64,000 nt of DNA from Macrostomum lignano (Eukaryota), in contig NIVC01002789.1 in NCBI GenBank assembly GCA_002269645.1, positions 1 to 64,000 on the forward strand. The letters run 5' to 3'. Below, one piece after another: positions 1 through 64,000 of the stretch (its first letter is position 1; every line of letters starts with the position of its first letter). The notes beneath the pieces are model-generated. The model searched no databases. It was not told where the DNA came from and saw nothing but the letters and a program-made list of their open reading frames with translations. The translations under genes were made by a program, and so were the position numbers.

Positions 1-729
1 GGGCCAGGCAGACTGTTTGCTTCTTGAAGCAGCAATTTCAGATTGTCCTCCGAGTAGCTGAGGTCGGCCTTGTTGGCAGCGATGAGTTTGACAGACCGGG
101 ACATGCCGGCGGAGAAGTGGTCCAGCTCGTCGCACAGGGTCTCCACCTGCCCAGGGGGTCCTGGGCGCCCAGGTCAATCACGCAGATCAGGCAGGGGCAG
201 CGGGCGATGTGGCTGCAGGTTGCGGTGGGATTGGAAAAGTACTTATGCAGCAGCCAAGGATGCCGGAGAATCACGCGGGCAACTCGTGGGCACTCGAATC
301 TGCGCAAAACTCGAAACTCCACAAACTCGAATCTCCACAAACTCGAAATCTCCACAAAAACAAACTCTAATCTCCACAAACTCGAAACTCCACAAACTCG
401 AATCTCCACAAACTCGAAAATTCACATCGCTAAAAAGTAACTCCCGCCATTACTAAAAACATCACAATTAGGAAGACGTGACATTTCGAGTTTATAAAAG
501 CGACCTGGCTTACTTGCTAACCAACTGCAAACTGCAGCCTTACCGCAGAAAGTCGTGGCCCAGGCCCTGGTTGTCGTGCGCCCCCTCGATCAGGCCGGGG
601 ATGTCCGCCACGCTGACGTCCAGACTGGGGAACTTCACCACGCCAACGTGAGGCTGCAGAGTGGTGAAGGGCTGGGGTGACACCCGCGGCCGCGCCCTGC
701 TCAGGGCCCTGAGCAGGGAGGACTTGCCA

Positions 730-761
<32 letters not shown>

Positions 762-1885
762 CAGCACGCGGAGCCGTAGCGACAGCGGCCTGCACTCGCC
801 TTTGGCTCCGTACTCGGCCAGCTGCGGCGCTCGATTGCTGTTGCTAAGGAAGAATGCGTTGCCCTTGCCGCCGGCGCCGCCCCTGGCCGCGATGTACAGC
901 TGGGGTTTGATGGGGTGGCTGCGATGTACAGCTGGGGTTTGAGGGGTGGCCGCGATGTACAGCTGGGGTTTGAGGGGGTGGCTGCGATGTACAGCTGGGG
1001 TTTGAGGGGGTGGCCGCGATGTACAGCTGGGGTTTGAGGGGTGGCTGCGATGTACAGCTGGGGTTTGAGGGGGTGGCTGCGATGTACAGCTGGGGTTTGA
1101 GGGGGTGGCTGCGATGTACAGCTGGGGTTTGAGGGGGTGGCCGCGATGTACAGCTGGGGTTTGAGGGGGTGGCTGCGATGTACAGCTGGGGTTTGAGGGG
1201 GTGGCCGCGATGTACAGCTGGGGTTTGAGGGGTGGCTGCGATGTACAGCTGGGGTTTGAGGGGGTGGCTGCGATGTACAGCTGAGGTTTGAGGGGGTGGC
1301 TGCGATGTACAGCTGGGGTTTGAGGGGGGTGGCTGCGATAAAAAAGTGCCCCTCAGCCGCAAACCGCAAACAACTTACCTGGCCGTCCTCCTGCAGCTCG
1401 CACAGCAACTGGCCAGCCTCATCAAAAACCTGCGTGCCAGGCGGCACGTCCAGCATCCGGTGCTCGCCGTTCCGGCCGTGGCAGTTGGAGCCGCCGCCGC
1501 CGCGACCGGCCTCGGCGCGAACCTCCGGCGGGATGGCGCTGAGGTCGCGTACGGACTCGCTGCAGCGCAGCACCACGTGGCCGCCGTGGCCTCCGTCGCC
1601 GCCGCCGGGCCCGGCCAGGGGGTTGCAGAACAGCCTGTTAAACGACACCATGCCGTCGCCGCCGCGCCCGCCCGAACACTGCAGCTGGCGCGAGTCGGCG
1701 AATCCTCGAACGTCGGCATCGCCGGCCGCCCGTCGCTTTCGGTGCAGCGGGCGAGGCGGCGACGTCGCCGCGGACGACGACGAAGCGAGGCGTCGACCAG
1801 CAAGCGACGACGACGACGGCAGCGCTCTGCCGAGAGCCAACAGCGACTGCGCCGTTCGGAGAAAAGTTGGCTGCAATATCAGGCC
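1..1885 (-). CDS. MTG2: Mitochondrial Obg-family GTPase (MTG2/GTPBP5-like). Exons 1885-1379, 899-544, 212-<1; 3' end outside the window; apparent 1-nt frameshift near 150-160
   Basis: Gly-rich Obg fold (GGRGGDG...[28 protein letters not shown]), G1 [10 protein letters not shown]2 PFTTLQP, G3 DIPG, HIARC, and G4 ANKAD in the shifted frame. Junctions CAG|gtaagt (1379), ccccag|CTG (899), CG|gtaagg (544), ctgcag|C (212) have consistent phases. Confidence 0.93.
306..420. repeat. ~16-18 bp minisatellite (aaactcgaaactccac) in MTG2 intron 2
   Basis: About 7 tandem imperfect copies visible. Confidence 0.85.
889..1340. repeat. 31-32 bp minisatellite in MTG2 intron 1; the unit spans the 3' splice site and first exon bases
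   Basis: Unit gctgcgatgtacagctggggtttgagggggtg, ~14 copies. On the minus strand it reads ...TCAAACCCCAG|CTGTACATCGC(A/G)GC, the same as the real acceptor plus exon-2 start. Confidence 0.95.
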
Positions 1886-1904
1886 CTGATTAGTACTGAT
1901 GATT

Positions 1905-2620
1905 TCAAAACAAACCGGAAGCAAACAAAGACAAACCGGAAGTCTAAGAAACACAAACCGGAAGCAAAAACACAAACAGGAAGAAAACAAAGACTCAAAC
2001 CAGAAAAAAACACAAACAGGAAGAAAACAAAGACTCAAACCAGAAAAAAACACAAACAGGAAGAAAACAGACACAAACCAGAAAAACACAAACAGGAAGA
2101 AAACAAAGACTCAAACCAGAAAAAAACACAAACAGGAAGAAAACAGACACAAACCAGAAAAACACAAACAGGAAGAAAACAAAGACACAAACCAGAAAAA
2201 CACAAACAGGAAGAAAACAAAGACACAAACCAGAAAAACACAAACAGGAAGAAAACAAAGACACAAACCAGAAAAACACAAACAGGAAGAAAACAAAGAC
2301 ACAAACCAGAAAAACACAAACAGGAAGAAAACAAAGACACAAACCAGAAAAAACACAAACAGGAAGAAAACAAAGACACAAACCAGAAAAACACAAACAG
2401 GAAGAAAACAAAGACACAAACCAGAAAAACACAAACAGGAAGAAAACGAAGACTCAAACCAGAAAAAAACACAAACAGGAAGAAAACAAAGACTCAAACC
2501 AGAAAAAACACAAACAGGAAGAAAACGAAGACTCAAACCAGAAAAAAACACAAACAGGAAGAAAACAAAGACACAAACCGGAAGCAAAAACACAAACAAG
2601 AAAGTAACAGACACAAATCT
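1905..2620. repeat. 38 bp minisatellite between TMEM70 and MTG2 (T/C-rich on the coding strand)
   Basis: Unit aaaaacacaaacaggaagaaaacaaagacacaaaccag, ~18 copies. Confidence 0.95.
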
Positions 2621-2798
2621 GAAGTCAAAAAGGACACAAACTGGAAGTTAAAACAAAGACTAAAAAATTATCAATTAAAAGCGACTGAAAGAAAGGAAGA
2701 CAAAAAATTGACTGAAAATCAGATTTGCATTTGTATTTTATAGCTAAGCAATGGAGCAATGCTAATATTCTATAGCAATAAAGGAGGCGCAGAAATCG

Positions 2799-3386
2799 CT
2801 ACTTGCTACTGCGGCCAGTAGTCTGTTGAAAAATTTTGGCCACAGAATCGAAGTCCAAGCTGGAGGCAGCGTCAACAAACAGTTTTGCACCGTTGCTGGG
2901 CACGCTTAAATTAGCAAACGGTATGCCAGTCTCTGTCAAGGCAACTTCGTCTGGCCGGAAATCGATAAACCGATTGCGCAACAACACAGTCTTGGTCACG
3001 GCTCGGTAGGCGGTGCCATCCGTGTTGGCAAACAGCCAGAACACGTAGGAAGATGTGAACAGGTGCAGCAGCAGTGGGGTGGCCAGGGAGAACAGGCCCA
3101 GACCTCCAATGAGCACAGCATCCACCGCTCCGCCCCTGCCAGCCATGATAACAAAGGCCTGGCCGCACAGCCCAGCACTGCTTGTGGCCAGCGAGAAAGC
3201 TTTCACGCCTCGAACCATCGCATTCTTGGGGCCCCGGTAAACTAAACGATAGTTGGAGCCGGCAAGCTGCTCTTCTGCTTGGCTTGCCTGGCACAGGGAC
3301 CTCTGGCTAGATTGACAGCTGGGTGGTAAACTCAAAAAGTTTGAATGGGTAGAAATTCTGATGATGGCTCTTGATGCAGACAGCAT
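2799..3386 (-). CDS. TMEM70: TMEM70-family mitochondrial ATP synthase assembly factor, intronless, ~195 aa
   Basis: RLVYRGPKNAMVRGVKAFSLATS...FSLATPLLLHLFTSSYVFWLF...YRAVTKTVLL matches the TMEM70 pattern (RLIYTG...GVKxFSxSTS...TPVLLHFITKGYV). Two hydrophobic segments. ATG at 3386 begins a presequence-like MLSASRAIIRIS. Confidence 0.85.
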   Translation of the reverse strand: MLSASRAIIRISTHSNFLSLPPSCQSSQRSLCQASQAEEQLAGSNYRLVYRGPKNAMVRGVKAFSLATSSAGLCGQAFVIMAGRGGAVDAVLIGGLGLFSLATPLLLHLFTSSYVFWLFANTDGTAYRAVTKTVLLRNRFIDFRPDEVALTETGIPFANLSVPSNGAKLFVDAASSLDFDSVAKIFQQTTGRSSK

Positions 3387-5218
3387 TGCAGAAGCAATGA
3401 AGCATGCAGTAGTCAGAAATAAAACTAAGTCAATGGACAGTGAAATTTTAGACTTTGTGCATATTATGCATCCATGATTTTTATACAATCTATAAGGAAT
3501 AATGTAAAATGATTGAATGAGGTTCGAAACATCAACTGTGGTGATGATGAAGATTTAATATGAAATATTACTGCACAAGAAAACTACTTAACCCTCTCGA
3601 TTTTAAACTGCCAAATAAGTTTTATTCATTTTTTGGCTAAAATTAATTAGTTGATATTCTCCCTAAATCTACTTATAAATCATTGTTAACTGTCACTACT
3701 CAATTTTTTTTTATTTTGCCTTTAAAATTAACAAAACAACAAAAAAGATCTCTTTTATTGAATGCAGAGTTTTATTTTCATAGGATTTCATACAGGAAAG
3801 ATATAATCATTCTAGTCTGATTATCAAGTCCATGGAGAGAACTCAGCTTTATATCTTAAGTCAAAAGCAAGCATTTGGTATGGAATAAGCAAGTGCTAGC
3901 ATAGTAATGGATCCAAATATTTGGATTTGAAATCAAAATGCATAAAATGTCTAACTTTTTTAGACATTTGAATGTTTTGAATTTAAAAATATTTCCAAAT
4001 ATCTGAAAATGTGCTTCTAAATATGAAAAAAATTCAAGAAACCAAAAAAATGTAAAAATTAAAGAATAAAACTTTTGAAAGAAGACAGTACATTAAAAAT
4101 TAAAATACTAAGTTTTATATTTTATTGTTCATTTTTACAATTGACAGTTTTTGCAATGGCATATATAGTTATAGTTATGATATAAAATGTTATTAAACTT
4201 TGGGACCTTTTAAGGCATTAAGCCTGAAGTTGAAAAGTTTTTCAGGTAATCATTTTTAAGTGTAATCATAACTTAGCTTTTCAAAATGCAAATGCATAGA
4301 CTATACAATATATATTTATGCATTGCATTATACATGTATTGTACTTTGAAATTAATTATCTGGATTCATCATTCATTTATGTGAGAGAGTTTACAAGAAC
4401 AATTCTTAGCACAAATATAGCCATGAACATATGTATATAATACAATACAATATAATATAATACATAATACAATAATATATATATAGGCCAAAAGGCCTAA
4501 AATATGCAGAGGGGCCTAACATAGGCCTAGTAAACAAAGTTACCATTATTTTAAAGTGCTAGGCCTAAAATTGAGAGTTGCAATTAATAGTGATCACATT
4601 TAGGCCCTAAAGGTTCACTGATTCAATAATTGGCTAATTGATGAAGTGGGTTGAGGGCATTCCATCTTATATACTAAATCTGAAAATGTTTGTAACTTTG
4701 TTTATAAGTTTCGCATCTCCTCTTGAACCACTTGGTAGATTTTCGTCAAATTTGTTTCATTCGATGTGGAATTCTACTGGGCCCATGTGGTCTAATTTTC
4801 ATTTTGATGTTGTAGTGTGAAGCCTCTGAAATTGGAGAAATACTGTATTTCGCCTATCTAATTAGTGTATTTTTCTCGCAGTCAGAGTTAAATTTTCAAT
4901 TTTATATCTATGGTGGTCCGTGAAGTTGACTACACGGCCGCAGCATCAGCAACAGCAGCAGCGGCGGCTCGAGTCTAAATAAAGTCTTTCAATATATAAA
5001 GCTAATTATATAGTGTATTTTTCTCGCATTGATTTTATAACCTTGAAGTTCTTTAAGGTGAGTTCAACCGGTGAGTTCAACCGGTGAGTCTGTTCAACTT
5101 CGATTCATTCATATTCGTGCTGGATTGGAGTGATTTGTCTGATCTTCTGTTTGTTTGTTTGTCGGCCTGAACCGGTTGACCGGTCTCAACAATTTCATGT
5201 GAATGTGTCTCTTAGTTT

Positions 5219-5579
5219 TTGATACCTGGGCGATTAATCATTAAGGAATTGCGAAACAATATCTTACAATGTCAAATTGCTGCTGGTCAATTCAAAGGCG
5301 AAACAGTTTTGTTGCCGCGTGTACCATTGATACCAAGTAATTTGGATCTACCTGTTAAGTTCAGAAGGCTACAATTTCCTCTACGACCCTGTTTCTGCAT
5401 GACTATTCATAAAGCACAAGGCCAATCCCTTGACGTAGTTGGAATTGACCTTGCAGGTAGCTGTTTTGCGCATGGACAGCTCTACACTGCACTTTCCAGA
5501 GCAAAAAAATGTTTGTAATGTTTGAGTTCGAATGTGCGGCAAAAGAACCAAAAATATCGTTTACCCAGAAGTTTTTTGA
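5219..5579 (+). pseudogene. Helitron RepHel PIF1-type helicase C-terminal fragment, frameshifted
   Basis: LPRVPLIPS...FRRLQFPLRPCFCMTIHKAQGQSLDVVGIDL...FAHGQLYTALSRAK, then TKNIVYPEVF* in another frame. Confidence 0.9.
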
Positions 5580-5832
5580 ATTGGACGTCTTTATTATCTA
5601 TTAATAATTTTTTATAATTCAATTTAAAAAAAATATGTTGCTATTTTACTATGAGCCACAATTAAATATTGAAAGTGCATGCTGTCACGCAAAACGTCTA
5701 TGAGAAAATGTGTGTCCTGAAACTGTATTTTTCGCGGAATGCATAAGCTTGAGATGCATTTCTAGCTTAAGATGAATTTCTAGCTGCAAGTAGTAAATTC
5801 CATTAAATTTGTCTTCATCGTTATGTTAAAAG

Positions 5833-6872
5833 ATGGCAAGCAAGCTAAGCAAGTTAACGATTTCTTCTCTCTCTGTCGGTCCCATGCACGGCGTAGTCTC
5901 CGGAATTACTTTGTTAAGAACTGAGGTAAGCTTCCATAATTTGCTATTTTGCTTCATATATATACTTTTTTTAAAAAATCAATCCACTTAAACAACATCG
6001 TTTTTTACTAAACCAGATTAGGGATGGCAAGAAGAACAAATGGTTTTCGTTTTTGATGTCAGATGAGTCAGGTGAAATCAGAGTGGCAGTTTTTGGCGAT
6101 GAGTTGCAAGAACACTGGAGCATTTGCGAAAACAGGCAAACAATCTCCATCTGTGAAGGAATGGTAAAGTGTGCTAATCCAAAATTCAACTGAACAAGCA
6201 ATATGCATGAAGTTACTCTGTCAATCAATGAGGATAACAAGGACTCTCTCCGCCAGTGTAGCGATGCGATAGTTCCCATAAATGGTCCGTTCAAAGCGCT
6301 CTCCGAACTACCAAGAATTGGAGTGAATGGGTAAGTCCATCCTCAAAATGTAGAATAAACAGGAAGATATATATACTTCACACATTTTCATTCTTCATAT
6401 TTTCAGTTTTGTTGATGTTCTCGGTGTCATTGTCAAAGTGGAACAACCCGTTGACGTCAACACGCGTTCCGGAAAGTTGGTGCAGCTCGCAAAAGTCTGC
6501 ATCGTAGACAAATCTGGTTTTCAGACTTTTTGCAACTTCTGGGACGCCTCTGCTACCCAGGTACATTTGTGGAGACCAGGAGACATAGTCGCTATTAGAA
6601 AAGCCAAGATTCAAGAGTACGCCGGCTCGCTTTGTCTTGCTTGCTCATCATCAACTATTTCGTATTCGCCTGTTCATGACACTGCTCAAGATCTGAAAAC
6701 CTGGTACGAAGAGTCCGAGAGCAGCACCCAATTTCTACCGCTAGCTAATAGCTCAACTATGGACATTACTGACACCGCAGCTGACGACGTGCTTGCATTT
6801 GAATTCCTAGCATCGATGCAGCCGCATATCGACCGGATGCGTCGAGTTGTTATCCGCTGTGGAGCGCAACGG
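5833..6872 (+). pseudogene. RPA70-like tandem OB-fold gene (Helitron cargo). Exons 5833-5925, 6017-6330, 6407-~6872; one premature TGA at 6191
   Basis: WFSFLMSDESGEIRVAVFGD (RPA70 DBD-A-like) and VDVLGVIVKV...DKSG...NFWD...VAIRKAKIQEY...SSSTISYSP...LKTWYE (DBD-B-like). GT-AG introns in consistent phase. Confidence 0.82.
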
Positions 6873-8220
6873 GTACTTATATATACATATGTATATTAAC
6901 GGGTATGATTTGACTTTTTAATAGATTGTACTTGAAGAACACATTAATACACTTTCCATTTTAGTACGTCGGCCTGTTGAACATTTGTAACGAATTCCTA
7001 TGAAAGATGGAAAGCTTACGGGAAACTCCCTGAAAAATACGGGAATCTGCTACAACCCCAAGTAACCGAGGATATTTTATGGTTAAATAATTATTTAGGA
7101 TATGCTGCAAGTAATTTTAGGTTGCTGTTTAAGTTAATTGTTGTCGATTACGTTAAGATTCAATGCTGCTGAAAATTTCAATTTGCTAGATCAAACTTTT
7201 GTTCTCAAACTTTCAAGCAAATTAACTACTACTTAAATTTGTTCCAGAATTTTTAATCGAATAAAACTAAACTAACCCAACTAACTAAACTATACTAACT
7301 AACGAAATTCACCCGCAAAAATACAATTGTAACCTTATGCCACATGCTAAAAGTAATAATTAAAAGCGAGTCTCTGAAATAAAAAGTGATAAGTTCGCCC
7401 GCAATAACTTCAACATGTCCATGGTCGGATGCTTTTCTTACTTGTTCTGTATATCAGCATACTTTTGAGTACAAAATGGACGTCAGTTTTATTTGATTGT
7501 TAATTTAGGCCTTAAAAATCCAATGGAAGATTGCGTCTAATCCAAAGAGAACTGTACAGTCTCCCCCCGAAAGGGGGGGGCAAATTCTCTAGTCCAATAT
7601 ACTAAAGTTGAAAATGCTTGTTTATATAATCTGCATCTCCTTTTTTTAAAGTGTTTGACGTACAGACATGGGATTTGCACCATTTGATGCAAAATTCTCC
7701 AGCAGTTGTATATGACTAATAAAAACAGGGTGTCTAACCTTAAGAAATGGGTGAAAATGTACAAAAACCTGTTTTTTCCTATCTCTCCAATGTATTTTGA
7801 CCTTGCTCCCTTGAATGATATAGTCTGTGGCAAAAACTGTGTATGTTAAAATTCTGCCAAGTAGCAACATGTATATTTTTCTATTTGTCTATTTGGGGCT
7901 AATATACTGCCTATGTTGAAATTCTACTAAACAGCTACCAGAGGTACATATTGCGCAGCTAAATAAACAATGAGAATATAGTCCGAAGCATCTAAAGAAT
8001 GAGTATACAAGTGCACAATCTGACAGACAGGATGCCACGCGTGCTCATGCTGATGAACTGCAAGCTAATGAGACAGATGTAGAGCACTTGGCTAGAGTGA
8101 ATGCTGTGCCTAGTTGCACTAAAAAAAGGTAAGCTGCTGAGACCAATGCTGAGCAACAGCCTCGCCTGAAATACAATAGAGTGCACAGAACTAAGGCACA
8201 TTAATATTACTGGCCCAGGT

Positions 8221-8640
8221 GATGCTCGAGAAAGTGTTCCATTTCTGATGCAAGATAGAGTTCAGATCTCTCCAATCAGGGGTGGTGGAAACTGTTTTTT
8301 CTGGGCAGTAGCTTATCAGTTTGCAGGCATGCCATTGCAAATACTCAACCATTGCAAAGTTGGAAGCTTAATGGCTACTGCTGCATCCAGACTGTTAATG
8401 GAACAGGCAGAGATTTTGTAGTCACAAGGCCTGAAAGTTGACGAGATTGTTTATGACACTCGATAAGATTGCGTTTATGTGCACAATTTTGTCGTACCTC
8501 TACTTGATAGAGTATTTGACCACAACTTGGAAATATATCAGCTAGACGAACGTAATGCTAGTAAAATGAATCTTCTTCAAGCTTCATTATCAGCCACCAG
8601 GCCACCTCTTGCCATTGCTAGGTTGCTCTATAGTATTTCA
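8221..8640 (+). pseudogene. OTU-like cysteine protease fragment with in-frame stops
   Basis: ISPIRGGGNCFFWAVAYQF resembles the OTU xDGNCxFRA motif; downstream LDRVFDHNLEIYQ; two stops in frame. Confidence 0.55.
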
Positions 8641-8689
8641 GTACTGTTATTGTGCCTCATATGTGCTCTACTCTATGAAACCATGCCAC

Positions 8690-9590
8690 TTTAACACCAC
8701 TTTTTTACGAAACCAGATACGAAATGGCACTAAGAACAAGTGGTTTTTGTTTGTGACTTCAGATGAATCAGGTGAAATCAGAGTGGCAGTTTTTGGCAAT
8801 GAGTTGCAAGAACACTGGGGCATTTGTGAAAATGGACTTGCTATTCCACAACGGAATGGTAAAGTGTGCCAACCCAAATTTCAATAGGACAAGCAATCCT
8901 TATGAAGTTACTCTGTCAATCACTGAGGACAACAAGGACTCTGTACCAGTGTAGCAATGCAATAGTTCCCATTGTTTGTCCATTTAAAACACTGTCTAAA
9001 CTACAGGGAATCGGATTAAATAGGTAAGTTCATGCTGAAAACATTTGAATAAACAAGAGAATTTTTTATTTCACATATCCTTCATTTCCATTCCTCACAT
9101 TAACAGTGTGGTCAATGTTCTCAGTTTTATTGTCAAAGTAAAGCAACCTGTTGACGTCAAGACGCATTCTAGAAAGTTGGTGCGGCTAGCAAAAGGTCAG
9201 CATAGTGGATAAATCTGGCTATCAAACAACTTGCAACTTCTGGGAAGCTTCTGCTTTTGAAGTACAATCATGGTGAACAGGAGATGTGGTGGCTATTCAA
9301 AAAGCTAAGATCTAAGAGTATTCCGGTTTGTTGTGCCTGAGCTGTTCTTCATCAACTATTTCATATTCACTTATTGATGATATGGCTATGGCTCAGGACC
9401 TACACAGCTGGTACGAAGAGCTTGAAAGCAGCACCAAATTTGTACCACTAGCCAACAGCACTACAATGTACAGAACTGTTGATACTGCAGCCAATGGCGA
9501 ACTGGCACTGGAATTCCCTGCATTGATCAGTCGCATTTTGACTAGATGCATCACATAGTTATCCGATATGGAGGAAAACAGGTAATTTTT
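8690..9590 (+). pseudogene. Second, more decayed RPA70-like copy
   Basis: Colinear with 6010-6870 (e.g. tcagatgaatcaggtgaaatcagagtggcagtttttggc), same intron position, several stops and frameshifts. Confidence 0.8.
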
Positions 9591-9824
9591 TGCCAGTATG
9601 ATTTTACCTATAATTATTCTTACTTCAAAAATGCACAAATGCACTTTTCATTTTAGTACATGGGCCTGCTGAATGTAATGAAGGATTGAAAAGTTTTGAA
9701 ACACGTGAGTCTACTGCAACCCAAGCTACTGAGGATTGCTTGCTGAAGATTTGTTTGAGTTTTTAACTACTGAGTTGTTAACTGAACATGACAAAAGTTT
9801 ACATAGCTATTGATGCTGTTTTGT

Positions 9825-9946
9825 TTTGTGCATGGTCAACTCTACACAGCCCTTTCCAGAGCAAAAAATGTTTTTCAAGTTCAAGTTTAGATGTTGGTTG
9901 TTGTCTAGTTAAAAAAAACGAAAACATTGTTTACCAGGAGGTCTAA
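9825..9946 (+). pseudogene. Second Helitron helicase C-terminal fragment
   Basis: FVHGQLYTALSRAKNVF and TKNIVYQEV-like tail; similar to 5460-5579. Confidence 0.75.
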
Positions 9947-10619
9947 ATAAACTAAAACTCAAAGCTCAAAAACTGCCTGTCTATTGGCTTCAATGCTCAA
10001 TTATCTAAATTCATGACTTTCCTTTAAGCTGTGTTCATACATGCTCTTCTTGAAAAAATATGACATTATTTTATTATGATGTGCGATAAAATACTGAAAG
10101 TATATATTGTCACGCCAAATTCACTCACTCCTTCTATGGGAAAAGCTTCTCCTTACACTGTGTTATTTGCAAGTGCATAATCTTGAGATAGTGAGAATTG
10201 CTTGCTTGCTTGCTAACTAAAAAATGGTAGCAAGCTAAGCTTTAGTTAGGCCTAGTACATTTTGACAACATATTAAAGACAAAATTCTAATAGCAAACAA
10301 GTATAAGAAATTTGTCTTTACTTCATTTTTTATAAACATAAAATACCACATTTTACTCATCAAACAGCATTGACCATTGTTACTCACATCTAGGCCAGCC
10401 TCATAGAGTCAGTTAGGCCTAGACCTAGTCAGTCTAGCAAAGGTCTAAAACATTAAACATACAAGACAATAGATATATCTTAATTCCCCACAGAACCCCC
10501 TTGACATATTACATATATATAGGCTCTGAGGACTGAGTTGCAGATCTAGAATTCAACTTCGTCTTGACTTCTAAGTTTAACTTAATAAGAAAGGCAAAAC
10601 ATATCAAAATATTAGCTTT

Positions 10620-10792
10620 GGAAGTGGTTATTTTACGGCTGAGCCATAGATATAGCCAGCGAGGTAAGTAATACAGTAAGTAATACTTACGGCTCAGCCG
10701 TAATAATAACAATTTTTGACATTTCTACGGCCAGCCGTAAAAATTAGAATTTGGGCTATATCTACGGCTCAGCCGTAAAAATAACCACTTCC
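10620..10792. mobile_element. 173 bp MITE with ~38 bp TIRs and a 9 bp TSD (Mutator-like)
   Basis: TIR ggaagtggtta(t)ttttacggctgagcc(a/g)tagatatagcc at both ends; ATTAGCTTT duplicated at 10611-10619 and 10793-10801. Confidence 0.9.
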
Positions 10793-12973
10793 ATTAGCTT
10801 TAGGTCTGCGTCTGCTTTCTATCAAAAGCAATAACAATTTTATTATGAAAAAAGTCAAAATTTCCTATCTTCGTACTGAATTTTTCGGCAAAACAAGCCT
10901 CCTTAACTTTTTCTAAGAAGCGTAGTTTCCCATCCTTAACTTGAGTTGAGTTTAGTCTTCTAAGAGTCTGAAAGAGTTGTGACGGGGGACTTGTGGAAAA
11001 CTTCATTGTTTTACTATCATTTTTACTATCAGTAGACTACTACGTAAGTGTATCATATTTTGTATGAATTCTGTGTACGAGTACATTCATTGAATCGGCT
11101 TTTATATGTCGGCAAGTGATGAATTTTTAACAAATCAATAATTTGCCCAGCGCCCATCGTAACTCTCAGCCAATTACAATTCGCTGTATCATCTATCGTT
11201 TTATATTAACTGTTCGTTTTTCGTCGCTACTCAAAAACAAATAAAAAACTTGGCCAACTAAGCAAGCAAAATATATCAATTCAATTGAATATTGGACTGC
11301 GCTATACTTGCATTTTTCTTCGGTCTTGTTCGGTCTTGTTCTGCCAAGGACTGCCAGATTAGATTCGTCACAGAGTCTTCTTCACACGCTGTCTCTTTAA
11401 ATTGGCGCCTTTCAAAAAGCTAATTGTTGACTCAAAGCCGTGACTAATCTGACACTACGTATTAGGCCGTGGAATGATTGCTAAACCCTACACAAAAATT
11501 ACCGAAGCGAAAACTAAAGTTTTTGTTACTAGCCAGCCTATGAACATATGACCTACACAATTAAAAATGCAATATCAAGACGCATGCTTGATAAACTCGA
11601 GTATTAAGACTGTATGTTCATTCAGTGATTCTGCGTGCGAGTTAAAGTTCATGAAAATTTCGTGCCTAAATTTAGTAGCTGTTATTATGCTTTAGACCCC
11701 AATGTATGCATATACCGCTCAAACAGCAGAAAACTTAGAATTGCGCAGCATCTACGAATGAGTTCAGCTCGAAATTCGATCGTCGCGCGTTTTTGTGTAA
11801 TGTATATACGTTGCACTGAACACTCGTACATTTTTTGTATTATTACAAGTAAAAATATTACGCGTCATTTCGCCCAAAAGTAATCAAAAAATCATTCGGC
11901 ATAATTATTTAAAATCTAGAGGGCAATAGCTTTTCCAGCAGTTCTAAAGTTTAAATTCAAATTGAACGTTTCTACGATTCCTATAAGGACGTATGTTTTT
12001 TGCATAGGGATGATAGCTCTCAAATTTCAGAAGCCCATATTGATGTTGGTTTCGTGACCTTTCTAGCCCTCCAAGAAATTTAACAGTATGAAAAATTTTC
12101 TACGAGTAGTTGACAAACTCGATGCTTCATATGACAATGTCTTTTGTCCATCCAATTTTTATCTCAAGAAAAGCAACTCATTAAAAGTCGATTCTTAAAA
12201 GCGCAATTCTCATTCATACGGCAATTCAATGTCGGACAGCTCACTGCTACATTTTAGACAAATTAATTTAACATACAGCACAGGTATTAACTGTGTAGTT
12301 TGTGTATATTTGAACCAGTTTTAATAAGCACTCCAACAATTCTAACAAAGTATAACTTAACTTTTTATCAATTCTCTTTACGAATTTAAAATTAGTGGAA
12401 CAGAGAACTAAAGTGACAATTTACGTACTAGCAGTAGTATTGCTAATGATAATAAGTATAACAAAGTTATAACCTGTAAATACAAACGAATAAGTATGCT
12501 TGAATCTAGAGAAAACCACTCTAATTTAACAAACAAGACGAACAGTAGCGATTGGACAGGGAGCGCGGACACTACAGGCCATGATGCGCTCAAATCTCGA
12601 ACACCAGAAACAGCAAATTGGCAACTTTGTAAGCTTGCGATTCCTAGCTATTTAAGCAATTATGGTGAGTAGATTTCCAGTCACTTCACCTCGGTCTCGA
12701 GCTAGCAGATGGGGCGGTCAATGCAGAGAGGGGAACAGAAAAGCAAAAAAGCAACAACAGCAAAATGTGGAAAGAAAACTAGAAGAGAGCAAAACCAGGG
12801 AAGATTGGAAACATTCAACAGAATTAAACAGCGATAAGAAATTTTAAACGAGAAACATCGAGTGACAATGATAGACCAACAGCCTCAGCAATATTCATCA
12901 GAGACCTGACGCTTTCTAATATAAGTTTAACGCTTTTCACTAAAACCATCAAAACTCATCATGACTTGTCAGC

Positions 12974-15900
12974 TTACTCAATCAGCTTCTTGGCCTTGAA
13001 GTAGCGGCGCAGGTAGAGAACTTGCCAGGTGGCCAGGCCCAGCAGGCACAGCATGGAGAACACGGAGAAGTACAGCACTCGGGAGTGGGTGGACTCTGCG
13101 CGGGCAGTTGCGGTGACAGCAATGTTAGATTAGATCCAGTATTGAACTTCAATGAAAACGGCACATAAATGAAATCTGAATTTGAATTTAGATCTAATTA
13201 GATTCTAGATCTACAATCTCGCCTAACTAGATCTACAATCTCACATAATTAGATCTACAATCTCGCCTAACTAGATCTACAATCTCACATAATTAGATCT
13301 ACAATCTCACATAATTAGATCTAAAATCTCGCCTAACTAGATCTACAGCCTTATCTAATTAGATCTACAGATCTTACCTAAATAGATCTACAGCCTTATC
13401 TAATTAGATCTACAGATCTTACCTAAATAGATCTACAGATCTTACCTAAATAGATCTACAGATCTTACCTAAATAGATCTACAGATCTTACCGAAATAGA
13501 TCTACAGATCTTACCTAAATAGATCTATAGATCTTACCTAAATAGATGTACAGATCTTACCTAATTAGATCTACAGTCTTATCTAACTAGATTTACAGAT
13601 CTTACCTAAATAGATCTATAGATCTTACCTAATTAGATGTACAGATCTTAATGATCAACAGATCTCACCTAATTATATCTACAATCTCACATTAAACAAA
13701 AATCCCATCTAATGGTGATGATATTGATTAAAACAGAAATAATGTCTACAAGCTCATCTCATGCATTCTGCCAGTCCAACCCGCAAACTTGCAAGGAAGC
13801 TGTGCCTCTCACCGTTGGTGTCCCGCATGGCCTCCTCCCTGGAGCGCATGTAGGCGAAATCGTTAACAATGGATTCGCTCAGATCTTCCAAGCGCTTCAG
13901 TTCAACCTCCAGCGGCTTCAGCTTCTGAGCTTTGGCGATCTGCAGTTTAAGCATTGATTGAGTATTGTCAGTCTTGGCAACTGATTATCAATATTCTGTT
14001 TACAAATTAGCAGCATCTCGTAAGGTTGAAGCAGCTCGCTCACCTCGTCGTAGTTCTTGGCCTCAGCGCCGTGGCGCACGTCGACGTAGACCTCCAAATC
14101 GGCGCCGCGGCCGCCGCCCTCCATGTGCGATTCGAAGCAGACGTCGAACAGGTCGTACTCGTCAGAGTTGAAGGCAAATTTGCCCTCACCTTTGGCGTTG
14201 TCCTTGTTGAAGAACACGTGCTTCTTGGAGTCGGTAACCTACATTTGAGAGATTGTTAATCATTAACATCTGGGTTTTCAAGCGTCAGAATCACAGTGCC
14301 ATTCGGCATCCTTGGTCCAAATTCAGGGTGCCGGCTGGCACTAGTAGAAAAATTACAATACCTCCTACTCTACCCTGTACACTCCTGAGCCTCTCTGACC
14401 TATAGAAGCTGTGCATGTGTTTACCCAAAATTGATAATCAATAGAAGTTTTGAAATCTGAAGAATCTTAACAATTATTAAATTATTGATACTTTAAAGAA
14501 CTACGAATTACAGAAAAGATTGTTGAACTCAACTAAATTGCATCTGGCTTAGAAACAAAGTGTTGTTAATTTGGCATCTGGGGTTTAAATTCAGGATGCC
14601 AAAACTAAAGCTACCTATTCCTAATAAGATTGACAATTCATCCCTATAAAAAGAAGACCAAGACTTATGATATTATAGAACTAATGAAGCATATACTCAT
14701 ATACCTTTATTGGAGCAAATCAAAAATTGTATATACAAGTACTAATATATAACCAAAATTTGATCCTAGGCAAGAAACTACACCTTTTTACCTTTGCATT
14801 TGTATTGCTTATTGGCAACAAACATTTTTGCCTGTAACTGTTTTGTTTTTACTTTGGCACTTGTAATATTTGTTTTTTTGTTTATATATAATGTTTCTTC
14901 TTTGATAACAACAAAAACAACAAAGTACGCTGTCAGGTGGAAAAATGCAGCATTTTTTATAGAAGTTATTTTATTTAAAGTCCTAAATATGTTTTGCACT
15001 TTCTAAATTGACATTTGGTCAATATACATAGGATAGTTTATTGAAAATTAGAAGATATTAAAAATTTATGAGTTCAGTGCTATATATATAGAAAATAAAA
15101 TCAAATTTGTTTTATTCTTGAGAACTGATATGCAGTCCTATTTTTATTTAAAAAAAGATAAATAAACAAACTACTGATAGTAAAAATATGTATATGTAAA
15201 AATATGTAACTTTTTTGCTGATGCTTTTTGCAGTTATTTTCATATACAAATTGTTCATGAGAAAAAATGCAATATCAGCTATATTTATAGAAAAAATTAT
15301 GAAAAGTCATTTTAAGAGACTTTTTATTTTGCAAAAGACAAACCAACTTTTTGATAAAACACAATCACAAACTGAAATGTAATAAACACATTTAAAACAC
15401 AAATTGTAGTCACTAAAATAGTAATGGTCTAGATTATACTAGGTGCACACTTGAACAAAAATTGAATAATTACAAATGCACACCAAAAAATGAGCGCATG
15501 CCCATTCTAAAAACTGCAACAATAAATGACCTTTTGAATCGCATAATAGTAAATAGACCCTTTTTGGCAGATAACTTGGTTAATTTTTCTGCTTTTGGAG
15601 GATTCTGGAGATTGATGCCAATGCATGCCTAAATTTTTGGGTGTATACTATATGAACCCAAGTGTGGTAAAATAGGCCTAAATTTTTTCTAAAATCCTTT
15701 CTTACTTTAAAAAAAAATTTTAAAGTAAAAAGTAAGGATATTTTGAAAATAGAAGAGTAAGATCTTCATTAGTTTTTAGGCCTACACTTAATTTTGTTAC
15801 TAAATTGTCTTATACTAATAGAATATTAGATTACATTATTAATAATACCATAAAAAGTAATTTTGCACAATTTTTTTCTTTTGTAGAATATAGAACATTG

Positions 15901-17397
15901 GCATTTCTATTAAAGCAGAATATAAATTCTATATTTTATAGGGATTATAGTCATTTTAGTGACAAGACATTTTGCTCACAGTCCTTTTGGTAACAAGCAA
16001 GTCATTTCAGTGAAAAGAAAAATACCCTTTTAGTGATAGCCATTTTGATTTTGAACAGAAAATTATCTTGCAAATCTTAAAGGATATTGATCTAAATTTT
16101 TTTATAATTTTCTGAAACATTTAAGTATTGCTTTATTTAATTTTGTTTATTTATAATTACAGAATTGCAATCTTATGAATTTATGTTTTCCAATCCTAAT
16201 TATCTGGCCATAGTGTCTAATCCAATGAATATCTCTGCTTTTTTGTAGTTGTCATTTCATAAAAATTCTTTATGGGTTAATAGTTTGTGTCTGAATATTG
16301 GTGACTTAGAATAGTAGTCACCTGATTGCTCTCAGCCAATAGTAACTTACATGTGATGTGTGTTGCCACTAGAAATGGCCAGGTGATTCCCAAGGTTGCG
16401 CATATATGGACTTATCACTGATATGACTGGTACCACTCTATAGAATAGATATTGCTATAGCTAATACCTATATATATTCTTAGATTTTTATATTATATTA
16501 TGCAGTGTAATAAAAAAACTATATAATCCATTTTGCGGATGGTGGGTATATGCCGGAAAATTCCGGCATATACTTGATTTCCGTGGCGTACACCTGCGTA
16601 CATTTCTTGGCTGTGTAAAATGTGGTATACAGTGTGGTATATGGCAACTGGCATAGAAATTAACATAAATAATTTTTTGTGTTTTTTCTATGTTAAGTTA
16701 TTTCAAAAAACATTTTTCTGCTACTATTTTCTCATTTACCAATCATTTTAATTACCAGAATTGTCACAACAATCGTCATATCATTATCAATTTTTTGTAG
16801 TTTAAATTTAAATTTAAATATTCATTGATTTTTTACCATTTTTTAAGTTGGCGTACATTTAAAATCTGTTGGTATACAATTGAAAATTCAATAAAAATGT
16901 GTCTGGCGTACACAGAAAACCTTCCACAATATGGTCAACAGTCAATGTTTAATAAACAGATTCTATTTATTTTTAATAACCAAATGCAAAATCCAAATAA
17001 TAAAATTCAAAAAAACAAAAGTCAAAATAAATCATAATGTCATTGTAGCATATGCCAATCGAACTGTTCTAAATGCCTTTTTAAGCATGTCTTGAAAAGT
17101 TTGAGACAAATGACATCATGCATTTATTCTTTGATTCTATCTAAGGCCATTTAATTCTTATATGTAACATATAAAACAAAACAAAATGGTTTTTTGCAAA
17201 CTCATTTTTACCTTGATTGTAACCTTCTGATTAGGATCATCACTGATAGAATAATCTCCTTTTACAAGAACGTTTTTATGAATTTCCTCACGAAAACATT
17301 TCTTTGCATTTGATGGTAGATGGAACCTAAGTGAGAAAACTTGGTCCACCGCAAAAAGAAGCAGAATTGAGGAAATAAAAAGTAAGGTCGATTTCAT
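12974..17397 (-). CDS. TMED10: TMED10 / p24-delta (Tmp21), 209 aa. Exons 17397-17212, 14238-14044, 13939-13813, 13095-12974
   Basis: Signal peptide, GOLD domain ([27 protein letters not shown]), [41 protein letters not shown] segment and C-terminal [13 protein letters not shown]. All introns GT-AG, phases 0/0/1. Confidence 0.96.
13195..13690. repeat. ~23 bp minisatellite in TMED10 intron 3
   Basis: Unit agatctacagatcttacctaaat and variants; on the gene strand it reads atttAG|GTAAGAtctgtagatct. Confidence 0.92.
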
Positions 17398-18839
17398 GAT
17401 GGAATACTTAGGGAGAAGTGGATTAGCAGAAACCTTTAACACTGTCGAATACCGCAAAAGGTCATAAAAGTGACGATATAATTAAAAATATATGCACACG
17501 TCAAACTGGATATGTTTAAATAAAAAATAAACGAAATCTGATTTGCTTTTTGAAATTGCATACGGTGTTTTTTTACAACAATATACTTTTAATGCAATGC
17601 AAATAAGGCTTTTAGCTGTAGTCCTTATTTAAAATTAAATTAATTTGTTTAAGTGTTAAATGTTATCAAGTAAAAAACTTAGTGACCGTCGTCCAATTGT
17701 AAAAATCGTAACCTATATTTTCTAAGCTTCTTTAAAAAATAAGGATTTATCTAGTGACCACGGAAAATTAAATATATAGTTTTTGCTTTCATTCAGACGC
17801 ATATTTTTATAAATAAAATTAGCAGGACTTCATAGAGTCGTCTACAAATTACACTCAATTGTCCGTTGTCACTTGAAGTAACGGATCGACCAGTTTTTTA
17901 TTAACGTGACAAGGATTGACTTTTGGATCTATTGAAATTAAACTTTAATTGTAAATTCTAAAGCCGATTCATGTCATTTATGTAAAATTGAGTCGTTCTG
18001 GGTGAATACGAAGCTTTAGTTAACAAAAATATGACATTCAGCAAGACTTACTGTACTTTCTGATCTCCCATCTAAACAAACCATGAAAATAGGAAAAGTT
18101 AGTACTATAATTAGTACTAGCTGCACATGCAGTACATGCTTTTTGTCCTAATAGGGGATGTCAAGTTAAGCGCCTGCAATTAATCGACGATAATTCTTAA
18201 TTGTCGGACCAAACTAGATAGTGATATATAGCTAGATCGAGAGTAACGATAGGCGCTATATGTTTCTGTTTTTACATGTATTGCACATTGCACGTATCTA
18301 AACTAGTTATCGATCGATCGTTCAAGATCCTACAAGATTTCGCAATATTTTTCCAAGAGTATCAAAAGATAGCTCCTAGGGCAGTTATAGAAACTATAGC
18401 TACATGTACATTCTTATTTGATTCTGCGTGCAGGATTGCTGATCTGGCACGCCCAAGCGTGCAGAATTGATGTTGTCTATGGCAAATTATCCTTTAGGTC
18501 TAATGCATCTTACGTGCAGGATTGCACTTTATTTTTAGACAACAAGAAAATAACGAGTGAAAATTGGTTAATATCATTACTAGTTTTTCGCTTGCGATCA
18601 GATGCTACTCAAATACAAATTCAATGACGTTGGTGTCACCATTGGCTCGAATCTTCAAATTCTTCCGATTTTCCGAATAACTCGCACACAGCGCACCGAG
18701 CCCGACGTAGGATCGTTGATAACGTCAACTGGGTCACTTGCCTCAGTGCCTACAACTTGAGGGTCGGCCGTAGTAGCCACCTCCACGGCAGCCGTTAGTT
18801 GATGGCTCATAGCACAGATCGCTTGCTCTCGTTTATTCC

Positions 18840-19394
18840 CTAATGTAGCGCTCGACGGATGCACCTCGCTTGTGGCCAGTCACTTTAGCGATTATTTCGA
18901 TTGTAATTCAAGTTGGAACAGTTGTAAAAATGCAATTCGCTCGTGCAATCAGCGCGTAATCTATCAGATAAGTGCTCTAAGACCGTCTGTACCACTTCTG
19001 ACGAAAGTAGTCAAGTCCACTAAACTTGGTGACTTTTGCGTAAGTTGCGCCTCAACTCCAGAATCTATAACGAACCAAGACACGAAGAACCAAGTAGATT
19101 CTTTGAATCTTGAACAAGCTCAATCGCGTAGAGTCCATATTCAAATCAAACCTTCACGCACCATACATTCATATATTTAAAGTATACTTCCTCTTGAAGA
19201 CGCACCGGATTCGACCGATCGAAGTATTTACCGAGCTTCTTCAGGTCGTCACTCTCAATAGCATCGTAGTGCTTCACTCTTCCTCCAGATCGAAGGAAAG
19301 CGTTGCAAATGCTCTTCATGGTAAGATTGGCGGCATGAAAGGCTTTATCATTTATTATGTCAATCGCTCGCAACTTCATAATATGGCGAAACAA
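18840..19394 (-). mobile_element. Decayed tyrosine-recombinase (Crypton/DUF3504-like) coding relic
   Basis: KHYDAIESDDLKKLGKYFDRSNPVRLQEEVYF resembles the CryptonA-type N-part; EIIAKVTGHKRGASVERYI resembles the YR C-terminal H...Y box; frameshifts between them. Confidence 0.6.
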
Positions 19395-20275
19395 ACCATT
19401 GCTTTGTTTTTATAGTGGCAACTAGCTTTCAATTGTAATCTCCTTTCGTTACCCCCTCCCCTCACCATCTCCAGCGTGCAAGATTGATTTTGTCTATGGT
19501 TAAAATGTGGGGGCTTCGCCCCCACGCCCCCAGCGGGGGCTCTGCCCCCGCACCCCCGCTAGCAGCGGGTAATGTCTATAGTAATATCAATTATAACCTT
19601 TTTTGGGCAGAATGTAAAATGAAAGAATCAAATAAGAATGAGATTCATGCACGCCAACTCGTGCGTCTATGGCAAAGAGCACTCGTGCGCTTCGCGCACT
19701 CGTGCTTTTGCCAATGACGCACTCGTTAGCGTTCAAGAATCCTAACATTCCCGCTCAGGCAGATTCTAGCGAGTTCTTTGGGGGTCATACAGTGTAGCAG
19801 TTGTACACTGTAGCTCGTACATGTTCTTCAACAGTAGAAAATTCCGTTGAAGTATGAACCGGAGCTTCAAAATAAAGCTTTAAAGTGAACCTAGTGTAGA
19901 ACTTCGCGGTCTCCAATTTAAGGTGATCGCATGAAAATCCACATCCACATGTACTCCCGTAGGCTCCGACGAAGCATATGCTCATGGTACATGTACACAC
20001 AGAAGACAAATTAAATGATAAATAATTCATCTATGATTCAAGGTAAAAGAGCGCATGTGTGCAGCTTAAACCTATTTTTGCGTTATCTAGTAAAATAGTT
20101 AACTGTAAACAATACACAAGGCCGAAATCAACAACTAAAGGTTTTGCATCTGCAGTTCTTAGTTCTCTGTAGATATAACGGACTACAGACTGCAATCGAT
20201 TATTAAGTCCATGCTATGACACATTTACAAGCAACGATATATATATATCTGAGGCAAAATTCAGATCCAGTCCAC

Positions 20276-23200
20276 TCAAAGCTCCCAAAATATACTGCAA
20301 ATCAACTCAATCGCTCTCATTCTCAATCCGCCGGTCGCTTTGGTTGCTCGAACTGGGGCTGCTTCTGCCAGTATTGCTGCTCCTAGCAGAAGAAACTGAA
20401 GACCGATCTGACTTGTTATCCTGAGCAGCTTTATCGTCGGATTGATTTTCATGCTCATCGGCATCGCTGGCCGGTCTGCCTGCCGCCTGTCTGTCATCGT
20501 CACGCCGGATGCAGTCGTGGACGGCCGCCCTGGAGCCAGGGGTGGCGGACAGGTAGGCCGAGCAGGACATCGCCATGGAGCGGCGGCTCTGCCGACCGTC
20601 TGCTGCCGACTTTTGTCGACGACTGTCTTGCCGGCTGTCCAAGCAGCGGCGGCACTCGTCGGCGGCGCTGGCGTAGTCGACGTCGCGACGGCGGCTGGCG
20701 CGAGCGGAGCGGCTGGCTTTGATGCGGGACCTGCAGAGCGGTTTGGGCGGTGAGATTGCTCAATTTGTTGGCCAAAGCTGCTGGCAAAGAGGCGCTCGAG
20801 GGCTGTGGGGGCGCTGCACCGTTTCCTTGTTAGTGAGAATTGTGCCATTTGTTAAACAGGCTTGTGCCAGTTGTTGCTATTCAGAAATGTGCCAATTGTT
20901 GTTAGTCAGAAATGTGCCAGTTGTTGTTAGTCAGAAATGTGCCAGTTGTTGTTAGTCAGAAATGTGCCAGTTGTTGTTAGTCAGAAATGTGCCAGTTGTT
21001 GTTAGTCAGAAATGTGCCAATTGTTGTTAGTCAGGCTTGTGCCAGTTGTTGTTAGTCAGGCTTGTGCCAATTGTTGTTAGTCAGAAATGTGCCAGTTGTT
21101 AGTCAGAAATGTGCCAATTGTTGTTAGTCAGAAATGTGCCAATTGTTGTTAGTCAGAAATGTGCCAATTGTTGTTAGTCAGAAATGTGCCAGTTGTTGTT
21201 AGTCAGAAATGTGCCAATTGTTGTTAGTCAGGCTTGTGCCAATTGTTGTTAGTCAGAAATGTGCCAGTTGTTGTTAGTCAGAAATGTGCCAGTTGTTGTT
21301 AGTCAGGCTTGTGCCAGTTGTTGTTAGACAGAAATGTGCCAGTTGTTGTTAGTCAGAAATGTGCCAGTTGTTGTTAGTCAGAAATGTGCCAGTTGTTGTT
21401 AGTCAGAAATGTGCCAGTTGTTGTTAGTCAGGCTTGTGCCAGTTGTTGTTAGTCAGGCTTGTGCCAATTGTTGTTAGTCAGAAATGTGCCAGTTGTTGTT
21501 AGTCAGAAATGTGCCAGTTGTTGTTAGTCAGAAATGTGCCAGTTGTTGTTAGTCAGAAATGTGCCAGTTGTTGTTAGTCAGAAATGTGCCAGTTGTTGTT
21601 AGTCAGAAATGTGCCAGTTGTTGTTAGTCAGAAATGTGCCAGTTGTTGTTAGTCAGAAATGTGCCAGTTGTTGTTAGTCAGAAATGTGCCAGTTGTTGTT
21701 AGTCAGAAATGTGCCAGTTGTTGTTAGTCAGGCTTGTGCCAGTTGTTGTTAGTCAGGCTTGTGCCAGTTGTTGTTAGTCAGGCTTGTGATAATTGTTGTT
21801 AGTCAGAAATGTGCCAGTTGTTGTTAGTCAGAAATGTGCCAGTTGTTGTTAGTCAGAAATGTGCCAGTTGTTGTTAGTCAGAAATGTGCCAGTTGTTGTT
21901 AGTCAGAAATGTGCCAGTTGTTGTTAGTCAGAAATGTGCCAGTTGTTGTTAGTCAGAAATGTGCCAGTTGTTGTTAGTCAGAAATGTGCCAGTTGTTAGT
22001 CAGGAGTGCCAGCATTGCAAACCTGATCTCAGGCAGCTGGTTGAAGAACACGGGCTCGCGACTGTACTCTGTGGGTTTTTTTCCGCTTTGCCTGGTGTAC
22101 TCGCGGTCACCTTGACGACTGGCCGCGGCTTCTCGCTGCTGCTGGCGACCTCTCGACGAAGCCGAAGCTTCTCTGCGATCTCCCAGCGGACTGCTGGCGC
22201 CGCGGTGGCCTCGGCCCCGGCTCTGATGGCTGTGCGACGGTCTTGGATGATGACTGCGGAGAGTCGGGAAGGTGCGGAGACGTTTTTATGATTGAAATCA
22301 TGGTGACAGATTTGTTGCCAGCGAAGAGGCAAGCAGTCACCAGCATAACACTCAGCTCACCAGCATAGCACTCAGCTCACCAGCATAGCACTCAGCTCAC
22401 CATAGCACTCAGCTCACCAGCATAACACTCAGCTCACCACCATAGCACTCAGCTCACCAGCATAGCACTCAGCTCACCATAGCACTCAGCTCACCAGCAT
22501 AGCACTCAGCTCACCAGCATAGCACTCAGCTCACCATAGCACTCAGCTCACCAGCATAGCACTCAGCTCACCAGCATAACACTCACTGGTTATTCCGCTT
22601 CACTCGGCGGGCCGGTTTCGCCAAGGCCAAGTCGTCCCACGGATCAACCAGCGCCCCCGAGGTGCCCCTGAACACCGGCTGGTAGCGATCGCCTCTGTCC
22701 TGGAGTTACCAAAGTACAAGTAAGGCACTGTACGGCTTAGAGCATAACACTCAATCAAAAACATCCGGTATGGACGGGCACGCACCTTTTTCAAGTTCGC
22801 ATCGATAATCCTGGTGTCTGAGTAAATGTAGGAAGCGGAGTAGGTCTCAGCGGTAAGCAGCTTCGGATATCTGAAGAATTCAGGCCGGAGTTCAAGATTA
22901 TCAGGGGAGAGGTTTAGGGAAGTTGAGTGTTCATGGTCCCCTTTTTAGGTGTCAGTGGCGCAATTTTGTGCTATCAGTTACGTCATTTAGTGCTATCAGT
23001 TACGTCATATTGTGCTATCAGTTACGTCATATTGTGCTATCAGTTACGTCATATTGTGCTATCAGTTACGTCATTTTGTCATTACGTCATTACGTCGTTT
23101 CGTGGTAGCAGTGACGCCAGTTTTTGGTATCAGTGGCGCTATTATGTGGTATTAGTGGTGCTGTTTTGAGGCGTCAAAAGCGCCACCTGAGACCCGGTGG

Positions 23201-23557
23201 GAAACAAGCGAGCGATACAACAGATAGGTCAGAACCCCGAACCTCAAGCACTGGGGCAGTCCTCGACTCTCCCGCCTGTGCTTAACCGTCAGAGTCTTCA
23301 AAGCGCGGCTCCTGGCAGTGAGCAGCTCCGCTCTGGCCTGCTTGAGCTGATGGGCATAGGCCTTGGCTGCGATGGGCGAACAGAGGGCGAGGGTGAAACA
23401 AGCGATTATCAGCCATCGAATGAACCGCTAGTCTGCCACGCGGACTCACCTTCTCGATCTTCGACTGTCTGCTCACGATTCGACCTTTCAGCGCTTCTCC
23501 GCGTCCTGCCGCTGCGGCTGTGGCTGCGACTTTTGTTTCTTCTGCCGCTTTTTCTGG

Positions 23558-23594
<37 letters not shown>

Positions 23595-24368
23595 GCGACT
23601 TCTTTCGCTCTTTTTGCGACTCGAGAAGCGAGCACTTTGAGCACGGGTTTTCTTTTTTCTATTGGCAGCTGCATCTTCGCCATGAGCGGAAGAACGCTGG
23701 TCCTCAGTCTGCTTCAGTTTCCGCTGCTGACTCAGCGGGCGCTGCTGGTGCGTGGCGACTGCTTTCTGTTGCTTCTGCTGCTGCCCGGCCTTTGAAGCCT
23801 GCGGAGCAACCTGCGCCTGTCTGGCGCGCCTGCCTGGCGACTTCCCGGACACTGACACTGTCTTATTCGACTTTGTCACTGCGCCATCCAGCTGGCCGGA
23901 CCTCTTGGGCGGTGAGTACATGTACACCAGCGGGCGGGCGCCGCTTCTCAGCGAGACGGAGCTGCTGAAGGCGCTGCTGCCGCCGCCGCGGCTCTCCTGC
24001 TCGAAGTTCGGCTTCTGTTGAGCTTGAGAGCCGACTGCTTCCTGCTCAGCTCTGCTTTCACCGTTTGGCGACTGTTGACTTCCATCATTTCCTATCCGGT
24101 TATCGCTAGAGCTTTGTCTGATCTTGCCGCCAACTGGGCTGCTGGACTCATTCTCTTTGACCTCGGCAGCGGCTCTGGTTTCGGTTTGGTCCTCGCTGCT
24201 GCTAACAGTTTCTTTTGTCATGGTGGCCTCGCTGCCGCCACCGCTGCTGCTAAGTCGATCCGCGCTTTTCAAGCTGCTGCTGCTCTCGCTGGTGTTTGAC
24301 ATTGACGGGTCAGCGGGCTTGGCGTCTGTTGGCGACGGCGAGGCCGCCGCTTCGTTATTAGCAGGCAT
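20276..24368 (-). CDS. Uncharacterised Ser/Arg/Gln-rich protein, ~673 aa. Exons 24368-23450, 23366-23243, 22870-22786, 22699-22587, 22253-22023, 20825-20276
   Basis: Six GC-rich exons join through GT-AG sites with phases 1,2,0,2,2 into one open frame of 2022 nt. The donor at 23243 (gttcgg) is weak. No family recognised. Confidence 0.65.
20870..22000. repeat. 25 bp minisatellite filling the last intron of the orphan gene
   Basis: Unit gttgttgttagtcagaaatgtgcca (variant ...tcaggcttgtgcca), ~45 copies. Confidence 0.97.
22335..22586. repeat. 20/17 bp minisatellite starting at the intron donor site
   Basis: Unit cagctcaccagcatagcact, ~13 copies; gene strand reads ctg|GTGAGCtgagtgctatg. Confidence 0.93.
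22965..23090. repeat. 22 bp intronic minisatellite
   Basis: tgtgctatcagttacgtcatat, ~5 copies. Confidence 0.88.
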
Positions 24369-24944
24369 CGCTTGGCCAGGTAGCCGCTAGCGCACCGGCC
24401 GCCATACACATTGGCCACTCATATTTAGCAGCTCACAAATTAGAGGCAGATGTGAAAACACAGCAACGCCCCCCCCCCCCCCGGCTGTCTCTTGGCTACC
24501 AAACCGGCAGCTGTACTCTCGTAAGAAGCCGAAAACAAGAGACGAAAGACGAGATGAGCAGCGGCTATTGTAACCACGACAGGCGGTGGACTTCATGCAA
24601 GCAGTGGCTCTGTTCTATTCTTTCTGTTCAAGCCGTATGGCTGCTAATACTGCAGGACTTTAAAAATAGAAATACATTAATAGAACCCTGCCTTCTTTTG
24701 CTGGCAAATGGCGCAAGTGTGCACTGTGAAGTGTAGGCTCTTCCATGCAATAATTGAGTGAGTGGGCATCAGTACTAGAAATTAAATGCAGTTGAAATGG
24801 AGACTTGCACTCCAAATAGGGCGCTGCTGCATAGGTCTGATCCATAGCCCTGCCTTGAGAACAGATAATTATGAGAAGCTCAAGCCAAACTTGTCTCCAT
24901 TACAACCCTAATCTAATAAGCTAGGGAGCCTACATTAACAGAAA

Positions 24945-27500
24945 TATCACTGACAGACACATCACTGACAGACACATCACTGAAAGACACATCACTGAAA
25001 GACACATCACTGAAAGACAAATCACTGACAGACACATCACTGACAGACACATCAGACAGACAAATCACTGACAGACAAATCAGACAGACACATCACTGAA
25101 AGACACATCACTGAAAGACACATCACTGAAAGACACATCACTGACAGACACATCACTGAAAGACAAATCACTGACAGACACATCACTGAAAGACACATCA
25201 CTGAAAGACACATCACTGAAAGACACATCACTGAAAGACACATCACTGAAAGACACATCACTGAAAGACACATCACTGAAAGACACATCACTGAAAGACA
25301 CATCACTGAAAGACACATCACTGAAAGACAAATCACTGACAGACACATCACTGACAGACACATCACTGAAAGACAAATCACTGAAAGACACATCACTGAC
25401 AGACACATCACTGAAAGACACATCACTGAAAGACACATCACTGAAAGACAAATCACTGACAGACACATCACTGACAGACAAATCACTGAAAGACAAATCA
25501 CTGACAGACACATCACTGACAGACACATCACTGAAAGACACATCACTGACAGACACATCACTGAAAGACACATCACTGACAGACACATCAGACAGACACA
25601 TCACTGAAAGACACATCACTGAAAGACACATCAGACAGACACATCACTGACAGACACATCACTGAAAGACAAATCAGACAGACACATCACTGACAGACAC
25701 ATCACTGAAAGACACATCAGACAGACACATCACTGACAGACACATCACTGACAGACACATCACTGAAAGACAAATCAGACAGACACATCAGACAGACACA
25801 TCACTGACAGACACATCACTGAAAGACACATCAGACAGACACATCACTGACAGACACATCACTGAAAGACACATCAGACAGACACATCACTGACAGACAC
25901 ATCACTGACAGACACATCACTGACAGACACATCACTGAAAGACACATCAGACAGACACATCACTGACAGACAAATCACTGAAAGACACATCAGACAGACA
26001 CATCACTGACAGACACATCACTGAAAGACAAATCAGACAGACACATCACTGAAAGACAAATCACTGAAAGACACATCACTGACAGACACATCACTGAAAG
26101 ACACATCACTGAAAGACACATCACTGAAAGACAAATCACTGACAGACACATCACTGACAGACACATCACTGAAAGACAAATCACTGAAAGACACATCACT
26201 GACAGACACATCACTGAAAGACACATCACTGAAAGACACATCACTGAAAGACAAATCACTGACAGACACATCACTGACAGACACATCACTGACAGACACA
26301 TCACTGACAGACACATCACTGACAGACAAATCACTGACAGACAAATCACTGACAGACACATCAGACAGACACATCACTGACAGACAAATCACTGAAAGAC
26401 AAATCACTGACAGACACATCACTGACAGACACATCACTGAAAGACACATCACTGACAGACACATCACTGAAAGACACATCACTGACAGACACATCAGACA
26501 GACACATCACTGAAAGACACATCACTGAAAGACACATCAGACAGACACATCACTGACAGACACATCACTGAAAGACAAATCAGACAGACACATCACTGAC
26601 AGACACATCACTGAAAGACACATCAGACAGACACATCACTGACAGACACATCACTGACAGACACATCACTGACAGACACATCACTGAAAGACACATCAGA
26701 CAGACACATCACTGACAGACACATCACTGAAAGACCCATCAGACAGACACATCACTGACAGACACATCACTGAAAGACACATCAGACAGACACATCACTG
26801 ACAGACACATCACTGAAAGACAAATCAGACAGACACATCACTGACAGACAAATCAGACAGACACATCACTGAAAGACACATCAGACAGACACATCACTGA
26901 CAGACACATCACTGAAAGACACATCAGACAGACACATCACTGACAGACACATCACTGACAGACACATCACTGACAGACACATCACTGAAAGACACATCAC
27001 TGACAGACACATCACTGAAAGACAAATCAGACAGACACATCACTGACAGACAAATCAGACAGACACATCACTGACAGACAAATCAGACAGACACATCACT
27101 GACAGACAAATCAGACAGACACATCACTGACAGACAAATCAGACAGACACATCACTGACAGACAAATCAGACAGACACATCACTGACAGACAAATCAGAC
27201 AGACACATCACTGACAGACAAATCAGACAGACACATCACTGACAGACACATCACTGACAGACACATCACTGACAGACACATCACTGAAAGACACATCAGA
27301 CAGACACATCACTGACAGACACATCACTGAAAGACAAATCAGACAGACACATCACTGACAGACAAATCAGACAGACACATCACTGACAGACAAATCAGAC
27401 AGACACATCACTGACAGACAAATCAGACAGACACATCACTGACAGACAAATCAGACAGACACATCACTGACAGACAAATCAGACAGACACATCACTGACA
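24945..27500. repeat. 15/13 bp minisatellite array, ~2.5 kb
   Basis: acacatcactga(a/c)ag with shorter acacatcagacag variants; alternation into a 28 bp dimer near the right end. Confidence 0.98.
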
Positions 27501-28254
27501 ATGTAAAAAGAACAAACCCGTGAAGCAGTCAGTATCTCAATTTATGACTTGAGACTGAGTTTCAGTCCGTACAAAAGCATTACCTTACCTTAATTAACAT
27601 AAGCTTTTAAGGATTCATCTGCACTATTAAAATATGTCAATATTATATTAGAAAAACTTCAGATTCAATTCAAAACAAGATTTAAAAAATTAATTATAGG
27701 CTTGTATTAAACAGAAAGTGGCCAAGAAGATTAGAGGATGAAAAAGGATAACAGGACATTGGGAAGAATTTTACCTAGAGCTGCAAAGAGATTTTCCCAC
27801 ATTACTCCCACGCTGACATCCCAACTCACGGGGGGAATACGGCAGTCTTCCCGGCAGTTTACCGCGTGGATTGAGTAGAGAAATGCAATTAATGTGTCGC
27901 CTCGTATAAAATAGAGTTAACTATAATTAATAAGGCATTGAGTCCTGATTAATACTATGACTGGCAGCGGAGCTTATAGCCAGGTTTAAACAGAGATTAA
28001 CCGTAGCAAAATGGAAGCTTTATTAGAGTTGTTTAAGTGTACGACCGTATCGTATCAGCTATCGTCAAGATTAAGTAAAACAGCAGTGAACTACGAGTGT
28101 TCAGCACGAAATTATGGTCGGTAAAAAATCAGAATTTCGAGACGCTAGCCTAACCCGATACTGGAACATGGACTACTGACTCCAATCCATGGAATAGCAG
28201 CGCCAATCCAGATACTTATGCATTTATAGCACCTTGAAAATACAATTAGAGTCC

Positions 28255-28520
28255 AAGGACTACCAATTAAGTTTAGGGACTACCAATCGAGCTCAGGGAC
28301 TATCAATGGAGTTCAGGGACTACCAATCGAGCCCAGGGACTACCAATTAAGTCCAGGGACTACCAATCAAGTGTAGGGACTACCTATTGAATCCAAGGAC
28401 AACAAATCAAGTCTAGGGACTACCAATGAGACCAGGGACCACCAGTTAAATCCAGGGACTACCAATCGAGCCCAGGGACTACCAATCGAGCCCAGGGACT
28501 ACCAATTAAGTCCAGGTATT
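28255..28520. repeat. ~21 bp degenerate minisatellite 3' of 4E-BP
   Basis: agggactaccaatc.ag.cc repeated ~12 times. Confidence 0.85.
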
Positions 28521-28703
28521 ACCGCTCCACTTCAGAGGACTTTACAATACTCTAATTTCTGAACTATGAATTCATCAAGTTCAGGGACTATCAATCCAAT
28601 CCGTGGTTAGAAACCCAATGAAAGCAAAAATTTCCCGAAGTCAACTGGAAAATCTGCATGTTAAAAAAAGCAGTCAACAGGGACCCAACGAGATTATCCA
28701 GGG

Positions 28704-29187
28704 TCAAACATCGATGTGAAATTCTGTAGCACCCCCGGCACCGCCGTCGCCATCTTTTCTTGGCGTTTTCCCCTCGCCGGCGGCGTCGCAGTCGCCATTG
28801 ACAACGGCCGGATTGAACTCGGCCTCGGCCTCTTCATCAGCCTCAGCCGGGCAGGTGACTCCCGGAATGCGGGCCACGTGAACTGGCGGCGTCCTGGCCA
28901 GCGGGCTGTCGCGCCTGCTCAGCAGGAACTCCCGGTCGTACACAATCCTGGTGCCGCCCGGAGTGGTGCTGAAGATGGTGCCGCCGGGCGTCTGCGAGTA
29001 GTCGCGGGGCAGCTGCGAGCCGCTGGTGACTCGGACGCGACGCACCATGGGGATGCCGCCGCTGCTGGTCTCGTTGCCGTTCACCTCCTGGTTGGAGGAG
29101 TTCAGAGGACATCAAAGTAGAAACAGATGCCAGAGGACAGGAGTTGACAAGTGCAAAAATTTTACTCACTGGACCCTTGTTTGACAT
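28704..29187 (-). CDS. EIF4EBP: eIF4E-binding protein (4E-BP), 133 aa. Exons 29187-29170 and 29087-28704
   Basis: [27 protein letters not shown] (YxxxxL-phi), [10 protein letters not shown]-terminal TOS-like FHIDV*. Mini-exon MSNKGP|gtgagt joins ccaaccag|GAG in phase 0. Confidence 0.95.
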
Positions 29188-30619
29188 GGCTGACTGGTTG
29201 ATGAGCAGATGGGCTTGTGAGATTGTAAAAGTTGCTCTGAATGCGCTGGAATGAGTTTTGACAGTGAGAACATTTACATAATTGCCAGTTAAGCTTAACA
29301 GTTATACAGTTGCATTCCTATTCGTTTTGGAGAACTTTTTGAAATAAATAGTATTTTGAGCAAAATGATGCAATAATTAGCTTATGAGCATTTATTTTAC
29401 TTTTAGAGAAACATTTGTTTACTTTTCAAGCAGTTTTTATATCCAAATTGATACCCTTGGCGCATATTGATTCAACCTGTTTATGGACTTGTTTAGTTTA
29501 TAGACAATACGAGTATATTGGTAAGTATTATTATTATTAAAGCTTTGTTTTATTTTACTCATGACAGCATATGGTAAGAGCTCGTATTTCGAGCGTATAT
29601 TATATTATAGAAAAGACAGACACAATGCTTCACAGCCTCAGCCTCTAGGCCTTATTGACAATTAATTCAAACTTCATCACTTTGGCTAGACAGCAAGGCA
29701 GCCCTTCAATTCAAGTTATTGTGCAAGTTGCTCAATATAGCAGTACATACTTGTATACAAGGTTTCTTCTAACAAAGATAGACCCTATGCTACAGACTGC
29801 TAAAGTGCTTTGTGCTGGTGCAAGTAAATCTTATTCAATTGAGTCAAACTTAAAAGCCTTGATGCAGCAAAATTGAGCATTAAAGAAAAATTTTTGCATT
29901 TAGAATCTCCAGTTTTTGGAGCTGGTCTGAACTGCCACAACCGGCAACACAACTAGCTGTCCAATTATTGTTTGCAATGACTTGGTGGGACTCATTGCTC
30001 ACATTGCTTAGCAACACAGCTTCAACAACTTTCAGTTTACTAGGTCTTGATGATGGTGACAGATTTTTTCAAGTTTGCATTTCAATAGTTGGCTCAAATA
30101 AAAAGTATGAAATCAGTGCTCAAAAAGCCACTATCAGTAAAAAAAATTGACACAAGTGTCAAGATCTCGTTGTTTGCAATTGTCAAATGTCCCTAACCCG
30201 ACCGAAAATATGTCCTTTCAAAAACAGTTAGTGTGCCAGTTGTGCCACAATATGCCCTTTGACAGAGTTATAAATGTATTTGTAAGTCATTTTGGCACAC
30301 TTGATACAATTGTACCAATTGTGCGATAGCTATGCCACTAGCAATCTAGCGCCCCCTTCGGGGGCCAATAAGCAAGGGACGAATCCTTTAAAATGAAAAA
30401 AAATTCTTAGGGAGGGGGCTAGGAATCGAATTCTCATTTTAATTCCAGGCTTATGTACCAATTTGCAGAATTGACATAAATTCAACCATACTTGCCTTCT
30501 TTCAGCTAATAGTACGCTACCACCTAGACATAATCCCCCCCCCACAAGCCTTAACATATCAACTCCTTGACATCTCAGCGATGCTCAGCCTTGAAATCTT
30601 AAAAAATCTGTCTACTTTC

Positions 30620-30649
30620 TAACCCTAACCCTAACCCTAACCCTAACCC
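30620..30649 (-). repeat. Interstitial telomere-type repeat (TTAGGG)5
   Basis: Five exact taaccc units on the plus strand. Confidence 0.9.
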
Positions 30650-31589
30650 TAAAGCATTGAAATTTCAGTAATTCTCTCTAAGAGTCTATAGCACTACTAC
30701 AGCATTATAGCGATTCCCTGCAAGCCTCGACATCGTAGGGATTCCCAAATGAATCTCTTAACTTCGACATGAAGCTTCTTTTTTTTTACATTACGCTTTT
30801 TCTATCAGCGATCCCTCCCGTGAGGAGCCAACAAATAATGTAATAACTTTTTTCCAATAAACTACATGTAGCTTCTGACATTAGCCTTGACATCTCATTT
30901 ATTCCCCGTGAGCCTTGACATCTCAGCTATAGATAGATAGATATATAGATTCCCCTCGTAAGCCTTGACATGTCAGCGATGCCCCCATAAACCTTGAAAT
31001 CTAAAAAATCCCCTGTTAACCTTGAAACGCGCTAAAATCTAACCCTCAACCCAAACCTGACGTAAACCTAACTTTCACCCAACCTAAAGCCTTGAAATCA
31101 CAGCAATTCTTCTTCCCTAAGCCTTGGCATTTAAGTGATTCCTTCTTTAAGAATCACAGCACTATAACGATTCCCTCCAAGCTTTGACATCGTAGCAATT
31201 CCCAAATGAATCTTTTAACTTTGACATCTTTTATTTTATGTATACATAGTGCTCCTTTTATTTTTACATGACTCTTCTTTATTAAGCCAACAAAGAATGC
31301 AATAAAAAAAGCTTAAGTAAAGTACATGTACTTTGAAGTAGCTTCTGACTTTTGCTTTAACATCTCAGAAACCCCCCTGTAATCTCAGTTATTCTCTGTG
31401 AGCCTTGACGTCTCAGTGATTCTCCCCAGCACAGCACTATAGCTTCATTTAATTTTTATGACACTTGTTTCATGTCTGACATGACGCTTCTTTTGATTTT
31501 TACGTTACGCTTCTTTTATTCTTCCATGATGCTTCTTAATTTTTTAAATGACACACTTTCATTAGTTTTTATATGAGGCTTCTATGATT

Positions 31590-32900
31590 TTTTCATGACG
31601 CTTCTATGTTAACATGACGCTTCTATGCTTGTTTACATGACGCTTTTATGATTGTTTACATGACGCTTCTATGATTGTTTACATGACGCTTGTATGATTG
31701 TTTACATGACGCTTCTATGATTTTTTACATGACGCTTCTATGATTTTTACATGACGCTTCTATGATTTTTACATGACGCTTCTATGATTTTTTCATGACG
31801 CTTCTATGATTTTTACATGACGCTTCTATGATTTTTACATGACGCTTCTATGATTTTTTACATGACGCTTCTATGATTGTTTACATGACGCTTCTATGAT
31901 TGTTTACATGACGCTTCTATGATTTTTTATGACGCTTTTATGATTTTAACATGACGCTTCTATGATTTTTTACATGACGCTTCTATGATTGTTTACATGA
32001 CGCTTGTATGATTGTTTACATGACGCTTCTATGATTTTAACATGACGCTTCTATGATTGTTTACATGACGCTTCTATGATTTTTACATGACGCTTCTATG
32101 ATTTTTTCATGACGCTTCTATGATTTTTACATGACGCTTCTATGATTGTTTACATGACGCATCTATGATTTTTACATGACGCTTCTATGATTTTTTACAT
32201 GACGCTTCTATGATTGTTTACATGACGCATCTATGATTTTTACATGACGCTTCTATGATTTTTACATGACGCTTCTATGATTGTTTACATGACGCTTGTA
32301 TGATTGTTTACATGACGCTTCTATGATTTTTTATGACGCTTTTATGATTTTAACATGACGCTTCTATGATTTTTACATGACGCTTCTATGATTGTTTACA
32401 TGACGCTTGTATGATTGTTTACATGACGCTTGTATGATTTTAACATGACGCTTCTATGATTGTTTGCATGACGCTTCTATGATTTTTTTATGACGCTTTT
32501 ATGATTTTAACATGACGCTTCTATGATTTTTTTACATGACGCTTCTATGATTGTTTACATGACGCTTGTATGATTGTTTACATGACGCTTTTATGATTTT
32601 AACATGACGCTTCTATGATTTTTTTATGACGCTTTTCTGATTTCAACATGACGCTTCTATGATTTTTTTACATGACGCTTCTATGATTGTTTACATGACG
32701 CTTGTATGATTGTTTACATGACGCTTTTATGATTTTAAATGACGCTTCTATGATTGTTTACATGACGCTTCTATGATTTTTACATGACGCTTCTATGATT
32801 TTTACATGACGCTTCTATGATTTTTACATGACGCTTCTATGATTTTTACATGACGCTTCTATGATTGTTTACATGACGCTTGTATGATTGTTTACATGAC
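31590..32900. repeat. 22-24 bp minisatellite
   Basis: acatgacgcttctatgatt(g/t)ttt, ~55 copies. Confidence 0.97.
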
Positions 32901-32962
32901 GCTTCCATATTTTTTTTGTCTTGGCGTTAAAAAGCTTTAATTAAAAAAACTCTACTCTCTAA

Positions 32963-33019
32963 AAATTCGAACCATCGTCCCTGCATTTAGCAGTTTAGTC
33001 TGTTTACCTCTAGGCTAGC
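32963..33019 (-). other. tRNA-derived (SINE-head-like) segment; related copies at ~38379-38442 and ~40368-40425
   Basis: Minus strand has an A-box-like tagcctaga, a gactgctaa loop resembling tRNA-Ser(GCT), a B-box ggttcgaat and downstream T-runs. No complete cloverleaf. Confidence 0.6.
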
Positions 33020-33179
33020 TCTCATGAATTTTAGTCATTAACTAGCAATCTTCGCCCCCGATGGGGACATCTAGATAGAATCTCTGTTCTCTACAAGTAT
33101 CAATAAGATAACCAAACAAAGCCTTCACATAGTCAATAGAAAAACTGCTCAGATGAAGTGCAATGCAAAAAGAAAACAT

Positions 33180-33540
33180 CCTAAGACAGCAAGCATCCCC
33201 TCAGATAGCAAGCACCTCCAGATAGCAAGCACCCCCCCAGATAGCAGGCACCCCCAGTTAGCAAGCACCCCCCAGATAGCAGGCACCCCCAGATAGCAGG
33301 CACATCCAGATAGCAGGCACCCCCAGATAGCAAGCACCCCCAGATAGCAAGCACCCCCAGATAGCAGGCACCCCAGATAGCAGGCACCCCCAGATAGCAA
33401 GCACTTCCAGATAGCAAGCACCCCCAGATAGCAAGCACTTCCAGATAGCAAGCACCCCCAGATAGCAAGCACCACCAGATAGCAAGCACCCCCAGATAGC
33501 AGGCGCTCCCAGATAGCAAGCACCCCCAGATAGCAAGCGA
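33180..33540. repeat. ~19-21 bp minisatellite cagatagcaagcacccc; same family at 38945-39190
   Basis: Both arrays begin with cc(t/c)aagacagcaagcatcccc. Confidence 0.93.
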
Positions 33541-36500
33541 CATGGTGGCTTTTTACTGTTCGACATGGTGGCTCTTTAATGTTTGACATGGTGGCTCTTT
33601 AATGTTCGAAATGGTGGCTCTTTAATGTTTGACATAAAGTCACATACATGTTTGACATGGTGGCTCTTTAATGTTTTACATGGTGGCTCTTTAATGTTTG
33701 ACATAAAGTCACATACATGTTTGACATGGTGGCTCTTTAATGTTTTACATGGTGGCTCTTTAATGTTTGACATGGTGGTTCTTTAATGTTCGACATGGTG
33801 GTTATTTAATGTTTGACATGGTGGCTCTTTAATGTTCGACATGGTGGCTCTTTAATGTTCTACATGGTGGCCCTTTAATGTTCGACTTGGTGGCTCTTTA
33901 CTGTTAGACATGGTGGCTCTTTAATGTTCGATATGGTGGCACTTTAATGTTTGACATCATGCCAGATTTATGTTTGACATGGTGGCTCTTTAATGTTCGA
34001 CATGGTGGCTCCTTTAGATTTGACATAATGGCTCTTTAATGTTTGACATGGTGGCTCTTTAATGTTCGATATGGTGGCTCTTTTATGTTTGACATGGTGG
34101 CTCTTTAATGTTTCACATGGTGGCTCTTTAATGTTTCACATGGTGGCTCTTTAATGTTTAACATGGTGGCTCTTTAATGTTCTTCATGATGTAGCTCTTT
34201 TATGTTACACATAGTGGCACTTTAACGTTCGACATGGTGGCTCTTTAATGTTTGACATAAAGTCACATATATGTTTGACATGGTGGCTCTTAAATGTTTG
34301 ACATGGTGGCTCTTAAATGTTTGACATGGTGGCTCTTAAATGTTTGACATGGTGGCTCTTAAATGTTTGACATGGTGGCTCTTTAATGTTTAACATGGTG
34401 GCTCTTTAATGTTCTTCATGATGTAGCTCTTTTATGTTACACATAGTGGCACTTTAACGTTCGACATTGTGGCTCTTTAATGTTTGACATAAAGTCACAT
34501 ATATGTTTGACATGGTGGCTCTTAAATGTTTGACATGGTGGCTCTTAAATGTTTGACATGGTGGCTCTTAAATGTTTGACATGGTGGCTCTTAAATGTTT
34601 GACATGGTGGCTCTTTTATGTTCGACATGGTGGCTCTTTAATGTTTCACATGGTGGCTCTTTAATATTCTACATGGTGGCTCTTTTATGTTTGACATGGT
34701 GGCTCTTTAATGTTCTTCATGGTATAGCTCTTTTATGGTAGACATAGTGGCTCTTTAATGTTTGACAATGTGGCTCTTTAATGTTTGACATGGTGGCTCT
34801 TTAATGTTTGACATAAAGTCACATATATGTTTGACATGGTGCCTCTTGAATGTTCAACATGGTGGATCTTTTTTGTTCTACATTATGTTTGATACGGTGG
34901 CTTTTTTATGTCTGACATGTTGGCTCTTTAATGTTCGACATGGTGGCTCTTTAATGTTCGACATGGTGGCTCTTTAATGTTCAAAATGGTGGCTCTTTAA
35001 TGTTTGACATGGTGGCTCTTTTATGTTTGACATGGTGGCTCTTTAATGTTTGGCATGGTGGCTCTTTTATGTTTGACATGGTAACTTTTTAATGTTTGAT
35101 ATGTAGGCTCTTTAATGTTTGACATGGTGGCTCTTTAATGTTCCACATGGTGGCTCTTCTATGTTTGATATGGGGGGCTCTTTAATTTTTGACATGGTGG
35201 CTCCTTAATGTTCCACATGGTGGCTCTTTAATGTTGCACATGGAGTCATATATGCTTGACATGGTGGCTCTTCTATGTTTGATATGGTGGCTCTTTAATG
35301 TTCGACATGGTGGCTCTTTTATGTTTGACATGGTGGCTCTTTAATGTTCAACATGGTGGCTCTAATATTTGACATGGTGGCTCTTTAATGTTTGACATGG
35401 TGGCTCTTTTATGTTTGACATGGTGGCTCTTTAATGTTTGACATGGTGGCTCTTTAATGTTTGGCATGGTGGCTCTTTTATGTTCAACATGGTGGCTCTA
35501 ATGTTTGACATGGTGGCTCTTTTATGTTTAACATGGTGGCTCTTTTATGTTTGACATGGTGGCTCTTTAATGTTTGGCATGGTGGATCTTTAATGTTTGA
35601 CATGGAGTAATGTATATGCTTGACGTGGTTCTTTTATGGTTGACATGGTGGCTTTTTTATGTTTGACATGGCGGCTCTTTTATGTTTGGCATGGTGGATC
35701 TTTAATGTTTGACATGGAGTAATGTATATGCTTGACGTGGTGGTTCTTTTATGGTTGACATGGTGGCTTTTTTATGTTTGACATGGCGGCTCTTTTATGT
35801 TTGGCATGGTGGCTCTTTGATGTTCGACATGGTAGCTCAATAATGTTCGACATGGTGGCTTTTTAATGTTTGACATGGTAGTTCTTTTATGTTTGATATG
35901 GTGGCTCTTTTATGTTTGGCATGGTGGCTCTTTAATGTCTGACATGGTGGCTCAATAATGTTCAACATGGTGGCTCTTTAATGTTTGACATGGTAACTTT
36001 TTAATGTTTGATATGTAGGCTCTTTAATGTTTGACATGGTGGCTCTTTAATGTTCCACATGGTGGCTCTTCTATGTTCGATATGGGGGGCTCTTTAATTT
36101 TTGACATGGTGGCTCCTTAATGTTCCACATGGTGGCTCTTTAATGTTGGACATGGAGTCATATATGCTTGACATGGTGGCTCTTCTATGTTTGATATGGT
36201 GGCTCTTTAATGTTCGACATGGTGGCTCTTTTATGTTTGACATGGTGGCTCTTTAATGTTCAACATGGTGGCTCTAATGTTTGACATGGTGGCTCTTTTA
36301 TGTTTAACATGGTGGCTCTTTTATGTTTGACATGGTGGATCTTTAATGTTTGACATGGAGTAATGTATATGCTTGACGTGGTGGTTCTTTTATGGTTGAC
36401 ATGGTGGCTTTTTTATGTTTGACATGGCGGCTCTTTTATGTTTGGCATGGTGGCTCTTTGATGTTCGACATGGTGGCTCAATAATGTTTGACATGGTGGC

Positions 36501-38320
36501 TCTTTAATGTTTGACATGGTAGTTCTTTTATGTTTGATATGGTGGCTCTTTTATGTTTGGCATGGTGGCTCTTTAATGTCTGACATGGTGGCTCAATAGT
36601 GTTCGACATGGTGGCTCTTTTATGTTTGACATGCTGGCTCTTTAATGTTTGACATGGTGGCTCTTTAATGTTTGGCATGGTGGCTCTTTAATGTTTGACA
36701 TGGTGGCTCTTTTATGTTTGACATGGAGTAATGTATATGCTTGACGTGGTGGTTCTTTTATGGTTGACATGGTGGCTCTTTTATGTTCGACATGGTGGCT
36801 CTTTTTTGTTTGGCATGGTGGCTCTTTAATGTTTGGCATGGTGGCTCTTTAATGTTTGACATGGTGGCTCTTTAATATTTGACATGGTGGCCCTTTTATG
36901 TTCGACATGGTGGCTCTTTAATGTTTGACATGGTGGCTCTTTACTTTTCGAAATGGTGGCTCTGTTTTATGTTTGACATGGTGGCTCTTTAATGTTTGAC
37001 ATGGTGGCTCTTTAATGTTCGACATGGTGGCTCTTTAATGTTTTTATTTGTGTCTGTTTTATGTTTGACATGTTGGCTCTTTAATGTTCGACATGGTGGC
37101 TCTTTAATGTTTGACATGGTAGTTCTTTTATGTTTGATATGGTGGCTCTTTTATGTTCGACATGGTGGCTCTTTAATGTTCGACATGGTGGCTTTTTAAG
37201 GTTTGAAATGGTGGCTCTTTTGTGTTTGACATTGTGTCTCTTTAATGTTTGACATGGTGGCTTTCTATGTTTGACATGGTAGCACTTTAATCTTCGACAT
37301 GGTGGCTCTTTAATTTTTGACATTGTGGCTCTTTAATGTTTGATATGGTGGTTCTTTTATGTTTGACATGGTGGCTCTTTAATGTTCGACATGGTGTCTG
37401 TTTTATGTTTGACATGGTGGCTCTTTAATGTTCGACATGGTGGCTCTTTAATGTTTGACATGGTAGTTCTATTATGTTTGATATGGTGGCTCTTTTATGT
37501 TCGACATGGTGGCTCTTTAATGTTCGACATGGTGGCTCTTTAAGGTTTGAAATGGTGGCTCTTTTGTGTTTGACATTGTGGCTCTTTAATTTTTGACATT
37601 GTGGCTCTTTAATGTTTGATATGGTGGCTCTTTTATGTTTGGCATGGTGGCTCTTTAATGTTTCGACATGATGGCTCTTTAATGTTCTTAATGGTGTCTG
37701 TTTTATGTTTGACATTGTGGCTCTTTAATGTTTGATATGGTGGCTCTTTTATGTTTGGCATGGTGGCTCTTTAATGTTTCGACATGGTGGCTCTTTAATG
37801 TTCTTAATAGTGTCTGTTTTATGTTTGACATGGTGGCTTTTTAATGTTCGACATGGTGGCTCTTTAATGTTCTTAATGGTAACTCTTTTTTGTTTGAAAT
37901 GGTGGCTCTTTTATGTTTGACATGGTGGCTCTTTAATGTTTTACATGGTGGCTCTTTAATGTTTGACATGGTGACTCTTTTATGTTCTACATGGTAGATC
38001 TTTTATGTTCGACATGGTGGCTCTTTAATGTTTGATAAGGTGGCTCTTTAATGTTCGACATGGTGTCTCTTTTAGGTTTGAAATGGTGGCTCTTTAATGT
38101 TTGACATGGTGGTTTTTTAATGTTCGACATGGTGGCTCTTTAATGTTCTTAATGGTGTCTGTTTTATGTTTGACATGGTGGCTCTTTAATGTTTCGACAT
38201 GGTGGCTCTTTAATGTTCGACATGGTGGCTCTTTAATGTTCTTAATGGTAACTCTTTTTTTGTTCGAAATGGTGGCTCTTTTATGTTTGACATGGTGGCT
38301 CTTGTATGTTTGACATTGCG
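33540..38320. repeat. 23 bp satellite array, ~4.8 kb
   Basis: gacatggtggctctttaatgttt with block duplications of variant units. Confidence 0.98.
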
Positions 38321-38944
38321 CTTCTTTTATGTTTAGCAGTTTTTTGTTTTTAAGGTGTTTTAATAAAAAAATCATTTTGCGCTACCAAGATTCGAACCCA
38401 GGTCGCTACATTAGCAGTCCAGTCTGTTCGCATCTAGGCTATCTTTTTTCAATTGGAGCACATGAATTGTGGCCCTTATAATTCAATTCTTACAGCAAGT
38501 CGGTTAGAGTAAAATTTTATGACATAATGAATTTCTCAGTCAGCCAGTATCAGTCTTAATTTAAGTTAGCAATATTGTTACGCAATTTTAATCAAGTCTT
38601 GTGTGCGTTTCTGTGGCACTGTTTTCACCTTGTTGTGATGCAATCTTTATCACAATTGAAATTCATCCAGTCAGTTTTTTCTCTAGCATTCTTACAATGC
38701 ATTTCAAGTCGAAAATTTTGCTTGACCTTTGCAAAAAAGCATGTTTTTCGAATATTTAATCCCTTTAAAATTGAGCAATTTCTTAGCCAAGATGCATGTA
38801 CCGTCCCAGGAAATTTTCTGATCGAATGGTGCAAGTTTGAAGAAAATCGGTTGAGCCATTCTTTCCGAAATCAATCGCATACCTACCCACATACAGACAA
38901 CTCATTTTTAGTATATAGGATTTACCCCTAAATAGAAAATATTC

Positions 38945-39190
38945 CCAAGACAGCAAGCATCCCCCCAGTAGCAAGCATCCCCTAATACTCCTAGCAAGCA
39001 TCCACCCAGATAGCAAGCATCTGCAGATAGCAAGCATCTGCAGATAGCAAGCATCTTGCAGATAGCAAGCATCTTGCAGATAGCAAGCATCTTGCAGATA
39101 GCAAGCATACCCCAAATAATGTAGAAGCATCCTTCCAGATAGCAAGCATCCTGCACATAGCAAGAATCCCTAAATAGCAAGCATCCCTGG
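38945..39190. repeat. cagatagcaagcatc minisatellite (same family as 33180-33540)
   Basis: Tandem copies visible. Confidence 0.9.
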
Positions 39191-39224
39191 ATAGAAATAA
39201 TCCTATACATGTAGCCAAGCTTAT

Positions 39225-40296
39225 CAAGCGCAGTAATCCTTGGCTATCGAGTGCAGTAATCCTTGGTTTATTAATAGCAATAATCCATGGCTTATCGAGT
39301 GCAGTAATTCTTGGTTTGCCAAGTGCAGTAAGTAATCCTTGGTTTATTAATAGCAATAATCCATGGCTTATGAGTGCAGTAATCCTTGGTTTATTAATAG
39401 CAATAATCCTTGGCTTATCGAGTGCAGTAATCCTTGGTTTATTAATAGCAATAATCCTTGGTTTATCGAGTGCAGTAATCCTTGGTTTATTAATAGCAAT
39501 AATCCTTGGTTTATCGAGTGCAGTAATCCTTGGTTTATTAATAGCAATAATCCTTGGCTTATCGAGTGCAGTAATCCTTGGTTTATTAATAGCAATAATC
39601 CATGGCTTATCGAGTGCAGTAATCCTTGGTTTGCCAAGAGCAATAGTCCTTGGCTTATCGAGTGCAGTAATCCTTGGTTTGCCAAGAGCAATAGTCCTTG
39701 GTTTATTGAGTGCAGTAATCCTTGGTTTATTAATAGCAATAGTCCTTGGTTTATTGAGTGCAGTAATCCTTGGTTTATTAATAGCAATAATCCTTGGCTT
39801 ATCGAGTGCAGTATTCCTTGGTTTGCCAAGAGCAATAATCCTTGGCTTATCGAGTGCAGTAATCCTTGGTTTATTAATAGCAATAATCCTTGGCTTATCG
39901 AGTGCAGTAATCCTTGGTTTATTAATAGCAATAATCCTTGGTTTATCGAGTGCAGTAATCCTTGGTTTATTAATAGCAATAATCCTTGGCTTATCGAGTG
40001 CAGTAATCCTTGGTTTATTAATAGCAATAATCCATGGCTTATCGAGTGCAGTAATCCTTGGTTTGCCAAGAGCAATAGTCCTTGGCTTATCGAGTGCAGT
40101 AATCCTTGGTTTGCCAAGAGCAATAGTCCTTGGTTTATTGAGTGCAGTAATCCTTGGTTTATTAATAGCAATAGTCCTTGGTTTATTGAGTGCAGTAATC
40201 CTTGGTTTATTAATAGCAATAATCCTTGGCTTATCGAGTGCAGTATTCCTTGGTTTGCCAAGAGCAATAATCCTTAGCTTATCGAGTGCAGTAATC
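39225..40296. repeat. 48 bp satellite (two ~24 bp subunits) with a 432 bp higher-order duplication
   Basis: atcgagtgcagtaatccttggtttattaatagcaataatccttggctt; the catgg variant recurs at 39601 and 40033. Confidence 0.96.
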
Positions 40297-41179
40297 TAAG
40301 TGTTTTTATTTAGTCCTTTAATAAAAGCTTTGAATAAAAAATTTTACACTACTACTTTTAAACTCCTTAGATTCGAATCCAGGTCGCTGCATTGGCAGTC
40401 TGGTCTGCTCAGCTCTAGGCTAGCTCTCATCGAAGTTATCAGTGAATTTGTACCACTTATATAATTCAACACTCACACCAAGTCAGGTAGAGTAAAAAGT
40501 CACGCGAAGCAGTTATGACATAATCAATTTCTTAGGCAAGTCAGTACCAGTGTCTATGAAAGCTAACAATATGGTTACGTAATATAAATTCAGTACTGCA
40601 CTATACTTTCACACTCAAAGCTGTGACGCAATTCAATTGAGTGTCAAATTCAGCCAGTACACAGACGATAAATAAAGTGTATTGTGATGCAATCTATTTC
40701 AGAATCAGAATTCAACCAGTCAGTTTTTTCTCTAGCATTTTTACAGTGCGTTTCAAGTCGAAATAGCTGCTTGACCTTTGCAAAAAAGCATGTTTTTCGA
40801 ATATTTAATCCCTTTAGCATCGAGCAATTTCTTAGCCACGATGCATGTACCGTCACGGAAAAATTTCTGATCGAATGGTGCAAGTTTGAAGAAAATCGGT
40901 TGAGCCATTTTTGCTAAAATCGATCACACACACACACACATACCGACAGACCATTTTTAGTATATGGAACTAGCCATTTAGCCCCCCTCCGGGTGGCTTC
41001 TTAGCAGTTTAGCTAAGCAGTTTTAGCTAATCTCTAAGCAGTTGTACACCAATTTTACTGAGACTAAAAAGTTCTAAAAAGTTACATTTCTTAATGTTTG
41101 AAACTTTGCAATGTCAATTCATTTATAGTTCTTTTATGATTATTCGTTATTTTCAAATCCTCACCAGATTAGTACTATT

Positions 41180-41790
41180 CTCCCACATTAGCCCTACACC
41201 CCGAGATTAGCCCCACTTCCCCCAGATTAGCACTACGCCCAGATTAGCACTGCGCCCAGATTAGCACTCAGCCTAGATTAGCACTCAGCCCAGATTAGCA
41301 CTCAGCCCAGATTAGCACTCAGCCTAGATTAGCACTATTCTCCCACATTAGCCCTACACCCCCAGATTAGCCCCACTTCCCCCAGATTAGCACTACACCC
41401 AGATTAGCACTCAGCCCAGATTAGCACTCAGCCCAGATTAGCACTCAGCCCAGATTAGCACTCAGCCCAGATTAGCACTCAGCCCAGATTAGCACTCAGC
41501 CCAGATTAGCACTCAGCCCAGATTAGCACTCAGCCCAGATTAGCACTCAGCCTAGATTAGCACTCAGCCCAGATTAGCATTCAGCCTAGATTAGCACCGC
41601 TCCACAGATTACCACCGCTTCCCAGATAGTTTCACCTTCCCAGATTAGCACTACTTCTCCAGATTTGCACCACTCCGCAAAAATTCGCACCGCTACTTCC
41701 TCCAAATTAGCCCCAATCCCCCAGATTACCCCCCCACTCCTTTATATTAGCCCCACTCCCTTAGATTAGCACCGCTCCCCAGATTAGCAC
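41180..41790. repeat. 17 bp minisatellite cccagattagcactcag
   Basis: Tandem copies, degenerate at both ends. Confidence 0.93.
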
Positions 41791-42739
41791 CACTCCCAAA
41801 CTGCTAAAAGGGGACTACTATTATCGCCTCAGAAGTTTAAAGTTAAACCCTCCCCAGAAATTGGCAGTTTCAACAACCACAACAACCTGAAATTATCCCT
41901 TCTAATTCTGCAAAATAGACTGCAGTCATACAACTCATTAGCACTCTACAACTTTTATTATTATTATTCATTTATCCCTCAGGGACCCAGAATTGTCCCT
42001 TCTGCAAGCTACAATTATTCACAGTTAGATATCCTCCTCAGAAGTCTGCCATTATTATCCTAGCAGTCTGCAGCTATCCCCTCGGCAGTTTGCAGCTTAT
42101 ACGCTCATAAGTCTCGAGAAACTAACCAACGTCAGCAGTTTGCAGTTTGTCCCCTTTTCAGTCTGCAATGATCCCTTCAACAATCTGCAGTTCCCCTCAG
42201 TAGTCTGCAGTCAATTCATTTGCAGTCAGCAAGTGTTTCCTTAATAATTCTCATTTATCCCTTCAGCAGTCTGCAGTTCTCTCAGCTGGCCCCTCAGTAT
42301 TCTCAGCAAACTGCAATGATCTTTTCAATGATTTAAAATTTTGCTCAGCATTTACGACGGCGCACTAATCAATTTTCGATACATATTGGCAGTCTTGCGC
42401 AACTCAGCATTTAGCAATACCTCAGCAGTTTAGCAGCATCGTCTACTGCAATGATGCTTTCAACAATGTATTAGCTCAGCATTTTATGGCTCACTGATCG
42501 ATTTTCGATACATATCGGCAATCTTTTGCACCACTCAGCATTTAGCAATACCTCAGCAGTTTAGCAGCATTGTCTGCAGTTAAGTAATTTAATCCCCTGC
42601 AGTTTAGTAATATCTACTTCTATAAACCTAGATAATAACAATTAATGGGATCTTAAGATTTTACAAATCAAATCAAATTTGCTTAGTGGCTTGTGCAAGT
42701 AGCAAAATAAATTATTGTAATTAATAAAAAAAATTAATT

Positions 42740-45430
42740 ACAATTAATCAAAAAATGTTCAAAATAGTCGAGGCAGAAGCTACTTATGAATGAATTTATT
42801 TAACTTTAATTATCCGCTAGGGAGGCGGACTCGAACCTTGGACCTTACGCCTAGCCTAAACCTAGTCCTAGTGCCTACACTGCGGCTATTCCGCCTACTG
42901 ATCGGAGGGCGCAAAAATCAGCGATATATGCTTCGGCACTGCAGTCAAATACATAGCAGTGATAGGCTGCTCAGTTCATTAAGCAGTTATGTGCAGGCAG
43001 AGCCAATGCAGAGTTGAGTGAAATCTATTAATAGCAATTGTCTATGCAGTCCGCCAGTCAGCCAGGGTCAGAATGTACACACGCAGCCACTGAGCATTAT
43101 TTTCCTCTCCCTTATTGCAGCCAGTATTGAGGCGTACACAGTGAACAGAGAAAAGTTGTGGCGCAATCTTAATTGGAATTGAAATTCAGTCAGTGAGATT
43201 TTGACCTTTTCTAGCCTCCCATTGAAAGCATTAAAAAAACTCGTTTTTCGAATATTTAACCAACTTCTCATTCGAATTTTTCAATGCAATTACACCCACA
43301 CAATCTCACAAGAATTTGCAATTAAATAAAGCAAGTTTGAAAAGTATCGGTTCAGGCATTCAGGCTGTGGACTGGAATACCGGTCAGACAGACAGATCTT
43401 AGAGATTTATTACAATTAATCAAAAAATGTTCAAAATAGTCGAGGCAGAAGCTACTAATGAATGAATTTATTTAATTTTAATTAGCCGCTGGGGAGGCGG
43501 ACTCGAACCTTGGACCTTACGCCTAGCCTAAACCTAGTCCTAGTGCCTACACTGCGGCTATTCCGCCTACTGATCGGAGGGCGCAAAAATCAGCCATATA
43601 TGCTTCGACACTGCAGTCAAATACATAGCAGTGATAGGCTGCTCAGTGTGCACAGGTTGTGCAGGCAGAGCCAATGCAGAGTTGAGTGAAATCTATTAAT
43701 AGCAATTGTCTATGCAGTCCGCCAGTCAGCCAGGGTCAGAATGTACACACGCAGCCACTGAGCATTATTTTCCTCTCCCTTATTGCAGCCAGTATTGAGG
43801 CGTACACAGTGAACAGAGAAAAGTTGTGGCGCAATCTTAATTGGAATTGAAATTCAGTTAGTGAGATTTTGACCTTTTCTAGCCTCCCATCGAAAGCATA
43901 GGGAAAACTCGTTTTTCGATTATTTAACCATCTTCCCATTCGAATTTTTTAAATGCAATTACACCCACACAATCTCACAAGAATTTGCAATTGAGTGAAG
44001 CAAGTTTGAAAAAAATCGGTTCAGGCATTCAGGCTGTGGACTGGAATACCGGTCAGACAGACAGACAGACAGATCTTAGAGATGGTCAAAAAATCCTTAT
44101 ACTATTGAAAAAGTTCACCAACTCCAGCAGTTCGAAGTTAACCTTTCTCAGCCTCCCCCCAGAAATCGGCAGTTATCCCCACAACAACCTGAAATTAGCT
44201 ATCCCTTTTATTCCCGCAAAACAGACTGCAGTAATACTCTTAGCAGCAGTTATCCACTTTGCCGTCTAAAACTTTTATTAACATCAGCAAACTACAATAA
44301 TTCACTCAGCAGTCCGCAGTTATCCACTCAACAACTTGCACTTAATACTTCACCGTTATTATCCACTTAAGACTCTCTAAATAGTTATCCCCTCAGCAGT
44401 TTGCAGCTATACACTCATAAGTCTGGAGGAACTACCTCAGCAATCAGCATCAGTATCAGCATCAGTATCAGCATCAGTATCCTCAGCAAACTGCAATGAT
44501 CCTTTCAACAATGTAGAAATTAGCTCAGCATTGTATGGCTTACTAATCGATTTTCGATACATATCGGCAATCTTTTGCACCACTCAGCATTTAGCAATAC
44601 CTCAGCAGTTTAGCAGCATTGTCTGCAGTTAAGTAATTTAATTAATACTTCCATAGACCTAGATAATAACAATGGGATCTTAGGATTTTACAAATCAAAT
44701 CAAGTGGCTTGTGCGAGTAGCAATAATAAATTATTGTAATTAATAAAATTTTTTAATTACAATTAATCAAAAAATGTTCAAAATAGTCGAGGCAGAAGCT
44801 ACTAATGAATGAATTTATTTAATTTTAATTAGCCGCTGGGGAGGCGGACTCGAACCTTGGACCTTACGCCTAGCCTAAACCTAGTCCTAGTGCCTACACT
44901 GCGGCTATTCCGCCTACTGATCGGAGGGCGCAAAAATCAGCCATATATGCTTCGGCACTGCAGTCAAATACATAGCAGTGATAGGCTGCTCAGTGTGCAC
45001 AGGTTGTGCAGGCAGAGCCAATGCAGAGTTGAGTGAAATCTATTAATAGCAATTGTCTATGCAGTCCGCCAGTCAGCCAGGGTCAGAATGTACACACGCA
45101 GCCACTGAGCATTATTTTCCTCTCCCTTATTGCAGCCAGTATTGAGGCGTACACAGTGAACAGAGAAAAGTTGTGGCGCAATCTTAATTGGAATTGAAAT
45201 TCAGTTAGTGAGATTTTGACCTTTTCTAGCCTCCCATCGAAAGCATAGGGAAAACTCGTTTTTCGATTATTTAACCATCTTCCCATTCGAATTTTTTAAA
45301 TGCAATTACACCCACACAATCTCACAAGAATTTGCAATTGAGTGAAGCAAGTTTGAAAAAAATCGGTTCAGGCATTCAGGCTGTGGACTGGAATACCGGT
45401 CAGACAGACAGACAGACAGATCTTAGAGAT
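42740..45430 (-). repeat. Three near-identical ~670 bp units (42740-43407, 43408-44077, 44755-45430), each with a tRNA-like A/B-box segment and a (GACA)n end
   Basis: caaaatagtcgaggcag at 42760, 43432, 44779; minus strand tagccgcagtgtagg...ggttcgagtcc; the ~42420-42740 flank recurs at ~44480-44755. Confidence 0.92.
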
Positions 45431-46945
45431 TTAGTATATTGTGATTTGGCACAGTTTGTAAATGTCAATGTATGTCCTATTTGGCACACTTGACACAAAT
45501 AGCATTTTTACTGCTAATTGGCCAATGAAACCAATTGGCACACTTGGCACACTTGCTACAATTGTACCAGTTGTGCCATGGCTATGCCATTTGGCACGGA
45601 TTGTAAATGTCTCTGTATGTCAATTTTGGCACACTTGACTCAAATACTCGTAGTATTTTTACTGCTAATTGGTCAGAAAAACCAGATGGCACCCTTGGCA
45701 CACTTGCTACAATTGTACCAGGTGTGCCGTAGTGATGCCATTTGGCATGGATTGTAAATGTCTCTGTGTAGTCTTTATCGTCAAAATTAATAGCAGGGGT
45801 TCTCACGTTGAAGTGAGACGTCTACGTATATTAACAAACTGAATCCAGTAGAGCATTGTTTAACTCTTTGAAGTACAAGTAGGACTGAAGTACCAGTTCT
45901 TCCTTCTTTATTAACAAAATGTCTTTTGTAAGAGATTTCTCAGACCCAAGAAATGCATCGTTAAAATTGTATGTCACATATTGTTGCATGTAGATGTGAG
46001 TCGTATTGTACGTTTACATTTCTAAGAAGTAGGAACATTTTAAAATGGTTGTTATGCATAATATACGTAATATATATTTTAGCATATGTGTACTATATGT
46101 GTATATAGAGTTTGATCCTCTGTAATTTCAATATATGTTATCATCTCTCTGTTTTGTTTACAATGGTAATGTCAATGTCAATGAGTAAATAACATTTGTA
46201 TTAAAATTAAGTTGTACACAAATAGTACTTTATTTTTGAAACATGACTTAAGTCTTATTGTGTCATTAAGTCATTAGCTTTTTGTCAAATAGATAATCAT
46301 GATATTTTATCAGACTGCTGGCATATCAGACATGATACAACCATAAGGCATAAGGAATGTGAAAGGAATGCACTATATAAGGAGAATTACAATGCTAAAT
46401 AAATCTAAGTCACCTAAATCTTCTTTACTTGCATTTTGTGAGTAGCTATTCAAGATATATTAATAGAATTAATAAAAACAGTATGTATTCATTGAATATA
46501 TTGTAGCATATGTATAAACAAAAGTATAAACTTAAACTAGTTAGTTGCATTACTTTTTTAACTTGGCTAAATTTTAAAAGTGAGGTGTCCTTTTACTCAT
46601 AATGAAGCAATATCATATTTTATCAAAAGATATTGACTGTTTTCAACTTTCAAAATCTCATTGGAGTCCCTAATATGAAAGAAGTGTGCTATTTTAGAGA
46701 AAAAAGTTTAACACACAAGATAGATAACTACAATGCTGATTGAAGTATAAATTAAAAGTTGGCAATTTTTTATCCATTAAATGATGAGATGGTCAACTTT
46801 GATTTGTTCCCAATTAAATGCCTCATTATACATAAATTATTCCAGCATTAAATATACAGCATGAGTGACACAAAAGTGTGCTAACTGACACTGCCAATGG
46901 TGTGTTGCATTATTTAAATTAGATAAAGCCAACGAAGCTACCAGA

Positions 46946-48420
46946 GTGGCAGTCTTTGAACTTTGGAAGGCCCAGCAGCATCTGCTTTCTGCCAACAGCC
47001 ATTTTGAGGTTATCTGGCAAATGGGAAATGCCACATGGGAATTAGAGTCATCCCAAGTGGTCAATGCGGCAGCCTTGGAGGTAGATGCTGCCAAACACCG
47101 GTCAGAAACATTGGCCAAAGTAGCCAATGAAATGGCAGAGGCTTTAAAAGAGCACGAGACCAGACTGGCTGCTGTTGAATGTTGCTGCTAAGCCAGTAGT
47201 GTTGCAGCTAGTGCCATCAATGATGCATCAGCTGCTGCCAGTGCTGAGGCGGAGCCGCACAAGCCAAGCGGCGCCATCAATGACACACCAGCCACTGCCA
47301 GTGCCAAGGCAGAGCGGCGCAAGCCGAGTGTTGACATCACAATGCTCATAAGCTCAGCAGTTGGTGACATCAATGATTTCACCTACTACCCTACTTTGTA
47401 CGGCATTTTGTATAGTTCAAGAGTCTGTACACATGTGCTCAACCACTATGTCACTAACATTAAGACAGTACTTGTTCCAACCTGTCTGAAGGAACAATGT
47501 TTACTTTTTTGGCAAGATAGATACTGTAAGCTGTATAGTATCATTACTGCACAGTAGATAATGGGATGTGGCTTTACATGTTCCAATTTTGCAGTAAAGT
47601 CCACTGCAAACAAGTTTGTGCAGTGTTGCAAACTGCAGCACCTGGCTGCTCAGCAGCCAAAAGAACTTCCATTCAAACTGGCTGATGCACTAGAGACTCT
47701 CCAAAGCTACCAAATGGATGCGCGGTCAGCTAATGCAACAAGGAAGCGTGGTGGTGGCATCCGAAATGCCATAATGCAAGTGACTGACCACAGGCTTTGG
47801 GACTGTGCGCCGCGTCTACACCCGGTGCAGCTTGCACTGAGGATGCGGCATCAATAACTCTGATTTGGGCAGATGATTAGCAGGTTGTCATTGATTTGGC
47901 TGCATTTTCTTGACGAAATTAAGCAACATTTCGCGTGGTATCTTGAGCAACTTGTGAACCCAGCCATCACAATTGACAATATGCTGGCCGACGACAATGA
48001 CGAAGCACCTACTGGTATAGTAAGCTACTAATAGTCCTTCATTTATGATTGCACACATACCCTACTTACTCCAGTCCTTAAATAACAAACATATGCAGCC
48101 TACTGGTTTTGCCTTTACATCAAATGTCACCCAGACCGGGGCCATGGCCCAGGTATGGATGTACAAAAAATCGACAACTCCAACCAATCTCAATGCGCTG
48201 CTCCGCGAGATGGTGCGGGGTTGCTTTAGTGACGACAAGCTTTTGGTCATGTCATTGCTTGGATTGCTTGGTCGCACTTCTGAACCTAGATGGCCATGCC
48301 TGCCAGTAGATACGCGGCGTCTACAAGCAATCATCAATTACTTGGCCGGCCTTGACATCCGCAGGGATATGAAAACAGTCAAACAGGCATACCTCTGGTG
48401 CTCCATCACTGTCAGTTGAC
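46946..48420 (+). pseudogene. Decayed ORF with an N-terminal coiled-coil and a C-terminal BEN-like domain
   Basis: ORF pieces at 46946, 47342 and 47561 share one frame split by stops; probable intron ~48014-48074; LLREMVRGCFSDDKLLVMSLLG...PVDTRRLQAIINYL resembles the BEN consensus. Confidence 0.5.
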
Positions 48421-48439
48421 ATGAAAAGCGCTCTGGACA

Positions 48440-49230
48440 TTTGCCTATAAAGAAACAACATCAAGGAGCAGCTGCTGGTGCCACTGACACTATGCAAACA
48501 TTGGAGGCTACTGATGCATCTCGCAAGGCCTGAGTGCAGGAAGTCTGCTGTGACTTCTGTCTATTACTAAACTAAACTAGTTTATGATAAATGCGGGAGC
48601 CATCCAGCTTGGCATGTTGTTCCTCCACGCTTCTGTTTTTGTTTTACTATTACTATAGTTAGCTCCAGCCTCATAAATTAAAATAACACCAGGAATCAGA
48701 CTTGGCCTCTAACTAAAATAACTATAGTTTAAAAGTGGTAGGAATAGATTCCCTTGTAATTTTCGATTTGTCTGGTTGTTTGTTTTAATTGTTCTTTGTT
48801 CTATGTTGTTCTTTCAATTTTTGTTGCCTCTTTCTGCTGGCTTCCATTTATGGTTTTTTACATTTTGCAGCCTTCTCTTTTTCTGTTTTACACATGTTTT
48901 TTGTCCCGTTTACTACTTGTCTGTAAAGAAATGATGTCAAAGGAGCATCTACTGGTGTCAATGACACTGTGCAGCTGGGGGCTACTGATGTGCTTCATCT
49001 CGCAAGGCCTGATCTCGGGAAGTCTGCTGTGACTTCTGTCCAAGCTACTAAACTTGTTTATGACAAATACAGGAGCAATCTAGACTAGCATGTTTTTCCC
49101 CCACATTTTTTGTTTTTCACTGGAAATTTGCTCTTTCTTATATAGATTAACCAACTACATTAAACTATAGTTAGCTTCAGTCTCGTAAATTAGAGTAACA
49201 CCAAGAATCAGGCTTGTTCTGCCCTTATTG
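48440..49230. repeat. Diverged direct duplication (~48440-48800 vs ~48920-49230)
   Basis: Shared catctcgcaaggcctga...ggaagtctgctgtgacttctgtc and flanks. Confidence 0.75.
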
Positions 49231-50836
49231 CATGGGTCCCCAACCCACTGTTAGCATTAGGCCACATTCAATATTTATGCAATAAGATACACGGGCTGCA
49301 AAAAGTACACAAATTGTCGCCTCTATTTTTCTGTTGGCTTCCATTTATGCGCATTTTTTAGTTTTGTAGCCTTTTCTGATTTTCTGTTTTGCACAAGTTT
49401 TTTGGTCACATTTCCTTCTTTCCATAAATATATACATATTTATGCAACATCCCTTTTTCCTTTTTCCAACTGTTTTAATTATTTGAAAGTTTAATTTACA
49501 TTGACTACTCTTTTCATTTTGTCTTCCTTCCCTCATTTAAACATTTACTTCTCACAAATTCATACATACACTTTATAACTCGTAGCTGACTAATAGGTCA
49601 ACTATAATAGCTAGCATCAAATAGCACATTATGTGTTTAGTTTAACTGCTTTAAACTGCAAATCTACTTGTCTAACTAATTCACACCAAATGGCACATTG
49701 TGTGCTAGCTTAACTGCTTCAAGCTGCACATTTATTTGTATTGTGCCAAATGGTACATTTACGGCACAGTTGTGCATAATTATAAGCATTCAAAAATAGC
49801 TTGGACAACTGGCACAGTTGTGGCATAGTAGTGCACAATAAAAAATTTGATTTTTAATTGTGTCACATATGCCAATTGGCACAGCTTGGTGCAGTTATAT
49901 TTGTGCCAAGCTGTGCCACCAATTGTCAATTCTTGCCAATTTTGTGTCATTTTAACAGTTATTTTGGGATTCTCTCAATTCATTTTTTGTGCTATTTGAT
50001 GCATTTAAAGAACAATTATTTCTAGTCAAGAAGACTTATGGAAATATTAAGACTCTTAAAAATTGCTTTCAACAAACTTCAAATCCTAGTCACTATAGAC
50101 ATGAAAGTAGCAAACATCATCTATGGAATATAGCCACATTATTGCACATATCCATGCCTTTATTTATTGCAAAGCTCTGGTTTTTCTTACAAAAACAAGG
50201 TGCCAAAAACTCTTGAGAGAATTTGGCAGTTTGCTTAGCAGTTTCAAGCAGCTGGTCAAGTACATGCAAAAGCAAATATTTAAAAAAACTATATCAACAT
50301 TACAATGACAAGGCCATGACAAGGCAATAATGATAAAGAAGTTCTATTAATAAATAACAACCAGCTAATAGCCAACTATGACTATTAGTAACTAGTCATG
50401 ACCAATTGACATTACATTATTATTTACTCTTTATATTAGGTAGACCACAAAATGCATATATTTTCTAGAAAATAATAACAAATTCAGTGTATATTAGTCT
50501 AGTTTTACTTTACAAAACAACTCTACCCTAAGAATTTCTACAGATTGAACTTGAAAAGTAGGTGAATTTTCTTCTAATTATAGAGGTATTTTAACTTTTT
50601 TGATAATGAAAATACAGGGATACCCTTGATTAAATTGTAACCCCTTTAACTAAATTTTACTTGAGCCATTCATAATGTTCATCCTATGTTCATGAGCTGT
50701 GTGTCACCTGCAATATTAGTATACATAATGGACTTAAGCATCATGTAGTGAATGAAGGCTATAATGTCATCCAATAGCTACTATATCACAAATGATAGTC
50801 TATTGAGCTATTCAGTATCAGAGACCAGAGGCATAA

Positions 50837-51621
50837 GGCTCATTCCATATAAGCATGGTCGTAACATGACAGGTTATTTTTACTTATAAAATGAAATCTA
50901 ATAATAGAATATACTAAACCAATATTTTAAATGAAAGATTATTTTGTCTAGAATATATTTATAGAGTTTCATATAGATATCATCATTAGTATAGATGCTA
51001 TTAAACCTTAAATGACACTTATGGTCGTAACGACAGGATTTTTGACATATAGAAACTAAAAGGTAAAAGTCTTATAACATTTTTCATTTTTGATATTTTG
51101 CAATACATTTTTAAAATTTGACTAAGAACATCTTTAGAAATCATACTCTTTTATTAGAATATATAAACTCAAAAGGCAACAAAGATACAAAAGAAAAGGC
51201 AGCCTTATGGTCGTAACATTATGGTCGTAACATATTTTTTTCTGTCAATTCAGTAACTTTGAGGTACTAATACATTAAAAATATAATAGATTATTTGGTC
51301 ACCAATGCTTTTATCTGATGATGCAAGTACTATACTTTTATCTATAGTTTGTTTCAACCTTCAAAAGCTTTCTATTTGTTTTTAAAAGGTACAAAATCTT
51401 AATGATGTCTTTTGCTTCGAAAAATGTCCAAATTTTACAAAAATGACTTTTTGCCAATTGATAACATACTAATCCAACATTTTACCATTCCTTTATTCTT
51501 AGATTGTATATATTGCACAATATAAACATTTGGTAAAAAAATAGGCTAATTAGGCAATGGCAAGCAAAAATATTGACTTTTTTCTATTTTCCAAATATGT
51601 CCATCTTATATGGAATGAGCC
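50837..51621. mobile_element. 785 bp non-autonomous TIR element with a 4 bp TSD (ATAA); Sola-like by TSD length, superfamily uncertain
   Basis: GGCTCATTCCATATAAG at 50837 and its reverse complement ending 51621; ATAA on both flanks; internal atggtcgtaac x4. Confidence 0.85.
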
Positions 51622-54600
51622 ATAAGAATGATGCCACTATGAGCTGGAACTCTGCTAAGGGTTGCAAGCAGGTATGCATGACTTATCTAGAAGTGGCATA
51701 TCAAGAGGAACACAAAAATGAACAGAATGCATTCAAAAGTCAGTGAGCTCCTTGAGTCAAGTAATCACAAGTTTATGCAGCTCTCAAACACTAGTGGTGA
51801 GCCCATGCCTAGCTTGCTACTGCTACTGCTGCTATAGATATTAATTCTCTTTTGCTACTTACAAACTATGCAGCAAATTTATTAACCCCTGCTAATCTTT
51901 TTGCTACTGTTGCTACTTTATTTAATAGTGATGCTGGAGCTTTTCTGCTTGATGCTACTGATGAAGGCAACATTACTGACTTGGAGCTGGATAAGTTAGA
52001 CACTAGTAAGCACAAAGTATAGGAATAGCAATAATTGCAGCAGCAGCATGCAATTCCTATTCCTAGAAAATATAAAGCATGCCAAGATGCTAGCAGAAAT
52101 CAGCTTATCTGACATGATTTACAATCTTGAGCTGGGCCCTACATCTCCAAAAAATACCAACTGAGGTTTAGCCCATAGCTGCAACCACGAATGAATTACT
52201 GCAACAGTCAGCATTTTACTTCATCTAGCTACTTTTTCCTAGTAGTGTTACAGTTGAATATTGAATTTAATTATGGAGGGGATTTTTCATATTCACTTGA
52301 GCAATTTGTTAATCTCAAGTTTAAAATAAGTAAATAATGTAGTAATTATTTTATTTTAACAAATTTTAGCAAGGATGACTACTTGCTTCTCTATTGCTCA
52401 TTTGAGCAAATATTGATATAATTTCAATGATAAGAAATCAAAGTGCAATTAGTCACAAACTACTTGTAGTACAGTATTCTGGATTGTAAATGCACTTAAT
52501 ATTTGTAGCTCATACTCGTACTTTGCCAATTAGCATTTCTTTGTTATTGTCCCATTCAGTTACATCTATGATTACAACCTTAGAACCCTCATTATTGCCT
52601 TTCCCTGGACATGTCTTCTTTCTAAGCAACTTGTTGGCACAAAGCTACTTATATTATAGCGCAAATATAAAGCACAAGATTATTAGACATAACAATAAAA
52701 CATAAAGCATAGGATCACAAGACATAACAGATATATATCATTGATAATTATTCATTTGGCAAACATTTTGTATCAAGATAAATTATGAGATTATGATCTG
52801 TATATTGCAAAAAATGTAATAAATTTATGAATTTTTTACAATATCTTGTTATTTTTTTAACTTGATATTTAATGTAAACATTATGGATTGATCAAGCTAT
52901 GCTAGGATATCATATGTTTAAAGTGTGAATGCAAATTGAAATTGATTTTGGTTTGATTTACAATCTTTTTTAACTTGTATTTCTAATGTAGTTAGTCATA
53001 CCACTGTTTTTTTTCTAAAAATGGTTATGCAAAATGCAATGAAGTTCTGGATTTTTAAAAGTTTATAGCTTTTGGTTATTTAACTTTGCACTAATCAAGA
53101 ATTGCAAAGTCTGTACTATAGTGCATGTTAATTTTGGAAAGGATCATCTCAATCAAGATTATATAAAAGCCTTTTAAAAATACAATCATTCAAGTTTTGC
53201 TTTAATTACTGACTCTCAAAAATAGGTCATAGATAAGTTCAACAAAGACTAGAGAGACTAGTGCCTAAAACTCCAAAAAGATATCTTTAGATTATTATTG
53301 GCAACTGGAATTCTTGAATTGGCAAAGGGTAAGCCAAAACAAAAAGGCTGAAAAAGTGGGTATGGTACAAACTTAAGAAAGAAGGATAAAGCAAAGCTAG
53401 TATTTCATAAGAAGAAGACACTTTCAAAGAAATAGAAATCAAGATAATACATAAACTACAAAACATTGTGTTTAAAAATGCTTTGAATAAGGTTAAAGGC
53501 CTCAATTTACATTTAGTCATCTGCATCTTTGAGTGGTAAAATACAAGTATGCACTGGACCAATATAAAACTATAAAACTAGCTCATGACCTACTTAGAAT
53601 GTCACTATTGGTTGGACTGGTTTTAAATAATAGGGTAGATTAAAACTATTAAATCACATTATAGTCTAAAATTGAAATAGCTTGTATAAAAAAATCAAAT
53701 TCCAAACTTGATATTTAGATCCTTGCTACTTGCTATATCTACTAGCCTATTTTGTTGGCTAATACTTGTATAAATCTATATCATACTTAATTTTAGCTTT
53801 TTGCTTAGGCCCTATTGCTCATTAAGATACTGACTTGTACTATTCTCTATTTCTAATTTTAGGACCTTTGCTTACTTACACTTTTATTTTAAATCTTTTG
53901 CATATTAAATTGCCTACAGAAATGAAGAATATTTTAATAAAAATTCATAAATAAGGGCAACTAAAAAGACAAAAAAGATTGGCTATAAACTACTAGAGCA
54001 TAGCAGCTTCCCATGGAGTTACAATGAGCTGTCTGCAAGATGGCAAGAAACTGATAGCTAAAAACACCAATAGGTACTATTTCATAGAGACTGAGGTAGC
54101 TTTTGCAAGTGCCATTATTTAAGCTACCAAACAGCAGATTCCAATGACCAGAAAGCAACTACTTGTGATAGCATCAAAAATGCTTTAGAAATGTATTAGG
54201 GAATTTCAAACAGGTCTTTGTACTATCAAAGAGGTAGGAAAAATCCATTTTCATACTCCTTTTCCAATTTTTTTCATATTACCCTGCTTTTGCTATTCTT
54301 TATACTCACTTGCTCCTTTTGCTGTCTTTTGGCTAATTGTTTTTTAGACCTACACAAGTACCAGTTGTCCATTGAAGTCCTTAGGCTACTAAGGAAAAAG
54401 CTAATTATGCTATATAGCTTGGTCCCCAATGCTACCTATATCATATAGCTGTTAGACTTAGATATGTTTTGACTAGTGAAAGGTAGCTGGTGTAAGCTCC
54501 TGGCCAAGCAAATATTATTTGGTTATCAGTGAAACAATTAATAGGCTACAGTTTATATGTTTATGGTGATATTGTATAGTAGAGAAAAATGGTAAAGAAC

Positions 54601-57350
54601 ATCTAGTCAGGATTTAGAAAGGCTAGGATCTATCACTAGAATCCAGATATGCTAACATTCAAAAGTCAAGAAAGACAACGGATGTTGATGGTGACAATGG
54701 GGCTCTGTGGCTAAAGTCTATAATTATCAAGCCAACAAATAGAAGTACCCCAGTGCCCAATGATCCAAACACCCAAGCAGCCTTGCTACATAGCCAGGCT
54801 AAAAAGCATATGGTAGTAGAAGCTGCATTAGGCAAGCATTAGCCACCAAGCTCAACATGAACTTTGCTTAGTGCTTATGGCTTTAAAACTAATTTTGCAT
54901 TGGGCTAAACTATGGCTACAATAGCAATAACCATCACTAACCTCAATACTATAGCTATTTCTAGCAGATGTTGAGCCAACAACCTAGTCAGGTCAATTTC
55001 TACAAGCCACCTACAATGCCCATGCCAGCAAATTGCCCTGGCAAGTGGCTATATGACCTTATGGAGGAGGTCAACATAGTGCTGCTAGCCCCTAAGCTAG
55101 AGGCCATCTAGGCCCTAGAGCCAGAATGGTATGTAACATTACCCCTCTTGCCTTCAAATTGGATAAGCAACTCTAGCTAGCCATTGCTGGCAGATGCACT
55201 GTTGCAAGGCCTAAATAAGATTGTGCATAGCTGCCTCAGGGTAGTAACCTCAGAGATTATGACTATTCTCTTCTTAGAACTAAGGACCTAGTAAATGGAG
55301 TATCTAAGGAAAATTTGTCCAAAACAAGTCTATGCAAATTTCTAGCTTTACAAGTGCCAAATTACAATTAGCAACAATTTAAAGTTGCAATTCTCACAAA
55401 ACCAGCCAACAAACACAAAATTTTTCTTTTTTTCTGCCCCCACCTTAGACTTAATAACATTTGAGATAGTGTAGTATATTTAGCCTTATAGTATAGAATA
55501 TTTCTGTTATGCAAACAACTTATTTTTTAGAAATTATTGTATTCAAATTTTTGCCAAATAATAATATTTTTGTTTTAATGTTATGTGCACAAATAATATT
55601 GAACGAAATTAAGTTTGTTTTAAATACATAGATAGAACAGTATAAATAGGAGCCCAGAATAGGCCAAGAGGAGCATGTGCTTATATTTGCTTGCTCAAGT
55701 AAGACAGTGACAATTAGTCCACTCAATAAATATTACAAAATTTTCTTACTTGACTTATTCATTGTGATAGTATAAAGCCCCAAATTGGGAGTATTACTAA
55801 ACAGACTGCTAAAAAGCGAGAATTGCCTCAGGGCAGTAACCTCAGAAAGTGTATAAATCACCTCAGAGCAGAGAATTTGCTAAGGCTGTGACCCTCTGAT
55901 CTAGAGAATGCCTAGGACTAAGAGAAAACCTAACCTATAAGAATAGACAGTGCTATTATAGACATAGGCCCTTACCTAATAAACATATACAACATAATAA
56001 AAAACTAAGCAAATAATGATTCTATGATTATATGAATGATGCCCACTTACCCACCTTTTATCCCTTGGTCAAGACAAGACTTAGGCCTAGTCTTAGGCAA
56101 AGTAGGCCTAGCCACCTAATTCTATTTGTTGTGTTGTCCAGTCTGTAGCCATTCTACTCCTGCTATGTAGGGGGCCTACATTTAACATTGGTTTAATGTC
56201 AGTAAAAACTAATTGGCCAAAGTGATAAAGGCCTACATTATGCCCAATATATAAGCATACAGGCCGAAGCAAAATGCTTAAATAAAATAATATTGAAAAG
56301 TTGTGTCATGACAATAAGTTTTATAACTTTTTTTATTATTTGACCAATTTTTAAAGGTAATGTGTCTTTACTTTTACTTAGATGAGCCTAAATAAAATTT
56401 ATCAAATGATATAAAGAAAAGGCTACTAAAAATAACTTTTTAAATCTCAATCTGACTCTCACTGGACAGTCTGGACTTGACTGGAGTCCCTACAAATTTG
56501 CTTAAAAACATGTTGAAGCAAAGCCAATATTTCTCTATTAATCTACATAAACAATCTAGGCCCTAGGGCCTACAGTTATTCTAAAAACTTAAAAAGATTT
56601 TTCCCGAAATAGACCTATGTACAAGCGATAATTGACCTTGTGCAATACTTTCTTCAATTCCATTGATGTAACGAATCACATGACGAACTAAGTTTAAAAT
56701 AGTGTTTTTGACAGAAACTATGTATAAAGTAATTAGTAATATATTAGAAAACTTTCAAGAAAGCGTACAAATATGAAACACAAAGTCAAATAATTTTTGA
56801 AGACAATAAAATGTTTTTTATTTTACCGACTATAAAATTTAAAGTAGTGTTTCTTGCGAAAAAATGTTCACTCATTCTCAGAGTCGGGATTCTACAGCCA
56901 GCTTCGGTTTACGATCACAGATCATTTTAATGAGAAACGTACGTTTGGGTGATCTTAAAGCGAAGTTGATATATAAGCTACTACCAAACCAATATTTGAA
57001 AACATTTGACATTTGAAAACATTTACTTATTTGAAACTACTGTCGGTTTTTATGTCATACAACTTATTTATATGGTGATCGACTGATCGTCACTAATTGA
57101 ATTGATCGTAAACCGAAGGATTGCCGGTTGGACTTAGACTTGGAGGATCTAAAACTACTGACTAAGCGTATTTTTCTATTAGATTATTCGTTTGCCCTTG
57201 GGGGCCTAGTAACCTAGTTAAATGGCCAATTGACTATTTATCTACCATTACTACCAGTAACTACCAGTACTAAGTCTAAACTAGCAATTTATAGGCCTAT
57301 TTTCCATCAAGGAGCAAAATAGAACAATTTATTTTTAAATAAGCTAATGT

Positions 57351-58410
57351 ATATGCGGGTGCAGCCGAAATCGTCATATTCAAAATTGTCATAGGCCTAT
57401 GATGATGATAACTTGAACAAATCTTGAAGACTTAAACATTTAAATATGACGACTTTGACCAAAGGCAAGGGTGTATTAATTTTGGATTTTTCTACCTTCA
57501 GGCAAAAATCCCTTGCATATGCACCCGTAATTTTTATATTAACTGTGTCAATTAATGCTGATTCACCCCTGATTGCTGCATCAGCAATCAGGGTCAGCGT
57601 TGCATTCGCGCGAATTAATCCAGAGAAATTGCGCAGACGAATCACAACAAAATTTTCTTTCTCCTGCTTACTCCGACAGCCGGGTTCTCAAGTCTAATAA
57701 ATCTAATAAAACTATAAAATAAAACTAACAAGTCTAAAGTGCGCAAAACTAATAAATAAATTTGAACTAAACTGTTGAATGCAAAAGGAAAAAGACAAGA
57801 AAAAGGAAAAGGGGGTTGAAAATTAGGTGGCACATCAAGGCAGTATAAATATTAAAAAAAGGAGGTAACAATCAACGGGTGGGGTGCCGCTGGACACACT
57901 GGACCAAAAATCCCATGCATAGAGACTACCGATAGAACGGCTCACAAACATGCAAGCAACAAAATTAAAACAAAAGTTTTGACCAAGATTTGACCAAGAC
58001 CTACTTTTCCAACCAAAGGAAGAACAGAACAATTTTTGGAACCTTCAGTCAATGGAAATGTGACAAAAATTGAACAATGAGTGGACAAAAATTAAACATT
58101 TGTAGCAGTTTTCCTTTTAAACAAGTTATTAAAGTAATGGTTATTAGTTCAAATATCAATTAAGTGGCACCCAACTGCCACACATGACTACTGAGAATAC
58201 ACTGTAAATTGTTTTAATTTGTTGGCAAATAAGAACACGCTGCCGCCATGAGCTAAGATCTTTGTGCAGCCAATGCAATACAATATGACAATTTAGTGAA
58301 TGCAGCATTGTCCAATACTGAGATGATGACGATTTAGATAATTTAGTTGTTTTTCTCGTAAGCTGCAGATGACAATCTCGAATATGACGACTTTGGCCGG
58401 AACCGTATAT
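57351..58410. mobile_element. ~1.06 kb MITE with imperfect 31 bp TIRs and ATAT ends (Tc1/mariner-like)
   Basis: atatgcgggtgcagccgaaatcgtcatattc vs reverse complement atatacggttccggccaaagtcgtcatattc (6 mismatches). Confidence 0.72.
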
Positions 58411-58818
58411 GCAGGTTTAGACCTTGTATTTTTAGTTAAAGCAAAGCCTAGCATGCCTAGCAAAGCCTAGCATGCCCTATATTTATCAGCTTTGACATTG
58501 AAGCTTCACTTTAAATAATGGCCTAACACTAACAGTTATCAATATTTTTTTTCTTATGCTAGTATTATAATTAGAATTAAAAAGCAAAAAATTCCCCCAA
58601 GATCTAATGTGAATAATTTATACTACATTGTTATTCTATACGTTATTTTACACTACACATTGTTCCGTATGTTATTTTATACATTATTCAACACATTATT
58701 CCGTAGGTTATTTTGCATGTTTCTAGGCATTTTTCCTTGATATAAATGTGTTCTGTATAAATTTACAAGTGATTTTTCAATTTTTTGTACATTTTAAATG
58801 TAAAGTAAAAGCCTAAGG

Positions 58819-59190
58819 GAGGCCATAGCCCAGTGGTAGCGCAGCTGCTCTGGTGTGCCAGCAACCCAGGCTCAATTCCAAGTGCAGTCACATTAATTTG
58901 GGGCTAAATTGGAATCTTAGCTTGTCTCTGCTCATGCAATTAATGGCCTTAAGAGCCAACCCCTCAAGGCGCAGTGAAGTGTACATGCCTAACGATAATA
59001 TAAAGTTAGGGCCGCTGTACACTCCTGTATGAGTGTGTGCCTGCGTTTGTATCTGTGCGCTTGTATGCCTGCTCAAGGGAGTTGGCGGAATGGGCAGTAA
59101 TGCCTCTCGCCAGTTGTGTGCCCATGTCGCTTAAAGTGCGCCAGGGTGCACACAACCCCCCTGCCTCTAATAAAAAAAGTAAAAGCCTAC
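58819..59190 (+). mobile_element. tRNA-derived SINE
   Basis: A-box tagcccagtggtag, degenerate B-box ggctcaattcc, ~300 bp body, ends ctctaataaaaaaagtaaaa. Confidence 0.6.
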
Positions 59191-60877
59191 ATATATATAA
59201 GCTTGTCATTATATTTTCTTGGATTGTGAGACATGCTGTTTATAAAATTATAATTGACTACAACAGAGTAGGCCTACTATTAGTTGCAGGGTTGTAAATT
59301 GAGTTATAAAGTTGCATGCATAGAGGTGGGGTTGTGGGAAGGATAGAGAAAAAGAAGATAAAGTGACTAGGCCTACTTAATTATTAGCATAAATAAATGA
59401 AATAATCACATTATATGTACAAGGTAATTAATAATAATAATAGGACACAAAATAAAGTGGTATTTAGTATTAAAAATAGTTTATGCTTTAATTAATTAAT
59501 AAGTCCTATATCAAATAAACAAATACTAATATAACAGCTAAAAAAGCTTGAACAAAATATACTATAATATTAAAAAAAACCCATGTCAGTTAAACTGACA
59601 ACAAATGAAAACAAAATACACAAACAAGCAAATTTAAATCAAAGAAACAGAAGTTAGTAAGTTAACTTGAGAAAACTGATTTGATAGATAGATACCAACA
59701 AACCATTTAGTAAATGGGATTTGGTGGATAGGATTTATTTTCAATACTTTGGTGGTTTTGAATACCAAACATAAGCTAGGAAACCAAGTTTTGCATAATA
59801 AATAAAGTAATAAAGTAGATGTGTAGACTAATGTGTAGAATAAAGTATGGAATAACATGTGAAATAGTGTGTAGAATAATGTTTGAAATAATGTGCAGAA
59901 TAATGTGTGGAACAACATACGGAACATGCAGAATAACATGCATAAAAATGTGCAGTATATGTTATACTAATTAAGATCTCAATTGACAGTCTTATCTATT
60001 GGGTCATTCTACAATGGAGGGTCCCATCATGTTTTTTAACTTTAAACACTTGTAACTTTTGAACTATAATAGATAGAACAAATCTGCAAAAAGCAATGCG
60101 TCAGACTTCTAGTTCTATTTTTATATAGCTGCTTATAAATTCTAAAACAACTGAACATATAGTCAGCATAAACTATACTGATAGTCATTTTTTATCACCA
60201 AACAACCATTAGCATAGTTTATGATTTGCTATGAGTTCAGTTGTATTGGACAAAAAATGAATTTAGATTAAATTTAATGTTAGTATTTAGTATTCTACAT
60301 TGTTTTAGTTAATCAAGCTTAGAATGGATACCATTAAGGGTAGATATAGCAATCTCTAGTTTGCTCTAAACAGCCTTAGACAACCTTCAAAGCTTCAGAT
60401 GCACCATGTAATAGCTAAGTTAATATCTTAGCATCAGGTCAGGGACTCAAGCAACAAAGATTTCTGATGTCATATACTTTTTATATAGTTAGGCTTTTTT
60501 GGGCTAAACTTACAATAAACAAGATATTATCAAAAAGTAATAGACTAACATAAGTTATACTAGGACTGTCTAACATATTTAATAGTTGTGATTGCTATAA
60601 ATTATGAAAGAATGCACTTTCTCAATCTATTTGTGTAATCAATATATGTATCATGATCTATCATTTTTAGCATTGGTTACACTTGTGTTAGATTCCCATC
60701 ATTGGAAACAGATTGCAAATATCAGTTGGGAAAACTATCCCACTTGTAAACTGCTTATTGCATATTTTGTAGTTTTTTATATAACAGATGTCAGTTGTCT
60801 GATATAGGCCTGGCCTTTACCTGAGGTTTAAAAAAGTGAATTGAAATCTCTTCTTGTTAAATTAAAAATACTGTCAG

Positions 60878-63585
60878 ATGTCAGCTGAGGTTGCGGTAGA
60901 GGACTCCAAGTCCAGTGCTCTGGCTCTGTACCCCTCTGCCAGTCTGGAAGTTCAGCAGCACCACATGAAGGCTTCGCCAGAGAGTCCGCCGCCACAGCCC
61001 AGCATTGAGAGTCACGGCAATGGCAATGGCTTAGGCAGCAGTAATGATAGTGGCCACGAGGACCAGCACCATGATGACCACGGAGACGAGGTTCCGATGG
61101 AGGAACACGATGATGACGAGGATAGAGGAGCTGGCACGGCTGAAAGCTCATATTATGATAGGCCTGTTCAGCACCTGCAGGTGAGCTTCCTTTTGGATTG
61201 TCTGCATTTTGGGTTGTCTGTGTCTGTAGCTGAATTGCCTGTGTCTCTAGTTTCAAGTTTGGCCTTCTGTGTCTGTAGCTGAATTGCCCGTGTCTCTAGT
61301 TTGGCCTTCTGTGTCTGTAGCTGAATTGCCCGTGTCTCTAGTTTGGCCTTCTGTGTCTGTAGGTGAATTGCCCGTGTCTCTAGTTTGGCCTTCTGTGTCT
61401 GTAGCTGAATTGCCTGTGTCTCTAGTTTGGCCTTCTGTGTCTGTAGCTGAATTGCCTGTGTCTCTAGTTTGGCCTTGTGTGTCTGTAGCTGAATTGCCTG
61501 TGTCTCTAGTTTGGCCTTGTGTGTCTGTAGCTGAATTGCCTGTGTCTCCAGTTTGGCCTTCTGTGTCTGTAGCTGAATTGCCTGTGTCTCTAGTTTGGCC
61601 TTCTGTGTCTGTAGCTGAATTGCCCGTGTCTCTAGTTTGGCCTTCTGTGTCTGTAGCTGAATTGCCTGTGTCTCTAGTTTGGCCTTGTGTGTCTGTAGCT
61701 GAATTGCCTGTGTCTCTAGTTTGGCCTTGTGTGTCTGTAGCTGAATTGCCTGTGTCTCTAGTTTGGCCTTGTGTGTCTGTAGCTGAATTGCCTGTGTCTC
61801 TAGTTTGGCCTTGTGTGTCTGTAGCTGAATTGCCTGTGTCTCTAGTTTGGCCTTGTGTGTCTGTAGCTGAATTGCCCGTGTCTTTAGTTTGGCCTTCTGT
61901 GTCTGTAGCTGAATTGCCCGTGTCTCTAGTTTGGCCTTCTGTGTCTGTAGCTGAATTGCCTGTGTCTCTAGTTTGGCCTTCTGTGTCTGTAGCTGAATTG
62001 CCTGTGTCTCTAGTTTGGCCTTGTGTGTCTGTAGCTGAATTGCCTGTGTCTCTAGTTTGGCCTTCTGTGTCTGTAGCTGAATTGCCTGTGTCTCTAGTTT
62101 GGCCTTGTGTGTCTGTAGCTGAATTGCCTGTGTCTCTAGTTTGGCCTTCTGTGTCTGTAGCTGAATTGCCTGTGTCTCTAGTTTGGCCTTCTGTGTCTGT
62201 AGCTGAATTGCCTGTGTCTCTAGTTTGGCCTTGTGTGTCTGTAGCTGAATTGCCTGTGTCTCTAGTTTGGCCTTCTGTGTCTGTAGCTGAATTGCCTGTG
62301 TCTCTAGTTTGGCCTTGTGTGTCTGTAGCTGAATTGCCTGTGTCTCTAGTTTGGCCATCTGTGTCTGTAGCTGAATTGCCTGTGTCTCTAGTTTGGCCGT
62401 CCGCAGTATTGTACAGTCGGTGTCCCTACCAAAGCCTGTGGCACTATCGCAGTCTCCCCCTCAACCCAGCAGAGCGATGCAGCTGATGATGCAGCGGATC
62501 AGCACGGCGATGAGGCGGATTCCCTGCAGCAGCCGCAGCAGCAGTACAGCTCGCTGATTAATCCTGAGCAGTCGTCAATGGCTCTCCCTCATCATCACCA
62601 GCAGATGCAGCTGCCCAGCATCCCCGCTGCTGCTGCTGGCTGCGGCGACAGCGGCCTCATCAAGTCGGAGGCGGCCTCCAACAGCTCGGACAGGGAGGAG
62701 GCTGCGGGCGGCGCCGGAGACTTCTACGAACACTCGGGCTTCGGCGGCCCGTCTGACTACAGCGACCTGCTGCCTGGCAACACCAGCAGAGACAGTGAGT
62801 TCCCTTACCCTGTCTGAGTCCCTTCAGTTGTCCTGTGTCTTGAGAGTTTTGTTTGTCCCCTTTAAAAAACAACTAATGCTTCCCGGATTCCCAAGATCAT
62901 TATCCCCACTAGGAATCCCATAATTCTTCCCATAATCCCTGAGATCATTATCCCCACTAGGAATCCCATAATTCTTCCCATAATCCCTGAGATCATTATC
63001 CCCAATAGGAATCCCATAATTCTTCCCATAATCCCTGAGATCATTATCCCCACTAGGAATCCCATGATTCTTCCCATTATCCCCACTAGAAATACCAACA
63101 TTCTTCCCATAATTACCATTGTCACATTCAGCTGAATGCTAACCGCAACCAACTGTGCTTAACTTGGCTAGCAACCTATTTACTATATCTCGAATGTCCA
63201 GGCCTGTCTACCGTGGTTCGAACCCGGCGCCGCAAGGCCGGCCTGCCGGAGGACGAGCGAGTGTGCGCCGTGTGCGGCGACCCCGCCTCCGGCTACAACT
63301 TCGACCGGCTGACCTGCGAGAGCTGCAAGGCGTTCTTCCGTCGGAACGCGTTGAAAGCTCGCGAGAAGATCAAGCCCTGCTCCCGTGGCGGCGGCTGCGA
63401 CGTGAGCGGCTCGCAGAGGAAGCACTGCCCGACCTGCCGGCTGGAGAAGTGCGTTCGAGTCGGCATGAAGAAGGAGCTCATATTGCCGCCGGAGAAGCTG
63501 GAGCAGCGGGCCAAGCCGAAGAAGCGGGCCAAGAATGGCGGCCCCCCTTCCGATGGGCCTTCAGCCGCGCACCACGGACTCTCGC
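60878..63585 (+). CDS. HR96: Nuclear receptor of the HR96/DAF-12 (NR1J) group, 5' part. Exons 60878-61180, 62407-62794, 63202-63585; LBD beyond the window
   Basis: C4 zinc fingers CAVCGDPASGYNFDRLTCESCKAFFRRNA...CSRGGGC...CPTCRLEKCVRVGMKKELIL with the ESCKA P-box typical of NR1J. Junctions CAG|gtgagc, ccgcag|TAT, A|gtgagt, tccag|GC, C|gtaagt are in phase. Confidence 0.9.
61215..62398. repeat. 39 bp minisatellite filling HR96 intron 1
   Basis: tgtgtctgtagctgaattgcctgtgtctctagtttggcc(t), ~30 copies, abutting the acceptor. Confidence 0.98.
62890..63120. repeat. 48 bp minisatellite in HR96 intron 2
   Basis: gagatcattatccccactaggaatcccataattcttcccataatccct, 4-5 copies. Confidence 0.9.
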
Positions 63586-63728
63586 GTAAGTCTTTGTTGT
63601 ACTGCTGCATTTCCTGTGTGCCTGTGTGTTGCTAGTTTAAATAATAGTCTGCTGATGTTGAATGTCCCGGCAGTTAGTGCATTTATGTATTTTAAATTGA
63701 TATGTAGAACTGTTAAGGCACCTTTTAC

Positions 63729-64000
63729 TTTCCTAAATAATGGCACAATTAGTTTCCTAAATAATGGCACTATTAGTTTCCTAAATAATGGCACAATTAG
63801 TTTCCTAAATAATGGTACAATTAGTTTCCTAAATAATTGCACTATTAGTTTCCTAAATAATGGCACAATTAGTTTCTTAAATAATGGTACAATTAGTTTC
63901 CTAAATAATGGCACAATTAGTTTCCTAAATAATGGCACAATTAGTTTCCTAAATAATGGTACAATTAGTTTCCTAAATAATTGCACTATTAGTTTCCTAA
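63729..64000. repeat. 24 bp minisatellite in HR96 intron 3, continues past the window
   Basis: tttcctaaataatggcacaattag, ~11 copies. Confidence 0.95.

What the first reader, a model, noticed from the sequence alone, without database searches (positions are those of the whole stretch)
1379..3386. MTG2 has no start codon for its N-terminus: candidate TMEM70-MTG2 operon with a spliced-leader-donated AUG
Seen: the MTG2 frame is open well upstream of the Obg fold. The first in-frame ATG (MVSF) lies inside the conserved Gly-rich motif. The only ATG I found between it and the TMEM70 stop is ATG CAA ATC TGA (~2730). Two acceptors, aatCAG|GGC (1885) and ttgCAG|CCA (1870), are both exactly in frame; adding AUG gives [39 protein letters not shown], an Arg/Leu/Ser-rich, acid-free, presequence-like N-terminus. 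TMEM70 ends ~0.9 kb upstream on the same strand. Established: flatworm spliced leaders end in AUG, which can serve as initiator (shown in Schistosoma), and SL trans-splicing resolves operons. Inference: two mitochondrial inner-membrane biogenesis genes form a polycistron.
Basis: partly seen in the sequence, partly recalled or inferred. Interest (0 to 1): 0.8.

Follow-up and report, generated by a model that had tools for sequence, protein, structure and literature searches.

The report
MTG2 start codon supplied by spliced leader
In this flatworm (Macrostomum lignano) locus, the mitochondrial GTPase gene MTG2 has no start codon of its own and most likely takes its AUG from the trans-spliced leader, as the second gene of a probable operon; this mechanism is already known in flatworms, so it is a clean example, not a new kind of thing.

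Summary
The window is Macrostomum lignano Mlig_3_7 (NIVC01002789.1:1-64000). On the minus strand, a TMEM70-family gene (ATG 3386, stop 2798) lies 927 nt upstream of MTG2.

- **No usable start codon.** The MTG2 frame has no in-frame ATG between the stop at 2113-2111 and M75 (ATG 1651). M75 sits inside the conserved Obg fold, which begins at F58.
- **No upstream ATG exon.** The sense strand has no GT[AG]AG donor between 1886 and 5267.
- **The acceptor is in frame.** TTGCAG|CCA (first exon base 1870) fits the published M. lignano trans-splice motif. The deposited annotation of the second genomic copy starts the MTG2 CDS at exactly that base, without a Met. The M. lignano leader ends in ...TTGCATG, so trans-splicing gives [12 protein letters not shown]..., with no acidic residue in the first 51 residues.
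- **A relative agrees.** It has an aligned, in-frame TTCCAG|CCG acceptor and no ATG in the 225 nt that follow.
- **TMEM70 is trans-spliced too.** The window reads GCATG, the leader's last five bases, where the other copy has the acceptor TTCAG. This is probably an artefact of RNA-seq polishing.
- **Operon.** Spacing meets the published criteria, and the cluster probably continues into UVSSA and Nup85.

I could not reach any direct RNA reads. The mechanism is known (Cheng 2006), so interest is modest.

The parts
2798..3402 (-). TMEM70/TMEM186/TMEM223-family gene, a single exon. The trans-spliced exon starts at 3402, its own ATG is at 3386-3384 and the stop is at 2800-2798.
   Evidence: ORF and translation. 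Pfam PF06979, E=3.3e-15. The annotated product P0121 starts at 3401 with 'FIASAM', i.e. 5'-partial with no Met.
3403..3407 (-). GCATG, the last 5 nt of the spliced leader, sitting where the acceptor should be. Probably introduced when the assembly was polished with RNA-seq reads.
   Evidence: The window reads ctactGCATG|cttc. The 99%-identical second copy L002 reads ctactTTCAG|cttc. The assembly was polished with Pilon using RNA-seq mapped by STAR. SL sequence.
2737..2742 (-). TATAAA, the only poly(A)-signal-like hexamer downstream of the TMEM70 stop apart from an overlapping AATACA. No canonical AATAAA or ATTAAA is present.
   Evidence: Pattern scan.
1966..2602 (.). 38-bp tandem repeat (about 16 copies, T/G/C-rich on the sense strand) that fills most of the intergenic spacer. 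The looser 23-bp TRF row spans 1965-2660.
   Evidence: TRF. Copy number differs in the second genomic copy.
1871..1876 (-). TTGCAG, the inferred SL trans-splice acceptor of MTG2. The first exon base is 1870.
   Evidence: Matches the [T/C]TNCAG motif. It is the only such motif next to and in frame with the ORF. The annotated CDS of copy L002 starts at the equivalent base. It aligns with TTCCAG|CCG in the relative L001.
1886..1891 (-). It is in frame but is neither consensus nor annotated.
1379..1870 (-). MTG2 exon 1. It encodes the presequence-like region (1870 to about 1700) and the start of the Obg fold. The first internal in-frame ATG is at 1651-1649 (M75).
   Evidence: Translation. Alignment. 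Pfam PF01018.
900..1378 (-). MTG2 intron 1 (GTAAGT ... CAG), almost entirely a 32-bp tandem repeat.
   Evidence: A gene model with these junctions reproduces the annotated 339-aa and 383-aa products exactly.
544..899 (-). MTG2 exon 2: the end of the Obg fold and the GTPase G1-G3 region.
1..212 (-). MTG2 exon 3, which runs off the window. It carries a 1-bp deletion between 149 and 148 relative to the second copy, which truncates the annotated product at 40-38.
   Evidence: Window GGGCAGG against L002 GGGCCAGG. The resulting models are 339 aa and 383 aa.

Best explanation
**What it is.** This is a Macrostomum lignano locus in which the TMEM70-family gene and MTG2 are co-oriented and are most likely transcribed as one precursor. 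That precursor probably continues into UVSSA and Nup85, beyond the window.

**How MTG2 gets its start codon.**
1. The 35-nt spliced leader (...TTGCATG) is trans-spliced onto the TTGCAG| acceptor, joining to base 1870.
2. This releases a monocistronic MTG2 mRNA whose first AUG is the leader's 3'-terminal AUG, in frame with the ORF.
3. Initiation there gives [23 protein letters not shown]..., a 57-residue extension in front of the Obg fold (F58). Its first 51 residues carry no acidic residue and are rich in Arg, Ser, Ala and Leu. I read it as the mitochondrial targeting sequence.

**The upstream gene.** It is also trans-spliced, at 3402. There the leader AUG is out of frame and opens a 32-codon uORF that overlaps the gene's own AUG (3386). 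That AUG must therefore be reached by leaky scanning.

**Shown here.**
- The sequence anatomy.
- The lack of any alternative AUG or donor.
- The deposited Met-less CDS boundary at the acceptor.
- Conservation of the in-frame acceptor in a relative.
- An SL-derived footprint at the TMEM70 acceptor.

**Inferred.**
- SL reads at 1870.
- Translation from the SL AUG.
- Mitochondrial import.
- Co-transcription.
For: **Species and its leader.** Identity. SL sequence, the [T/C]TNCAG trans-acceptor motif and the operon criteria.

**No other way to start the protein.**
- No in-frame ATG between the stop at 2113 and M75.
- M75 lies inside the conserved Obg fold.
- No GT[AG]AG donor on the sense strand between 1886 and 5267.
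- The only intergenic ATG is MQI* at 2730.

**The deposited annotation agrees.**
- The annotated CDS of copy L002 starts at the first base after TTGCAG and reads PTFLRTAQ...; the 383 aa were reproduced exactly.
- The window copy is annotated from 1867, and its 339 aa were also reproduced.

**A relative shows the same anatomy (L001, 79-86% identical).**
- It has an aligned TTCCAG|CCG acceptor.
- The distance from acceptor to first ATG is 225 nt, against 219 nt here. Both are multiples of 3 despite indels.
- Those 225 nt contain no ATG in any frame.

**The N-terminus looks like a presequence.** The first acidic residue is at position 52, and the first 52 residues hold 8 Arg and 1 Lys.

**The upstream gene is trans-spliced.** GCATG replaces TTCAG in the window copy, and the assembly was polished with RNA-seq.

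**Spacing fits an operon.**
- TMEM70 to MTG2: 927 nt here, of which 637-696 are repeat.
- In L002: 838 nt (661 repeat), about 745 nt (543 repeat) and 1301 nt (1079 repeat) for the three successive spacers.

**Precedent.** Use of the SL AUG as initiator is established in Schistosoma and noted as likely in Macrostomum.
Against: - **No RNA-level data could be reached.** I saw no SL-containing read, no precursor-spanning read and no TSS data. The annotated MTG2 proteins and any transcript-derived ORFs could not be retrieved.
- **The window copy's annotated start is 3 nt off.** It is 1867, not 1870. The annotated 5'-partial starts of UVSSA and Nup85 do not sit exactly at acceptors either. So the annotated boundaries are not always trans-splice sites.
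- **The SL AUG has a weak context.** It has U at -3. In the neighbouring gene it must be bypassed, so the efficiency of its use for MTG2 is unknown.
- **The operon call rests on distance criteria only.** An internal promoter in the 927-nt spacer is not excluded.
- **The window copy carries a frameshift in exon 3.** It may be non-functional, or it may be mis-assembled.
Confidence: 0.75

Rival explanations
1. MTG2 is SL trans-spliced and uses the SL AUG, but it is not in an operon. It has its own promoter in the spacer, and the sequence upstream of 1870 is a short monocistronic outron.
For: Most trans-spliced M. lignano genes (about 60%) are not in operons. The spacer is 927 nt, long for a classical operon, and nothing seen here shows a precursor.
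Against: Most of the spacer is a hypervariable tandem repeat. After subtracting it, the distance is about 230-290 nt, within the published operon mode and threshold. The same pattern of repeat-filled spacers recurs for the next two co-oriented genes.
Confidence: 0.2
2. MTG2 gets its ATG from a cis-spliced upstream exon, either beyond or inside TMEM70, joined to the 1870 or 1885 acceptor.
For: Small ATG-bearing first exons do exist in this genome. The 4E-BP gene in the window has a six-codon ATG exon spliced in cis.
Against: There is no GT[AG]AG donor on the sense strand between 1886 and 5267. The only phase-compatible ATG-plus-donor candidate within 11 kb (9167-9098) is AT-rich and does not look coding. 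The RNA-seq-based annotation starts the CDS at the acceptor in both copies.
Confidence: 0.03
3. Translation starts inside the gene at M75 (ATG 1651), or at a near-cognate codon, and the upstream open frame is non-coding.
For: ATG 1651 is the first genomic in-frame ATG. A prokaryote-style gene call on the relative's contig chose the equivalent Met.
Against: M75 lies 17 residues inside the Obg fold, after four invariant glycines. Every eukaryotic orthologue has a 40-70-residue extension before the fold. The region upstream is conserved in frame between two species. An out-of-frame ATG at 1719 would intercept scanning ribosomes before they reach 1651.
Confidence: 0.02

Closest known systems
SL-AUG-initiated ORFs of flatworms (Cheng, Cohen, Ndegwa & Davis 2006, J Biol Chem 281:733; called 'slORFs' in PMC9851317)
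   Same: The leader ends in AUG. The acceptor is in frame with an ORF that has no AUG of its own before the conserved domain. In Schistosoma mansoni the SL AUG is in frame in 28% of trans-spliced transcripts, and more than 40 cDNAs need it.
   Different: This is a different species (a free-living macrostomorph) and a different gene. Translation from the SL AUG has not been shown experimentally for Macrostomum in any paper I could find. Wiberg et al. only call it a likely start codon.
Macrostomum lignano operons as defined by Ustyantsev & Berezikov 2021 (PMC8629364)
   Same: Adjacent co-oriented genes, with the downstream gene at a [T/C]TNCAG acceptor. The spacer is inflated by simple repeats and falls below 1 kb after subtracting them. 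The upstream gene is also trans-spliced.
   Different: Membership here is inferred from sequence and CDS boundaries, not from that paper's SL-read tracks. The cluster may hold four genes rather than the typical two.
Nematode SL2-type operons (C. elegans)
   Same: A polycistronic precursor is resolved by trans-splicing at the 5' end of downstream genes.
   Different: M. lignano has a single SL with no SL1/SL2 specialisation. Spacers are far longer and repeat-filled. The nematode leaders do not end in AUG, so they cannot supply a 3'-terminal AUG in this way (background knowledge).

Membership tests
MTG2 / ObgH1 (mitochondrial Obg-family GTPase) | N-terminal glycine-rich Obg fold (PF01018) followed by an Obg-type GTPase domain | tested here: met
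   PF01018 E=5e-45 and PF01926 E=3e-21. The best named hits are 'mitochondrial ribosome-associated GTPase 2' from molluscs, arthropods and nematodes at 47-54% identity.
MTG2 / ObgH1 (mitochondrial Obg-family GTPase) | Cleavable mitochondrial presequence ahead of the Obg fold | tested here: inconclusive
   With the SL Met, the first 51 residues have no acidic residue and hold 8 Arg and 1 Lys. Orthologues have extensions of 40-70 residues. No targeting predictor or import assay was available.
TMEM70/TMEM186/TMEM223 family | Match to Pfam PF06979 above the gathering score | tested here: met
   56.8 bits against a cut-off of 22, E=3.3e-15.
TMEM70 proper (as opposed to TMEM186 or TMEM223) | Orthology to TMEM70 rather than to the paralogous subfamilies | not tested
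   The homologue search returned only the protein itself, and there was no PDB relative. The 'TMEM70' label is therefore at family level only.
SL trans-spliced gene of M. lignano | Species has an SL RNA, and the first exon is preceded by a [T/C]TNCAG acceptor with no cis donor upstream | tested here: met
   SL and motif. TTGCAG| at 1876-1871. No GT[AG]AG donor for 3.3 kb upstream.
SL trans-spliced gene of M. lignano | SL-containing reads joined at the acceptor | not testable with these tools
   Only indirect evidence. The deposited CDS starts at the acceptor without a Met. For the upstream gene, an SL-derived GCATG sits in the assembly.
SL-AUG-initiated ORF (Cheng 2006 type) | SL 3'-terminal AUG in frame, no intervening stop, and no genomic in-frame AUG before the conserved domain | tested here: met
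   The same holds in the relative L001.
SL-AUG-initiated ORF (Cheng 2006 type) | Translation demonstrably initiates at the SL AUG | not testable with these tools
   Needs ribosome profiling, N-terminal proteomics or a reporter.
M. lignano operon (Ustyantsev & Berezikov criteria) | Adjacent genes on the same strand with nothing on the opposite strand between them, and a repeat-adjusted distance under 1 kb | tested here: met
   927 nt, of which 637-696 are tandem repeat. 838 nt with 661 repeat in the second copy.
M. lignano operon (Ustyantsev & Berezikov criteria) | Polycistronic precursor observed | not testable with these tools
   No RNA data could be reached.

The most novel reading that the evidence does not exclude
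MTG2 depends obligatorily on the leader's AUG, and this dependence is conserved across Macrostomum. Expression of a mitochondrial ribosome-assembly GTPase would then be hard-wired to trans-splicing. Within one four-gene operon (TMEM70-family, MTG2, UVSSA, Nup85), the same SL AUG would have to be used for one cistron and bypassed by leaky scanning for its neighbours. That would make the locus a natural test-bed for how flatworm ribosomes choose between the SL AUG and downstream AUGs.
Probability: 0.45. Interest if true: 0.4.

Novelty: new member of a known kind. Interest (0 to 1): 0.27.

Why it matters
- **A clear example in a tractable species.** The case shows sequence-level signs that an SL-donated start codon is needed for a conserved, probably essential mitochondrial protein. 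It occurs in the one flatworm with stable transgenesis, so the Schistosoma-based idea could be tested directly in vivo.
- **An annotation point.** Met-less '5'-partial' CDSs that begin at trans-splice acceptors in Mlig_3_7 may in fact be complete once the SL AUG is added.
- **A data-quality point.** The reference assembly seems to carry leader-derived bases that overwrite real acceptors, a side effect of RNA-seq polishing. Anyone analysing splice sites or designing constructs from this assembly needs to know that.

None of this changes current understanding of trans-splicing.

Tried and rejected
- **Spliced leader or SL RNA gene in the window.** No match to the full 35-mer with up to 3 mismatches and no Rfam hit at gathering score.
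- **Transcript-derived ORFs carrying the SL Met.**
  - The first homologue search returned no M. lignano protein, only a relative's fragment.
  - A search with the N-terminal 86 residues found nothing.
  - The 195-aa TMEM70 ORF is not on record.
- **Gene lists in paper supplements.** No mention of MTG2, TMEM70, UVSSA or NUP85 in the two papers searched.
- **Identity of the relative's sample, SRR28338163.** Not found in the literature, and the cluster look-up gave no names.
- **Window-wide scan for leader 3' suffixes as polishing footprints.** Only the site at 24744 exceeds block-shuffle controls. The 6-mer at TMEM70 is not significant on its own. Its weight comes from the comparison with the second copy.
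- **The 1885 acceptor.** Rejected as the main site. AATCAG does not fit the motif, and the annotation starts at 1870.
- **An ATG exon in the spacer.** Rejected. The only ATG there (2730) is followed by a stop after three codons, with no GT in between.
Full report
**Where the window comes from**

The only database protein matching the TMEM70-family ORF is encoded on two contigs of GCA_002269645.1, the Macrostomum lignano Mlig_3_7 assembly. Locus L003 is identical to the reverse complement of window 1-13401. The window is therefore NIVC01002789.1:1-64000.

A second copy of the locus lies on NIVC01002947.1 (L002). It is 99% identical and extends further downstream. M. lignano has one 35-nt spliced leader, CGGTCTCTTACTGCGAAGACTCAATTTATTGCATG. 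About 30% of its genes are trans-spliced and about 15% lie in operons. The enriched trans-acceptor motif is [T/C]TNCAG.

**Checking the observation**

All features are on the minus strand.

- The TMEM70-family ORF runs from ATG 3386 to the stop at 2800-2798 and matches Pfam PF06979 at E=3e-15.
- MTG2 exon 1 ends at 1379 with a CAG|GTAAGT donor.
- The MTG2 frame is open upstream to a TGA at 2113-2111. The first in-frame ATG is 1651 (MVSF).
- The acceptors AATCAG|GGC (1885) and TTGCAG|CCA (1870) are both in frame.
- In an alignment with nine orthologues, the Obg fold begins at F58 of the SL-Met protein, which aligns with the bacterial N-terminus MFIDE. M75 follows four invariant glycines. It cannot be the natural N-terminus.
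- One correction: besides ATG 2730 (MQI*), there is an out-of-frame ATG at 1719.
- One caveat: the spacer has few ATGs mainly because 640-700 of its 927 nt are a T/G/C-rich 38-bp tandem repeat.

**Gene model**

Exons 1870-1379, 899-544 and 212 onward reproduce the deposited products exactly.

| Copy | Annotated CDS start | Product |
|---|---|---|
| Window (L003) | 1867 | 339 aa, stop at 40-38 |
| Second copy (L002) | first base after TTGCAG, equivalent to window 1870 | 383 aa, begins PTFLRTAQ... with no Met |

The window copy is short because it lacks one C between 149 and 148: GGGCAGG where L002 has GGGCCAGG.

**Evidence that the leader supplies the AUG**

1. The leader ends in ATG. Joined at 1870 it gives ATG CCA ACT TTT..., which reads [34 protein letters not shown]..., continuous with the Obg fold.
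2. No other source of an AUG exists nearby. The sense strand has no GT[AG]AG donor between 1886 and 5267. The single intergenic ATG is followed by a stop after three codons. TTGCAG at 1870 is the only consensus acceptor next to and in frame with the ORF.
3. The RNA-seq-based deposited annotation starts the CDS at that acceptor without a Met.
4. A contig from a related species shows the same anatomy (L001, Logan SRR28338163; 86% identity in the search, 79% in the full alignment).
   - It has an aligned TTCCAG|CCG acceptor.
   - The distance from acceptor to first ATG is 225 nt, against 219 nt here. Both are multiples of three despite several indels.
   - Those 225 nt contain no ATG in any frame.
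   - This contig reads into the next intron, so it is genomic or pre-mRNA sequence and does not show the leader itself.
5. The SL-Met N-terminus has its first acidic residue at position 52 and holds 8 Arg and 1 Lys. That resembles a mitochondrial presequence. All eukaryotic orthologues carry 40-70-residue extensions.
6. Use of the flatworm SL AUG as initiator is established in Schistosoma (Cheng et al. 2006). There it is in frame in 28% of trans-spliced mRNAs and required by more than 40 cDNAs. All reported flatworm leaders end in AUG. Wiberg et al. call the Macrostomum SL ATG a likely translation start.

**The upstream gene is also trans-spliced**

In L002 the TMEM70 exon is preceded by ctactTTCAG|CTTC, a consensus acceptor. 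The window copy reads ctactGCATG|CTTC at the same place. That is four mismatches within five bases, in a region where the copies otherwise differ about once per 200 nt, and the new bases equal the last five bases of the leader.

The assembly was polished with Pilon using RNA-seq mapped by STAR. The simplest reading is that SL-bearing reads overwrote the acceptor. That is indirect evidence for trans-splicing at 3402.

The deposited TMEM70 CDS starts at the first full codon after that junction, again without a Met. Here the SL AUG is out of frame and opens a 32-codon uORF that overlaps the gene's own AUG. The same leader AUG must therefore be bypassed for one gene and used for the next.

**Operon**

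The published operational definition is: co-oriented neighbours, the downstream gene trans-spliced, and less than 1 kb between them after subtracting repeats. The authors note that repeats inflate operon spacers, and the repeat-adjusted mode is about 100 bp.

| Spacer | Length (nt) | Tandem repeat (nt) |
|---|---|---|
| TMEM70 to MTG2, window | 927 | 637-696 |
| TMEM70 to MTG2, L002 | 838 | 661 |
| MTG2 to UVSSA, L002 | about 745 | 543 |
| UVSSA to Nup85, L002 | 1301 | 1079 |

UVSSA and Nup85 follow on the same strand, each preceded by an acceptor-like site. A four-gene operon is therefore plausible. That argues against a specifically 'mitochondrial' functional grouping. No precursor transcript was seen, and an internal promoter is not excluded.

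**Weak points**

- I could not reach any RNA reads. The M. lignano MTG2 proteins did not appear in the homologue searches, and the SL-Met protein could not be looked up.
- The annotated start of the window copy is 3 nt downstream of the acceptor. The 5'-partial starts of UVSSA and Nup85 are not exactly at acceptors. Annotation boundaries are therefore suggestive, not proof.
- The SL AUG has U at -3, so how efficiently it is used is unknown.
- 'TMEM70' is established only at family level, TMEM70/TMEM186/TMEM223.

**Comparison and novelty**

The mechanism is that of Cheng et al. 2006 (SL-AUG initiator methionine), combined with operon resolution as described for M. lignano. I found no paper describing this locus, or experimental SL-AUG use in Macrostomum. 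It is therefore a new member of a known kind, and it is already implicit in the deposited annotation. Interest is modest.

**Control**

The 4E-BP gene in the same window (Pfam PF05456, E=6e-36) has an ordinary six-codon ATG exon (29187-29170). It is cis-spliced (GTGAGT ... CCAG|) in frame to 29087. Met-less first exons are therefore not a general feature of the region.

Noticed in passing
window 3403-3407 (minus), compared with L002 9995-9999: The reference assembly reads GCATG, the 3' end of the spliced leader, where the paralogous copy has the acceptor TTCAG. This is probably an artefact of Pilon polishing with RNA-seq. It destroys the real acceptor in the deposited sequence.
   Followed up: yes
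window 24759-24744 (minus); also 24600-24594 (minus) and 49225-49234 (plus): ACTCAATT-ATTGCATG matches 16 of the last 17 leader bases, with one T missing. It lies about 375 nt upstream of the ATG of the ORF at 24368-23409 and is the only SL-suffix match above shuffle controls. It is not followed by GT, so it is not an SL RNA gene. It could be another polishing footprint or an SL-bearing retro-insert. The shorter suffix matches (7-mer and 10-mer) are within the range expected by chance.
   Followed up: partly
window 148-149 (minus), MTG2 exon 3: A 1-bp deletion (GGGCAGG against GGGCCAGG in the second copy) shifts the frame and truncates the annotated product to 339 aa. It is either an assembly indel or a degenerating duplicate.
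   Followed up: partly
window 884-1339 (MTG2 intron 1): The 32-bp tandem repeat (14 copies) that fills intron 1 includes the acceptor and the first 16 nt of exon 2 (CCCCAG|CTGTACATCGC...). The intron therefore holds about 14 decoy copies of its own 3' splice site. The relative's contig L001 has no intron here at all.
   Followed up: partly
window 3402-3307 (minus): After trans-splicing, the SL AUG is out of frame for the TMEM70-family gene. It opens a 32-codon uORF (MLHCFCNAVCIKSHHQNFYPFKLFEFTTQLSI) that overlaps the main AUG at 3386.
   Followed up: yes
L002 13511-20603 (beyond window position 1): UVSSA and Nup85 follow MTG2 on the same strand, with spacers made almost wholly of tandem repeats. 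Together they form a candidate four-gene operon. In both, the SL AUG would be out of frame if the nearest acceptor-like sites are used.
   Followed up: partly
window 29187-28704 (minus): A 4E-BP gene with a six-codon ATG mini-exon (29187-29170) cis-spliced to the main exon (29087-28704). It served as a control for ordinary start-codon architecture.
   Followed up: partly
window 63213-63590 (plus); 6438-6899 (plus): A nuclear-receptor DNA-binding-domain exon (zf-C4, E=1e-21), and an ORF resembling an RPA OB fold on the opposite strand, upstream of TMEM70. The latter may belong to a transposon.
   Followed up: no
whole window: Exons are very GC-rich (0.72 in MTG2 exon 1) against AT-rich spacers (0.34). 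Minisatellites with 16-44-bp units fill most introns and intergenic regions, and their copy numbers differ between the two genomic copies.
   Followed up: partly
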